From Macrostomum lignano (lineage: Eukaryota): a stretch of 64,000 nt of DNA. This document shows, piece after piece, positions 1 to 64,000 of this stretch. The notes under the pieces are model-generated. The model saw only the letters and a list, made by a program, of their open reading frames with translations, was not told where the DNA came from and made no database searches. Every line of letters begins with the position of its first letter. Within the stretch, counting starts at the first letter, position 1. The position numbers and the translations under genes were made by a program. The stretch is taken from assembly GCA_002269645.1 (NCBI GenBank), contig NIVC01001749.1, forward strand, positions 12,968 to 76,967. Reading direction: 5' to 3'.

Positions 1-79
1 GCACCAGGGGCTTTAGCACCAGGGGCTTTAGCACCAGGGGCTTTAGCACCAGGGGCGCCAGCACCAGGGGCGCCAGCAC
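1..79. repeat. 15-bp tandem repeat (GCACCAGGGGCTTTA / GCACCAGGGGCGCCA), truncated by window edge
   Basis: About 5 adjacent copies read directly from the sequence. Confidence 0.9.
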
Positions 80-99
80 CATCCGGGGCGCCGGCGTCA

Positions 100-335
100 G
101 CCAGCAGGCAGTCAACGAAACGCCGAGTGCGGGCCGCGTCAACTTGTTGCTCCGTCAGCGTCCAGGCCTCGGCGATGTACAATAGAACGTTCTCGACCAC
201 CGCCTGGAACAACGCCGCCCTCTGGCGGTCAGGTAAGGCCTCAGACTACTGCAGGACCGCCCTCACAGAACGAAAGGCAGCCCAGACAAGCCCACGGCGA
301 CGCCGCAAATCTTCAACAGATGGCGCCAGGTGACT
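100..335 (-). mobile_element. Degenerate non-LTR retrotransposon (RTE-like LINE) ORF2 fragment, region C-terminal to the RT domain
   Basis: Minus frame reads LAPSVEDLRRRRGLVWAAFRSVRAVLQ*SEALPDRQRAALFQAVVENVLLYIAEAWTLT. This matches the LINE post-RT motif (R-I-x-x-A-W-x-A-F ... L-Y-x-x-x-V-x-x-x-LLYG-x-E-x-WTL). One in-frame TAG. Confidence 0.75.
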
Positions 336-756
336 ATATGTACACCTGTTGCGAATCCCTCTAGTTTCGCTGATTAAGACCGGACAGTGGGCAAGCCTCA
401 ACTGCTGGACATCCTCAGCTAGTCTCTCAAGCATTCAGTCAATCACCCTGAACTGCGGAGTCACAGTAGAGAGAGAAACGGGGGTTAGAGAAGGCGATCG
501 ATAATTTTATTGCACCCGCACACCACCGTCCTTGTTGAACTGTATTTTTTGTTTTGTATATTTACGTTTGAAAATTCTGAATAGCTCATATTTCACTACA
601 GCTGTATAAAGTTGCTTGTATTAATAGCTGTTTGTTATGTAAAAAAGCAACAGTGTTTCATAAAGCTGAATAATTGTTCTATAATACCAACAACAGCAAA
701 ACACATGAGTCCAATAAACGTTCAGTGTAGTTTTGATTGCTCATTTTGCGTCACAT

Positions 757-1068
757 TCAGTGCTTGTGATCCGAGTGATGGTGCCCCTGGTGACCAGGCT
801 CGTGCTGATGATGGCCGTGACCGCCCTCGCCGTGCTGATGATGATGATGCTGCTTGCCAGCCTCCGACTGACAGCAGTCGTTTTTCTGGCAGCAATCGCC
901 GGAGTTGCAATCGCTAGGCGGGCATTTGCACTTTTCGCCGCACAATTCGGCCGAATGCTTCTGCTGAGTGTCGCCGCATGGCTGGCAGGATTTGTGCTCG
1001 GCTTTGCGTGTCGAGGTGGCGCGGTGAATGTACATGTACATTCTATGTTCTAGGAAGGCTATGTACAT
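757..1068 (-). CDS. Small Cys/His-rich metallothionein-like protein (5' end and start codon uncertain)
   Basis: ORF contains CQPCGD...CGEKCKCPPSDCNSGDCCQKNDCCQ (10 Cys), then a tail with 15 His in 31 aa. TGA at 757-759; AATAAA on the minus strand at 506-511. Confidence 0.6.
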   Translation of the reverse strand: MYIAFLEHRMYMYIHRATSTRKAEHKSCQPCGDTQQKHSAELCGEKCKCPPSDCNSGDCCQKNDCCQSEAGKQHHHHQHGEGGHGHHQHEPGHQGHHHSDHKH

Positions 1069-1090
1069 TCGTTCATTTGCTGCGATGTCT

Positions 1091-1385
1091 ATTTCTCCAA
1101 CCCTCTAACCCCGCCTACCTGCGTACATTTCTCCAACCCTCTAACCCAGCCTAGCTTGCGAGCATTTATCTAGCCCTCTAACCCCGCCTAGCCTGCGTAA
1201 ATTTCTCCAAACCCTCTAACCCCGCCTAGCCTGCGTAAATTTCTCCAAACCCCCTAACCCCGCCTAGCCTGCGTACATTTCTCCAACCCTCTAACCCAGC
1301 CTAGCCTGCGTACATTTATCTAGCCCTCTAACCCAGCTTAGCCTGCGTACATTTATCTAGCCTCTATCCCCGCCTAGCCTGCGTA
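1091..1385. repeat. Minisatellite, 36-38-bp unit (ATTTCTCCAACCCTCTAACCCCGCCTAGCCTGCGTAC)
   Basis: About 8 tandem copies with two variants. Confidence 0.9.
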
Positions 1386-2096
1386 ATTCTAGCGTAAGTA
1401 AACTACTGTACACTCTCTAATTCGTGTACATTCTGCTAGATAATGCCTAACATCAGTACTTTCATCGACTCTATGTTGTACACTGTTGCTCTCCGTCTTC
1501 AATACGCCATCAATACGGCTGATCAAATGCCATTTAAAATCGAAACAAGAGTGGATAAATATTACTTACACATCTTCACGGAGACTTGTTGAAACAATAA
1601 TAGATAGCCCGAAGATTTGAATTCGAGAGCTCGAGAATTCGATCTTATAGATGCATGGCAGTCGTTTTCTGATATCCTTGATCGCTTTTATAGACAAGGG
1701 TATTGAATTTTAATTGGTCAAAACACGCCACGGAAGATTTCCCAATTTTGGGTTTAGGAAAACAGTGCTCATTCGTCGCTCCCATATTCGTATAAGTCCA
1801 GTGAGCACTTGCTTCCCATCTATATGCTCCACCATGCATCTGGGAGGAATAGGGTTGAGCTGATACAGATGGCGCATTCGAAAAATTCAGCGAAAAACCA
1901 ACTGAAGAGAAGACCAGAGAGTGAGGGATCCCAGTTTTGTGAAGCGCATTTAGCAGCTAAAACATGCACATGCATAGCTCGTAGAGGCAGTCTGATATGG
2001 GCGATGCATGATATTGCGAATGCGCTGCTTTTTATCTCAATGCACAGTTGGACAACCACCATTAAGTATGCATTCACTCCTGACCTTAGATGGTAT

Positions 2097-2158
2097 GATG
2101 TCTATCTATCTATCTACCTATCTATCTACCTATCTATCTATCCATCTATCTATCCATC

Positions 2159-2206
<48 letters not shown>

Positions 2207-2259
2207 CATCTATCTATCCATCTATCTATCTATCTATCTATCTATTTATCTATCTATCC

Positions 2260-2317
<58 letters not shown>

Positions 2318-2411
2318 CTATTTATCTATCTACCTATCTATCTATCTATCTATCCATCTATCTATCCCTATCTATCTATCTATCTATCCATCTATCTATC
2401 TATCTTTCTCC

Positions 2412-2460
<49 letters not shown>

Positions 2461-2508
2461 CATCTATCCATCTATCTATCTATCTATCTACCTATCTATC
2501 TATCTGTC
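2097..2508. repeat. (TATC)n microsatellite
   Basis: About 400 bp of TATC with TTTA/TCCA/TACC interruptions. Confidence 0.97.
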
Positions 2509-2869
2509 TAGTGTATGGAAATACATCGAAATGTATATAAAAATCTAAAAAGTCTGCTCACACTGAACTCAGAATTTGAAGTCACACTCTCCCACTCTAC
2601 AATTCGATGCCATAGACGCCCCGGCCTCGAATCGTACGATTCGAAAACAGAAGCCGAAAGTTTATTAGGCTGGATATTAAGACGAAAGTCCAGAGGAAAA
2701 AGTGGACGAAGTACAATTCGTACTACGTACATGTAAAAGTTTTCTTAATTTATATGCAAAACTGCATGACAACCTTAGAAATGAAATTTTTTGACACATG
2801 CGTAAATAAAAAAATCTATTGGGAAATCAATCATGTTGGCCTTGTCATCAGACAGAAGTCTACGCTCGT

Positions 2870-3299
2870 ATGACTCAATGTGCCAAGCAGACAGATGAAC
2901 AACTCTAGCTCACGGATAGTCTATGACTCAATCTGCCAAGCAAACGATGAACAACTCTAGGTCACGGATAGTCAATGACTCAATCTGCCTAGCAAACGAT
3001 GAACAACTCTAGGTCACGGATAGTCAATGACTCAATCTGCCTAGCAAACGATGAACAACTCTAGGTCACGGATAGTCTATGACTCAATCTGCCAAGCAGA
3101 CAGATGAACAACTCTAGCTCACGGATAGTCTATGACTCAATCTGCCAAGCAAACAGATGAACAACTCTAGCTCACGGATAGTCTATGACTCAATCTGCCA
3201 AGCAAACGATGAACAACTCTAGGTCACGGATAGTCAATGACTCAATCTGCCTAGCAGACAGATGAACAGCTCTTAGCTCACGGATAGTTTATGACTCAA
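2870..3299. repeat. Minisatellite, 52-53-bp unit (TATGACTCAATCTGCCAAGCAAACGATGAACAACTCTAGGTCACGGATAGTC)
   Basis: About 8 tandem copies. Confidence 0.93.
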
Positions 3300-4159
3300 G
3301 TTAATAACCATGAAAACTTTTAAATAGAAAATGAAAGCATAACTTCTGTACCATAGCCAGTTGCTTTTTACTACAAATAGCGTCAAGAGTGCTGTGTACG
3401 GACGGCTAAGCTCATAAATCTCAGCCAACTCAAATATAAATTTATTGCGTCAAAATTGGGCCTCAGCACAAGTGAAAACTCAAAGCAGCGTATTAATAGA
3501 TACAATAGGTATTAAGCAAATGTTTAAACTATACATGTGAACTAGGACAGCAGTTAGGACACCAGACTACATGAAATACAACAAAATAAATAACTATAAT
3601 GCATATTTATATACACAAATAACAAAACAATGTACAAATGCGAAATATACATATACTACAATACATAAAATTTAATATAATTTGAGCCATTTTAACTTTT
3701 TAGTATAGGGAACGCAGTTTCACTAGGAATTCCGTTTTAAAGGAGAGGACAAAATTGAGAAACGTTGAACTACACTACTAAGAGTAATTCGATAAATATA
3801 GATTGATAATTTAAACACTATTGTTTCTCTTAGAGATTCGAGCCATTTAAACTTAGAATAAAAATCATAATTTGTAGGCAAGAGAAATAAAAAACCAAGA
3901 CTTAAAAATTAAAAAAAAATGTTGTGGAGCTAACTTTATATACGAGTATAAAAAGCTACTTAAAGTAGAGCAAAGAGATAGTTGTCTCCGTAAATTGGTA
4001 TATTGCGTTAAAAATAAAACACTGATTTCTAAGCTAAAGACTAGCAAGTAAAATGACCTAGATCTAGCGTTATAAGATCGATGCTTGCTACTCAATAAAA
4101 AAGTAGTATGAAAAGAATGTTACTGTATCATCCAGAACGAGTAAAAATGAGACTTTTTA

Positions 4160-7100
4160 CTACTTAGGCCGCTGACTGTACTTGTGCCGTATGGTTGTCT
4201 CGAGTTCAGCCAGTTGCTGTTCGTCGAGGGCCTCATTGAAGTTGTCGATGCTAGCTAGGATCTCCGGGTTGCTTTGGAATTCGTAGTACCTGGTTTGTTG
4301 GTCACAGGTAGTTGGTTAAGTTCGCGAGTTCGTGCATAATATAAAGATATACAGATCCAAAAATGGCGGGTAACCTTGGAGCTAAATGGTTGAACACTGA
4401 ACAGATTGATCTGCCATTCAGGCGGTCCCAAGTTCGAATCCCAGAAGAGGCGAAATACAATAATTATGGGGCAGATTGTTATTTATGAGTTCGTATATAA
4501 AAGATAAGCTACGGGACGAGATTTAGCCCAGTGGTGTAACGAGAGATTCTGTTAACCGGTAGGTCGCAGGTTCGAATCCCGGTACAGGCAAAATATTTTC
4601 TAGAGTTAATAATGATTACATAGTTTGCACATAAAATGCCGAAAAATTACTATAAGTCACGTGACGAGATTTAGCCCAGTGGTGTAACGAGCGATTCTGT
4701 TAACCCGTAGGTCGCAGGTTCGAATCCCGGTACAGGCAAAACAATTTTCTAGATTATTTACTACGACATGACAAACATCTCAAATCTCTAATCATAATCT
4801 CTAATTTCGACGGTCACGGGTTCGAATCCTAACAGCAGCTTGAGTTATTTCTTAGGCACATACTGTTAAAATCACTTACATAGAATTGGCCGAGTAGCGC
4901 TTGAATTTGATGCAAAAGTCCAAGCAGTTATAGGACATCCAGTACTTCCAATAGTTGATCACTGGCCCAACAGCCCGTGCCCGCTCCACCGGATAACTGG
5001 CCGGCAATTGTCGGATCTCGTCGTTGCCAATGACGCCCTCGTGAATTCTGGTCAGATATTTCAGCACCTCGCCAACGTGAGGCACCAGCGGTGGCTCCGT
5101 AGTGCTCATATTGCGAAAGTATTCCCGCGCAAATGCGGACTGGTTGGCCAGCTTGCTAGTGAAGTCCTTCAGCTTGCGGCGAACTGAGCGGCCTGCGGTT
5201 GAGTGGGGTGTACTTTTATTTATTGCAAATTGCTACTACTGACACATCACTTATTAGTATCTCACCAGGCCACGGCAGGCGATCCAGGCTAACCAGACAC
5301 AGCACAATAGCCAGGTGAGAATTGAAATTGTGATGCCGCCGCAGCTCTTCGGCCACTTTGCAGAAGAAGCTCATGAAGCGCTGCCGGTCGCGCATTCGAT
5401 CGGCTGGCCGGCCCAGCACCAGCGTCTTCGCCCAGAAGCCGAGGCGATTGAAAAAGTTTATAAACGCCTGCAGATTAACAAACTGTTCCCCGGATCTGGC
5501 GCGCACGAAGGCCAGGTACTCCTGGGGGATCGGGGATTACAGAGGGGATTAACACTGTATTCTGTGGATTAACTCACTGTATTCTGGGGATTAACTCACT
5601 GTATTCTGGGGATTAAAACACTGTATTCTGGGGATTAACTCACTGTATTCTGGGGATTAACTCACTGTATTCTGGGGATTAACTCACTGTATTCTGGGGA
5701 TTAACTCACTGTATTCTGGGGATTAACACACTGTATTCTGGGGATTAACACACTGTATTCTGGGGATTAACACGCTGTATTCTGGGGATTAACTCACTGT
5801 ATTCTGGGGATTAACACACTGTATTCTGGGGATTAACACACTGTATTCTGGGGATTAACACACTGTATTCTGGGGATTAACTCACTGTATTCTGGGGATT
5901 AACACACTGTATTCTGGGGATTAACTCACTGTATTCTGGGAATTAACACGCTGTATTCTGGGGATTAACTCACTGTATTCTGGGGATTAACACACTGTAT
6001 TCTGGGGATTAACACACTGTATTCTGGGGATTAACACGCTGTATTCTGGGGATTAACACACTGTATTCTGGGGATTAACACGCTGTATTCTGGGGATTAA
6101 CTCACTGTATTCTGGGGATTAACTCACTGTATTCTGGGAATTAACTCACTGTATTCTGGGGATTAACTCACTGTATTCTGGGGATTAACTCATTGTATTC
6201 TGGGGATTAACTCACTGTATTCTGGGGATTAACACGCTGTATTCTGGGGATTAACACACTGTATTCTGGGGATTAACACACTGTATTCTGGGGATTAACT
6301 CATTGTATTCTGGGGATTAACTCACTGTATTCTGGGGATTAACACGCTGTATTCTGGGGATTAACACACTGTATTCTGGGGATTAACACACTGTATTCTG
6401 GGGATTAACTCACTGTATTCTGGGGATTAACACGCTGTATTCTGGGGATTAACACACTGTATTCTGGGGATTAACACGCTGTATTCTGGGGATTAACTCA
6501 CTGTATTCTGGGGATTAACACACTGTATCATGGGGATTAACACGCTGTATTCTGGGGATTAACACACTGTATTCTGGGGATTAACACGCTGTATTCTGGG
6601 GATTAACTCACTGTATTCTGGAGATTAACACACTGTATCATGGGGATTAACACACTGTATTCTGGGGATTAACACACTGTATTCTGGGGATTAACACACT
6701 GTATTCTGGGGATTAACACACTGGAATCTGGGGACTAACACACTGTATTCTGGGGATTAACACACTGTATCCTGGGGATTAACTCACTGTATTCTGGGAG
6801 ATTACCGCACTGTATTGTAGGGATTAAAACTACATTTATGGGATTAAGGCACTATAACCTTAGGTTTAACACACCTGGACTCTACTCTTGGGAGTAGAGC
6901 AATCTCACCTGAATATCGATTCTCCTATACAACCTGGCATCCATCAAGGTGATTTGCTCGGCCACCTGTCTGGGACTGAATTCCACTATGTTGCGTCGTT
7001 TTATCGACAAAGAGGACGACAACGACAGAGTGGATTTTGCTTTTTCGCTCTCTTCTTCGTCTCGCTGCTGCTGCTGCTGAATGCGAAGGCAGTGCAGAGC

Positions 7101-10100
7101 GCTGCCGAGGATCTGCACTTCGGCCAGATTACCGTCCGCTAGGAGACGCTCTTTGAGTTTAGCCAGCTGCTCCATCAATGGCGAGCAGGAGGCTGAGTCG
7201 GAGCCGGTGCTGGATGAGTTCAATCGATTCTCCCGGTCCTGCTGGGTCGATTCGTCCAACACGCGGATTAGGAAAGCAAAAGCCGACTTCCACAGGGTGT
7301 CCTTGTTGGCCTGGGTCTGGGGTTTGATATTATTAGAGCGTTATAAATGGATTGCTAATCTATCCAATACACACACTGGTGCAGGAATAGAATGGATTGC
7401 TTATCTATCCAATACACAGTGATGCAGGGATAGAATGGATTGCTAATCTATCAAATACACACATTGATGAAGAAATAGAATGGATTGCCAATCCATTTCT
7501 AGCCAATATCACACTGATGCAGGAATAGAATGGATTGCTAATCCATTGCTAAGCCAATATCACACTGATGAAGGATTAGAATGGATTGCTAATCTAGCCA
7601 ATACACACTGATGAAGAAATAGAATGGATTGCTAATCCATTGCTAAGCCAATATCACACTGATGGAGGAATAGAATGGATTTCTAATCCATTTCTAGCCA
7701 ATATCACACTGATGCAGGAATAGAATGGATTGCTAATCCATTGCTAAGCCAATATCACACTGATGAAGGAATAGAATGGATTGCTAATCCATTGCTAAGC
7801 CAATATCACACTGATGAAGGAATAGAATGGATTGCTAATCTAGCCAATATCACACTGATGAAGGATTAGAATGGATTGCTAATCTAGCCAATACACACTG
7901 ATGAAGAAATAGAATGGATTGCTAATCCATTGCTAAGCCAATATCACACTGATGGAGGAATAGAATGGATTTCTAATCCATTTCTAGCCAATATCACACT
8001 GATGCAGGAATAGAATGGATTGCTAATCCATTGCTAAGCCAATATCACACTGATGCAGGAATAGAATGGATTGCTAATCTATTGAAACTCACCTTAAAGT
8101 GCAGGCACCGTTCCACAATCTTGGCCAGCAGCTCGGCAGGCTTAGCAAAGCAGGGGAAAGTGGCGGCGAAACTCTCGCAGAACAGAATATGGGGCCGGTC
8201 GTTGCCAGGCAGACAGGCATAGACTAGCAATGCGTCCAATGGTCCGCCTCGAACTAGAATGCAATCGTCTCCAGACGTATTACTATTAGTAGCATTAGCG
8301 GTACTGTTGGCATTGTCCCAGACTAGCAAATCGCTGAGATCTTCCTGGCAATGAGGCGGCAGCTGCGCAGCGGTGGCAGCAGCGACCGATTCATTTGATG
8401 ATGCAGCCGGCTGCTGAGCGGCTTGTTGCTGAGGCTGCCTAACAGTCCTGCTGACTGTGGCGCTGCGCTGTACATACAGACCCGGCTGCAGTTCGCGCTG
8501 TTCAGACACCAGGCAGACGGTCTTGGTTCGTTCGCCGTTAACCAACGGCGTGTCGGCTTCGGGATCGTCTGGCTCGGCTGCCGACAGCAGCTGACGCCAC
8601 CTGGCTCGGCACAGATCAAAGGATTCAATGGCCGAATGCCGGCTGAAGTCGATTGTCATCAGGTCGTCGCGATCAAAGCTGCCGCCGCTGCTTCTGCCGC
8701 TACTGTCGCCGAGTGCTTGCATGTACTGGGTAACTGCGGTGTGGGTTTACGGGAGGGAACTTGTGCTGTAGAACTCAACAATTGTTTGGTACCTAGTAGT
8801 TTCCTGTCTAGATATCAAGTTTCGAGCTCCATGGCTGAGCGAGCTTAGGTTCTCCATCCAGATTTTAAGTTTAGAGCTTCATTGTTGAGCGAGCTTAGAA
8901 GGTTTCTTCATCCAGATTTTAAGTTTAGAGCTTCATTGTTGAGCGAGCTTAGAAGGTTTCTTCATCCAGATTTCAAGTTTAGAGCTCTAATGGTTGGGCG
9001 AGCTTAGAAGTTTTGTCTATCTAGATTTCAAGTTTAGAGCCCTATGGTTGGGCGAGCTTAGAAGTTTTCTCTATCTAGATTTCATGTTTAGAGCCCTATG
9101 GTTGGGCGAGCTTAGAAGTTTTGTCTATCTAGATTTCAAGTTTAGAGCCCTATGGTTGGGCGAGCTTAGAAGTTTTGTCTATCTAGATTTCAAGTTTAGA
9201 GCCCTATGGTTGGGCGAGCTTAGAAGTTTTCTCTATCTAGATTTCAAGTTTAGAGCCCTATGGTTGGGCGAGCTTAGACGTTTTCTCTATCTAGATTTCA
9301 AGTTTAGAGCTCCATGGTTGGGCGAGCTACAATTTTCCTCTATCTAGATTTCAAGTTTAGAGCTCCATGGTTGGGCGAGCTACAAGTTTCCTCTATCCAG
9401 ATTTCAAGTTTAGAGCTCCATGCTTGAGCGAGCTACAATTTTCCTCTATCCAGATTTTATGTTTAGAGCTCCATGCTTGAGCGAGCTACAATTTTCCTCT
9501 ATCCAGATTTTATGTTTAGAGCTCCATGCTTGAGCGAGCTACAATTTTCCTCTATCCAGATTTCAAGTTTAGAGCTCCATGCTTGAGCGAGCTACAATTT
9601 TCCTCTATCCAGATTTCAAGTTTAGAGCTCCATGCTTGAGCGAGCTACAAGTTTCCTCTATCCAGATTTTATGTTTAGAGATTCATGGTTAAGCGAGCTA
9701 GAAGGTTCCTCTATCCAGATTTTATGTTTAGAGATTCATGGTTAAGCGAGCTAGAAGGTTCCTCTATCCAGATTTTATGTTTAGAGATTCATGGTTAAGC
9801 GAGCTAGAAGGTTCCTCTATCCAGATTTTATGTTTAGAGATTCATGGTTAAGCGAGCTAGAAGGTTCCTCTATCCAGATTTTATGTTTAGAGATTCATGG
9901 TTAAGCGAGCTAGAAGGTTCCTCTATCCAGATTTTATGTTTAGAGATTCATGGTTAAGCGAGCTACAAGTTTTCTCTATCCAGATTTTAAGTTTAGAGCT
10001 CCATGCTTGAGCGAGCTACAAGTTTCCTCTATCCAGATTTCATGCTTAGAGATCCATGGTTGAGCGAGGAAGAAGTTTCCGACCTTTACGAGTAACAATT

Positions 10101-13100
10101 TAAAACTCTAGAATGCCTTCAATCCGCTTCAATGGTTTATTCATGCTGTTCAAGCATGAATCCCTGTAGGCAGTTACTAGCTAAGCAAATTTATAGCTAA
10201 AACCAGTTTGCGCAAGTTCCAGCAGCTTCCAGCATGCTAATGCCAGTACAGTACACTGTGCTTATACGGAATTGAAATTGCAATGTTTAATTATAATAGC
10301 AATAAATTATGCCGATAGCTACTAAAGTGCAAATAGTCACAAGCACTAAAATTCTGGATACGATAAAAACGCGACATTGCGACTTTACACATAGATTGGG
10401 AGATGTTAGGCCTAGTATTGAGTCAACGAACGACTAAGCAAGCCCAGCTAGAAATTAGGTAGGCACAAGGATACACCATAGTCACAGGACTTACAGAAGG
10501 TAGAGATGGCGAAGGGGTGAAAGGGAAAATGGAGATTAGATAGGGAAATGAGAGGAAGAGAAGGGGAGAGACTACTACTAAGGGGATTAACAATTCGAAA
10601 AAAAGTTTTTATGATGCTTTTAATAGGGCGATCATTGATTTCTATGAAGATTGCATCATAACTACAGCATATGAGCAGAAAGGAGATGTGCGAATAAACA
10701 ATCAGGGCAACCCACTACACACAATCAAGAGAAGCAAATTGGCTTTAGCAGCAACCAGATGATAACACGGCCTAGCAGATAGGAAAGAGACACAGACTTA
10801 TACAAGACTAAACCCAATTAGTGTACCTGCAGTGCCCAAAGTCGCACTGGCGGACTATATAGGAAAAGCTATCGGATAGTTCGTAAAATGAAGTCAACTG
10901 TCTGTCTGTCCAACAACAAGAAAACTCTTCATATAACACAGGCTCAAAATGATGTTATACACATAGGAGAACCCTGCGCAGTTCAGACACGCGATAATAC
11001 GAGCAGAAAAGCTTTTGAGTGCGTGCCTTTGCATGTCTATTGCATGTTCGCTTATTAGATGGACTCAGCGACTTCCTGTCACCCCGGTAAGGAAAAACTG
11101 CGACAAGCGACATCCGGCGTCCACAAAAAATGACGACAATTTTCTTTTATCAAAAAAAGACCCAAACTTGAACTTTTTTAGTAGATTCCTTTGCGGCTCT
11201 TTCAGACGTTTCAGTTCGAGTCTGGAGACTCAATTGATTTGAAGAGATTATTGAAAAAAGATAATACAGCTTAATTAGCAGTGCACGCAGGACAACTCGA
11301 GCACTTTCGGCGCTTTTCTGATCCCGAATTTTGGTACTTTTAAGCTCATTTTTTGCACTCATAAATTGCTCAGATGGTGTTCTTAAATGCCTGCCTTTGC
11401 CGCTCGTTGACTTTTTAGCAATCAAATATTCCGTTTTAAAATATTTCATACGAATGGTTGTTTTGGATTTTGGCACTACATATAGTAATTATGGCCCTAC
11501 ACACTAAAGTATTATTATATTGGCACTCTACATATGGTCGTCTTGACAATCTACATATAGTCATCTTGGCACTCGTCATATGGTCATTTTGGCACTATAT
11601 ATTGAAGTATTATCATCTTGGCACTCTACATATGGTCATCTTTGCTCTTTAAATGTGTTCATCTTGGTACTGCATATTTTCAATAGCAACATTATGAACT
11701 CGAAACCAGTTCCGTTCTTTCAGCAGAAAAATCTACATCTCCAGAAATCGAAAACCATACGTCAAGCAAGTCAGCTGTTGCACCATACCATATCATCTCT
11801 GAACGTGCGCCTATCTATACAGTATGTAGTAAAAAAGGAAACGTATTCGGCAGAACAGGAAGTATCACTTATTCAGCTCTCTTTGGTAACGGCACAGTTC
11901 ACTCTCTACCAAGAGGCTTACAGCTGAAGATACGGAATGGTCGTAGACAGACAGACGCATCTGACACGCCTTGCCCTTAACTGACCCCTAAAAGTTAGCG
12001 CTAGAGGGGAAGGGAAACGCCGCCACCAAAAAGGAAATCAATTTCGCAAGCCGCAAAGGAAGATGAATAAATATAAAATGGGCGCGCTTTAATACTGCGC
12101 CCAATCAATGAATTAGTGCGTGAGCGAGCGTGTGTGCGTAATGCAAGTTTACTATAAATGTCAGTTCTACATAAGTATACGTCAGTGACTCATTGCCCTG
12201 GCAACGGCCATACACTTTTGGCGATAGACTTTGCATAGCATCTAGCCTTATTCTGGGCTATAGGTTACAGCGAAAATGATCGGACAGATCGAGAAAAACG
12301 TCATTTTTTATGACGGGCACAAAACATTCGGGTATGAAATATTCTAAGCAGTCTCAAATACCAATGAATAGTCTCGCTCAGACAATAAACTCAATATTCG
12401 ATGCACAGACGCAACAATTTCAATCTGATCCCATGCAGTGACACAACATTCTCACTTTGATTCCATGCCGTGACACAATAGTCTCACTTTGATTCCATGC
12501 CGTGACACAATATTCTCCCTTTAGTTCGATGCAGTAACACAATATTCTCACTAAGTTCGATACAGTGACACAATATTCTCACTAAGTTCGATACAGTGAC
12601 ACAATATTCTCACTAAGTTCGATGCAGTGACACAATATTCTCACTCTGATCCGATGCAGTGACACAATATTCTCACTAAGTTCGATGCAGTGACACAATA
12701 TTCTCACTCTGATCCGATGCAGTGACACAATATTCTCCCTTCAGTTCGATGCAGTGACACAATATTCTCACTCTGATCCGATGCAGTGACACAATATGCC
12801 CACTCTGATCCGATGCAGTGACACAATATTCTCACTCTGATCCGATGCAGTGACACAATATTCTCCCTTCAGTTCGATGCAGTGACACAATATTCTCCCT
12901 TTAGTTCGATGCAGTGACACAATATTCTCACTAAGTTCGATGCAGTGACACAATATTCTCACTCTGATCGGATGCAGTGACACAATATTCTCACTCTGAT
13001 CCGATGCAGTGACACAATATTGGCGCTTTAGTACGATGCAGTGACACAATATTCTCACTCTGATCCGATACAGTGACACAATATTCTCACTCTGATCCGA

Positions 13101-16100
13101 TGCAGTGACACAATATTCTCACTCTGATCCGATGCAGTGACACAATATTCTCACTCTGATCCGATGAAGTGACACAATATTCTCACTCTGATCCGATGCA
13201 GTGACACAATATTCTCACTCTGATCCGATGCAGTGACACAATATTGGCGCTTTAGTACGATGCAGTGAAACAATATTCTCACTCTGATCCGATACAGTGA
13301 CACAATACTCTCACTCTGATCCGATGCAGTGACACAATATTCTCACTCTGATCCGATGCAGTGACACAATATTGGCGCTTTAGTACGATGCAGTGAAACA
13401 ATATTCTCACTCTGATCCGATACAGTGACACAATACTCTCACTCTGATCTGATGCAGTGACACAATATTCTCACTCTGATCCGATGAAGTGACACAATAT
13501 TCTCACTCTGATCCGTTACAGTGACACAATATTCTCCCTTTAGTTCGATGCAGTGACACAATATTCTCACTCTGATCCGATACAGTGACACAATATTCTC
13601 ACTCTGATCCGATGCAGTGACACAATATTCTCACTTTAGTTCGATGTAGTGACACAATATTCTCATTCATCCGATGTAGAGACACTTCTCTAGACACTCT
13701 TAAGCAACGTACAGACACGATAATCTCACTGTGATCCAAAATTGAGATAGCGATAGTAGTATAATGTCTGTAGATAAAATATAGGACATTGCCCGATGCT
13801 ACATAGCAGCCGGCAATCTCTACTGCAATGCTGCTATGATTAACGACACGCACAAGCATAGCAAATCATATTATGAGGGAAGTATTATGCAATGTGCGTA
13901 TTGAGCAGTTAGTGGCCTCGACTGAGTACAAAACACTACAAAGTACAAGAGATCGAGCAGAAAAAGTAGAGAAATTTTGTTCTCATATTTAACCGCACGC
14001 AATAAATCAATATTTGGGATCGGATAGGGGGCATTTTTATAACGAATAAACTCGCTCTTTTTCCATCACTTCTTCTTGAGCATATTTGAGCATATATAAG
14101 CACGAACACAGTTCACCTTCTGAAAGAGCCATCTAGCCAGTCAGTCAGGCAGGTTTAACTTCCAGATCAGGCCACTTAACTCATAAGTCAAAGTGGATTT
14201 TTTTCTTGAAAAATAAGCAGGCAGCCCGCCAAGCAGAACGATATGAAATATTAATCTGGTCAAAGCTAAGCGATAAAAGTCACGCTTCAGCAGTATTGAT
14301 GAAAATTCTGCTATTTTATTAAGGATTTGGGAGCCATTTATTTTTCAAAAAGGCTCGAGACAAAGGAATTATAAGGAACTCCATCATTTTGCTAGTTGCC
14401 AAGCTAAACCCAGGTTTTCGAAAAAATTCCGAACCTTTAGTTGAGTCGCGGAAATCTCACTCCAGATGAAGCTTAAGACACGGAAATCTAACCCCCTAGA
14501 TCCAATGCAGAGCCATGGAAATCTCACTTTAGATCCATAGCAGAGACAAGGAAATCTCACCCTAGATCCATAGCAGAGACAAGGAAATCTCACCCTAGAT
14601 CCATAGCAGAGACAAGAAAATCTCACCCTAGATCCATAGCAGAGACACGGAAATCTCACCCTAGATCTAATGAATAGGCACGGAAATTCCATCCTAGATC
14701 CAATGGATGGACACGGAAATCTCACCCTTGACCCAATTAATAGACACGGAAATCCCATCCTAGATCCAATGGATGGACAAAGAAATCTCACCATAGATCC
14801 AACGCAGAGACACTGAAATCTCACCCTAGACCTATAGCAGAGACAAAGAAATCTCACCCTAGACCCAACACAGAGATACGGAAATCTGACCCTAGATCAA
14901 ATGCAGAGATACGGAAATCTCACCCTAGATCAAATGCAGAGACACGGAAATCTCACCCTAGATCAAATGCAGAGACACGGAAATCTCACCCTAGACCCAA
15001 TTAATAGACACGGAAATCCCATCCTAGATCCAATGGATGGACACGGAAATCTCACCCTAGATCCAACGCAGAGACACTGAAATCTCACCCTAGACCTATA
15101 GCAGAGACAAAGAAATCTCACCCTAGACACAACACAGAGATACGGAAATCTCACCCTAGACCTATAGCAGAGACAAAGAAATCTCACCATAGATCCAACG
15201 CAGAGACACTGAAATCTCACCCTAGACCTATAGCAGAGACAAAGAAATCTCACCCTAGACACAACACAGAGATACGGAAATCTCACCCTAGATCAAATGC
15301 AGAGACACGGAAAATATCAAATAGACACAAAACCATACTTTAAAGTTTCAGAAAAGATATTACATTACTTAGACTATTTAGCAACGGAAAATGTATTAGC
15401 GTAATTGAGAAAATTTCTCAGACCAAAGGTCGGAATCAGGCGCAATTACGTAAACAGGCATAAACTAAACTCAGAACTGACAGCGCAAATTACGAGAAAC
15501 CAGATTCATTTCGTAGAGCTACTTTAGTAAAAAAGGGTAATGGATGGAGACAGATATACAGATAGCATATGGTAACTGGCAGAATCAGCCATGGCAGTAG
15601 GAAATGCGGCATGACTGAATGCGGTCAGATATAAACAGGTCAGTGGCAATATTTTCACATAACTTTTAACTCCGAAGCGCATTGGTTTATTAATAATTTT
15701 ATAGTTTTGTGTCACAGGTCTATCTATATCTTGGGCTCTTGGTATCATATAATTCAATTATAATAAAACTGAAGCCTTTATTTATTTTAATGCGTTTCCG
15801 GCACTTATTTTCCATTGGTGAGCCACTCTATAAAATGAGATTCTGCAATTCTTATTGAGGCTTCGGGGGAGATTCTCAGTGAGGGTTCAGGGGCGATTCT
15901 CAGTGAGGGTTCAGGGGCGATTCTTAGTGAGGGTTCAGGGGCGATTCTTAGTGAGGGTTCAGGGGCGATTCTTAGTGAGGCTTCGGGGCAATTCTTAGTG
16001 AGGGTTCAGGGGCGATTCTCAGTGAGGCGTCAGGGGCGATTCTTAGTGAGGGTTCAGGGGCGATTCTTAGTGAGGGCTTGGGGGCGATTGTTAGTGAGGG

Positions 16101-19100
16101 TTCAGGGGCGATTCTCAGTGAGGCGTCAGGGGCGATTCTTAGTGAGGCTTCGGAGGAGATTCTCAGTGAGGGTTCAGGGGCGATTCTTAGTGAGGCTTCG
16201 GGGCGATTGTTAGTGAGGGTTCAGGGGCGATTCTCAGTGAGGCGTCAGGGGCGATTCTTAGTGAGGCTTCAGATGCGATTCTCAGTGAGGCGTCAGGGGC
16301 GATTGTTAGTGAGGGTTCAGATGCGATTCTTAGTGAGGCTTCATGGGCGATTCTTAGTGAGGCTTCATGGGCGATTCTTAGTGAGGCTTCGGGAGAGATT
16401 CTCAGTGAGGGTTCAGGGGCAATTCTCAGTGAGGGCTTGGGGGCGATTTTTAGTGAGGCTTCAGGGGCGATTCTTAGTGAGGCTTCGGGGGAGATTCTCA
16501 GTGAGGGTTCAGGGGCGATTCTCAGTGAGGCGTCAGGGGCGATTGTTAGTGAGGGTTCAGATGCGATTCTTAGTGAGGCTTCATGGGCGATTCTTAGTGA
16601 GGGTTCAGATGCGATTCTTAGTGAGGCTTCATGGGCGATTGTTAGTGAGGGTTCAGATGCGATTCTTAGTGAGGCTTCAGATGCGATTCTTAGTGAGGCT
16701 TCATGGGCGATTGTTAGTGAGGGTTCAGATGCGATTCTTAGTGAGGCTTCAGATGCGATTCTTAGTGAGGCTTCATGGGCGATTGTTAGTGAGGCTTCAT
16801 GGGCGATTCTTAATGAAGGTTCAGGGGCGATTTTCAGTAAGGGTTCAGGGGCGATTTGAGTGAGGGTAGAGTGAATGGGACGACGAGAAATTACCCAATG
16901 AAGTGCTCAACAATCAAGCTTACAGACACAACTCACCCAATCGAATCTGGTCATTGGCCGCAGTCTCAGGCCGTCTTAGCATAACACCTGATCCAGCATC
17001 AGTACCGTCTTCATCAGTTTTATTAGCTGATTTGTTAAGTCTGGGAGGCAGTGGAGGGGGCGGCGGTGACTCCTGATGGTCAGGAGCAGCAGATGTCGCA
17101 GCCACGGTCACCACGGGCGGTTCAGCCGACGACACCACAGTTCGAGTTCGCACAACTTTCTGACGCCGTCTTCTCAATATTCGACGCTTATAAAGTACAC
17201 CGTCTACTTTAACGAACTCTTCGGTGACTTCCTCTTCAGTCTGAGTCGAGTCCTCCGATCGATTGTTTAATTCAGCTTCATCGTCGCCTTTGTCGTTGGG
17301 GGCGATGGCCAAGGTGGAGGACGCGTTAGCAACCAGAGATGAGGCTCCGGAGGAAGAAGACGAATCAGACGAAGCGGCCGAAGACGCAGGAGAGGAAGAC
17401 CGAAGCAATCGGCTAGTGTTTGCCGGCGCCGCGCAAGCAGACTCAGAGTCAGAGGGCTCCATAAAAACCAGAGTGGATCTCAGCTGACTACCGGCGGCGT
17501 CAACAAGTTCGTTCACTTTGTTTTCGTCTTCCGATTCAGATCCGGCGACGTGCAGTCCTTCGAGCTCCGAAGGCAGCGAGCTGCGCAGCCGTTCGCGACT
17601 GAAAATCGACGGGGATGCGGCGAGGTGTTTGCCTGGCTGGAATATAAAACTCGAAATCCCCTATTCGAATTCCAAAATCTTCAAATCTTTCGAAATATTC
17701 AAATTTACATATTTAATCCCGAAAATCCTTATCTGGAATCCCAAAATCCCCATCTGAAATCCCCGAAATCCCTATCTGGAATCCCGACATCCTTATCTGA
17801 AATCCCGAAATCCCTATCTGGAATCCCGACATCCCCATCTGGAATCCCGAAATCCTTATCTGGAATCCCGAAATCCTTATCTGGAATCCCGATCCCGAAA
17901 TCCCTATCTGGAATCCCGACATCCCTATCTGGAATCCTAAAGTGCCCCATCTGGAATCCCGACATCTCTATCTGGAATCCCGACATCCCCACCTGGAACC
18001 GCGAAAACCCCACCTGGAATCCCGAAATCCCCATCTGGAATCCCGAAATCCCACCTGGAATACCGAAATCCCTATCTGGAATCCCGAAATCCCTATCTGG
18101 AATCCCGAAATCCCTATCTGGAATCCCGACATCCCCATCTGAAATCCCTAAATCCTCATCTGGAATCCCGAAATCCCCATCTGGAATCCCGAAATCCCCA
18201 TCTGGAATACCTAAATCCCCATCTGGAATCCCGAAATCCCCATCTGGAATACCGAAATCCCAATCTGGCATCCCGAAATCTCCATCCCCAATAGCCATAC
18301 CTGTGAGTTTCAACTCTCGGTGACCGGCAGGCGTCAATGATGCTCTGAAATTAATTGGCAATAGGTAAGCGGGTAACTGATACTGTATATCCTATATACG
18401 TAACTGAAAAAATGAAGGAATTACGGAAATAGCTTGGGATCAGCAGGTACAGCCAAGGTAATCCTGACCAATTCACTTCTTGGCAGCCGTTTTCCGATCG
18501 CCTCTATCGTATTTGTTCAATGACTGAAGCTGTGCACGATACAGTCTGTCTTTACTTCCTTGCCGCATGGCTGCTTGTCCCCCAATATTTTTATTGCTAA
18601 GCCAGTTCGAAGCCTCTCCCCTCTCCCAATCCTCATCCCCAAGCATCCAGACCCCCCACCCAAGAAAGCCTAACAAAGTGTGGAGAGTTGTTCGTTTCCC
18701 CCTCAAGCCGACCCTTCAGCAGCGCGCTTGCCCGTGCACAGCCAATAGACCGACTGCACCAATCCAAGCTGGCAACTGCACAGCGGCCAGATGTTGAGAG
18801 AGAGAGAGGGGGGGAATGCGAAGAAAAAATGCCCATAAAGGACTTTGGCCGATCCTGCATTTTCAGACACGTGTTTCGTACACGCTTCAAAAGAGAAAGG
18901 AATGTGAGCTTTGCTAAAGGAGAAAATTACACTGGTTCTGAGAAATGACGACACTAATGAGTAACCGGTAACTAGGCATTTACTAATATGGCCAATTTAT
19001 TACGCGTAAATACGACGGTTAGATTAATAGGACAGATAAGGTAGGTGTCAGCGGAGAAGGGGTGGCGGAGAGGGGGTAGTGGGATAGAGGTTAGTGAGAT

Positions 19101-22100
19101 TGGGGGTAGCGGGTAGGGGTAACGGTAGGGGTAGTGAGACTAGGGGTAGTTTGATAGGGGGCAGCGGGTAGGGGGTAGCGGGATAGGGGTAGTGAGTCTA
19201 GGGGTAGTGAGATAGGGGGTAGTGGTTTAGGGGGTAGCGGGATAGGGGTAGTGAGATAGGGGGTAGTGGGTAGCGGGTAGCGGGATAGGGGTAGTGAGTC
19301 TAGGGGTAGTGAGATAGGGGGCAGCGGGTAGGGGGTAGCGGGATAGGGGTAGTGAGTCTAGGGGTAGTGAGATAGGGGGTAGTGGTTTAGGGGGTAGCGG
19401 GATAGGGGTAGTGAGATAGGGGGTAGTGGGTAGCGGGTAGCGGGATAGGGGTAGTGAGTCTAGGGTAGTGAGATAGGGGGCAGCGGGTAGGGGGTAGCGG
19501 GATAGGGGTAGTGAGTCTAGGGGTAGTGAGATAGGGGGTAGTGGTTTAGGGGGTAGCGGGATAGGGGTAGTGAGATAGGGGGTAGTGGGTAGCGGGTAGC
19601 GGGATAGGGGTAGTGAGTCTAGGGGTAGTGAGATAGGGGGCAGCGGGTAGGGGGTAGCGGGATAGGGGTAGTGAGTCTAGGGGTAGTGAGATAGGGGGTA
19701 GTGGTTTAGGGGGTAGCGGGATAGGGGTAGTGAGATAGGGGGTAGTGGGTAGCGGGTAGCGGGATAGGGGTAGTGAGTCTAGGGTAGTGAGATAGGGGGT
19801 AGTGGGTAGGGGTAGCGGGATAGGGGTAGTGAGTCTAGGGGTAGTGAGATAGGGGGTAGTGGTTTAGGGGGTAGCGGGATAGGGGTAGTGAGATAGGGGG
19901 TAGTGGTTTAGGGGGTAGTGAGATAGGGGGTAGTGGGTAGGGGGTAGCGGGATAGGGGTAGTGAGTCTAGGGGTAGTGAGATAGGGGGTAGTGGGTAGGG
20001 GGTAGCGGGATAGGGGTAGTGAGTCTAGGGGTAGTTGGATAGGGGGGTAGCGGGTAGGGGGAAGTGGGATAGGGGGTAGTGGGATAGGGGTAGAGAGATA
20101 GGGGGTAGTGGGTAGGGGGTAGCGGGATAGGGGTAGTGAGTCTAGGGGTAGTTGGATAGGGGGTAGTTGGATAGGGGGTAGCGGGATAGGGGTAGTGAGA
20201 TAGGGGGTAGTGGGTAGGGGGTAGCGGGATAGGGGTAGTGAGATAGGGGGTAGTGGGTAGGGGGTAGCGGGATAGGGGTAGTGAGTCTAGGGGTAGTTGG
20301 ATAGGGGGTAGCGGGTAGGGGGAAGTGGGATAGGGGGTAGTGGGATAGGGGTAGAGAGATAGGGGGTAGTAGGTAGGGGGTAGTGGGATAGGGGTAGTGA
20401 GTCTAGGGGTAGTTGGATAGGGGGGTAGCGGGTAGGGGGAAGTGGGATAGGGGGTAGTGGGATAGGGGTAGAGAGATAGGGGGTAGTGGGTAGGGGGTAG
20501 TGGGATAGGGGGTAGCGGTGCCCACTGAGAGACCGATAAAAAATCAAATTGACCGATTAACAAAAGCGACAAATTTTTAAAACAACAAGCGCTACGAGTA
20601 CACAGATAATAATATCCGAATAAAAGCTACTTCGTTATGAGTGAATATTAATTATGGTTGCAGACTGCACCTACTATCCTTAGCTACAAAAACATAATAA
20701 AATAAGGACCTAAGGTATAAGCAATTTAAAAAACAGGGATTACGAGAATAAAGAAATAATAAATATATTCTAAAACTGACAACAAATTAAAATAAGAAAC
20801 AGTGAATCAATATGAAATTATAATTCTTACCAACAGTCGCCGTTAGAGAAATCTTAAAAGCTTCTCTGGAGAGAGAAAAAATGATATTCGCAATTCAAGA
20901 CCCGTTTAATTAACCTATATACACTGTGCAGCGCAGATAGATGCTAGTCAGCCGGAGGTAGTCAGGCTAGTTGGGTTCATGAAATTCATACACACGCGTA
21001 AACAGCAGAAACGATCTACGCAATTAAAAGTAAACATTGGTCTATCTAAGAAACGATGCCAAGAAAGCTCCAACACTTGACTTATTTGACCCGATAGTTC
21101 AGTAGCAACGCCAACGCCTCCCCCGCTTGAGCTTAAGTCCCGGGTTCGATTCCCTCACTTTTGTGTGTAGTGGAAAGACGGACAAAGCCTATGGTAACTT
21201 GCGAATTTGCAGAGCCTTTGGTAAAACAATTAGAGGAGGCATCACTGATGGCCTGCAACACAGGCTTGCATAAATGTGCAACACTAATAACTAAGTACTA
21301 ACAAGATGACGAGGCTTTTGGCCTTAATAATACAGTTATAGTTACTCCTGCCGTATACCCAAAATTATGTTAATTTTGTTTAGGCAAGTCTTATTTAGGT
21401 CGCCATTACACAATATAAATATTCACGTTCAAAGGCATCATCTCCCAACTAGCGCTGAGGCAATTCTGCCCATTTCACTGACTCCTGACCACACACAGAG
21501 TGTACAAAGGCCTTCGCAACTTAGGGAGTTGGCCAAGCCCAAATGAATGTGGCTGTGAATGTCACCTTTGTTTTATTCACCAGGATGCCAACCGAAAAAA
21601 ACTACCATTTAAGCGAATTGCGCTTACCGATATTGTCTCGCGATAATCCGCCATTAGTCGAGTCCAATCGTTCAAGCTGTTGTCTTCTAAATCGAATTGA
21701 TCACCAAATCTAACAGCCAGATGGATGCGGCGGTCTAGCGAGGAGCAGAGGCTTGCTAAGCTGGAGTTGGCGGCTAGTAACTGGGACTCGAACTGGCTCG
21801 ACTGCCTGCGTGGGCGGCGGGGAATGAGTTCAGTTACTAGGTTTAGGAACAGTGATGAAACTGGTGGGATTCTTGGGCGACCTAGCCTGAGTATTGGGAG
21901 GCTGGCCCAGCAGCTGAGGATCTGGAAGGCTGGCCTAGCAACCTAAAGATCTGGGAGGCTGGCCCAGCGACTGAGGATCTAAGAGCTGAGAGCTAAGAGC
22001 CCAGCAGCTGAGGATCTGGGAGGCTGGCCTAGCAATCTAAAGATCTGGGAGGCTGGCCTAGCAACCTAAAGATCTGAGAGGCTGGCCCAGCGACTGAGGA

Positions 22101-22963
22101 TCTAAGAGGCTGGCCCAGCAGCTGAGGATCTGGGAGGCTGGCCTAGCAACCTAAAGATCTGGGAGGCTGGCCCAGCGACTGAGGATCTGGGAGGCTGGCC
22201 CAGCGACTGAGAATCTGGGAGGCTGGCTCAGCAACTGAGGATCTGGGAGGCTGGCTCAGCAACTGAGGATCTGGTAGGCTGACCCAGCGACTGAGGATCT
22301 AAGAGGCTGGCCCAGCAGCTGAGGATCTGGGAGGCTGGCCTAGCAACCTAAAGATCTGGGAGGCTGGCCCAGCGACTGAGGATCTAAGAGGCTGGCCCAG
22401 CAGCTGAGGATCTGGGAGGCTGGCCTAGCAATCTAAAGATCTGGGAGGCTGGCCTAGCAACCTAAAGATCTGGGAGGCTGGCCCAGCGACTGAGGATCTG
22501 GGAGGCTGGCCCAGCAACTAAGGATCTGGGAGGCTGGCCCAGCAACTGAGGATCTGGGAGGCTGGCCCAGCAACTAAGGATCTGGGAGGGCTGGCCCAGC
22601 AACTGAGGATCTGGGAGGCTGGCCCAGCAACTAAGGATCTGGGAGGGCTGGCCCAGCAACTAAGGAACTGGGAGGCTGGCCCAGAAACTGAGGATCTGAG
22701 TGGCTGGCCCAGCAATTGATAATCTGGGAGGATGGCAATGCCCTTAATGTTTTATTTAAATGTAATAAACTGCATTCAATTTACTTTCTATATAAATCCT
22801 GACAAAGCAGTTTAACAGATGTTGTCATTTCGCCATGCTGACTTATTAGCAAGTACTGCACACTCTCCAACTGCGACTGGGCAGCCCTTGTTAGACAGAC
22901 ACGCTTCAGGTAGGTCAGAGTAGCCAGTATGGCATTGCAGTGCTGCTCAAGTTTGGTCATGGC
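4160..22963 (-). CDS. RAPGEF1: Rap guanine nucleotide exchange factor 1 (C3G)-like; N-terminal helical region, Pro-rich motif, REM and CDC25-homology domains
   Basis: Phase-consistent exons (minus): 22785-22963 (LEQHCNAILATLTYLKRV, cf. C3G LEEKEKEVVSALRYFKTIV), 21628-21805 (ANSSLASLCSSLD), [link unresolved], 18477-~18570, 18301-18344, 16937-17632 (PPPPPLPPR), 8093-8733 (REM: VRGGPLDALLVY...FCESFAATF), 6909-7316 or 7310 (FSPRQVAEQITLMDARLY), 5266-5521 (NFFNRLGFW...HNFNSHLAI), 4880-5192 (EPPLVPHVG), 4160-4289 (YYEFQSNPEILASIDNFNEALDEQQL...TAG). Pattern matches C3G rather than SOS or RasGRF. Confidence 0.85.
4374..4452 (+). mobile_element. tRNA-derived SINE-like head (degenerate)
   Basis: A-box-like TGGAGCTAAATGG and B-box GTTCGAATCCC; no cloverleaf pairing. 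Confidence 0.5.
4515..4604 (+). mobile_element. tRNA(Asn-like)-derived SINE head or tRNA pseudogene, copy 1
   Basis: TAGCCCAGTGG A box, CTGTTAA anticodon-like loop, GGTTCGAATCC B box; acceptor and anticodon stems do not pair. Confidence 0.65.
4663..4752 (+). mobile_element. tRNA(Asn-like)-derived SINE head or tRNA pseudogene, copy 2
   Basis: Near-identical direct repeat of 4515-4604. Confidence 0.65.
5545..6830. repeat. Intronic minisatellite, 22-bp unit (GGATTAACACACTGTATTCTGG)
   Basis: More than 55 copies filling intron 5522-6908. Confidence 0.97.
7340..8082. repeat. Intronic minisatellite, 42-51-bp unit (GCCAATATCACACTGATGAAGGAATAGAATGGATTGCTAATCCATTGCTAA)
   Basis: About 15 copies filling intron 7317-8092. 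Confidence 0.95.
8810..10015. repeat. Intronic minisatellite, 53-54-bp unit (CAGATTTCAAGTTTAGAGCTCCATGCTTGAGCGAGCTACAATTTTCCTCTATC)
   Basis: About 22 copies arranged in blocks of successive sequence variants. Confidence 0.95.
11470..11680. repeat. Degenerate tandem repeat with core TTGGCACTCTACATATGGTCATC
   Basis: Several diverged copies. Confidence 0.6.
12420..13680. repeat. Intronic minisatellite, 31-32-bp unit (CAGTGACACAATATTCTCACTCTGATCCGATG)
   Basis: About 39 copies with recurring variants. Confidence 0.96.
14480..15312. repeat. Intronic minisatellite, 33-bp unit (GGAAATCTCACCCTAGATCCATAGCAGAGACAC)
   Basis: About 25 copies; source of the RVRFPCLCYGS pseudo-ORFs. Confidence 0.96.
15858..16860. 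repeat. Intronic minisatellite, 24-bp unit (GAGGCTTCAGGGGCGATTCTTAGT)
   Basis: About 42 copies. Confidence 0.96.
17750..18290. repeat. Intronic minisatellite, 21-bp unit (TCTGGAATCCCGAAATCCCTA)
   Basis: About 25 copies between exons 18301-18344 and 16937-17632. Confidence 0.95.
19065..20518. repeat. G-rich compound minisatellite (GGGGTAGTGAGATA / GGGGTAGCGGGATA subunits) with higher-order blocks
   Basis: About 1.45 kb of G3-G6 runs separated by short spacers. Confidence 0.95.
21088..21601 (+). mobile_element. SINE-like element: tRNA-type head plus an internal 28S rRNA-like segment and short A tail
   Basis: A box TAGTTCAGTAG (21095-21105), B box GGTTCGATTCC (21143-21153), 28S-antisense-like 21297-21360, A-run at about 21595-21601. 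Boundaries approximate. Confidence 0.5.
21880..22730. repeat. Minisatellite, 28-bp unit (CTGAGGATCTGGGAGGCTGGCCCAGCAA), locus 1 of 3
   Basis: About 30 copies in intron 21806-22784. Confidence 0.96.
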
Positions 22964-24344
22964 CTGAATGTTGCATTGAAAAATGGGAATAAACAATAGA
23001 TTTTCTGGTTATATAGGTTTTTAAAAAGGTTAAAATAGGCTTACATATTTAGCATCATCACTCCAGGGAGCACTAGATCGTAGTAGCACAGGACTAGACA
23101 TTCTCTCTTTAAATTAGTCTAAGTCCACACTGCAATAAGTGCCTTTTGGAATGACATAGAATAATTAACTCCTAATTGCTTCTTGAATTTGTCTCAAAGT
23201 TAAGCCAGAAACCTGAAATTAAAAAAACATACCATTAGCTCAACATATTATTTATTGAATTTCTATAATATAAACATATACCAATACCTATATTAACTCT
23301 ACCAAGGCCAATGGGAATATAGACCCATGGTAAGGCTGTGCCTAAATTTTATAGGCTTATATATAATATTAGTAATGCATTATTCAAAATATACATTTAA
23401 TTATTCAAATAATTTGTTTACATTAAATAATATAGGGCCTATTTATTATGGTATGATAAGTAGGTTATATGGATGCCACCAAATTTGTCAACATCTAACT
23501 TTTCAACTTACTATTCATGAATTTGGTTCACCTCTCATTGCATTGTTGATAATTTTGGTTATTTGACTATATACACTCATACACTATTAATTAGTATTAT
23601 TACTATATATTAAAAATTGAAAGACAAATGATATTTGAGAAGATACAAATGAAATAACAAAGGTGAATAGTTTTTATCTAATTTTATTTTTCACAAGTCA
23701 GCTTGTTAAAACCTAGGATTTGAAACCCAATGAATGAACCCCATACATGCCTATGGCTACATATTATATGTAGCCATATTATATTATATTATATGTATAT
23801 TATATATATTTAAAGCTAAAGTCAAGCTCATTCCAAGCCTTAAATTTATAAGAAAATAAAATTAAAATATCTAACTTTGTAATTATTTTTATGACAAACA
23901 GCTTAGTAGACAAATTGACTAGTACAGTAGGGGCCTACTGGTATGTGGAAGGGGGCCTACCTACATCCTGGCCCCTAGCATATATATAGCTAGGGGCCTT
24001 AGCATTAGGACTTTAGGAACTAAGGCCTAAAGGCCACAACTAAGGCCTAATAACAGCCTTTAGGTCTCTTTCGTGCCATTTCATGGCTAGGGCTACGGCT
24101 ACTAGATAAGGGCGAAAGCCTAATAGATAATGTCTATGAGGCTCTGAAGTTTTTCGTGCATGCCGTGAATATTTGTTCTTTGTTCAATTAATTTGTTTGA
24201 AAATATAACAAAAGTGTCCTTAAACCTAGCCAAAGCCCCCCTCGAAATCAGATTTGAAAATTAGGAAATTAGGGGGCCTAAAGTTTTTTGTTCCTGTAGT
24301 TTTACTTTCAATAAAAGATAAAAACAAGAAGTAATCGTTTGCTT

Positions 24345-24418
24345 GTGGGTCCGCGACGAATTCGAACCGCGGCGGTAACGATGCTAGCTTGCAGACAGGC
24401 TAGGTCTAGACCTATCCT
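24345..24418 (-). mobile_element. Degenerate tRNA-derived SINE head
   Basis: Minus-strand GGTTCGAATTC B box at 24358-24368 with GGTCTAG upstream. Confidence 0.35.
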
Positions 24419-27045
24419 TATAACTTATAAGTTATAGGTCTTTCCACTGTTACTGCTCCTAGGCCTCTTACTAGTACTCTAGTCTATATGATAGGCCTAT
24501 GTCTTCTAGGCCAGTCATTTTTTTACAATTTCATTTTTTATTTCCTTTTATAGCATAGGGGGGGCCTAGGCGGCTAGGCCCTAACATTAATATTCATCAT
24601 TACGGGGCCCATTATTAATTATTAATTTACAAGTACTAGTCACCAGTGCCAGTGGCAGTAGGCAGTAGCTAGGGTAGGCTCTAAATTAGTAGACCCTAGG
24701 AATTTTAGTAAGGGTCTTGTGACTTCACTTGCCAAATATGCATAGCCTACAGATGGCAAAGGGTAGGGTCCCTGTTGGAATAATTTTCCAGAACCTGCAC
24801 ATGCGTGACACGGGTACAAAAAACAGTCCAAAATCTGCGACATGCGACATGGTGTTATGTTGTAGGGTGTTGCGTGGCAGTGTTGTGTGGCATGGCAAGG
24901 CCTAGGCTATGCGGCACGCCTCTGTGCACTATGCCACAAGAAAAAAACTGAAAGTGTGATGGACAGTTGGATGCAATTTGTAAGGTTATTCCAATAGAGC
25001 AAAGGGTTGAAAGGCAATGGGTAGAGTTCTAGTATTGGAACCCATTTTCTAATGGCTATGGATCTAGCAGTGGTAGGCCTATTCCAATAGTACAATTTAT
25101 GGGTATAGTATTGCTGGTGTAAGACCAAGATGGCCACACACCAAGATGGCCACAACATTGAATATCTTTGGCTCTGCTATCTTTTTATCATTAATTAGGC
25201 CCCTAGGCCTATCAACATAGTAGCTATTATTATATTAATTATGTTTAATCAATCACTATCTGTTTATTAAAAAACCATTGTTACTAGTAATGCTATATAA
25301 AAATTAAGATAAATATGCACTATATAGCTATAGCAAAACATTTTATTTTTAATGGGTTGTTGATACGTGATATTGAGATTTAGTTCAAGATAAGATCAAA
25401 ATGAAACAATGAGATGCAAAACAAGATCAATTAAGCTAGTAAAAGTATATAGGGCCTATGCCAGCAAAAATGACATATAATAGGCTTATAATTTTAAAAT
25501 TTAATGCAAAGCCAATGTAATAATAATTTTTTCTATTTCTTTATTAATTACCATGTTTTATACTAAAGATTAGGCTCCATTTAATATTTTGATAAAAAAA
25601 ATTTTTTACTTGTTTAATAAGTTATGCAACTAAATGCCTATTGCCCCTAGCATTATTGTCTCTTGTTAAGAAACAACTTATTAGTTTTAATATATTAACT
25701 AGTAATCTAGTGCCCCTTTTTAAGGTATACAATAAGCAAAAAATAAAATTTATTTATATGAATCCTATTTGCCTTCAATATGCCTTGTTAACTAAAAAAT
25801 TCCTATTATAAACATTTATATTATAGCAATTCCTCCAATAAGTTTTAATATCTTAGTAATTATATATAGGCCATATGTTTAATATCTAGTTGACCTAGGC
25901 AATTTGGTTAGATAATAAAAAGTCTAGCCAAGGTAAGTCATAAAAATGCCAACCCAAAAATATAGATAAAAGCCAATTAGTACCAATTAGATAACAAGAC
26001 ATTTAGCTGCAAAAAGTCATAGTTACTTTTGCTATTATTTAAAATTATATTAATTTTTGCTTTAGTTTGTGTTTCTTTTATAAGATATTAGGTAAATTGC
26101 ATTTTTTGATAAAAAATGCACTTTTTACAAATACAAATGCAAAATGCAAGTAAAAGCTTCTATAGCTAGATGAACTTTCAAACTTAGATATATCTATTAG
26201 CAATTTAACTTGAGCCTTGACATCTGTAAATTCCCTTTTGAAAGCCTTATATCTTAGCAATTCCCCTAGTAAGCCTTAATATCTTAGCAATTTTATAATG
26301 AGCCTTGATATCTTAATAGTCTTTTTCCCAATCTGAATCTTTATAAGCAATGCCTCCTATAAGCCTTGAAATCTTAAAAAGTCCCTATTAGCTTTGAAAT
26401 CTCATCAATCCCTATTAACCTTAGCCCTTAAGCCTTGAAATCTTAGCAATTCTCTTTTTAAGCCTTGACATTTTAGCAATTCCCCCCCAAAACTATATAA
26501 CACTTATTTTGTAACATTTTTGACATGGTTATTTTTTTAGAAGACATTTCTTTCATGTCTGACATGACACTTCTTGGTCTATATGGCTTTTATTTTATTT
26601 CTTGCATTGTGCTTCTTTAATGTTTTATATATATTTTATAGGTCTAGATAGGCAAATGTTAATATTAAATTGCAATAAAAAGTTACTATATAATAAAAAG
26701 TATGTTTTTTTTAATTCTTTAATATACTTTTTTGTTCTAAAATAGTTACTTTTGATTTAACTTTATTATTAGATTGTGTTACCTTTAATAAAATAATTTT
26801 GCTTTATTTTATATTTTTCCAAAAATTTGAAAGTAAAACAACAAAATTTCTAACTACAATATTTTTATAGTTATTGCTGTAAGAGCAGTTGTTTTATATG
26901 GCCATATCTATAGCTATTGCAGGTTCCTATTTTACTGCAGTCAATTATTGTAGGCATAAATTATACCAATTACCAAGCATTTTCATAAATCAATATTTTT
27001 TGCAGACATCTCAGAGCCTATTGATTCATCAATCAACCAATTAGA

Positions 27046-30000
27046 ATGCAAGAATTGGAGGACTCATTCTGCTTAGCTCAGACACTGGGACCACCAACCG
27101 TTCAGCTGCAGTCTGCAGACTCAAGCAATCAAGCTACTGAGCAGCTTGCACCGCAGATTCCGCTCACACTGTGCCAGCGCTTGAAGCTCAGTCTAGATAG
27201 TGGCGAATTCTCCGATGTAGCCTTTCTAATTGGCGATGCTAAAATCCGATTCAATGCTCACCGTGTTGTACTAGCATCTGTCAGTCCAGTGTTCCGAGCT
27301 ATGTTCAATAGCCCATTGAGTCGGCAGCTGCAGAGTCTAGATTCTAATCACAATAGCAAACTTATGACTGAAGCTATCCACGAGCTATCTGATATTGAGT
27401 CCAGCGCCTTTGAGAATCTATTAATATTTGCTTATACAGACTGTACAGAAGGTGTTACCGATAGCAACGTATTTCAAACGCTGTACGCCGCTAAGAAATA
27501 TCTTGTTGATGGTCTTGCTAACGCTTGCTGCGAGTACTTGCGTCAGCATTTAACTGTGGATAATGCGCTTACAGTGCTGGAGCATTGTATGTTTCTACAG
27601 GTGCGAAAAAGTGCAGTGAAAAATTACGCCAGGTCCTGAAACAGCGGAGCACCATCTTTAAATCCTAAAACCTGGCAGCACCAAATTTTAATCCCAAAAT
27701 AAAACAAGGAGGCACCACCTTTCAGATCCTGAGACAGGGATGCACCACCTTTCAGATCCTGAGACAGGGATGCACCACCTTTCAGATCCTGAGACAGGGA
27801 TGCACCACCTTTCAGATCCTGAGACAGGGATGCACCACCTTTCAGATCCTGAGACAGGGATGCACCACCTTTCAGATCCTGAGACAGGGATGCACCACCT
27901 TTCAGATCCTGAGACAGGGATGCACCACCTTTCAGATCCTGAGACAGAGAAGCAGCACCTTCAGATCCTGAAGTATGGAATTTCCATTTATTATGTCAAA
28001 ATAGTGAGTGAAAATCACTTCAGATTCTAAAATTAGGAATAACCACTCTGGATTATAAACAGAGTATTCTATTTAAATCCTAAATAGGAACGAATTGGTT
28101 CACTTTGCATTTATCAATCAATAAATATTTCACTGTCCAGGTGCCTTCAGTTGTGCAACCATGTCTCCGTTTAATTTGTCACCAATGGGAACGAATCAGT
28201 TCGGATCTGCTCGGTTGCCATGGAAACACGTATTCTCAAGATTTGATTGCCTGCGTTCTGTCCCAGGATGGTCTGCCATGCGACGAGGTGGAAATATTTG
28301 ATTGGATTTTATGCTGGGCAAAGTCTCGTAAAAGTGCTAATGCTGATGCTGATGAAGAGGATAAACCGTCTGGTTCAATGTCATCATTGGGGACTGTCGG
28401 GGATTTAATCGATTATACACCGTTGCTACGATGCGTTAGATTTTCAAGAATGTCGCGACGCCAGATTGGCAGTCTAGTGGCGCCTACCGGGCTATTGACT
28501 GATGGACAATTGGTCAGAATTCTGACAGGACAGGACAGGGATAATCTAGGTGAGAGTGTGGCCTTGAATATTTATCTTGATCTCTAGCGGCACTCTGGGT
28601 GCCAGTGCATTGATCTCTAGTGGCACTTTTTGGGCCAGTGTATTGATCTCTAGTGGCACTTTTGTGCCAGTGCATTGATCTCTAGTGGCACTTTTGTGCC
28701 AGTGTATTGATCTCTAGTGGCACTTTTGTGCCAGTGTATTGATCTCTAGTAGCACTTTTGGGCCAGTGTATTGATCTCTAGTGGCACTTTTGGGCCAGTG
28801 TATTGATCTCTAGTGGCACTTTTGCTGTCAGTGCATTGATGTCTAATGGCAATTGATTGCCAGTCTCTTGTTCTCAAATGGCACTTTTAATGCTAGTGTA
28901 TTGATCTCTAATGGCATATTTGATGTATAGTGGCAGCTCAATTTACTATCTCTCACACCTTCAGACCGAGACACCGTCGTTGAATTCAACGCTCAGCCGC
29001 GGTGCCCAAGCCTTCCTGGCGAACCCGAACAGCTGGTTCTGTGCGATCTGGCCGCGGCCGCCGCCGCTGTACGCGCTGCCGCTGCACCCTCCCAGGTGTC
29101 GGCCAGGTTGCCCATGGCCCTGCCGCCGTCAGTGACAGACGAATCGTCTTCGGCGTCCACGTTTGTGTCAGCATCCGGTCTGCTGAGCTTAGGTAATTGG
29201 CCCATTGTAGCTCAGGGTGAGACTGTGTGGTAGTGAGGGGGTAAAAGGAGAGAGTGAAAGAGTGGTTGAAAATGGAGTGAAACTCCGAAAATTTGAGACT
29301 GAGAGAGTGACACTGAGAGTGAGATTGAGTGAGTGACACTGCGAGAGTGAGAGAGTGACACTGTGAGAGTGAGATTGAGAGAGTGACACTGCGAGAGTGA
29401 GAGAGTGACACTGCGAGAGTGAGAGAGTGACACTGTGAGAGTAAGAGAGTGACACTGTGATGGTGAGATTGAGAGAGTGACACTGCGAGAGTGAGAGTGA
29501 CACCGTAAGAGTAAGAGAGTGACACTGTGAGGGTGAGAAAGTGACAATGTGAGAGTGAGAGAGTGACACTGCGAGAGTGAGAGAGTGACACTGTGAGAGT
29601 AAGAGTGACAATGAGAGTGAGAGAGTGACACTATGAGAGTGAGAGAGTGACACTGAGAGTGAGAGAGTGACACTGCGAGAGTGAGAGAGTGACACTGTGA
29701 GAGTGAGATTGAGAGAGTGACACTGCGAGAGTAAGAGTGACAATGAGAGTGAGAGAGTGATACTGTGAGAGTAAGAGAGTGACACTGTGATGGTGAGATT
29801 AAGAGAGTAACACTGCGAGAGTGAGAGTGACACCGTAAGAGTAAGAGAATGACACTGTGAGGGTGAGAAAGTGACACTGTGAGGGTGAGAAAGTGACACT
29901 GTGAGGGTGAGATAGTGACACTGTGAGAGTGAGAGAGTGACACTGCGAGAGTGTGAGAGTGACACTGTGAGAGTGAGAGAGTGACACTGCGGGAGTGAGA

Positions 30001-30799
30001 GACTGAAACTGTGAGAGTGAGAGTTTGAAACTGTAAGTGACAGTGTAGAGTGTGAAATTGTGAGACCTTGAGAGTGAAAGACTGAAAGTGAAAGATTCAG
30101 TGAATGAGGTATACCGAGAGTGAGACTGTGAAGGGATGAGAGGGTATGAAGGGTGAGTGGTAGTAAAGCTAATGTAACAGTGGGAGACAGAAAGCCAGAA
30201 CATTTTCCATCACACCAATGTTGATCTGTTGCTTAAATCCCCCCTGCCCTATCGCAGCTGATCAGCAGTTCGCCATATTCGGCAGCATCGAGATGCGAAC
30301 TAATCGCCGATTGTTATTAACCGGCTTTAATCTGTTCCGACAGCCGCCCAAATCCGAGTCGTCGAGTAGCCGATTGAGACAAGTTCAAGCACAGCAGCAG
30401 AATCCTAGCGGGTCAGAAATGTCCATAATGGCTGAAGTGACCTCAGTGGAAGATGTTGAGCACTGCCTGTTTAATAGCAGATTCGAACCCAATGAAGCTT
30501 CGCTAGAATGCAGTCAGACGGTTAGACAGGCTGTCAGCCTCACTGAGGTGACCTTTCCCAGGGCTCTGGTGCTGCTGCCAAATCAATGGTATCGATTGAG
30601 CATCCACGTCTGCGGTTCTGGGCAGCTGCCGCCGCCGCAGCTCTTGGGACCGTCGCAGTGTTGGCGCTCGCCCTGGGAGCTGGACGGCCGGCCCGTTGTT
30701 AGCGGCAACTGCGGCTGTGCTAAACTGGAATTGCGGCCACCGATGTTGGCTAGTGCTGCTGCCGGCTTCTTTCAGGCACTCTGCGTCTGCTGGGTTTGA
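27046..30799 (+). CDS. BTB/POZ-BACK-PHR domain protein (BTBD1/2/3/6-like Cullin-3 adaptor)
   Basis: Exons 27046-27600 (FSDVAFLIG...FNAHRVVLASVSPVFRAMF...YAAKKYLV), 28141-28549 (BACK: LPCDEVEIFDWILCWA...CVRFSRM), 28965-29192 (VEFNAQPRC), 30258-30799 (PHR-like: RRLLLTGFNLF...TFPRALVLLPNQWYRLSI). Phases 0,1,1 are consistent. Acceptor at 27004-27005 and an in-frame TGA lie upstream of the ATG. Confidence 0.88.
27710..27970. repeat. Intronic minisatellite, 30-bp unit (CACCACCTTTCAGATCCTGAGACAGGGATG)
   Basis: About 8 near-perfect copies. Confidence 0.96.
28575..28915. repeat. Intronic minisatellite, 32-33-bp unit (TTGATCTCTAGTGGCACTTTTGTGCCAGTGCA)
   Basis: About 10 copies. Confidence 0.93.
29215..30130. 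repeat. Intronic GA-rich minisatellite (GAGAGTGACACTGTGAGAGT-type units)
   Basis: Source of the SLSHS pseudo-ORFs. Confidence 0.93.
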
Positions 30800-30884
30800 G
30801 GGGTTTGCATGACATTTAGACTGTTTTGCAGTGCTAGGAGTTTTTAAACAGTTTTTGTTCTTGTATTAACCCTTTATAATTAGC

Positions 30885-31345
30885 CTCCCAGATCCTCAGT
30901 TGCTAAGCCAGCCTCCTAGATCCTCAGTTGCTAAGCCAGCCTCCCAGATCCTCAGTTGATGGGCCGGCCTCCCAGATCCTCAGTTGCTAGGCCGGCCTCC
31001 TAAATCCTCAGTTGCTAGGCCAGCCTCTCAGATCCTCAGTTTCTGGGCCAGCCTCCCAGAGTGTCAGTCGCTGGGCCAGCCTCCCAGATCCCCAGTTGCT
31101 GGGCCAGGCCTCCCAGATCCTCAGTTGCTGGGCCAGGCCTCCCAGATCCTCAGTTGCTGGGCCAGCCTCCCAGATCCCCAGTCGCTGGGCCAGCCTCCCA
31201 GATCCCCAGTTGCTGGGCCAGCCTCCCAGATCCCCAGTCGCTGGGCCAGCCCCTCAGATCCGTAGTTGCTGGGCCAGCCCCTCAGATCCCCAGTTGCTGG
31301 GCCAGCCCCTCAGATCCCCAGTCGCTGGGCCAGCCTCCCAAATCC
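30885..31345. repeat. 28-bp minisatellite, locus 2 of 3 (reverse orientation on the + strand)
   Basis: CCTCCCAGATCCTCAGTTGCTGGGCCAG is the reverse complement of the 21880 unit; about 16 copies. Confidence 0.96.
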
Positions 31346-31891
31346 CCTTTTCGCTGGACCGCTGCCTCAGATGAAGAATCGCACAATGACAAAGCACTGA
31401 TTATTCTGACCACACACGCAACACAAGTTCAAGCGTCAACCTAGCAACTCTTAGCATGCACCCAAGGCACCTTTGCTCATTAGCGGTTCAGCTCGGCAAC
31501 TCATTAGGTTCTTTTCTGTTTCGGGTTGGATACCTGTTTGCCATTGGCTTTTACCAAGAATTGTGCATTGCTAGAAATCATTATACAGACTGTTGAGAGA
31601 TTCGCCCGCCTTTTTTATATAGTATAGGGAAACTGAAACTAAACGGGAGCTGTCAGTTTTTTACTGTTTATTTTTTGTTTCACTTTTTGTCGGCATTTGT
31701 TTAATTGAGAAAGACAGCTGTGTATAACAGTTTTTACGAGTATGTATTAGTCATTCGCTGTTTGCTATTTTTTCAATAAAAATTATTCAGACGTAAGCAT
31801 AGCATCCAATTTTGCCGCCATTTTATAAAACTTTGTGCACTATGGTTCAAGTCTTGTTTCTATTGTTTTTTTTTCATAAAGTTTTTTGTTT

Positions 31892-32712
31892 AGAATCTGC
31901 CTCTCCGCTCCCTCCTTTCAGTCCTTGAGAATCTGCCTCTCCACCCCCAGTCCTTGAGAATCTGCCTCTCCACCCCCAGTCCTTGAGAATCTGCCTCTCC
32001 ACCCCCAGTCCTTGAGAATCTGCCTCTCCACCCCCAGTCCTTGAGAATCTGCCTCTCCGCTCCCTCAGTCCTTGAGAATCTGCCTCTCCGCTCCCTCAGT
32101 CCTTGAGAATCTGCCTCTCCACCCCCAGTCCTTGAGAATCTGCCTCTCCACCCCCAGTCCTTGAGAATCTGCCTCTCCACCCCCAGTCCTTGAGAATCTG
32201 CCTCTCCGCTCCCTCAGTCCTTGAGAATCTGCCTCTCCGCTCCCTCAGTCCTTGAGAATCTGCCTCTCCACCCCCCTCAGTCCTTAAGAATCTGCCTCTC
32301 CGCCCCCTCAGTCCTTGAGAATCTGCCTCTCCGCTCCCTCAGTCCTTGAGAATCTGCCTCTCCGCTCCCTCAGTCCTTGAGAATCTGCCTCTCCACCCCC
32401 CTCAGTCCTTAAGAATCTGCCTCTCCGCCCCCTCAGTCCTTGAGAATCTGCCTCTCCGCTCCCTCAGTCCTTGAGAATCTGCCTCTCCGCTCCCTCAGTC
32501 CTTGAGAATCTGCCTCTCCACCCCCCTCAGTCCTTAAGAATCTGCCTCTCCACCCCCCTCAGTCCTTAAGAATATGCCTCTCCGCCCCCTCAGTCCTTAA
32601 GAATCTGCCTCTTCGCCCCCTCAGTCCTTAAAAATCTGCCTCTCCGCCCCCTCAGTCCTTAAGAATCTGCCTCTCCACCCCCTCAGTCCTTAAGAATCTG
32701 CCTCTCCGCCCC
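31892..32712. repeat. Minisatellite, 27-32-bp unit (CTCAGTCCTTGAGAATCTGCCTCTCCGCTCC)
   Basis: About 27 copies directly upstream of the CDK11 ORF. Confidence 0.96.
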
Positions 32713-32884
32713 TATCTAAATGATGGTTCCATTTCTAAACTATGCTGCAATAGACGATATTAGTAGTATATATACAAGCTCTACAATCGCACCTCTACGC
32801 GTCTTCCTGTCTCGCCGAAACTACAACGACAGCAGCAGCGGCGGCAGCGGCAGCAACGAAGAGGACAGCAATAATAAAGGCGGA

Positions 32885-35800
32885 ATGCGGCCGCCACCGC
32901 CTCAGCCGCAGCAGCGGCTTCGTCCAACCTCGGCAATCACGGTGGTTCAAGCACCGTCGGCATCTTCAGCGGCTGCCTCCAGCTCGCGCGGCCAGCAGCA
33001 GCAGCCGCCGCCACGCTCGCCTTCGTCTGCGTCGTCCTACTCTGAGGGTGAGGAGCGCCAGCCGGAGCCGATTCTTGTGCGCAGCGACGACAACTCCGAG
33101 TCTCCCCGATCCAGCCGGTCATCATCTGCATCGTCCGGTTCGGCCGCGTCCTCTGAGCAGCAGCAGCAGTCCTCTTCTCGACGCCAGAAGCACCGGCGCG
33201 ACTCAAAGCGACGTCACGAGCGATCGCGCCGGCGTCAGGAGCAGCGCGGCGGCGGCGAAGCGCAACGTCGGAGCGACATCGGCAGTCGCGATCGTCAGGG
33301 GCATCGGTCGCGCGACCGGCGTCGGGACCATCGAGATCGCGATCGGGACTCCAGAACGTCCAGAGACAGTCGGAAGCGTCGGCATGGAAGGTCCCCAGCT
33401 CGATCCCCGTCGCCATCGGCAAAGCAGTCTCGTCCTTCGGCGTCGTCCGCCGAGCGTCAAGAGGAGGCGATGCGCCGACGATTAGAATTGAAAATCCGCG
33501 AGAAAGAGCGCTTAGAAAAGCAGCAGAGAAAGCAACAACAACAACAGCAGAAGCAGAAATTCGATGAACAGGCCAACGAGGACGACGATGTTGATGTCGG
33601 CAATTCGCCAATGGTGTCGATTGAGGAGCCGCCTCGGTCGGCAGGCAATGCAAATCATCCCACAGCCATCGCCAGCTCCCCATCGAACTCTTCAGTAGCT
33701 TCATCCAAATCCTCCGCTGGAGCGGGCTCATCCTCGCCAAGAGAGTCGCCTACTAAGCAGAAGCAGCCAGAACAACAGCAGGAGCAGAAAGAGGCGGAGC
33801 CGCCGAAGCCGCCCCGTCGAGTTTACCTGCCGGCTATCCAGGGCTGCCGCAATGTGGAAGAGTACCACTGCCTCAACCGCATCGAGGAAGGCACCTACGG
33901 CGTTGTTTACCGAGCCTGCGACAAAAAGACCAAAGAAATTGTTGCTTTGAAACGATTAAAAATGGAGAACGAACGCGAAGGCTTTCCCATTACATCGTTG
34001 CGCGAGATTAACACCCTGTTGAAAGCTCAACATGAAAATATTGTTACTGTCAGGGAGATTGTGGTTGGCAGCAATATGGATAAGATCTACATTGTCATGG
34101 ACTATGTTGCCCACGATCTCAAATCGCTGATGGAAATTATGACTAAACCGTTCAAGGTAAATGATAGACTCATCTGCCCCCTTATACAGACTGATCCGCC
34201 CTCTTACACTGACTCATCCGCCCTTTTTTACAGACTCATCCGCTCCCTTATACTGACTCATCCGCCCCCTTATACAGACTCATCCGCCCCCTTATACTGA
34301 CTCATCCGCCCCCTTATACTGACTCATCCGCCCCCTTATACAGACTCATCCGCCGCCTTATACAGACTCATCCGCCCCCTTATACTGACTCATCCGCCCC
34401 CTTATACTGACTCATCCGCCCCCTTATACTGACTCATCCGCCCCCTTATACTGACTCATCCGCCCCCTTATACAGACTCATCCGCCCCCTTATACAGACT
34501 CATCCGCCCCCTTATACAGACTCATCCGCCCCCTTATACAGACTCATCCGCCCCCTTATACAGACTCATCCGTCCCCTTATACTGACTCATCCGTCCCTT
34601 ATACAGACTCATCCGTCCCCTTATACTGACTCATCCGTCCCTTATACAGACTCATCCACTACCCTTATACTGACTCATCCGCCCCCTTATACTGACTCAT
34701 CCGCCCTCTAACACAGACTCATCCGTCCTCTAACACAGACTCATCCGCCCTCTAACACAGACTCATCCGTCCTCTAACACAGACTCATCCGCCCTCTAAC
34801 ACAGACTCATCCGTCCTCTAACACAGACTCATCCGCCCTCTAACACAGACTCATCCGTCCTCTAACACAGACTCATCCGCTCCTTACAGACTCATCCGCC
34901 CCCTTACACAGACACAGCCGCCCCTCACCGTAGTCTTATCCACCCCTAGTTACAAAGGCATTCTCTCTGTCCCAATGGTGATAGTATACACCGCCTGCGC
35001 CCCGCAGATCGAGGAGGTGAAATGCCTGATGCTGCAGCTCCTTCGCGCCGTGGCTCACCTGCACGATAATTGGATTCTGCATCGTGATTTGAAAACCTCC
35101 AATCTGCTGCTCAGCCATCAGGGCATATTGAAAGTCGGCGATTTCGGCCTTGCTCGCGAGTACGGCAGCCCATTGAAAAAGTACACCACCGTTGTGGTGA
35201 CCCTGTGGTATCGCTCAGTTGAGCTGCTGCTGGGCACTAAGCTCTACAGCACACCCATCGACTGCTGGAGCGTTGGCTGCATATTTGGCGAACTGCTGCT
35301 CAAAGAGCCGCTATTCCGGGGCAAAGGCGAGATCGAACAGCTCAAACTGATATTCCGCGAGCTCGGCCGGCCGACGGAGAAGATCTGGCCGGATCTGCTG
35401 CAGCTGGCAGCGGCTAAACGGTTACTGGTTGAACAACCGCTATTTGACGGAGATGAATACCGGTTTAACCGGTTGAAAAACCGGTTCCCGGCTGACAGGA
35501 TGTCCGACGCCGCTTTCGGCCTTATCAACGGCCTGCTGACATTCGATCCGAGCAGGCGGCTCACGGCTGAACAGGCGCTGAAGCACGAGTACTTTAGCGA
35601 GCGCCCGGCCGCGATTGACCCGTCCCTGTTCCCCACCTGGCCGGCCAGGTCCGAGGGTCATCGGGCCGGAGCGTCGCACGGGCATCAGCAAAGTCAGCAG
35701 CAGCAGAACCGGCACAGTCCCAAGCCGCCGTCCGGTGGCAAGGCCTATTCTCGGCTAATCCGCGGCGGAGATGGCGACATTTTTAATAGCGGTGTAGCCG

Positions 35801-35955
35801 CCGATACGGCTAATCCGCCTGCGGCTCCTTCGGCTGCTGTTGCCGCTGCGGCTGCCGCAGCTGCCGCGGTTAGCGCTAAACTGCCTCCGCCGCCGGCGCA
35901 GTCTCAGCCACAGCCGCAGTTGCCGCCGGGTTTTAATTTGCGAGGCGGATTTTAA
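32885..35955 (+). CDS. CDK11: Cyclin-dependent kinase 11 (PITSLRE)
   Basis: Exon 1 ends at 34156 (RS/RD-rich N-terminus; IEEGTYGVVYRA; GFPITSLREINTLLK). Exon 2 is 35008-35955 (HRDLKTSNLL, DFGLAREYGSP, VVTLWYR). Phase-0 GT-AG intron. The ORF is open from 32720; MRPPPP at 32885 is the preferred start. Confidence 0.95.
34175..34915. repeat. Intronic minisatellite, 22-24-bp unit (GACTCATCCGCCCCCTTATACT)
   Basis: About 32 copies filling the CDK11 intron. Confidence 0.96.
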
Positions 35956-36765
35956 ATAAATTAAAAAATGTAACTATAATATATATTTATAATTAATTTC
36001 TTTGCATTTGACAACTAAAGAGGGGATTGTAAAACAGAAGTAAAGTTATACTTTTTCAAATAAAAGTTCAAATTGTAATTTTTCAAAAAGAAGTACGAAT
36101 TGTACTTTCTAAAATCAAAGTACAAAATGTAATTTTTTAAATAGAAGTACGAATTGTACTTTTTAAATCAAAGTTCAAAATGTACTTTTTTTCAAATAGA
36201 AGCACGTTGTTTTTTAAATACGAGTATAAAATGTCCTTTTCGAATAGAAGTACGAAATAAACTAAAAAAAAATTACGAAAATAGAAAAGTACAATACATT
36301 AATACCTTGATGTTGATTTTTTAATTTCAAGTACTAAACAACGCGCAGGGTAAAAAACTATTTCCTGCTCCTGTTCCTGAGTACTACTCCTACGATTCCG
36401 CAAGCAATTATTGAGTGACATTGTTCAATAATAATTGTTCAATTCTATCCGCAATAAAGCTTTGTTTGCTCGTAAATACGATTTTCTAATAATATACAAA
36501 ATAAACGTTGAACTCAATTCATCTCCTCTTTTCCTGCTCTGGTATTGTCAGAATGCTCTGCTATAATGTTCTTGGTTAATTACGGATTAATTAGTTATAA
36601 AATAGTTCACTTCATTGAATTATAGTTTATGGATACACACCAGCTTAGGTACAACACGCACATAGAAGTTCCACTTAAACTGTCTATGGCGTTCCTTCTA
36701 ACGATCTTTGGACCTTGAGATAGTGCCCGCTTCAATTACATCTCACTGCACGCAGTTCAATGTCG

Positions 36766-36999
36766 CTATTTACTATAGATGATATTCCTGTAACCGCTCG
36801 AAGTAGTCGCACTTCCGAATATCACTATCAAAACAGCAGTTAAAATTTAAAAAAGCAAATCAAGAAATCAACAAAAATTTCTTTTTTAAGGCACCAGCTG
36901 CTCGAACTCTTACCCGAGAGCATTTGTCCTAATAGATGTTTATTTCTTTTTAATAATCGAACGGCCCGGTCACTTACCGCGGATCAATCGATCAGCCAT
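36766..36999 (-). CDS. Possible tiny three-exon ORF (31 aa, MADRLIRGQMLSVIFGSATTSSGYRNIIYSK) or spliced non-coding transcript
   Basis: Donors GCG|GTAAGT (intron 36929-36977) and CGG|GTAAGA (intron 36825-36913), a 15-nt middle exon, and an upstream acceptor at 37014-37015. No recognisable homology. Confidence 0.3.
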
Positions 37000-38110
37000 T
37001 TAGTTCAATCTGACTGCTATTAGCATCCACTATAAGTAGTATATAGCTCAGTGCAAGCATTTTAAATAGGATTCATTTTTATTAAGTTCGCGCAGACACA
37101 AATCTGCAACAAAAAAACTTGGAACAGACAGACAAGCAAGAAAAAAACCATTAATTTGTGGCGCATTTTAAATCATTAATTTCAGTGTGTTTCCTCTGAC
37201 CAACTATAATATTATTAGTAGGAGATATTTTAAATTAATTGGAAGATCAAACAAGACAATAGAAAGATTTTATTCATTCAATTCCAATCCATTATCAAGT
37301 TAATAATTGAATCAAACTTGACACCTGACAATACTCAGTCATAATAATAATTACGACAAAAAATTAATTTACTATGAAACTTGAGTAGTCTCAAGCAATG
37401 CTTAATATAATGTAACAACTAGTATATCAGGTAAATGAAAAGGAACATTAGTTAAGTCCTTACGCTACAAAAATAAGTTATTTTCAAGCCAAGAAAAAAA
37501 AACAAAAGAGCAGCGAGAGAAAAATTACTTTAGAAACATTAATATAATATTTATACTACATTAATCCTGCACCCCCGGAAACACACACAAAACGAACTCG
37601 CGAACAACACTTGTAACAAATTGAGACCAAAAACACAAGTCTTAGATATCTTTTATTCGAATCCAACAGAACACCAAAACGTAACAGCAGCAAAATATGT
37701 CAAATTATAACGAGAATAAATAATAACAATAATTAAAATATATAATTACTGAGTATGACGGGCACGCAGGAAATTTGAAAGCAAGAAAAACAAATTTATA
37801 TCTTAAAGAATCCATACTAAAATTTATATAATTGTCGCTTCCACTATTAATTTATTTAGGAAATTTACTATTTCATTGCTATACATTTTATAGCGTATTT
37901 TCTGTCAGTAGACCTATAAGTAGGATAATCATCACATGTATATCTTAATTTAATTGTGGAAATGAAAATTACGGGCGGAAATTTGGGGTTAGAAAATTAT
38001 AATAGAATAATAATAGATCAAGGAGCATGAGTCACAATAATGAGGATTTGGATACGGGGTCAGCCAGCCAGCAACACAAAAAACTCTACTTTTCAGTTCA
38101 GAGTTTGAGC

Positions 38111-41100
38111 TCAATCGTGCAGCGTGGCCGTGGATTCCAGGGTGCCCACAAAAGTCCGCGTCGCCTCGCGTTGACTGCCGTCGGCGTGTTCGTCGTACCA
38201 GTTTTTGAATGACTCCTCTGACACCAGACGGTTGTCAAGAAAGACTGTGAATACTTCTGGCAGCAGTTCTGCCAGTGCGGAGTTTTGGTTGCGCGATTGA
38301 GAATCGAGTGCACTTGGCTAAGATTTAATAGACTTTTAATTCAATTTAACAGTGGAGGGCAGCGGCTGTCACTGAACTGAAGGGGCCTCAGGGGGGGCAG
38401 CGGCTGTCACTGAACTGAAGGGGCCTCAGGGGGGCAGCGGCTGTCACTGAACTGAAGGGGCCTCGGGGGGGGGGGGGCAGCGGCTGTCACTGAACTGAAG
38501 GGGGCTCGGGGGGCAGCGGCTGTCACTGAACTGAAGGGGCCTCGGGGGGGGGGGCAGCGGCTGTCACTGAACTGAAGGGGCCTGGGGGGGGGTGCAGCGG
38601 CTGTCACTGGAACTGAAGGGGCCTCGGGGGGGGGGGCAGCGGCTGTCACTGAACTGAAGGGGCCTCAGGGGGGCAGCAGCTAATCTGACTCACCAACAGA
38701 CGAGCCGTCAACCAGACAAGCGGCCGTCGCCTTCAGCGACCAGATCTCCTGGGAGAAGCCTTCAACAAACTGTTGCAACACCGAGCAGAGCCGCTTTAAC
38801 AGGCCAGCGTCTAGTTGGCCGGCGCACAGACAGGCGCCGCAGACGCCGCGCATCAGCTCCCGGTTGAAGGCTTCGCAGTCCCTGTCGGCCCTGGCGACTC
38901 CCCTTTCCAGCAGGTCGATGACCGACTCAGCCAGTTTGTCGGCGTCGCCTTCGGGCAGGCCGGCCCGGACAACTTCTTGAACTCGTCCGGCCAGGCGTTC
39001 GAAACTGAGCCGAGAGGCGGCCGAGTCCGGATCGGGCAGCGGGGACTCGGTGAACTCCAGCTCCTTGCTGGTGACAAACGCGGCGGCCGATTCGGCGGAC
39101 GTCTCCAGCACGGTCGGCCAGCAGACGCCGGCGTCGCGGAAATCTTGGCCAACCCGTTCGTGGCCGAGCCGGACGCTGGCCAGATGAGCGGCACGGGAGA
39201 GAATTTCGCCGCGTAGAGGCGACTTTTTGCCGCCAGCAAAGCAGAGAATGTCGGAGGGGATCAGCATCACCAGGCGGAGTACGCAGTCCAAATAGCTGGC
39301 AGATTTTTGCAGGAAAGAGGAAAATATTTCGCCCAGGTAGGAGCCGAGCAGAGGGAAGTCTGACTGCATGTCCTCGGCGTTCTCCATTAAATTGGAGAAG
39401 CTGCGGGATGTGGAGTAAGGGATAGGAATGTAATTAAAGGTAGATACATAGACAGACACTAAAACACACAGACAGATACTTAGACACTAAAGCAGAGACA
39501 GACAGACAATGACAACAGACAGACACTAATGCAGACAGACAGACAGACACGCAGAGTAGCACACGGGAGAACAATATTAAGTGTAGCTCCCAACCTAAAT
39601 CCCAGCAAGCAAAGCGCACCTGCTGAGACTCAAACAGGAGAGCCAGCTCATGCTGCTGTCAGCAATCGCCTGTAGGAGAGCTCGCAAATTGTTTCATTTA
39701 TCTGCGGTCTCGCTGGTGGCATTGCAAAGCCTGTGCAGACTACTTAGCTAAACATGAGTCAGTAGCATATGTGGCATATTCTACCTAAATCCCGGCAGAT
39801 AGCGGTGAGAACTGCAGAGACTCAAACAGAAAGCCTGATAAATTTGATTTAGCAAGACGTTTAGGAGAGATTGTCGCAAATGTGTTCAGACTGGCTCAGC
39901 CAGCCTTTCCCTTGGGTGTTGGGAAAAGCAACCGAACCGGTCAGAAGTTGCGCTTTCGCTGGTTCGTCTTGCAAAATTTTTACACGCATTAGGAATCCTA
40001 ATTGCATTGAGACGCCTACTTATTTGTTTTGGTCGAACTTAACAGAACTGTATTAGCATGAGTTGAATGCACTTCATTTCAGGTCAAACTGCTTTGCTGA
40101 TTGTGCTATCAATTTTATTAAGCGGGTAACGCTTAAACAACGAGATGTCACGGTACAAGTTGCCAAAAAGCCGTCAAAGTCTAATAGTCAATTTGAAGCG
40201 TTTTATTGTTTGCGACTCTGAAACGACTCTGGAGCCGTAGAGTCGTATTTGAGGCGTGCTATAGTTGCTATAGAGTCACATCTTTTAGCGAAATTTTAGC
40301 GCCAACACAACGGTCTTTGGACGACTCCTTTTATACGATTCTGCAACTCGCGTGACGCAATAGTCGCCTCCCTGTCGCATTTGAGCGGCTTTGAGTCGTT
40401 CGATTCTGGTCACGGTATCGTTTTCTAGGGGTCCTCCAACTCACTACTACTCATACAGCACACGCCAATAGTCCCTAATTTTATCGCAACACTCCAAAAA
40501 GCAAACATCACCACACGCAAAGTGTAGATTTAATAACAAACGAACCCGTCAATAACAGTCCGAATATCGATAAGCCGACAATCCAACAACTCGAAGAACA
40601 GCCGACCGCCTTTTTCGCGCAATTCTTTACTATTAGCGTTGAGCAAATGCTCGGCATTGATGTCAACAAACACTTTCAAATGCGGATGCGAGGCAATCTC
40701 TTGGAAGCAGGATTTAGTCTCGTCTAGAGAGATAACGCCGGCGAGCCACTCTTCCATAATGTTCTTAGATTTGCGGCCAAGAGCCTCTTTGTCGAGAATG
40801 TTGGCAGTAGCCGAGGCCGAAGCGCCCAGGCGGGACGGCAACTCGTGAGTGGACATGGACCGGTGCATGCCGACCAAGGGAGCAGCTGACAATGCTGTCA
40901 CGGCTTTGGGCGCTGGTCCGGGGGTCTGCTGTCTGGCTAGCTGGGACTGTTGAACTGGCTGCTGCTGGTCGCGGGTGCTGTGCGGCGAGCCTTCGCGACT
41001 GGCACCCCGGCTGCCGCTCGACTCGCGACTGTTGTTCCGGCGCCCGCCGGCGCCTCCGCTGACGCCGCCAGTCAGACTGAAAAGGATGAACAGGAAAAAT

Positions 41101-42783
41101 TATAATGGATACATAAAAACTAGCAGAACTGTACATTCAGAGACTGAAAGACAATGACTGGACACTAGGAAAGGCACACAAACGTCTAGACACAAGGCAC
41201 AGACGGACAGACACTAAGACACCCAGACACTAATACAGACAGACAGTCAGTCAGACAGACAGTCAGACAGACAGACAGACAGACAATGACAACAGACAGA
41301 CGGACAATGACAACAGACAGAGACAGACAGACAATGACAACAGACAGAAAGACAGACAGACAGTCAATGATAACAGACAGACACTAATGCAGACAGATAG
41401 ACAGACATACAATGACAACAGACAACGACAACAGACAGACACTAATGCAGACAGACAGACAGACACGCAGAGTAGCACACGGGAGAACAATATTAAGTGT
41501 AGCTCCCAACCTAAATCCCAGCAAGCAAAGCGCACCTGCTGAGACTCAAACAGGAGAGCCAGCTCATGCTGCTGTCAGCAATCGCCTGTAGGAGAGCTCG
41601 CAAATTGTTTCATTTATCTGCGGTCTCGCTGGTGGCATTGCAAAGCCTGTGCAGACTACTTAGCTAAACATGAGTCAGTAGCATATGTGGCATATTCTAC
41701 CTAAATCCCGGCAGATAGCGGTGAGAACTGCAGAGACTCAAACAGAAAGCCTGATAAATTTGATTTAGCAAGACGTTTAGGAGAGATTGTCGCAAATGTG
41801 TTCAGACTGGCTCAGCCATCCTTTCCCTTGGGTGTTGGGAAAAGCAACCGAACTGGTCAGAAGTTGCGCTTTCGCTGGTTCGTCTTGCACTTTGGGGATC
41901 TCTATCTCTTCAACAACAAGGCTGACTCACCGCTGTAAAGCTGGTGATCGGCCCGCGCCAGCGCCGGCGCCAGCTCCGCGCGCCCGACTAATACTCGGCC
42001 GGGACGGTCCAAGCCGCATAGGAGCGGAGCCGCCGCTGCCACCGAGACCGCCGCTAGCTGACGCGTCGCCAGCAATGCCGGAAGACTCGCCACTATCCAG
42101 AATCAGCTTCCTAGTGTCCATCTTCTGCTGGCGCCGACTATTAGCCACCACTGGGGTCCATTCAGCGTCAGCCGATGTTGGCGGCAGCAGAGCTGAGTTG
42201 CCCGGCGACGCCGGCGGCCTGCCGTAGTTGCCGCGGCCGCCGCGACCGCCTCCTCCGCCTCCTCCGCCGCCAATGTTGCTAGCAGCCATGGCACGCCTGG
42301 CCTCCTCTTCGCGCTCCTTCTGTTCCAGCTCCTCCTTGGTCATGGGTCGCTCCTGAAGCCGGCGCTCCATTTCGCGCAGCTCCCAGCCGCGTTCGCGCAT
42401 TTCAACAACGTCGATTAGTTTAAATCGGACCTTGGATTCGATGCTTTTATCGGCTATGATCTTTTTAATCTGACCGAACGAAGCGTCCAACTGGGTGGAC
42501 TCGTTCTGCTTGCGATTTCCTGTCGGCGTTTCTAGTTTCTTACCAACAGTACGCAACAGCTCGCACAGGCATTCCAGCGATTCGACTAGAGTGCCTCGAC
42601 TGTTGCTCTTTGAAGGCTGATGACAGCTAAGGAGGGCTGTTATACAGCTGTAGATTATATTAGCCGTCAGCACGCCTTTCATGTAGAGTTCGCCAATGAA
42701 TCTGAAATAGTTGACGAAAGCGTGAAAAATTATAGTTAACTAGGATCGCGACGGTAGTAGTAGTAGCAGTTTTAGTAGTAGTA

Positions 42784-42829
<46 letters not shown>

Positions 42830-45800
42830 CAGTAGTGGTAGTAGTAGTAGTAGTAGTAGTAGCAGTAGTAGTAGTAGTAGTAGCAGTAGTAGTAGTAGCA
42901 GTAGTAGTATGAATAGTAGTAGTAGTTTCAGTAGCAGTAGCAGCAGTGGAACAGTATATTACCAAGTGAATATAGATGCATTAGTATGTAGCTGCATATT
43001 ACCTGTGCAGTATTACATAGCATTAGTAATTCCTATATATTAGCGTGACAAGCAGTAAAAACAGTGCGCAATTAACGACACGCTCGCCTGATTAAGAGAT
43101 TAAAAAGGAATCATGATCTGCCAAACAAACCAGGGAGCCAAAAATGGAAAAAAACAGAAATACTTTGCTGCCATAAAGACCTAGAATAATACCGCATGTA
43201 GCATGTCTCTACACAATCAGAGCTTGTAGAGCGCGCATCCTCAGGCTGTTGGCATACTATTACTATACACTAATTAGAGTCAGTTAGCTGGGCGGAAACA
43301 CTAATAACTCAGTGTACTACAGTCCTAGAGCTAGGAAACACGAACTGTAGCAATTTATAAGACCTAGCTACGCAGATTACGGGCTGCCAGAATTGAAATT
43401 GTTTGCAATTATTTTTAGCTTACCGAATATTTCCATAGTATTGATCCTTCACTTTCTTCACTTGTTCCTCTTTTTCTTCTTCTAACGATTTTTTCTTGTC
43501 TTCTTTCTCCTCCTTGCTAATAATTTGATCCCAATAATCGGCTTTAGTCTCCATCTGGTCTAATAGAGGAGTTTCGAACATTAATTGGCACTTTTTCAAC
43601 AGCAGCGAGCGGTGCGTGATGCACTTGTCGGGCAAAGTCTTGTCCGTGTTCACTTTTAACTGCAATAGGATTGCGAGGGTTGAGGTTTGCGAGGGTTGAG
43701 GTTTGTGAAGGTTGAGGTTTGTGAAGGTTGAGGTTTGTGAAGGTTGAGGTTTGTGAAGGTTGCGGTTTGCGAGGGTTGAGGTTTGCGAGGGTTGAGGTTT
43801 GTGAAGGTTGAGGTTTGTGAAGGTTGAGGTTTGTGAAGGTTGAGGTTTGTGAAGGTTGCGGTTTGTGAAGGTTGCGGTTTGCGAGGGTTGAGGTTTGTGA
43901 AGGTTCAGGTTTGCGAAGGTTCAGGTTTGCGAGGGTTGAGGTTTTCGAAGGTTGAGGTTGGTGAAGATTGAGTGTTGTGAGACAGGATTTGTGAAATCAG
44001 ATGCTAGTGTTTGTAACTAACGCTTAATTCGTATTCAACTCGAAATTAGTAACATACTTAATTACGACAAATTCATTCTATCAATAGTTTAAAAGACGCA
44101 GAATGAAAATTGAACCAACTTGAAGAAAGTCTGATCACCGCCCACGCAAAAACATTCGTCAATATGCATCCAACATAAGTGCATGAGGAAACTAGACAAC
44201 GTATTGAATAGGAACTTTGTTCGTGCGTACAACAGTTGTCAAGTTTTTATCTTACAATATTATCATGCAATACTTTCTTACAAGTTTTAGAAAACACCAG
44301 AAAAACATTTATAGTTGGCTGGGTTTAACAGTGAAGAGAGAAGTAACTGCTGCAACATTGAACAGTGCAGCGTTGCGCCCACCCGCCCCAGAACAGAGGC
44401 CAATATATAGATAAGCTTGATTAGAATCGGGCATATGGTGGGACAGGAGACAGAGAGACACAGAGACAAAAAAAGACGAAGTGGGCTTACAGAGTGGACA
44501 CGCGGGGTTTGCAACAGAGAAAGACTGGCAGTCATATAGCCGCGTGCCGCATACATACTTGGCCTCAGCTTGTCTATACAAGAGAATAGCAACAAAAGCT
44601 GTCAACAGCGCTTAAACTCGACCCAGCTGTGTGTACCGTAACTGTGTACCCTTAATTATATCTGCACATCATGCATAATGCCAATAGAGTCCTAACGTAT
44701 TAGCTAATGTTTACATTGTGCAGCATGCATAAATCCCAACTTACAAACGATAACCGCTTGCAGATCTCGGCAAACACAGACGAATAAGAGGTCTCTCGGG
44801 TGGCCTGCAAAAAAAGAAGAAGAGAGTTCCGGTTGTGTCAGTTTAAACATTATATTAAAACAACTTTTATTAACTCCGCTAGCGTTAGGAATGTAAAGAG
44901 CATGTTTAAGAGGTTTTTTCTAAATTCACGCTAACAATATTTCGGTCAGTCTGTTAGCGATTTGTTAAACCAGTCTAATAATACTGGCATAGATAAACCA
45001 AACAGGGTTTTGACCCTAAAGCCAATTAAAGCACAGCCAGGCAGCAGGACACATCATTTTATGCCTATACGCTGGCGAAGCATTAAATTTTGCTAGTCCA
45101 AAACAAATCAAATCAACAAAAAGGAAGACAAGCGACAGAAAGGTGAATGAAAGCGGAACAGGACAGACAGACAGGCAATGCAACTTGACCGATCTAGTCT
45201 GAGGACACACGTTTGGAGTTGCCTTTCCTATCGGTGAGGAACTCAGCTAACAGCTATTATCGATTTTTCCGCTCAAACCTAAACGGAATTGTGTGCTTTG
45301 CTTTTTTTATTAATTTGAGTCGCCATGCTTGACTGGGAAGGACTCCGTCACGCCAGATTTATAGACGGAATGTGCAGATTTTGCTAACAATACCGAAAAA
45401 GGCTTAACAAAACATTCAGACAATTATTTCAAAGTTACCATTTTGTTATGATTTGACTACACGATTTTTTGTGTAAGACAGGGATAACAATCATCATTGT
45501 TTTGTTGGCCTTCTTCTTTGCACAACCACTGCTTTGCAAATGAGAAATGGGTATCTGGGAGGCTGGCCCAGCAACTGAGGATCTGGGAGGCTGGCCCAGC
45601 AACTGGGGATCTGGGAGGCTGGCTCAGCAACTGAGGATCTGGGAGGCTGGCCCGGAAACTGGGGATCTGGGAGGCTGGCTCAGCAACTGAGGATCTGAGA
45701 GGCGGCCCAGCAACTGGGGATCTGAGAGGCTGGCCCAGCAACTGAGGATCTGAGGGGCTGGCTCAGAAACTGAGGATCTGGGAGGCTGGCTGGCCCAGCA

Positions 45801-48789
45801 ACTGGGGATCTGAGGGGCTGGCCCAGAAACTGAGGATCTGGGAGGCTGGCATTTCATAATCTAGATGTGAAAAAAATGACCCCAAAAACGGAGCAACAAA
45901 TAGCAATTAACAATAAGCAAGCACCTTTTCAAACATGATATCCACGCAGCACTTCAGACCGTCCTCGGTGCCAATATCGCACTTGGTCAGCTGTTGAAAG
46001 CAGGATTCGAAATTCTGCGGCGTCACCTTGTTCAAGATGGATCGAATGCTGCGCTCGATATCCTGCCGCCTATCAGTATCCGGGTCGTCAGTTTTCTTTT
46101 GCAAAAAGCCAGGCACGTAGGCGTTATCAGTGTGATGCAGGTCCACTTTTTCGCGGCTTCGAACTTCAATAACCATCTGCTTCGGCTGTTGATGCTGCTG
46201 TCTAGGCGTGTTGCCGCGACTAATCTGCTGTTGTTGCTGCTGCTGCTGTTGCCTAGGAAATGCGCCCGATTTGCTTTTATCCTTAGGCGTAGCCATGTGG
46301 CTAGGAACCGATTGCACGTAGGTAGGCATGAAGTTAACGCCTTGAATGCGTTGCTTGAAATGAGAAATTTGGGGGGGGGGTTGCTATGCATTGGTTAGCT
46401 GAAGTCATTAACAATTGTTTAGATGCTCCACGCACTCTATATGCTTGCAGTTTGAAGGCTCAGTAGCGTTTCTGAATCTCTCATGTGCATATCAGACTGC
46501 GGATATCATCATTGCCGATCAAAACTATAAATCAAATTTTACAAACTAGTTAATTTCTCCATATAATATATAGTACTCATGGCTCAGTAGCGTTTCTGAT
46601 TCATCATTTTTATTGATTAATCCGATCGCATGTGTCATCATAGCCGTGGAGATCATTGCTATTTGTATACATTAGGACAACTGTGCAACTGGCATGATGC
46701 ACACTAAATGCTCATACTGCACATAAACAGAGAGTGGCACAGCTAGCACATGAAGTGGCACAGCTAGCACACAAAGTGGCACAGCTAGCACACAAAGTGG
46801 CACGGCTAGCACATGAAGTGGCACAGCTAGCACATGAAGTGGCACAGCTAGCACAGAAAGTGGCACAGCTAGCACACAAAGTGGCACAGCTAGCACACAA
46901 AGTGGCACAGATAGCACACAAAGTGGCACAGCTAGCACATGAAGTGGCACAGCTAGCACATGAAGTGGCACAGCTAGCACATGAAGTGGCACAGCTAGCA
47001 CATGAAGTGGCACAGCTAGCACACAAAGTGGCACAGCTAGCACATGAAGTGGCACAGCTAGCACACAAAGTGGCACAGCTAGCACATGAAGTGGCACAGC
47101 TAGCACACAAAGTGGCACAGATAGCACACAAAGTGGCACAGATAGCACACAAAGTGGCACAGATAACACACAAAGTGGCACAGCAAGCACACAAAGTGGC
47201 ACACCAAGCACTAAAAAAATGGCGCTCCCTACACGCCAACCCTATTAGAAAGAACTTGACCCACCAATCAGTGCCATAAAAAATAATAAGCACAAAGTTG
47301 AATTACTGGTACTTACCACTTCGGTCTTTCGCAACAGTTCAGGAATATCGCAGGGCAGTGTACTAGGCTTCTGGGTAGATAATTGAGCATCCTGCAGTTT
47401 AAGCAGAAAATCTCTATCGTAAGTCTTTTTACGTTCAAGCGTAACTTTGTCCGATTCGCCTTTCTCAGGCTTGAATTCGTATTTTGGCGCTTTGCTAGCG
47501 GCTCCGGCGCCGCCTGAAGATGAAGCGTCAGCGCCAGCAGCAGCTGAACCGGCATTTCCAGCCTCAGCCAGAGAAGTCAACTGATTGTGACTGTGACTGT
47601 GATGCAGCACACTGACCGCATCGACTGACTGACTGCGCAGAGTCGTGGGCGCCGGTCTCAACATATCGGCATCAAATTTAGGCAGTCGTTCGCCAACTTC
47701 ATCTTTGACGCTTTCAGCTTCAGTAACCGGCGTGTCGGTTTTTCCAGCCTCATCCTTGACAACAGTGCCAGCATTGGCTGCCTCTGGATTTGGCGGCGAA
47801 GTTTTGCCATCTTTAGCCGAACGAACCTGGGCTAGCATGTCTTTTTGCACTACATAACGCTGCTCCTGTTCGCCTTTGTTATTCGCGGCGTCGCTTTGCT
47901 GCTGTTGCTGCTGCTGCTGCGGCTGAGGCGTGACTTGCTGCTGCTGCTGGGGCTGCGGCTGCTGCTGCTGGGGCTGGGGCTGCTGCTGCTGGGGCGGCGG
48001 CTGCTGCTGCTGCGGCTGAGTGGGCTGTTTCGGTTTCAACTCAATTGCAGAATTAGTCCTCGGATCAATAAATGTTAGTATCTTCTTTTGTGTTACATCC
48101 GGCTGCTGCGGTTGCTGCTGGTTAGCTTGCTGTTGGGACTGCTGCTGCTGCTGTTGATGTCGCTGCTGCTGATGCTGCTGTTGCTGCTGATGCTGAGGCG
48201 GCGGCGGCAGCAGCGGCTGCGGCTGAGTAGAGGCCAGCGGAGGAATATTATAAGCGCCAGCATGGCTGGCATGGGGAGCGTACATTGGGGCTGGGTGCTG
48301 CTGATGAGCGGCTGGCACGTAGGCAGGCTGGGCGCCGTACATAGCGTGAGGCGGCTGCTGATAGTACATAGCCGGAGCCCCTGGCGGTGCAGCTCCAATC
48401 ATGTGCTGCTGATGCGCGTGCGGATGGTGCTGGGGGCCGAACTGGTGCCCAGCCGGGAGGCCCTGCGCTGCGCCAGCCGACGTTGCCGGCCAGCCAGGCT
48501 GACCGTAGGGCGGCTTCAGTGGTTGAATAAAGTAAATACATTAGATTAGACTAGCATAGAAATCTTAATAACTGATAGGTACGAGTTCAAAAAATACCAA
48601 GCCGCATTGGCTGTCTTGCTAACAATTAAAAACCTTTTGGTGTATTGATGTTTTGCTTCGTTGGCATTAGATATAAATAGATAGATAGATAGATAGATAG
48701 ATAGATGGATAGATAGATGGAAAGATGGATAGATAGATAGATAGATGGATAGATAGATAGATAGAGAGATAGATAGATGGAAAGATAGA

Positions 48790-48873
<84 letters not shown>

Positions 48874-50082
48874 TGAGGTTCCAGATATACGAATAGCCAG
48901 GATGTGTTTAGTCTAGATGCATATTTAATGGCTTTAAAAATTCTCGCTAACTGTTCAAATATAACTAAGACAGCAGTTGTCAATTTAAAAAAAAATGTAT
49001 AGAGCAAAGCAAACACAAATTTGAAGCAGACGAAAAAGCGTACATCCACCTACATAGCATATAACTTGCTGGGTAACATCAGCTAATGCGAAAGACACAG
49101 ACAACAATTTGCGTGCAGCGCTTCCAACCAATTAACCTCTATAGCTGGTTAGTAATTCCTTTAATAAAGTCGTAAGGAATAAAAGCTCTGGTAGCAATGG
49201 AAGCTTAAAATGATTTTTAACTGAAATACAACTTTGCTATTATAGGTCTAGAAGCATACAAGCTCACCAATACTGTACGCAGGCACGCACTCATACTCCA
49301 AACTCTAGTCGAAAATTCACGCGTGAAACATAGTATTCCCCATGTTCAATTAGATATTTATTAAAATTTTGGCTACAATTGTACACAATTCAACACAATA
49401 TGAATTAGTAATAACAAAACTAAACATATACGACAATATATAAATAAACATTATAACCACCTGATGCAATGGAGCACACATCTGCAATAGAGATAGGCGT
49501 ACAATAAGAATAAAGAGGATTAAGTTAACGGCTTAAGATACGCGGGTGTTAAATGCTTAGTGAAAATATGCAAATAGAAAATATAATTTTACCCAAACTA
49601 GACAAGCTGCAGTCACCTTGGCCATTATTACTGTTTAAATCAACTATAAAACTAGTAGATAATAACTGCACCGAGTCTATTGCAATCATTTGGCTTACCA
49701 CAATGGGCACGGGCACGCCACCCGGTTGCATTGCCTGATAGTACATAGCAGGCGCAGGATTCACTGGATTGCCACTAGAAGCATAGGATTGCGCTGGCAA
49801 ATTATTTGGCAAATTGGCATTAGCTCCTTGCTGCTGATGATGCTGATGGTTTCCATGGTGCTGCATTCTGTGACCATTGCCTCGGTAATTGTTATTGTAG
49901 CTTGGCCTGCCACCCCGGTTACCGCCGTGATTATAGCCGCCATTGTAGGCCTATGGGATTAAAGAGAGATTTAAAAGATATTTAAGTCATCGAACATCAT
50001 TATACATGCTATATTATTAGCAGTATTATCATAATAAAACTCAATATTATTAACTTACAACATTTGCTTGTCCATGATCCAT
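38111..50082 (-). CDS. EIF4G: Eukaryotic translation initiation factor 4 gamma (4E-binding motif, MIF4G, MA3, W2)
   Basis: Phase-consistent exons (minus): 50059-50082(-50105), 49699-49950, 47317-48513 (YDRDFLL = YxxxxLphi), 45925-46353 (IRSILNKVTPQNF), 44745-44804 (ATRETSYSSVFAEICKRL), 43424-43659 (HRSLLLKKCQLMFE), 41931-42701 (FIGELY...KVRFKLIDVVEMR), 40546-41076 and 38694-39400 (MA3: AEDMQSDFP), 38111-38268 (W2: VFTVFLDNRLVSEESFKNW...TGA). Start codon uncertain. Confidence 0.93.
38355..38680. repeat. Intronic minisatellite, about 38-42-bp unit (GGGGCAGCGGCTGTCACTGAACTGAAGGGGCCTCAGGG)
   Basis: About 8 copies with variable G-run length. Confidence 0.94.
39511..39973. repeat. 463-bp intronic element, copy 1
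   Basis: Direct repeat of 41427-41889; I found 2 mismatches by eye. Confidence 0.93.
41427..41889. repeat. 463-bp intronic element, copy 2
   Basis: Direct repeat of 39511-39973, flanked by a GACA-rich microsatellite. Confidence 0.93.
42752..42948. repeat. (TAG)n microsatellite
   Basis: Intronic; source of the poly-Thr pseudo-ORF. Confidence 0.95.
43672..43965. repeat. Intronic minisatellite, 16-bp unit (GTTTGTGAAGGTTGAG)
   Basis: About 18 copies starting next to the acceptor at 43660. Confidence 0.94.
45409..45503 (-). ncRNA. snR38: Box C/D snoRNA, snR38/SNORD1 homologue (guide for LSU Gm2815-equivalent)
   Basis: Minus strand: AAAACA-ATGATGA (C box, 45491-45497) ... GTTATCCCTGT guide (45478-45488) + CTTA (D') ... 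CTGA (D box, 45416-45419)-A-TGTTTT. 6-bp terminal stem. Guide is complementary to the conserved LSU ACAGGGAUAAC. Intronic and sense to eIF4G. Confidence 0.85.
45553..45850. repeat. 28-bp minisatellite, locus 3 of 3
   Basis: Same unit as 21880-22730; about 10 copies in an eIF4G intron. Confidence 0.96.
46457..46516 (-). ncRNA. Box C/D snoRNA candidate B (paralogue of 46578-46648)
   Basis: GGC-A-ATGATGA (C) TATCCGCAGT CTGA (D') ... ATGAGA (C') ... TCAGAAACGCTA CTGA (D) GCC. All four boxes plus a terminal stem. Confidence 0.75.
46578..46648 (-). ncRNA. Box C/D snoRNA candidate A
   Basis: GGC-T-ATGATGA (C) ... CGGA (possible D') ... ATGATGA (C') A-TCAGAAACGCTA CTGA (D) GCC. Same 12-nt guide as candidate B. 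Confidence 0.75.
46730..47205. repeat. Intronic minisatellite, 21-bp unit (AAGTGGCACAGCTAGCACACA)
   Basis: About 22 copies; source of the VAQLAHK pseudo-ORF. Confidence 0.96.
48675..48872. repeat. Compound (GATA)n(GACA)n microsatellite
   Basis: Read directly from the sequence. Confidence 0.96.
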
Positions 50083-50790
50083 TGTTCCTGGTGCATTAAT
50101 ATTTCCTAGAGAATAATAATAATAGATTGGTATTAATCAAATAAATCACACTAACGATGCATGTGCAACTGAGACAAGCTGACTCACCTTGAAATCCAGA
50201 TGAAAAACTAGATTGAAATAACAGAGAAGGTTAAGGAAAATTTTCCATTTTAATTGAACAAAATGTTAACATATCAATTCATTCCAATTAACAGATGTTG
50301 TTCTGCCACAGTTACAACTGACTATGTACATGATGGTACCCACAGTAAAATGCATACTTATAGTAGCTGCAAATATACCTAAACTGTAAATGTTATGACT
50401 AAAAGTATCAAAACACATGGACTTAGAAAATAGAATGTAGCAAGTATTACTAAAAAGAGGCAAAGTTGAGGAAAAATAATGAGGATTATTGAAAGTTATT
50501 TAATAAAATAACAGAATTCAGAAAGGTAACAATATCATTAGCATTTTGTTAAAACTAAGTTTCCACAACCAATGTAGGTAAATCAGAGAGGCTACTAAAA
50601 ATAGAAATATTGTTTAAAGATGAGTATATTATCATTGTATTGAAGAATTTAAAGGATTAGTAAAGCTACAGGACTAAATGAAATAGAAAAGAAATTAAAG
50701 TTCTCATGGAAAAATTCAGCATTTTTGTAAAATTGTTCATTATCTAAATAGTCTATAAGGATAGCAACCTAGTTTTGTGAAGGAAAATAT

Positions 50791-51310
50791 AAGGCCAGTC
50801 TATGTTGGATACCTTTGTGAGTTGGTTCCTAATTGGGGCAAAGCTAACCCATTAAAAAGTAGATACACTGCTATTAGGCCAGTCTATGTTGGATACCTTT
50901 GTGAGTTGGTTCCTAATTGGGGCAAAGCTAACCCATTAAAAAGTAGATACACTACTATTAGGCCAGTCTATGTTGGATGCCTTTGTGAGTTGGTTCCTAA
51001 TTGGGGCAAAGCTAACCCATTAAAAAGTAGATACACTACTATTAGGCCAGTCTATGTTGGATGCCTTTGTGAGTTGGTTCCTAATTGGGGCAAAGCTAAC
51101 CCATTAAAAAGTAGATACACTACTATTAGGTCAGTCTATGTTGGATGCCTTTGTGAGTTGGTTCCTAATTGGGGCAAAGCTAACCCATTAAAAAGTAGAT
51201 ACACTACTATTAGGCCAGTCTATGTTGGATGCCTTTGTGAGTTGGTTCCTAATTGGGGCAAAGCTAACCCATTAAAAAGTAGATACACTACTATTAGGCC
51301 AGTCTATGTT
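50791..51310. repeat. 84-bp tandem repeat, 6 copies plus a partial copy
   Basis: Near-identical head-to-tail units with no spacers. Confidence 0.97.
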
Positions 51311-54300
51311 AGATGTAGATTATTTTCTTAGTTGTTTCTTAACAACAAAAGAACTAACAAAAGAAATTGGTAGTTTTGGTTTTGTTTAATGATGAATACT
51401 ACATTGGATTCTGTTTATTTTGGGTAGTCAATTTTGCATTTTACCCTTAGGTGGTCATAGGTGGTCTTCACAAGTTCATAGTAAGTTTTAGGGTCACTGT
51501 TTTTTGTGATAGGAATACTATAGCATCCTGACTTTCAAAATTATATCTTCAAATTAAACCTTGGTCTTGGGTACAATTATAAATCATAGCACTAGGAAAA
51601 ATCCTAAGCTAAGTTTTTTTGAGATACTTGAAATAATGGGATTATTTCAAAGTAAAATTTATGAATTAGGACATTGAAATATAAAAAGCACACTCTTATC
51701 TTTAATGTATCAATTGCACTTTGCATATATATAAAATAGCTACTGGCTAAATTGTGACCTTAAGTACCGAAGATATTCTATATATGCCACAAAAGTTTTT
51801 GACCCTGCCTACGATATACCAAGATTATTTAGGAATCTCATATGCACTGCACACTGTATACCAAGGCAAGGGCCTCATTTGCATTGCGCACCACATGCGA
51901 GACTAAAACTATAGAAGAAATTGAAAGCAAAAATGCATCTTCAATTTTATAAGTTTTTAAATTAAAATTAAATTATAAATTAAAATAATTTTTAATAAGA
52001 GTAAAACTAAATCTTTAAGTGAAGCCACAATTATATATGTAGCTATATCTAGAAGTATTTAAACAGTTTGCCACACTTTTTAATTTTGTTCATGCTTTTT
52101 AGTTATTGCTAGATTTTCATTTATTTTCAAGTAGCTTAATTATGCATTTAATAAGGCTATATAGTTTAACTCATGACAAAATGCAGCTGATATATATTGA
52201 AACTATATATATAATTGTGGCTGCACTTTAAGATTTAGTGTTACTCCTAAAAAATTATTTATTTTAAAAAAATTCAAATAAAAAATTGTCTACTTGGGAT
52301 TTGAAACTTTTCATGCAATCATAAGGCAATTAACTTATCCACTAAGCTACTATTTGCTTATGAGAGAGCCTTATAGAACACGCATTTTATATTGATAATT
52401 ATATACATGGCAACCATACTTATAAGCTCCAATATTATAGACACAACTACCCACTGTGTATCTAAATGTGAACCTATTCAATTCAATATTAATATCACTA
52501 CCATCTCTTACTTTGTTTTTAAGTGTGAACCCATTCAATATTAATGACATGGCAATCATGCAAGTTTCATTGTCACTATGGCAATGTCTAATAGTGACTA
52601 GGTCTATACTTATAGACATAGTAGCCATGTCTATAATGCAAAAACTTATACTATAGACACAGTGGCTATGTCTATAAGAATGGACCTAGTCATTATTAAA
52701 GACATGGCTATTATGTCTATAAGTTTCTGCATTATAGACAGCCACCAGGTCTTTAAGTATGGCATATATTATATTAAGGCCTATAAATATTTTTTTAAAT
52801 GTTGTAACTAAAATTATCAAAAAAAATTTTAATTAGGCCCAAGATATTACCAATTACAATTTTTTTAATCTTATATAAACCAATTAGGCCTATAAAGATT
52901 ATAAAAATCTTAGGAAGCCTATGCTAACTGAAAATTCATTTTTTGCCAAAAATTCCTTCACCAAAATAGGCTGAACCCTATAGTTAGGAAGGTGTGCCAT
53001 TTGTGCTGAATAAATTTCCCCCATTTTTTTCTAATGCATCATGCACCACAGCAATTTTTTCTTTGTGCCATGCACCAGTGCTTGGATTGGCTTAGAATAG
53101 GTAAAAATTCTATTTATAACAATATAACAATATTGATTTAGCAATAAGATCAAATGGCACATAGCAAACAGTAAATACTAAATGGAAATTTGAATTTGAA
53201 CTTTGAGCAGTCTTTAAGTTTAATGTTCATAAAAAATAACGATTTTTGTTAAAGTCACTATAATTGTAACAACAAAATATCTGAAAATACAAAAAATATA
53301 TAGGCCTATCACAAAGGCTACCTGATTATATTATTATTTACTGATCAAAGGAATCTATCCCATGCGCCAACTGTGCCAAGTTGCAGGCTGTCATTTTTCC
53401 TTTTGCACCAAATGCGCCAAGTATGCCAGAGTAGAGAAATGGCCAATTTGTGCCGGAAAATTTGGTGAAATCTACTGCCAACTATGGGCTAAACCTAAAA
53501 TTTGGACCTTTGATGAGATTTCACATCTTGGTGCCTACAAAAATCTTAGTGTAGGACTGTAGGGAGCTGGACCTAGTGATAGAAAAAATTTAGCTTGCCA
53601 AGCTAATCTATTTTAACTTCACATTTACAATCCTCCACGACCACAGTCCACACTAAATCAATTTTTTTAAAATAAAATAAAAACATACTACAAACTTAGA
53701 TTTATTAGGGCCTATAGGCCTATGCCTGTAGAATGTTGATGTATCAAAAACTGTCTAACAGGTAAGTCAAGTCAAATAACACACAAAGGTCACTGCAGAA
53801 ATAATACCAATGCTGAATTATAGAAAAGGATACGATTGTTGCTGTTGTCGAACTTTTGTGTGATTTGTTGAATGATCAGTCATTTCCCTGTCCCTTACTA
53901 CTGAAGGACAAGGGAAGGACGGCTACTGTCCATGTTAAATCAGAGAAGACTAGAACAACTCTATATGCCTCACGTGCAGCACGTTGTGGATTGCGTTAGA
54001 ACCAATTCTAACAAACCGAAAGAATAGCGAAATAAGAAAAGATTTCTAATTCACATGAACTCATTTAAAGTAAAACAAATAACATTACTACAGTAAAACT
54101 ATAAGAAGTTAAGTTTTGAGATCAATAGGTCTTAGACCTATAATAATATAATAAAATATGGTAAGTTAAAAAAAACAACTTAAAAGTATTACCATTTTCT
54201 ACGGCAATTAAGTCACAATGCACTTTTTTACTTCAGCACTTCAGCATTTCTCAGCAACTTCAGCACTGTTTCTATTTGTACTGGCACTTCTGAAATTTCT

Positions 54301-55024
54301 TGAAGATTTAACTTGAAGATTGTACTTCAAACTGCCACCAATAGTTTGATCATGAATGACAACTTTGGCTTAATCAAATAAGTAATATTAACCAACATTT
54401 CATTCAATATTTGTTAATCTTTAATAAATCAAAAATAACTCTTTTTGGAAACATTATCAGCACAAAGTTAACAGCATGTAAATTAATACTAATGAGAAAA
54501 AATCCAAAACTTGTAATCAAATGGTGAAATACATGTCTTAATACCCATTTTAATAAAACCATTAGACGGGTATTTAGCTATTAACTACCAGATCTTACTA
54601 TCGAGCTTCAGTTATAAACAGCATTTTTGCAGATGTATGTATTTACAGATGAAGAAATAATCATTTTTCTATGACTTTTGCCTGTCTAAGGATAGTACAC
54701 ATGATGGCATCGTGCAGATTAATCCTGAAATGTGATCTGAGAACTAAATCAGCAGATTTTATATAGTAGCTATACAAGGCAATGATGAAATGAAATAAAA
54801 AACGATATGAGAACTAAAATGTGTGCCAATGAAAAGTTGTACGAGTTACAGATCTACCCGCGGTATACACTCAATTCATTCTGTAATGATATGTTTACGA
54901 AGAAGAAATACCCTCTCTTTGAGTTCATCAAAGTATAAAATTCTCTGAAGACTTTACATGTGTATATATCTGTGAGCAGTTTAGCAATGCTCATACATGT
55001 ACGAGCGTATATATATTGGTTGGC

Positions 55025-58000
55025 TTAAACGTCGGTGCACGGATCGCCATTCTCGTCCTCGAATGTGGCGCTGCAGTTCGCGGCCACTGGCGGCGGCAGC
55101 GACTCCAGTTTGGCTAGCGACGATCTGAAAGAATAGCTATTGCATGTGAATTAAGGATTGTAGATTAGCTACTTGTACGTGTAAGTAACATATGATGCAT
55201 CTGCTTATACGCTGTACATGTAAATGTAATTCTCCAGTAGTAAGTTAGTTTTACATTCAACCATACTTGGGAAGCCAAACTGTCTCTGTAGTATACGAGC
55301 TAGCTAGTTTACGGGACTGTGAGCGTCGCTGACAGATATGTACTTTTAAATTACATAGACGGATAGTGACATCATACGTCGGCTGAACGTCGGTGCAATG
55401 AAAAAGTGCACATCTGTCATCGAAACGTCATCGTTATAGACGTCGAAAATGTCGACCGACATCGCCGAAGTCGGATTTCTATACGGGTGGTATTCGTGGG
55501 ACTGTCCTAATGGGCAAGAGCAAGCCTCAACTTAGTGTGGCAGGTCAAGGAATCGAACCTGGATACTTTGACGTGAAAAACGCTGAGCTACTCTGACTCA
55601 AGAAACTGAATTCTTCCCTAATTCTTTGAAGAAAATTTCTTTGATTTATTTTGGGTAGCCTGCAAATCCAGGTAGTGTACTCTGAATGATCTGCTTGCAT
55701 CTTCTTTGAGCTTCTGTCAACCCCCAGCCCCTATAGCCATCCCAAAACTCACTTCCGTCTAGACTGGAACATTCGCCGGAAAGACTCTTTCAGCGTCGGC
55801 GTCGACTTGTGCGCCGATTGCAGCTGCGACGTCGTAGCCGTGCCGGCGGCGACTGTCGACGCGGCTGACGCTCGTCCCGCAGTGCGTCGCAGCCGCGGCC
55901 GGTCGTCAACAAACGTCGACGCCGATGCCGACGACGGTGCCGGCGAGGGTGCGGGCGAGTTTGACGGCGAAGGCGACACAGTGTCGCGCAGTATGTCGTT
56001 AGCCGATACGCACCTGTCGACGGAGCGCATCTGACGCGAAAGCCATCGGCTGCGCGTGCCCAGACTGATTGCGGGACTTCTTGGCGTGCGCTGTAACTGT
56101 TGCGGCTGCTGCTGCTGCTGCTGCTGCTGGTGGCACGCCTGCGTTTCCAGCGCAGTACTCGAGCCGCCAAATTGAGACAGGCCGACAGCGTATCTGAAGG
56201 TTTGCACCGAAGGTACAAGTCCGGGAATTTCTATTCTACGAGTTTTGCCTGCTTATCGATTGGACACAAATTGACAATCGACAAATGCTTCACATTATCA
56301 TAAACAGCATTTCACCTTGTTGCCTGCTGTTTCTGCTGTCCGCTTGACGGTGTAGCCGATCTGCATCGGGCATTTGACGCGAGGAAATGGGCGCCACTGC
56401 CAGTTGAAATGGCCGACTGGTGGCAGCGCTTGCCAGGTAAAGCGGCTTCCCGAATGCCGCTAGCAGCTTCATCGGCGGCAGTCCAGTCTCCTCCGCTGCA
56501 GTTGCTGACAGCCGACGAGCGTGTCAACGAGCGAGACCGCTTCCATCTCTGTTGCTGCTGCTGCTGCTGTTGCTGCGCCTGTTTCAACGCCGTCTGAATT
56601 GAGAAGTTGAGCTCGTCAAGCAGACTGTGCAGCCTCGAGAGCAATCTGTCCAGTCCTAATCGGTCGCCGTGCGACTGTTGAGTATGGAGACTGAGCTGCC
56701 GCATCAGTAGCTGGTAGCGAGGCAGGCGCTGCACAGGTGTGAGCAGGAAGGCTGTCAGATCCAAGCCACCGCAGCTGGGATGCCGCTGCAGGCTGCTCAG
56801 CAGACAGCGAAACCTAGCCGAATGCTGCTGATATGCTCGAATAGTTCGAACTGCCGAGCCAAAATCGTTGGCATATCGTCTGTAGAGCTCGAACAGCTCG
56901 CCATTGTTTGCGTCCAGGAAGTCCAGGAAGACGTTGGCTAGAAAGATTTCGCCTGACTGCTCGGCGTTACCGTCCGTCAGCTGGGTCTCCAGCAGGCCCA
57001 GAAAGGTCGAATGAAGGTCGTACAGACGCGGCAGGCACTTCGGGAAAATTAAACTGCAGGGTGCATGATTGAATTTGAAACGATTCGTTTATGTCTGTCA
57101 GTTTGTTTAAACAAATTAGTTTATTTGCCATCAATTTAAGGGTGCATTGTGGGTGTTTAACACTGTCTGAAAATCATAAGTATGCCAGAAAAATTGACCT
57201 ATAAAATGCTTTCTGTAATAGTCCAAGTTTTCTAAGTAACGAATAGAAAAAAAGTACAGAATGTACTGAAAAGAAAAACATTTTCTGCCTAACTCTGTTT
57301 CCGTGCGTGCGTAAAAGGGCGTGTCCTCACGCCGGCTCATTCAATCCATTAATTGTGCAACTACACGCATATTGATCGATTATTTGGCCCGCCGTGTCAG
57401 CGGCTCATAGTTTTACATTGGTGCCAAGTTCATGGGTTTTAATGATGGGTACACTGGCATTGACTGATGGGGCTTCACACTGAGAAGGCGGATGCTGGGC
57501 AGTTTGGGGTGATGGGGCAGAACGAGTAAGATTCGATGAATAATCTGTATGGATTATGATTTGATTCTAATAGCTAATTCAAGATTGTAAGACAGGTGAG
57601 ACACGTGAGATTAGACAAATAAGAAAGGTGAGATAGATGAGATTAGATAGATAAGAAAGGTGAAACAGGTGAGATTAGATAACAAAGAGAATTGAGACAG
57701 GTGAGATAAGATGCAAAAATTTGCAAAATAATATTACGTCTGTACGATCTAGCTTTTATGCTTCTTTCCTGATAGAGCGAATTAGTGCTGGTTGCTACCA
57801 CCCTTTCTGTCTAATCCGGGCCTGTCTCTCTATCTGAGGCAAATGCCTTTTTAGCCTTCAGCTTTAAGGATGAAGCCAAACTAGCATTAAGACAGTGTGG
57901 ATTCACAGGGGATTAAGCAGACCGGTATGATGAGGCTTGTGCAGGTCCAGAGGATAGACACGGATGAGTTGGCCAGCTCCTGCTAACTAATTACGGCTGC

Positions 58001-61000
58001 GATGTGACCGCCGAGGTGATAAAATGATGCACCAAGAAAGGGGAAAAGGAATGCAAAAGGTTCGACAGTAAAAGGAAGGAGAGAAACACACAGAGAGAGG
58101 TGAGAGAAACTCACAGAGAGAGGTGAGAGAAACACACAGAGAGAGGAGAGAGAAACACATAGAGAGAGGTGAGAGAAACACACAGAGAGAGGTGAGAGAA
58201 ACTCACAGAGAGAGGTGAGAGAAACACACAGAGAGAGGTGAGAGAAACTCACAGAGAGAGGTGAGAGAAACTCACAGAGAGAGGTGAGAGAAACACACAG
58301 AGAGAGGAGAGAGAAACTCACAGAGAGAGGTGAGAGAAACACATAGAGAGAGGAGAGAGAAACACACAGAGAGAGGAGAGAGAAACACACAGAGAGAGGA
58401 GAGAGAAACACACAGAGAGAGGTGAGAGAAACACACAGAGAGAGGTGAGAGAAACACACAGAGAGAGGTGAGAGAAACACACAGAGAGAGGTGAGAGAAA
58501 CTCACAGAGAGAGGTGAGAGAAACACACAGAGAGAGGTGAGAGAAACTCACAGAGAGAGGTGAGAGAAACACACAGAGAGAGGTGAGAGAAACACACAGA
58601 GAGAGGTGAGAGAAACACACAGAGAGAGGTGAGAGAAACACACAGAGAGAGGTGAGAGAAACACACAGAGAGAGGTGAGAGAAACTCACAGAGAGAGGTG
58701 AGAGAAACACACAGAGAGAGGTGAGAGAAACACACAGAGAGAGGTGAGAGAAACTCACAGAGAGAGGTGAGAGAAACACACAGAGAGAGGTGAGAGAAAC
58801 ACACAGAGAGAGGTGAGAGAAACTCACAGAGAGAGGTGAGAGAAACTCACAGAGAGAGGTGAGAGAAACACACAGAGAGAGGTGAGAGAAACACACAGAG
58901 AGAGGTGAGAGAAACACACAGAGAGAGGTGAGAGAAACTCACAGAGAGAGGTGAGAGAAACACACAGAGAGAGGTGAGAGAAACTCACAGAGTGAGGTGA
59001 GAGAAACTCACAGAGAGAGGTGAGAGAAACTCACAGAGTGAGGTGAGAGAAACTCACAGAGTGAGGTGAGAGAAACACACAGAGAGAGGTGAGAGAAACT
59101 CACAGAGAGAGGTGAGAGAAACACACAGAGAGAGGTGAGAGAAACTCACAGAGTGAGGTGAGAGAAACTCACAGAGTGAGGTGAGAGAAACACACAGAGA
59201 GAGGAGAGAGAAACACACAGAGAGAGGTGAGAGAAACACACAGAGAGAGGAGAGAGAAACACACAGAGAGAGGTGAGAGAAACACACAGAGAGAGGTGAG
59301 AGAAACACACAGAGAGAGGAGAGAGAAACACACAGAGAGAGGTGAGAGAAACTCACAGAGAGAGGTGAGAGAAACACACAGAGAGAGGTGAGAGAAACAC
59401 ACAGAGAGAGGTGAGAGAAACACACAGAGAGAGGTGAGAGAAACACACAGAGTGAGGTGAGACAAACACAGAGTGAGGTGAGTAAACACTCACGTGTTTA
59501 AGGGAATGTGTTGCGAGCTGTCAGAAACGTCAAGAAAGTTCTGCCACTTCGGAAACAAGAATTTCTAGCGCTGCCAGAGCCTCAACAAGCTGAGACATTT
59601 AGAAAGCAAGGTTAATTTTATTAATTGCGTGACAGAGTTCATGCCAGACATTTCTGAGAGACAGCTTCCTGAGACGGGAAGCTTGATTTCTTATCAATAA
59701 TTTATGTTCAGTGAATCAACTCAATGCAATTGAAAGGCTTGGCACTAATTTAGCACGCAGCTATTACTCACCATAAATCCTTCATGGAGATGAAGCTGGC
59801 AGATTTGAGCGTTTCGGCGATTAAATCAATCACTGTCCACAGGTCCGAGCAGTAACGCCTCTCTGTCTCCACGATTTCTTGGCAGATTCTGCGCCTCTTA
59901 TCTGTAAAAGTACACGAGGGTTCGGCGGTTAATGAGACTTGCAAAAGATTCAGAGGTCAGCGCCTTCATTTTGAAGTTTGATGCGGTTTTTTTAGGGTCA
60001 ATGTCAGTCAATACTGCAGTGTGACATTGTGAGATCAGTTTCAGTCAATACAGTGTGACATTGTGAGATCAGTTTCAGTCAATACAGTGTGACATTGTGA
60101 GATCAGTTTCAGTCAATACAGTGTGACAATCTGAGGTCAGTTTCAGTCAATACAGTGTGACAATCTGAGGTCAATGTCAGCCAATACAGTGTGACATTGT
60201 GAGGTCAGTTTCAGGTCAACACAGTGTGACATTCTGACACTGACATTACAGTGTCCAATTCTAACAGACTGGCACAAAAGTCTCACCCGAAAGCTGCTGG
60301 GACACCTTCTGCTTCTGGTGCTGCTCCCCAGTCGTGCCACTGATGATGCTGCCTCCGTTTGAGCACTCGGACAGCCTGTCCGTGAGATCCTGCAGTTGAG
60401 ATCGATAGATACTAAGTAGAGCATATACCCAATCTGAGTAGACTATACTCAACCTGAGTAGACTATACTCAACCTGAGTAGACTATACTCAACCTGAGTA
60501 GACTATACTCAACCTGAGTAGACTATACTCAATCTGAGTAGACTATACTCAACCTGAGTAGACTATACTCAACCTGAGTAGACTATACTCAACCTGAGTA
60601 GACTATACTCAATCTGAGTAGACTATACTCAATCTGAGTAGACTATACTCAATCTGAGTAGACTATACTCAATCTGAGTAGACTATACTCAATCTGAGTA
60701 GACTATACTCAATCTGAGTAGACTACATTCCCAAAGTCATTTCTCACCTCCTCATCTCCCTGCCGATGTTCAGCATCGAATCGACAGTCAGGCGAGCAGC
60801 CACCGGTGACCTGCTGAGCCGCCAGAGCCCGCGACATCCTCAAAGTTTTCTCGGCCACCACGTGACCAGAGCTTGTAGCTAGAAAATTTATTTCCAGTTA
60901 CAGAATAATATTGTTAATCCAGTTAAATACATATAGTCCAGATTTCAGTTTGGTTCTCAAAGTTTAGAAAGTACAAGCTGGATACAAAGCAGAGAGGAGT

Positions 61001-63880
61001 TGCTGAATGGAACAGGAGGTGTAGCAAAGGAGAAGAGGTCAGCTTGAGGACACGGGGAGAGGGGTGGCTGGGCCAAACTTGCACAAGAGAAGATTCTGTA
61101 GGACTTCGGATTGGAGGAGCCAGAGAGGCTCTCAGTGATTGCCTTTGGCCCATACTCTGCTTTGGCGTGCCGCGTACAGACGGACCTCGGCAGGTCCAGC
61201 GCTTCCTTTAGCGCAGCTTTTTAGAGCGTGCGTGCACTTTGCACTGATCCATCGATTGGAATTAATCGAATCTGACAGATGCTCAAGGAGCGAGAGTGTT
61301 AATAAGAGGAGCGAGGGCAGTAAGTGAGATTCTGATGAAGTAGGAATGGAGTCTGCAACTGGTCAAAGGGGATTAGAATGTGATTTGGGAGAGGGGGGCA
61401 GAGAAAGGATGAGAGGGAGAGGTGGGAGAATAGGGGAGAGATGAGAGGGAGAGGTGGAGAATAGGGGAGAGATGAGAGGGAGAGGTGGAGAATAGGGAGA
61501 GATGAGAGGGAGAGGTGGAGAATAGGGGAGAGATGAGAGGTGGAGAATAGGGGAGAGATGAGAGGGACAGATTGGAGAATAGGGGACAGATGAGAGGGAG
61601 AGGTGGGAGAATAGGGGACAGATGAGAGGGACAGATGGGAAATAGGGGAGAGATGAGAGGGACAGATGGGAGAATAGGGGAGAGATGAGAGGGACAGATG
61701 GGAGAATAGGGGAGAGATGAGAGGGACAGATGGGAGAATAGGGGAGAGATGAGAGGTGGGAGAATAGGGGAGAGATGAGAGGTGGGAGAATAGGGGAGAG
61801 ATGAGAGGGAGATGTGGGAGAATAGGGGAGATATGAGAGGGAGAGGTGGGAGAATAGGGGAGAGATGAGAGGGAGAGGTGGGAGAATAGGGGAGAGATGA
61901 GAGGTGGGAGAATAGGGGAGAGATGAGAGGGAGAGGTGGGAGAATAGGGGAGAGATGAGAGGTGGGAGAATAGAGAAGAGATGAGAGGGAGATGTGGGAG
62001 AATAGGGGAGAGATGAGAGGGAGATGTGGGAGAATAGGGGAGAGATGAGAGGTGGGAGAATAGGGGAGAGATGAGAGGTGGGAGAATAGGGGAGAGATGA
62101 GAGGGAGATGTGGGAGAATAGGGGAGATATGAGAGGGAGAGGTGGGAGAATAGGGGAGAGATGAGAGGGAGAGGTGGGAGAATAGGGGAGAGATGAGAGG
62201 GAGAGGTGGGAGAATAGGGGAGAGATGAGAGGGAGAGGTGGGAGAATAGGGAAGAGATGAGAGGGAGATGTGGGATAATAGGGAGAGATGAGAGTTGGGA
62301 GAATAGGGGAGAGATGAGAGGTGGGAGAATAGGGGAGAGATGAGAGGGAGAGGTGGGAGAATAGGGGAGAGATGAGAGGTGGGAGAATAGGGAAGAGATG
62401 AGAGGGAGATGTGGGAGAATAGGGGAGAGATGAGAGGGAGATGTGGGAGAATAGGGGAGAGATGAGAGGTGGGAGAATAGGGGAGAGATGAGAGGTGGGA
62501 GAATAGGGGAGAGATGAGAGGTGGGAGAATAGGGGAGAGATGAGAGGTGGGAGAATAGGGGAGAGATGAGAGGTGGGAGAATAGGGGAGAGATGAGAGGT
62601 GGGAGAATAGGGGAGAGATGAGAGGTGGGAGAATAGGGGAGAGATGAGAGGTGGGAGAATAGGGGAGAGATGAGAGTTGGGAGAATAGGGGAGAGATGAG
62701 AGGTGGGAGAATAGGGGAGAGATGAGAGTTGGGAGAATAGGGGAGAGATGAGAGGTGGGAGAACAGGGGAGAGATGAGAGGTGGGAGAACAGGGGAGAGA
62801 TGAGAGTTGGGAGAATAGGGGAGAGATGAGAGGTGGGAGAATAGGGGAGAGATGAGAGGTGGGAGAATAGGACGTTGGACAAAAGCGGTTAAATTCGGTT
62901 TCCCACCAGATCTGCCGCTGGGGCCGCTGCAGTAAAATTTCTTTCAGTTTCTATCGAAGGAAATGGAGCCCAAACCTCCCACAGCCTTCGAATGTCGTAG
63001 TTTATTTTCCAGAATTTTTTCTGATTTTATCGAATATGGCTAGCGATGGGGAAAATGTCGAAAATGTCACACCGGGATGGCGGCTGGGACCTTGATAGTT
63101 TATTTTCGTTCTAACCTGTACGACTTGGCTTGTGTGGAAAATCAAAATTGCATTGGGATCTGGGCTAATCTCTTGCGCGAAATGAATGGAATGTTGGACA
63201 ATATATGCCAGGGATAAAGATTGGAGACGCTATGTGGCTTCAGTTAGTAAAGTTTTATAACGGTTTAATCTTCATCTAGATAAAACGTTAGATTGCTATA
63301 GTTGTTGAAAATAAAAAAACTGATTGCTGTTGAAATTTAGGAGAGTGAGGGTGGACACAATACATGAGAGTGGAGGATAGAGAGGTAGAGACGGAGAGAG
63401 AAGTGTTCGGAGGATTCGTTAGGGGCAGAGAGAGGTAGAGGGTAAGGATTTAGAGAGGGGGTGGAGGGTAAAGAGGGGATGGAGAATAGAGAAAGAATGG
63501 AGGGTAGAGAGGGATGGAGAGTAGAGAGGGGATGGAGGGTAGAGAGGGGATGGAGGTAGAGAGGGAATGGAGGGTAAAGAGGGGATGGAGGGTAGAGAGG
63601 AGATGGAGGATAGAGAAAGAATGGAGGGAGAGAGAGGATGGAGAGTAGAGAGGGATGGAGGGTAGAGAGGGGATGGAGGGTAGAGAGGGGATGGAGGGTA
63701 GAGAGGGGATGGAGGGTAGAGAGGGGATGGAGGGTAGAGAGGGGATGGAGTGTAGAGATCCACTTACTGGGTCCTTGAGAATCGCAGCAGCTTGCTGGAA
63801 GAAAGTTATCGTTGCCATGGAAACAGGATGGCGTGCAGGTGCCTGGCCGGCCGCTGTCCGGACTGAGAGGAGTCGGACAG
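55025..63880 (-). CDS. Dbl-homology (DH) RhoGEF without a recognisable PH domain; C-terminal PDZ-binding-like motif TDV; 5' part uncertain and probably extends beyond the window
   Basis: Confident exons: 60287-60389, 59772-59901 (KRRRICQEIVETERRYCSDL), 56316-57053 (LIFPKCLPRLYDLH...LTAFLLTPVQRLPRYQLLMRQL), 55753-56193, 55025-55124 (…GDPCTDV*). Candidate upstream exons 60748-60878, 61156-61271 and 63750-63880 have one unresolved phase mismatch. Confidence 0.8.
55535..55598 (-). mobile_element. tRNA-derived SINE head
   Basis: Minus strand TAGCTCAGCG A box (55581-55590) and GGTTCGATTCC B box (55549-55559). Confidence 0.5.
58075..59482. repeat. Intronic minisatellite, 23-bp unit (GAGAGAAACACACAGAGAGAGGT)
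   Basis: About 60 copies. Confidence 0.97.
60005..60250. repeat. Intronic minisatellite, 34-bp unit (GTCAATACAGTGTGACATTGTGAGATCAGTTTCA)
   Basis: About 7 copies. Confidence 0.9.
60425..60725. repeat. Intronic minisatellite, 20-bp unit (AATCTGAGTAGACTATACTC)
   Basis: About 15 copies. Confidence 0.96.
61400..62870. repeat. Purine-rich minisatellite, 26/31-bp unit (GGGAGAATAGGGGAGAGATGAGAGGT)
   Basis: About 50 copies; source of the 527-aa SHLSPILP pseudo-ORF. Confidence 0.97.
63365..63755. repeat. Purine-rich minisatellite, 19-bp unit (GGATGGAGGGTAGAGAGGG)
   Basis: About 18 copies, degenerate toward the left end. Confidence 0.92.
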
Positions 63881-64000
63881 CTGTAGGGATTTGAGAGCAG
63901 CGGTGTCTGGCAGCGGCGCTGGTGATGAGGGAAAATTGATATTAGGAGAATGAATAGAAGGTGAGATGAAATGTAAATATGAACTGTTTGAACTTTTAAC

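What the first reader, a model, noticed from the sequence alone, without database searches (positions are those of the whole stretch)
757..1068. Candidate metallothionein with a His-rich metal-binding tail
Seen: a ~90-100 aa minus-strand ORF with a Cys cluster (CGEKCKC...SGDCCQKNDCCQSEAGK) fused to a tail with 15 His in 31 residues, a clean stop and a downstream AATAAA. Known: the N-domain of C. elegans MTL-1, as I recall it ([24 protein letters not shown]), has the same C-x3-C-x-C...CC-x3/4-CC spacing. Inference: a two-module Cys(Cd/Cu)/His(Zn/Ni) sequestering peptide of a kind gene finders often miss. I saw no TGCRCNC MRE just upstream.
Basis: partly seen in the sequence, partly recalled or inferred. 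Interest (0 to 1): 0.7.

Follow-up and report, generated by a model that had tools for sequence, protein, structure and literature searches.

The report
Flatworm orphan Cys/His-rich metallothionein-like gene
A small two-exon gene of the flatworm Macrostomum lignano encodes an 82-residue peptide with a ten-cysteine cluster and a tail that is half histidine; it looks like a metal-binding (metallothionein-like) protein by composition, but it has no detectable relatives, is already deposited as a "hypothetical protein", and its function is untested.

Summary
The 103-codon minus-strand ORF (757..1068), the Cys cluster, 15 His in the last 31 residues, the TGA stop, a downstream AATAAA and the lack of an upstream MRE are all present. 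The gene model needs correcting: the first 22 ORF residues are intron. The real CDS is ATG+T (1573..1570), a 568-nt GT..AG intron, then 1001..757, giving 82 aa. This is 100% identical to GenBank PAA64456.1 (BOX15_Mlig034277g1, hypothetical protein, Macrostomum lignano), whose annotation is transcript-derived. A second genomic copy (g2) keeps every Cys and His. The peptide meets the compositional criteria for a metallothionein: about 9 kDa, 26% Cys in a 39-residue core, CxC/CC/CxxC motifs, no aromatic residues, no signal peptide, predicted disordered. The claimed kinship with C. elegans MTL-1 is not supported (hhalign probability 14%; shuffle p 0.13-0.27). An exhaustive scan of 1.84 billion proteins found no homologue. 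With only 4 substitutions between the two copies, 3 of them non-synonymous, protein-level constraint is not shown. My best reading is a lineage-restricted, cytosolic, two-module metal-binding peptide (about 0.5). Rivals are a different function or a young ORF with no selected function. Interest is moderate to low, and the gene is directly testable in this model species.

The parts
1685..1692 (-). Candidate TATA box (TATAAAAG), 112-119 nt upstream of the ATG; a CCAAT lies at about 1717..1713
   Evidence: Sequence read and motif scan. Conserved in the g2 copy. The g2 'partial' CDS starts 18-20 nt downstream of it, so the annotated g2 transcript begins just after it. Function as the core promoter is inferred, not shown.
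1570..1672 (-). Exon 1: 5'UTR of at least 99 nt (1672..1574), then the start codon ATG (1573..1571) and the first base (T, 1570) of codon 2
   Evidence: The g2 deposited protein reads through 33 codons of 5'UTR before the Met. The ATG T|GTAAGT junction reproduces the deposited 82-aa protein exactly. The true 5' end of the g1 transcript is not known.
1002..1569 (-).
853..1001 (-). Exon 2, Cys module: residues 2-51 (S EHKSCQPCGDTQQKHSAELCGEKCKCPPSDCNSGDCCQKNDCCQSEAGK); 10 Cys at residues 7, 10, 22, 26, 28, 33, 38, 39, 44, 45
   Evidence: All 10 Cys are identical in g2. No homologue among 1.84e9 representative proteins.
760..852 (-). Exon 2, His-rich tail: residues 52-82 (QHHHHQHGEGGHGHHQHEPGHQGHHHSDHKH), 15 His in 31 residues, encoded by mixed CAT/CAC codons rather than a simple repeat
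   Evidence: no tandem repeat called here. g2 has one extra His and a G->R change.
757..759 (-). Stop codon TGA
506..756 (-). Probable 3'UTR up to the only AATAAA (511..506)
   Evidence: It differs from g2 by 1 mismatch in 257 nt. The poly(A) site itself was not seen.

Best explanation
This is a lineage-restricted (orphan) Macrostomum lignano gene for a cytosolic, intrinsically disordered, two-module metal-binding peptide. It is a metallothionein-like protein in the functional and compositional sense, not a member of any known MT sequence family. Proposed mechanism, inferred from MT chemistry: the 39-residue core, with 10 Cys in CxxC, CxxxC, CxC and two CC pairs, folds around soft metal ions (Zn2+/Cd2+, or Cu+) as a single metal-thiolate cluster of roughly three to four divalent ions. 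The C-terminal 31 residues, with 15 imidazoles in HH, HxH and HHHH runs, add lower-affinity, readily exchangeable sites for borderline ions (Zn2+, Ni2+, Cu2+, Co2+), or cap and tune the cluster as His does in other MTs. The peptide would thus buffer or sequester metals in the cytosol. Shown here: the gene structure, the sequence, the composition, the existence of an annotated transcript and of a second genomic copy, and the absence of homologues. Inferred: translation, metal binding, stoichiometry, metal preference and physiological role.
For: The 82-aa two-exon product is identical to deposited PAA64456.1 / A0A267ESM6. That annotation was built only from strand-specific RNA-seq and transcript assemblies with TransDecoder ORFs (PMC5730564), and the g2 entry reads through the 5'UTR as a transcript-derived ORF would. 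Composition: 10 Cys and 17 His out of 82 residues (33% potential ligands), 25.6% Cys in the 39-aa core, no Phe/Trp/Tyr, and only Met1 and Leu21 aliphatic, so there is no hydrophobic signal peptide. AF2 gives pLDDT 58.8 and pTM 0.29, which fits a disordered apo-form. It is the only His-rich stretch in six frames of 64 kb, it directly abuts the Cys cluster, and it is not a tandem repeat. Synonymous codon choice (TGC 9:1, CAG 9:0, GGC 7/10) matches the genes of the window. Every Cys and His is retained in the g2 copy, and exon 2 is a low-divergence island (1.6% CDS, 0.4% 3'UTR) between an intron at 13.6% and flanks at 2-8%. His-modulated MTs and a His-rich MT with a disordered tail are described in the references listed in PMC12779199, and a His-rich Ni-binding protein with CC pairs (Hpn) in PMC5312948.
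Against: There is no homology to any MT or other protein: phmmer over 1.84e9 representatives found only the protein itself and a spurious repeat ORF; PDB gave nothing; hhalign against the MTL-1 family gave 14%. No experimental or expression data were found: no paper and none of the six supplement sets searched mentions the gene. Between g1 and g2, 3 of 4 CDS substitutions are non-synonymous (dN/dS near 1 on tiny counts). The chance that 3 random replacements miss all 27 Cys/His residues is about 0.3, so protein-level constraint is not demonstrated. The 3'UTR is even more conserved than the CDS, which would also fit a gene-conversion tract. Overall Cys content (12%) is below that of classical MTs. 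No metal- or stress-responsive promoter element exceeds chance. Antisense frames are also open, and the codon log-likelihood does not separate the frames.
Confidence: 0.5

Rival explanations
1. It is a young, lineage-specific transcribed ORF with no selected protein function (a de novo or orphan gene, or effectively a non-coding transcript). Its Cys/His-rich reading frame would then be a by-product of local base composition.
For: No homologue exists in 1.84e9 representative proteins. dN/dS is about 1 between the two genomic copies (3 non-synonymous, 1 synonymous, 1 in-frame indel). Three overlapping frames on both strands are open across the region, and the codon log-likelihood is as high in an antisense frame. 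Cys-rich stop-free stretches arise at 11 places in this repeat-rich window. The 3'UTR is better conserved than the CDS, so the low divergence of exon 2 need not reflect selection on the protein.
Against: A 10-Cys cluster and a 15-His tail in one frame, next to each other, with no aromatic residues and no tandem repeat, is a very specific composition, and the His stretch is unique in the window. The ORF is intact with an identical Cys/His pattern in both copies, while the adjoining intron has accumulated frame-breaking indels. The gene has canonical splice sites, a candidate TATA box and an AATAAA.
Confidence: 0.22
2. It is a real protein whose role is not metal buffering. It might be a small zinc-stabilised adaptor or regulatory protein (the CxxC...CxxxC pairs acting as a structural Zn site), a redox-active thiol protein, or a His-rich pH- or metal-dependent condensate or nuclear protein.
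For: C7-x2-C10 and C22-x3-C26 could form one tetrahedral Cys4 site. Overall Cys content (12%) is low for an MT. There is no metal-responsive promoter signature. The gene is absent from the lists of differentially expressed, germline or neoblast genes held as supplement text.
Against: No zinc-finger or other domain is recognised. AF2 finds no confident fold. The two CC-x4-CC pairs and the CxC motif are typical of thiolate clusters rather than structural zinc sites (established MT chemistry).
Confidence: 0.2
3. It is a secreted, disulfide-rich peptide (antimicrobial, adhesive, eggshell or stylet-hardening material) in which the even number of Cys forms five disulfides and the His tail cross-links through metals.
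For: It has ten (an even number of) Cys. His-rich, metal-cross-linked structural proteins exist in other marine invertebrates (general knowledge; a byssal protein with MT-like motifs is mentioned in PMC9382459).
Against: The N-terminus MSEHKSCQPCGDTQQKH is fully hydrophilic, and the only aliphatic residues are Met1 and Leu21, so there is no signal peptide. The complete CDS is defined by the transcript-based annotation.
Confidence: 0.05

Closest known systems
Caenorhabditis metallothionein MTL-1 (nematode MT family; orthologues P0004-P0006 retrieved here)
   Same: Small size (72-75 aa against 82 aa). A Cys-rich body containing C-G-[DE]-K-C-x-C and CC-x3/4-CC followed by an acidic SE/EA stretch. 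A C-terminus containing His. No MRE/MTF-1-type regulation is expected (PMC4427108).
   Different: No detectable homology (hhalign 14%; shuffle p 0.13-0.27; not retrieved by phmmer). MTL-1 has 18-19 Cys in the three orthologues retrieved and only a few His; the candidate has 10 Cys and 17 His. The His part here is a 31-residue module of its own.
Histidine-containing metallothioneins, including the His-rich Pseudomonas MT with a disordered tail (works of Blindauer 2008, Bofill 2009 and Habjanic 2018, as listed in the references of PMC12779199; PMC7387436)
   Same: A Cys-thiolate cluster domain combined with His ligands and/or a disordered extra tail. The idea that His tunes Zn versus Cd preference and cluster reactivity.
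   Different: These are unrelated sequences, from bacteria, plants and nematodes. None that I know of has a tail that is about 50% His. No comparison of sequences was run here, other than the general database searches, which returned nothing.
Helicobacter pylori Hpn, a histidine-rich Ni-binding storage protein (PMC5312948)
   Same: A small, cytosolic protein with no stable fold, containing His runs (HHHH, HxH) together with CC pairs. The presumed role is storage or buffering of borderline metals.
   Different: Hpn is bacterial, its His dominates throughout and it has only a few Cys; here a distinct 10-Cys module precedes the tail. There is no sequence relationship (nothing retrieved). The Hpn composition is from my own knowledge and was not checked here.
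Mammalian MT beta-domain (M(II)3Cys9 cluster)
   Same: A similar number of Cys (9 against 10) in a similar length (about 30-40 residues), with CxC and CxxC motifs and no aromatic residues. This is the basis for the proposed 3-4 M(II) stoichiometry (established MT chemistry).
   Different: No sequence similarity: no PDB metallothionein chain matched at E<=10. The candidate is a single module rather than beta plus alpha. It has CC doublets and a His tail.

Membership tests
Metallothionein (operational definition: Kagi / Binz-Kagi criteria) | Low molecular mass (under about 10 kDa) | tested here: met
   82 residues.
Metallothionein (operational definition) | High Cys content (about 15-30%) arranged as CxC, CC and CxxC motifs | tested here: inconclusive
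   12.2% Cys overall but 25.6% in the 39-residue core. CxxC, CxxxC, CxC and two CC pairs are present. The criterion is met for the module but not for the whole chain.
Metallothionein (operational definition) | No or very few aromatic residues; little secondary structure in the apo-form | tested here: met
   No F/W/Y. AF2 pLDDT 58.8 and pTM 0.29; this was a single-sequence prediction, so it is weak evidence.
Metallothionein (operational definition) | High metal content bound in metal-thiolate clusters | not testable with these tools
   Requires recombinant or native protein with ESI-MS/ICP and CD/UV or NMR spectroscopy.
Metallothionein (operational definition) | Expression responds to metals, or loss alters metal tolerance | not testable with these tools
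   No expression data were found. No MRE is present, but that element is not expected to be required outside insects and vertebrates (PMC4427108).
Nematode metallothionein family (MTL-1/MTL-2) | Detectable sequence homology to family members | tested here: not met
   hhalign probability 14% over 20 columns. Smith-Waterman against three genuine MTL-1 orthologues falls within composition-preserving shuffles (p 0.13-0.27). Not retrieved by exhaustive phmmer.
Nematode metallothionein family (MTL-1/MTL-2) | Conserved Cys pattern of the family (18-19 Cys in the retrieved orthologues) | tested here: not met
   The candidate has 10 Cys. Only a sub-pattern (C-x3-C-x-C and CC-x3/4-CC) is shared, and it recurs in 2-6% of shuffles.
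Any Pfam / NCBIfam / PDB-represented metallothionein family | Profile or sequence match | tested here: inconclusive
   There is no match. However, the positive control failed: near-exact MTL-1 and MTL-2 sequences also matched no Pfam model in this copy, so the Pfam negative carries no weight. No PDB metallothionein chain matched at E<=10.
Secreted Cys-rich peptides | N-terminal hydrophobic signal peptide | tested here: not met
   The N-terminus MSEHKSCQPCGDTQQKH has no hydrophobic stretch. This was judged by eye; no dedicated predictor was available.

The most novel reading that the evidence does not exclude
This is the first metallothionein-type gene of the phylum Platyhelminthes. Parasitic members of the phylum are reported to lack MT genes and to rely on phytochelatin synthase (PMC3561135). 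On this reading the gene arose independently in the Macrostomum lineage as a new MT family, fusing one thiolate-cluster module to a half-histidine tail that handles borderline metals (Zn/Ni/Cu(II)). It would be a natural Cys/His 'dual-chemistry' metal buffer.
Probability: 0.35. Interest if true: 0.55.

Novelty: new variant of a known kind. Interest (0 to 1): 0.38.

Why it matters
Metallothioneins are polyphyletic, and they are poorly found by homology. My own control showed this: near-exact nematode MT sequences hit no Pfam model. For flatworms the open literature I could search names no MT gene, and it states that parasitic species appear to lack them. A validated MT-like gene in M. lignano would fill that gap. 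It would also give a molecular biomarker to a species promoted as a marine ecotoxicology model (PMC11641670), which is reported there to die at copper above 10 uM and at cadmium above 330 uM. It would add a natural example of a thiolate cluster fused to a long poly-His-like tail, which bears on how MTs tune Zn/Cd/Cu/Ni selectivity. M. lignano has transgenesis (PMC5730564), and as far as I know RNAi as well, so the hypothesis is directly testable. If it fails, the locus is simply an orphan hypothetical protein.

Tried and rejected
(1) Pfam, NCBIfam and PDB sequence searches found nothing. The Pfam negative is void because the MTL-1/MTL-2 controls also failed.
(2) The word-indexed search of 5.8e9 proteins found only the protein itself. 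Exhaustive phmmer of the Cys module over 1.84e9 representatives found the protein itself plus P0003, which I rejected as a junk repeat ORF whose 'RCSTPPSDANS' unit recurs six times.
(3) I tested homology to MTL-1 three ways: BLASTP, Smith-Waterman with shuffles against my recalled sequences and against genuine orthologues, and hhalign. All were non-significant. My recalled C. elegans MTL-1 turned out not to be exact, so I replaced it with database orthologues.
(4) g1/g2 divergence as a test of selection was uninformative at the protein level: there are too few changes, and the 3'UTR is even more conserved than the CDS.
(5) The codon-usage log-likelihood did not discriminate between frames or strands.
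(6) The AF2 model had low confidence, so I ran no fold search.
(7) Promoter motif scans (MRE, ARE, CRE, HSE, GATA, AP-1) found nothing above chance. The 5'UTR fold was no better than shuffles (z = +1.16).
(8) Literature: no paper mentions Mlig034277, and it is absent from the text-held supplements of four M. lignano papers; two further papers have no supplements held as text. A string search for the MTL-1 motif in papers found nothing.
(9) tblastn of the peptide against the window found no second copy in the 64 kb.
(10) I did not try other Macrostomum species, because no collection available here holds flatworm transcriptomes or genomes other than the deposited M. lignano proteins.

Full report
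WHAT IS IN THE SEQUENCE. The window is eukaryotic DNA rich in micro- and minisatellites, and it carries exon fragments of ordinary metazoan genes: a protein kinase, a BTB protein, a MIF4G protein and a RhoGEF. The ORF listing gives 757..1068 on the minus strand, 103 aa, with the quoted Cys cluster and His tail. The last 31 residues contain exactly 15 His. The stop is TGA at 759..757. The only AATAAA downstream lies at 511..506, 249 nt after the stop. No TGCRCNC occurs in the 527 nt upstream of the ATG, and the 64-kb window has 28 such sites against 43.6 expected, so there is no enrichment anywhere.

CORRECTED GENE MODEL. Reading the minus strand, I noticed ATG T|GTAAGT at 1573..1564, and an AAAG| acceptor at 1005..1002 that keeps the frame. 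Joining them gives an 82-residue product: MSEHKSCQPCGDTQQKHSAELCGEKCKCPPSDCNSGDCCQKNDCCQSEAGKQHHHHQHGEGGHGHHQHEPGHQGHHHSDHKH. A search of 5.8 billion proteins returned one hit. It is 100% identical over 100% of its 82 residues: PAA64456.1 / UniRef A0A267ESM6, 'hypothetical protein BOX15_Mlig034277g1' of Macrostomum lignano. From the record coordinates and the position match, I worked out that the window is the last 64 kb (12968..76967) of contig NIVC01001749.1 of assembly GCA_002269645.1. In the second genomic copy this very stretch carries a 19-bp deletion and a 2-bp insertion. The intron is 568 nt, has canonical GT..AG only in the minus orientation, and contains a 37-bp x 8 minisatellite. 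A candidate TATA box (TATAAAAG, 1692..1685) and a CCAAT lie upstream.

IS IT TRANSCRIBED? I could not see reads. However, the Mlig_3_7 annotation was produced only from strand-specific RNA-seq (StringTie), a de novo transcriptome, TACO/TBONE and TransDecoder (PMC5730564). A deposited spliced CDS on this strand therefore implies a spliced transcript. The second copy's entry (PAA84756.1, g2, 'partial', 116 aa) reads through 33 codons of 5'UTR before the Met. That is what a transcript-derived ORF without an upstream stop looks like, and it puts the transcript's 5' end 18-20 nt after the TATA box.

THE SECOND COPY AND CONSTRAINT. g2 lies on another contig (NIVC01000363.1). The DV1 assembly is known to be highly redundant because of extra chromosomes (PMC5730564). 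Divergence between g1 and g2, by region, is:
- promoter: 4.9%
- 5'UTR: 5.9%
- intron: 13.6%, plus 58 gap columns
- exon 2 CDS: 1.6%
- 3'UTR: 0.4%
- flanks beyond: 2-8%
Exon 2 is therefore a low-divergence island. But the CDS changes are three non-synonymous substitutions (E3D, Q8K, G64R), one synonymous substitution and one added His codon, and the 3'UTR is even better conserved than the CDS. This pattern fits a gene-conversion tract, or constraint on the mRNA, as well as it fits constraint on the protein. All 10 Cys and all 17 His are retained, yet three random replacements would miss these 27 residues about 30% of the time.

WHAT THE PEPTIDE LOOKS LIKE. It has 82 residues, including 10 Cys (positions 7, 10, 22, 26, 28, 33, 38, 39, 44, 45) and 17 His. 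One residue in three is a potential metal ligand. Cys makes up 25.6% of the 39-residue core, arranged as CxxC, CxxxC, CxC, Cx4C and two CC pairs four residues apart. There is no Phe, Trp or Tyr. The only aliphatic residues are Met1 and Leu21, so there is no signal peptide or membrane segment. AF2, run on the single sequence, gives pLDDT 58.8 and pTM 0.29, meaning no confident fold. Synonymous codon choice (TGC, CAG, GGC) matches the window's genes, but a codon log-likelihood does not separate the frames. The His stretch is the only one of its kind in all six frames of the window. Cys-rich stop-free stretches occur at 11 places, and the candidate itself is not in a tandem repeat.

IS IT RELATED TO ANYTHING? 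No. Exhaustive phmmer of the Cys module against 1.84 billion representative proteins found only the protein itself and a 1,067-aa junk repeat ORF that matches a recurring 'RCSTPPSDANS' unit. Pfam, NCBIfam and PDB gave nothing. They also hit no Pfam model, so the Pfam negative says nothing about MT membership. My recalled MTL-1 was not exact, but it retrieved genuine orthologues from C. briggsae, C. remanei and C. japonica. Even so, three tests fail to support kinship:
- hhalign of the two Macrostomum copies against these three gives 14% probability over 20 columns.
- Local-alignment scores lie inside composition-preserving shuffles: p 0.13-0.27 for the Cys module, and 0.14-0.48 for module-preserving shuffles of the whole protein.
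- The two shared spacing motifs co-occur in 1.9-5.6% of shuffles of the candidate's own residues.
The MTL-1 resemblance is what two Cys/Lys/Glu-rich peptides give by composition. It is a lead on function, not evidence of family membership.

REGULATION. The 527 nt upstream hold no MRE, CRE or HSE. They hold one ARE-like and two GATA matches, which is about what chance gives. g2 has a single TGCGCCC where g1 has TGCGCCA. The absence of MREs is weak evidence either way. Most non-insect invertebrates lack MTF-1, C. elegans mtl genes depend on GATA/ELT-2 for cell-specific expression, and an earthworm MT may use a CRE (PMC4427108). The 5'UTR, with its repeated TCGAATTC, does not fold better than shuffles.

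BEST EXPLANATION. I commit to a lineage-restricted cytosolic metal-binding peptide that is metallothionein-like by the operational criteria (small, Cys-clustered, free of aromatic residues, unstructured) and has two chemically distinct modules. By analogy with M(II)3Cys9 and M(II)4Cys11 clusters (established MT chemistry), the 10-Cys module should enclose about three to four Zn/Cd ions, or more Cu(I). The half-His tail should provide exchangeable sites for Zn, Ni, Cu(II) or Co, or cap and tune the cluster. Precedents are His-containing MTs and a His-rich bacterial MT with a disordered tail (references listed in PMC12779199; PMC7387436), and the His-rich Ni-binding Hpn (PMC5312948). My confidence is about 0.5. 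Everything beyond sequence, gene structure and annotation is inference.

RIVALS. The alternatives I considered are:
- A young transcribed ORF with no selected protein function (about 0.22). In favour: it is an orphan, dN/dS is about 1, and all frames are open.
- A real protein with another role, such as a structural Zn site, redox function or a nuclear His-rich protein (about 0.2).
- A secreted disulfide-rich peptide (about 0.05), disfavoured by the fully hydrophilic N-terminus.

KNOWN OR NEW? The gene and protein are already deposited, unnamed. No paper in the searchable library mentions the gene or any M. lignano metallothionein. [quoted passage not shown] If metal binding is confirmed, this would be a new MT-type family in a phylum where none is characterised, with an unusually long His module: a new variant of a known kind. 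For now it remains a well-formed hypothesis resting on composition.

VERDICT.

Noticed in passing
window 2101..2510: A (TCTA)n = (GATA)n microsatellite of about 102 units lies about 410 nt upstream of the candidate TATA box. In gene orientation it reads GATA repeats. Its length differs greatly in the g2 copy. A similar array lies near 48.6-48.9 kb, so it is probably just a common microsatellite, although GATA factors drive mtl genes in C. elegans (PMC4427108).
   Followed up: partly
window 1091..1385: A 37-bp x 8 minisatellite (86% matches) sits inside the gene's only intron. It is also present in g2, with different unit variants.
   Followed up: partly
window 374..1001: Exon 2, the 3'UTR and about 130 nt beyond the AATAAA form a roughly 1%-divergence island between the two genomic copies, flanked by 7-18% divergence. 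The 3'UTR (1 mismatch in 257 nt) is better conserved than the CDS. This could be a gene-conversion tract or constraint on the 3'UTR; it is unresolved.
   Followed up: partly
window 612..1053 (+ strand): Two antisense ORFs (612..917, 101 aa; 733..1053, 106 aa) overlap the CDS. They stay open because of the composition of the Cys/His-coding sequence, and one scores as well as the sense frame in a codon log-likelihood. They have no splice or promoter support and are probably not genes.
   Followed up: partly
window 1620..1650 (- strand, 5'UTR): There is a duplicated TCGAATTC around a CTCGAG (TCGAATTCTCGAGCTCTCGAATTC). The predicted RNA structure of the 5'UTR is no more stable than shuffles (z = +1.16).
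   Followed up: yes
L002 (g2 copy), about 204 nt upstream of its annotated CDS start; equivalent to window ~1877: g2 carries one consensus MRE core (TGCGCCC) where g1 has TGCGCCA. A single 7-mer like this is expected by chance about 0.3 times per 527 nt.
   Followed up: partly
window ~4160..8722 (- strand): The upstream neighbour on the same strand is a 955-aa RasGEF-domain gene, according to the called genes of locus L001. Whether the small gene shares a transcriptional unit with it (M. lignano has polycistronic, trans-spliced precursor transcripts) was not examined.
   Followed up: no
window 32720..35955 (+), 38680..48402 (-), 27046..28587 (+), 55749..56764 (-): Exon-sized ORFs of ordinary genes: a protein kinase with a long Arg/Ser/Glu-rich N-terminus, which I read as CDK11-like (only the Pkinase domain was matched), a MIF4G-domain protein that looks eIF4G-like with polyQ, a BTB/POZ protein and a RhoGEF.
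   Followed up: partly
window 1..81, 2869..3299, 5544..6000, 14384..20572, 28986..29965, 46672..47293, 50777..51331, 57983..62882: The density of minisatellites is very high (units of 15, 52 and 22 bp, and many more). They create long spurious ORFs in several frames, including Cys-rich ones, which is a caution for any ORF-based reading of this genome.
   Followed up: partly

What the first reader, a model, noticed from the sequence alone, without database searches (positions are those of the whole stretch)
46457..46648. Tandem pair of paralogous C/D snoRNAs in one intron with a guide to an apparently non-standard 28S site
Seen: two 60-70-nt C/D units about 60 nt apart, sense to eIF4G, with different internal sequence but an identical 12-nt D guide TCAGAAACGCTA and GGC/GCC closing stems. 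Known: the complement UAGCGUUUCUGA matches 11/12 to yeast 25S U865-A876 (UAGCGGUUCUGA, recalled), the region holding Gm867 (snR50) and Am876 (snR72). The +5 rule points to the G869 equivalent, which I do not know as a methylated site. Unit B has a second guide TATCCGCAGT at a canonical D' (target ACUGCGGAUA, loosely like 18S nt ~95-105). Inference: a new snoRNA family, processed from a polycistronic intron rather than one snoRNA per intron.
Basis: partly seen in the sequence, partly recalled or inferred. Interest (0 to 1): 0.75.

Follow-up and report, generated by a model that had tools for sequence, protein, structure and literature searches.

The report
Two intronic C/D snoRNAs in eIF4G
Two small, textbook-looking box C/D guide RNAs sit side by side in one intron of an animal's eIF4G gene and share a guide that fits a conserved hairpin of large-subunit ribosomal RNA; this is an ordinary kind of gene, with a probably lineage-specific methylation target that could not be confirmed because the species' own rRNA was not available.

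Summary
On the minus strand there are two compact box C/D units: 46645-46581 (65 nt) and 46516-46457 (60 nt). Each has AUGAUGA, CUGA and a GGC/GCC stem. They are 64 nt apart in one predicted 963-nt intron of an eIF4G-type gene, in sense orientation. Boxes, stem and the 12-nt D guide UCAGAAACGCUA are identical. The D' guides (5/10) and the middle have diverged, which argues for selection on the D guide.

The guide matches the Rfam eukaryotic LSU consensus UAGCGaUUCUGA at 11/12. The one mismatch falls on a weakly conserved column. Seven metagenomic eukaryotic LSU contigs carry U there and give a perfect 12-bp duplex. The +5 rule points to the conserved G two nt 3' of yeast Gm867. That site is not listed as methylated in Drosophila or Arabidopsis.

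No Rfam family reaches threshold. A third C/D candidate, snR38/SNORD1-like, lies in the next intron.

Not supported: the 18S target proposed for the D' guide. Not shown: expression, the species' own rRNA sequence, and conservation in relatives. Two snoRNAs in one intron is uncommon in animals but known (Drosophila, plants).

Verdict: probably new members of a known class; modest interest.

The parts
46581..46645 (-). Unit A, box C/D snoRNA candidate (65 nt). 5' stem GGC 46645-46643; C box AUGAUGA 46641-46635; D' guide CACAUGCGAU 46634-46625; degenerate D' CGGA 46624-46621; canonical C' UGAUGA 46606-46601; D guide UCAGAAACGCUA 46599-46588; D box CUGA 46587-46584; 3' stem GCC 46583-46581.
   Evidence: Direct reading; strict C/D scan hit; weak Rfam snoU54 hit, 20.7 bits against a gathering score of 35.
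46457..46516 (-). Unit B, box C/D snoRNA candidate (60 nt). 5' stem GGC 46516-46514; C box AUGAUGA 46512-46506; D' guide UAUCCGCAGU 46505-46496; canonical D' CUGA 46495-46492; degenerate C' UGAGAG 46483-46478; D guide UCAGAAACGCUA 46475-46464; D box CUGA 46463-46460; 3' stem GCC 46459-46457. A possible 5-bp external stem UUUGA/UCAAA lies in the flanks.
   Evidence: Direct reading; strict C/D scan hit; weak Rfam snoU54 hit, 20.6 bits.
46517..46580 (-). 64-nt A+U-rich spacer (20% G+C) between the two units. A cut inside it would be needed to release both RNAs from one intron.
   Evidence: The need for cleavage is inferred.
46354..47316 (-). Predicted host intron (963 nt). Donor GUG|GUAAGU at 47317/47316; acceptor C10-AAAUUUCUCAUUUCAAG|CAA at 46354/46353; phase 0 on both sides; CUAAC branch-point-like motif near 46394. 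It also holds a 21-bp minisatellite. Unit B ends 102 nt and unit A 226 nt upstream of the 3' splice site.
   Evidence: Reading frames and splice motifs; tandem repeat at 46733-47211. There is no transcript evidence.
47317..48540 (-). Upstream eIF4G exon (the 5' limit is approximate). It is Q/P-rich and ends with the eIF4E-binding motif KKTYDRDFLLKLQ.
45925..46353 (-). Downstream eIF4G exon, carrying the start of the MIF4G domain. Its donor is GAAAAG|GUGCUU at 45925/45924.
45406..45506 (-). Third C/D candidate ('C3') in the next intron of the same gene. It has a 9-bp terminal stem AACAAAACA/UGUUUUGUU, C box AUGAUGA 45497-45491 and D box CUGA 45419-45416. The guide GUUAUCCCUGU directly follows the C box and is followed by a degenerate D' CUUA. 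The RNA is snR38/SNORD1-like.
   Evidence: The same guide string occurs in the Drosophila snR38:54E copies assigned to 28S-Gm3348.

Best explanation
The two units are paralogous intron-encoded box C/D snoRNAs produced by a local tandem duplication of about 125 nt. Both are transcribed as part of the eIF4G pre-mRNA. Both assemble on their C/D kink-turn with the core proteins (Snu13/15.5K, Nop56, Nop58, fibrillarin). They are then released from the spliced intron by exonucleolytic trimming plus at least one cut in the A+U-rich spacer. Their shared D guide UCAGAAACGCUA pairs with 5'-UAGCGUUUCUGA-3' in the 5' strand of a conserved domain II hairpin of LSU rRNA, the one that carries Gm867 and Am876 in yeast. 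Fibrillarin then 2'-O-methylates the G paired to the fifth guide nucleotide upstream of the D box. That G is Rfam RF02543 model position 882, the yeast G869 equivalent. This reading predicts that this species has U at the neighbouring variable position (model position 883).

Shown: the anatomy, the paralogy, the pattern of conservation, and the complementarity to real eukaryotic LSU sequences. Inferred: expression, snoRNP assembly, the processing route, the species' own rRNA sequence and the methylation itself.
For: Both units have canonical C and D boxes and a closing stem, are 60-65 nt long, and are compact with 10-14-nt guide spaces.

Stem, C box, D box and the 12-nt D guide are 100% identical between the units. 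The D' guide is 5/10 identical, the middle needs a 5-nt indel, and the flanks are only loosely alignable. With roughly 55% neutral identity, 12 identical guide positions have a chance of order 1e-3, which points to selection on the guide.

The guide matches the Rfam eukaryotic LSU consensus CGuAgcGaUuCUGACG at 11/12. The single difference is at a lower-case, weakly conserved column. Seven metagenomic contigs carry UAGCGUUUCUGACGUGCAAAUC. All are eukaryotic LSU rRNA by Rfam and fall into at least three sequence types. The duplex with them is 12 bp of perfect Watson-Crick pairing, at -17.8 kcal/mol against about -13.5 for the A or G variants. A random 12-mer matches about 5.6 kb of rRNA with at most 1 mismatch with probability about 0.012.

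The units are sense-intronic in a translation-factor gene. Human EIF4G1 likewise hosts SNORD66. The next intron holds a snR38-like C/D RNA whose guide is identical to that of the Drosophila snR38 copies, so this gene looks like a genuine snoRNA host.
Against: The species' own LSU rRNA could not be obtained. If it has A or G at model position 883, there is a mismatch directly next to the target nucleotide, which normally blocks methylation.

The U variant looks rare: 7 contigs in the whole metagenome collection. No Nm is listed at this site in Drosophila or Arabidopsis; that yeast and human also lack one there is from memory.

There is no Rfam family hit, and no homologue was found in any other sequence. 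The only somewhat related eIF4G locus, L008, has none. There are no expression data.

The terminal stem is only 3 bp. The box pattern alone is not very improbable.
Confidence: 0.6

Rival explanations
1. The units are genuine, expressed C/D snoRNAs, but the conserved D guide has a different or additional target: another RNA such as an snRNA, a tRNA, a pre-rRNA spacer or an mRNA. Alternatively it binds the LSU hairpin across a mismatch and acts as a folding chaperone without methylating.
For: The species' rRNA is unknown, and the eukaryotic consensus gives only 11/12 with the mismatch next to the target nucleotide. The site is unmethylated in the model organisms checked. The D' guides match nothing in the LSU/5.8S contigs at 9 nt or more, so orphan guides are already present in these RNAs.
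Against: An 11/12 match to a universally conserved rRNA segment, with the mismatch exactly at a column where the needed base occurs in nature, is unlikely by chance (about 1% or less). I found no better candidate among the snRNA sequences I could recall (memory only, not a test).
Confidence: 0.25
2. The units are not functional. They would be a chance or decaying arrangement, for example relics of a duplicated snoRNA or a repeat-associated sequence in a repeat-rich intron, that is not stably expressed.
For: The intron and the whole window are full of minisatellites. The strict C/D pattern arises about once per window by chance. The stem is only 3 bp. There is no conservation or expression evidence.
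Against: Both copies keep every functional element intact (C, D, stem, guide) while the rest has diverged. Relics would decay evenly. Both are in sense orientation in an intron of a gene that also hosts a snR38-like snoRNA, and the guide is complementary to rRNA.
Confidence: 0.1
3. The units are divergent members of the snR50 lineage, the guide for yeast Gm867, and actually methylate the Gm867-equivalent rather than the G two nucleotides downstream.
For: They target the same hairpin and overlap the duplex that an snR50-type guide must form. Yeast Gm867 lies 2 nt 5' of the predicted site (plus recalled numbering).
Against: The D box CUGA is unambiguous and is followed directly by the GCC stem, so the fifth paired nucleotide is fixed. 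Reaching the Gm867-equivalent would need position 3. There is no Rfam hit to any snR50-type model at E up to 10.
Confidence: 0.05

Closest known systems
Box C/D snoRNAs that guide rRNA 2'-O-methylation (general class; compact intronic type)
   Same: C box AUGAUGA, D box CUGA, terminal stem, internal D'/C' boxes and a 12-nt antisense element ending at the D box. Sense-intronic position in a translation-related host gene.
   Different: No curated Rfam family reaches threshold. The predicted target nucleotide is not a known Nm site in the yeast, human, Drosophila or Arabidopsis maps.
Yeast snR50 (25S Gm867) and snR72 (25S Am876); Arabidopsis SnoR72Y (25S A885)
   Same: They act on the same conserved LSU domain II hairpin (CGUAGCGNUUCUGACGUGCAAAUCG).
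   Different: The register differs: the predicted site here lies 2 nt 3' of Gm867 and 7 nt 5' of Am876. No sequence homology was detected.
Rfam snoU54 (RF01277), the best sub-threshold hit
   Same: Similar size and boxes, and a shared ACGCUA string before the D box.
   Different: The score is 20.6-20.7 bits against a gathering score of 35. The U54 guide carries 2 extra nt before the D box and targets 18S (AAUAGCGUAUA). Only 6-7 nt of that 18S site match the guide here.
Intronic snoRNA clusters (Drosophila, mainly H/ACA; rice and Arabidopsis C/D clusters)
   Same: More than one snoRNA in a single intron, separated by short A/U-rich spacers.
   Different: The common pattern in animals, as described for vertebrates and Bombyx, is one snoRNA per intron. 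Here two C/D paralogues share one intron, but only by splice-site prediction.
Human SNORD66 in EIF4G1 (and, from memory, SNORD97 in EIF4G2)
   Same: An eIF4G gene serves as host for an intronic C/D snoRNA.
   Different: The guide and target differ (SNORD66 targets 18S C1272). There is no evidence of orthology.

Membership tests
Box C/D snoRNA | C box RUGAUGA near the 5' end and D box CUGA near the 3' end | tested here: met
   AUGAUGA and CUGA are present in both units.
Box C/D snoRNA | Terminal 5'/3' stem that brings C and D together (kink-turn) | tested here: met
   GGC/GCC stem, 3 bp, in both units. Unit B has an additional possible 5-bp external stem. The stem is short but within the usual range.
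Box C/D snoRNA | Internal D' and C' boxes | tested here: met
   Unit A: D' CGGA (degenerate), C' UGAUGA (canonical). Unit B: D' CUGA (canonical), C' UGAGAG (degenerate). Degenerate internal boxes are usual in the class.
Box C/D snoRNA | Antisense element of at least 10 nt directly upstream of D or D', complementary to the organism's rRNA or snRNA | tested here: inconclusive
   12/12 to seven natural eukaryotic LSU rRNAs and 11/12 to the Rfam LSU consensus. The organism's own rRNA was not available.
Box C/D snoRNA | Stable 60-300-nt RNA bound by fibrillarin, Nop56, Nop58 and Snu13 | not testable with these tools
   No expression or binding data are available.
Box C/D snoRNA | Conservation of boxes and guide in related species | tested here: inconclusive
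   The two paralogues conserve exactly these elements. No orthologue could be fetched: the best eIF4G relative is 47% identical over 39% of the query, and its locus L008 has no homologue.
Rfam snoU54 (RF01277) | Score at or above the family gathering threshold, and the U54 target (18S) | tested here: not met
   20.6-20.7 bits against 35. The guide register and target differ.
snR50-type guide (yeast 25S Gm867 equivalent) | Target nucleotide at the fifth paired position is the Gm867 equivalent | tested here: not met
   The fifth position pairs with the G two nt downstream. Yeast numbering is recalled and is consistent with Gm867/Am876.
Intronic snoRNA cluster (two or more snoRNAs in one intron) | Both snoRNAs lie between one donor and one acceptor of the host pre-mRNA | tested here: inconclusive
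   A GUAAGU donor at 47316 and a polypyrimidine-AG acceptor at 46354 keep the frame. There is no cDNA to exclude a small exon in between.

The most novel reading that the evidence does not exclude
A lineage-specific 2'-O-methylation in this conserved LSU hairpin that co-evolved with an rRNA substitution. The rRNA would have changed A/G to U at RF02543 position 883, and a duplicated pair of snoRNAs would track that change, giving a clean natural example of guide-target co-evolution. A further reading is that two C/D snoRNPs assembling in one intron of eIF4G feed back on the splicing or expression of this translation factor.
Probability: 0.12. Interest if true: 0.5.

Novelty: new member of a known kind. 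Interest (0 to 1): 0.3.

Why it matters
If real, these RNAs add one methylation site, probably lineage-specific, to a conserved LSU hairpin that already carries Gm867 and Am876 in yeast. They also make a concrete, checkable prediction about one nucleotide of this animal's 28S rRNA. They give another animal example of two C/D snoRNAs in one intron, which requires endonucleolytic release. Species-specific snoRNAs and Nm sites turn up in every newly profiled lineage, so a specialist would find this useful for annotation rather than surprising.

Tried and rejected
Rfam. At gathering thresholds nothing was found in the whole window. Permissive searches of 2 kb and 12.5 kb gave only weak generic C/D hits (snoU54, archaeal sR models) and low-complexity artefacts.

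Literature string searches. I searched for the guide and for the A, G and plant variants of an equivalent guide. There were no hits, but only main texts are searchable.

Species identification. An 85-aa eIF4G exon found nothing. The CDK11 kinase found at most 72% identity, spread evenly over animal phyla. An eIF4G pseudo-protein found only distant hits. So the source is an animal without a close relative in the database, and its rRNA could not be fetched.

Orthologous locus. L008, the best eIF4G relative, has no similar snoRNA.

D' guides. Neither has a complement of 9 nt or more in the seven LSU/5.8S contigs. Both were dropped.

Drosophila Me28S-G1083. I first suspected it was the equivalent site. 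Its guides show that it targets the UAUAGGGGCGAAAG region (the yeast G908 equivalent), so it was rejected.

Other scans. A guide-first scan and a relaxed C/D scan for further snoRNAs gave only chance-level hits apart from A, B and C3. Folding the two-unit region showed no unusual structure (z = 0.33).

Full report
WHAT IS THERE. Read on the minus strand, the flagged stretch holds two compact box C/D units. Unit A is 46645..46581 (65 nt): GGC U AUGAUGA CACAUGCGAU CGGA UUAAUCAAUAAAAAU GAUGAA UCAGAAACGCUA CUGA GCC. Unit B is 46516..46457 (60 nt): GGC A AUGAUGA UAUCCGCAGU CUGA UAUGCACA UGAGAG AU UCAGAAACGCUA CUGA GCC. Each has a perfect C box, a perfect D box and a 3-bp closing stem. One internal box is canonical in each unit (C' in A, D' in B) and the other is degenerate. 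Its upper coordinate is 3 nt too generous.

IS IT MORE THAN CHANCE. The 12-mer guide occurs exactly twice in the window with up to one mismatch allowed, against 0.28 expected. The identical stretch is 19 nt long (guide, D box and stem). A strict C/D pattern scan of both strands of the 64 kb returns only three loci: A, B and a third one 1 kb downstream in the same gene. First-order Markov simulations give 1.05 such loci per window, and 7% of them give three or more. The boxes alone would therefore not be convincing.

The convincing part is the pattern of conservation between the two copies. Stem, C box, D box and D guide are identical. The D' guide keeps 5 of 10 positions. The D'-C' interval needs an indel and is unalignable. 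The flanks align only loosely. With roughly half the neutral positions changed, twelve unchanged guide positions have a probability of order 1e-3. The copies are an old local tandem duplication (period about 125 nt) in which exactly the functional elements of a C/D RNA have been kept.

CONTEXT. The minus strand from about 50.0 kb to 38.1 kb encodes an eIF4G-type protein. It has a Q/P-rich N-terminus and the eIF4E-binding motif KKTYDRDFLLKLQ. It also has a full-length MIF4G domain (93 bits) and weak MA3 and W2 matches in the canonical order.

The exon with the 4E motif ends at 47317, followed by GUAAGU. The next exon starts at 46353, after C10-AAAUUUCUCAUUUCAAG. Both junctions are in phase 0. 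This predicts a 963-nt intron. From 5' to 3' it contains a 21-bp minisatellite of 22.8 copies (46733-47211), unit A, the spacer, unit B, a CUAAC branch-point-like motif and the acceptor. Unit B ends 102 nt upstream of the 3' splice site.

The next intron (donor at 45924) contains the third C/D candidate, C3 (45506-45406). C3 has a 9-bp terminal stem. Directly after its C box it carries the guide GUUAUCCCUGU, followed by a degenerate D' CUUA. This guide is complementary to LSU ACAGGGAUAAC. It is the same string as in the three Drosophila snR38 copies assigned to 28S-Gm3348, which also have a degenerate D'. C3 additionally has a 10-nt stretch, UGGUAACUUU, complementary to the rRNA immediately 5' of that target. 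This resembles the 'extra base-pairing' described for some yeast snoRNAs (from memory).

So this eIF4G gene looks like a real snoRNA host. That has a human precedent in SNORD66 within EIF4G1.

SOURCE ORGANISM. A CDK11/PITSLRE kinase encoded at 32.7-36.0 kb finds at most 72% identity. The hits are spread evenly over vertebrates, mites, molluscs, annelids, cnidarians and Trichoplax. The eIF4G finds only very distant relatives. The window is therefore from an animal without a close relative in the searchable protein collection. Its rRNA could not be retrieved. This is the main limitation of the whole analysis.

TARGET. The complement of the shared guide is UAGCGUUUCUGA. One scan of the metagenome collection with UAGCGUUUCUGACGUGCAAAUC found seven contigs. 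All are eukaryotic LSU rRNA by Rfam. They belong to at least three sequence types, and one has a 5.8S that looks like the animal/protostome type to me (that judgement is from memory). With all seven, both units form a 12-bp perfect Watson-Crick duplex ending at the D box.

The Rfam LSU model aligned to one of these contigs gives the eukaryotic consensus CGuAgcGaUuCUGACGUGCAAAUCG. The guide matches it at 11 of 12 positions. The single difference is at a lower-case, weakly conserved column (model position 883). From memory this base is G in yeast and human and A in Drosophila and plants. The nucleotide paired with the fifth guide position upstream of the D box is the upper-case, conserved G at model position 882.

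In yeast numbering (recalled, and consistent with Gm867 being a G and Am876 an A) this is G869. It lies in the 5' strand of the short hairpin that carries Gm867 (snR50) and Am876 (snR72). Both of those sites are confirmed as yeast modifications.

A random 12-mer has about a 1.2% chance of matching 5.6 kb of rRNA with at most one mismatch, and 0.03% of matching perfectly. The predicted duplex is -17.8 kcal/mol with U, against about -13.5 with A or G.

IS THE SITE KNOWN. The Drosophila RiboMeth-seq table lists no 28S Nm between Am1017 and Gm1108. From the guides printed there, these correspond to yeast A817 and G908. The Arabidopsis table goes from A826 to A885, the yeast A876 equivalent, with nothing between. 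No Drosophila snoRNA contains the equivalent guide. To my knowledge yeast and human also have nothing at this position (memory). So 'non-standard site' is fair. Lineage-specific Nm sites are, however, common.

FAMILY. No Rfam family reaches its gathering score. The best sub-threshold hit for both units is snoU54 at 20.6-20.7 bits against 35. That hit is explained by the boxes plus a shared ACGCUA, in a different register and with an 18S target. String searches of the literature found nothing. The units are therefore unassigned C/D snoRNA candidates. 'New family' is possible but rests on negative evidence only.

D' GUIDES. Unit B's UAUCCGCAGU sits before a canonical CUGA, and unit A's CACAUGCGAU sits before CGGA. 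Neither has a complement of 9 nt or more in the LSU/5.8S contigs. They differ from each other at half their positions. I treat both D' guides as orphan or non-functional.

MECHANISM. The most likely course, inferred from the established biology of intronic C/D snoRNAs, is as follows. Both RNAs are transcribed within the eIF4G pre-mRNA and bind the core proteins on their C/D kink-turn. They are then freed from the excised, debranched intron by exonucleases that stop at the snoRNP boundaries. Because two snoRNPs share one intron, at least one endonucleolytic cut in the A+U-rich spacer is needed, as in plant and Drosophila intronic clusters. The literature describes one snoRNA per intron as the mode in vertebrates and Bombyx, and intronic clusters in Drosophila. 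The mature snoRNPs then pair with nascent LSU rRNA, and fibrillarin methylates the G at model position 882. The duplication may simply raise dosage.

ALTERNATIVES. Three alternatives remain:
- The RNAs are genuine snoRNAs with another target, or they act as a chaperone across a mismatch (0.25).
- The copies are non-functional or decaying (0.10). This is disfavoured because only non-functional parts have decayed.
- The RNAs are snR50-type guides for the Gm867 equivalent (0.05). This is contradicted by the fixed D-box register.

VERDICT. These are very probably two real, paralogous intronic box C/D snoRNAs. Their most likely target is a conserved LSU G that is not methylated in the standard model organisms. 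That target is conditional on this species having U at the adjacent variable base, which is a specific prediction that one look at its rDNA would settle. This is a new member of a known kind, and the interest is modest.

Noticed in passing
window 45406-45506 (-): A third box C/D snoRNA candidate lies in the next eIF4G intron, with a 9-bp terminal stem. Its guide GUUAUCCCUGU is identical to that of the Drosophila snR38:54E copies (28S-Gm3348) and is followed by a degenerate D' (CUUA). A second 10-nt stretch, UGGUAACUUU, is complementary to the rRNA directly 5' of the target, so the two segments together cover 20 contiguous rRNA nucleotides. No Rfam hit.
   Followed up: partly
window 46733-47211: A 21-bp minisatellite (AGTGGCACAGCTAGCACACAA, 22.8 copies, 93% matches) lies inside the same intron as the two snoRNAs. 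Further arrays lie in neighbouring introns and exons of the gene: 45553-45850 (28 bp), 43667-43980 (16 bp), 42754-42926 (GTA), 48673-48874 (ATAG). The whole window is unusually rich in such arrays.
   Followed up: partly
window 32720-35955 (+): A CDK11/PITSLRE-type kinase gene, with an RS/RE-rich N-terminus and the kinase domain split by at least one intron. It is at most 72% identical to any database protein, with hits spread evenly across animal phyla, so the source animal has no close relative in the collection.
   Followed up: partly
window 38100-50000 (-): The eIF4G itself is very divergent. An 85-aa exon found no relatives at all. The conserved MIF4G/MA3 part reaches only 36-47% identity to the best hits (an unnamed ENA metagenome protein, then corals and an anemone). 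Long poly-Q, poly-G and GA-dipeptide tracts interrupt the protein.
   Followed up: partly
L002, L005, L006, L007 (metagenome LSU contigs): Four contigs from four different metagenomes carry one unusual LSU type. Apart from the U at RF02543 position 883, it has compensated changes at the LSU 5' end (ACCCCCUAAAC ... AAGGGGAGG) and GACCAAUCG in place of GACUAAUCG. L002 also has a G+U-rich upstream spacer with no detectable 5.8S within 684 nt. The organism is not identified.
   Followed up: no
window 27046-27639 (+): An ORF with a BTB/POZ-like segment (FSDVAFLIGDAKIRFNAHRVVLASVSPVFRAMF). It was recognised by eye only and not searched.
   Followed up: no
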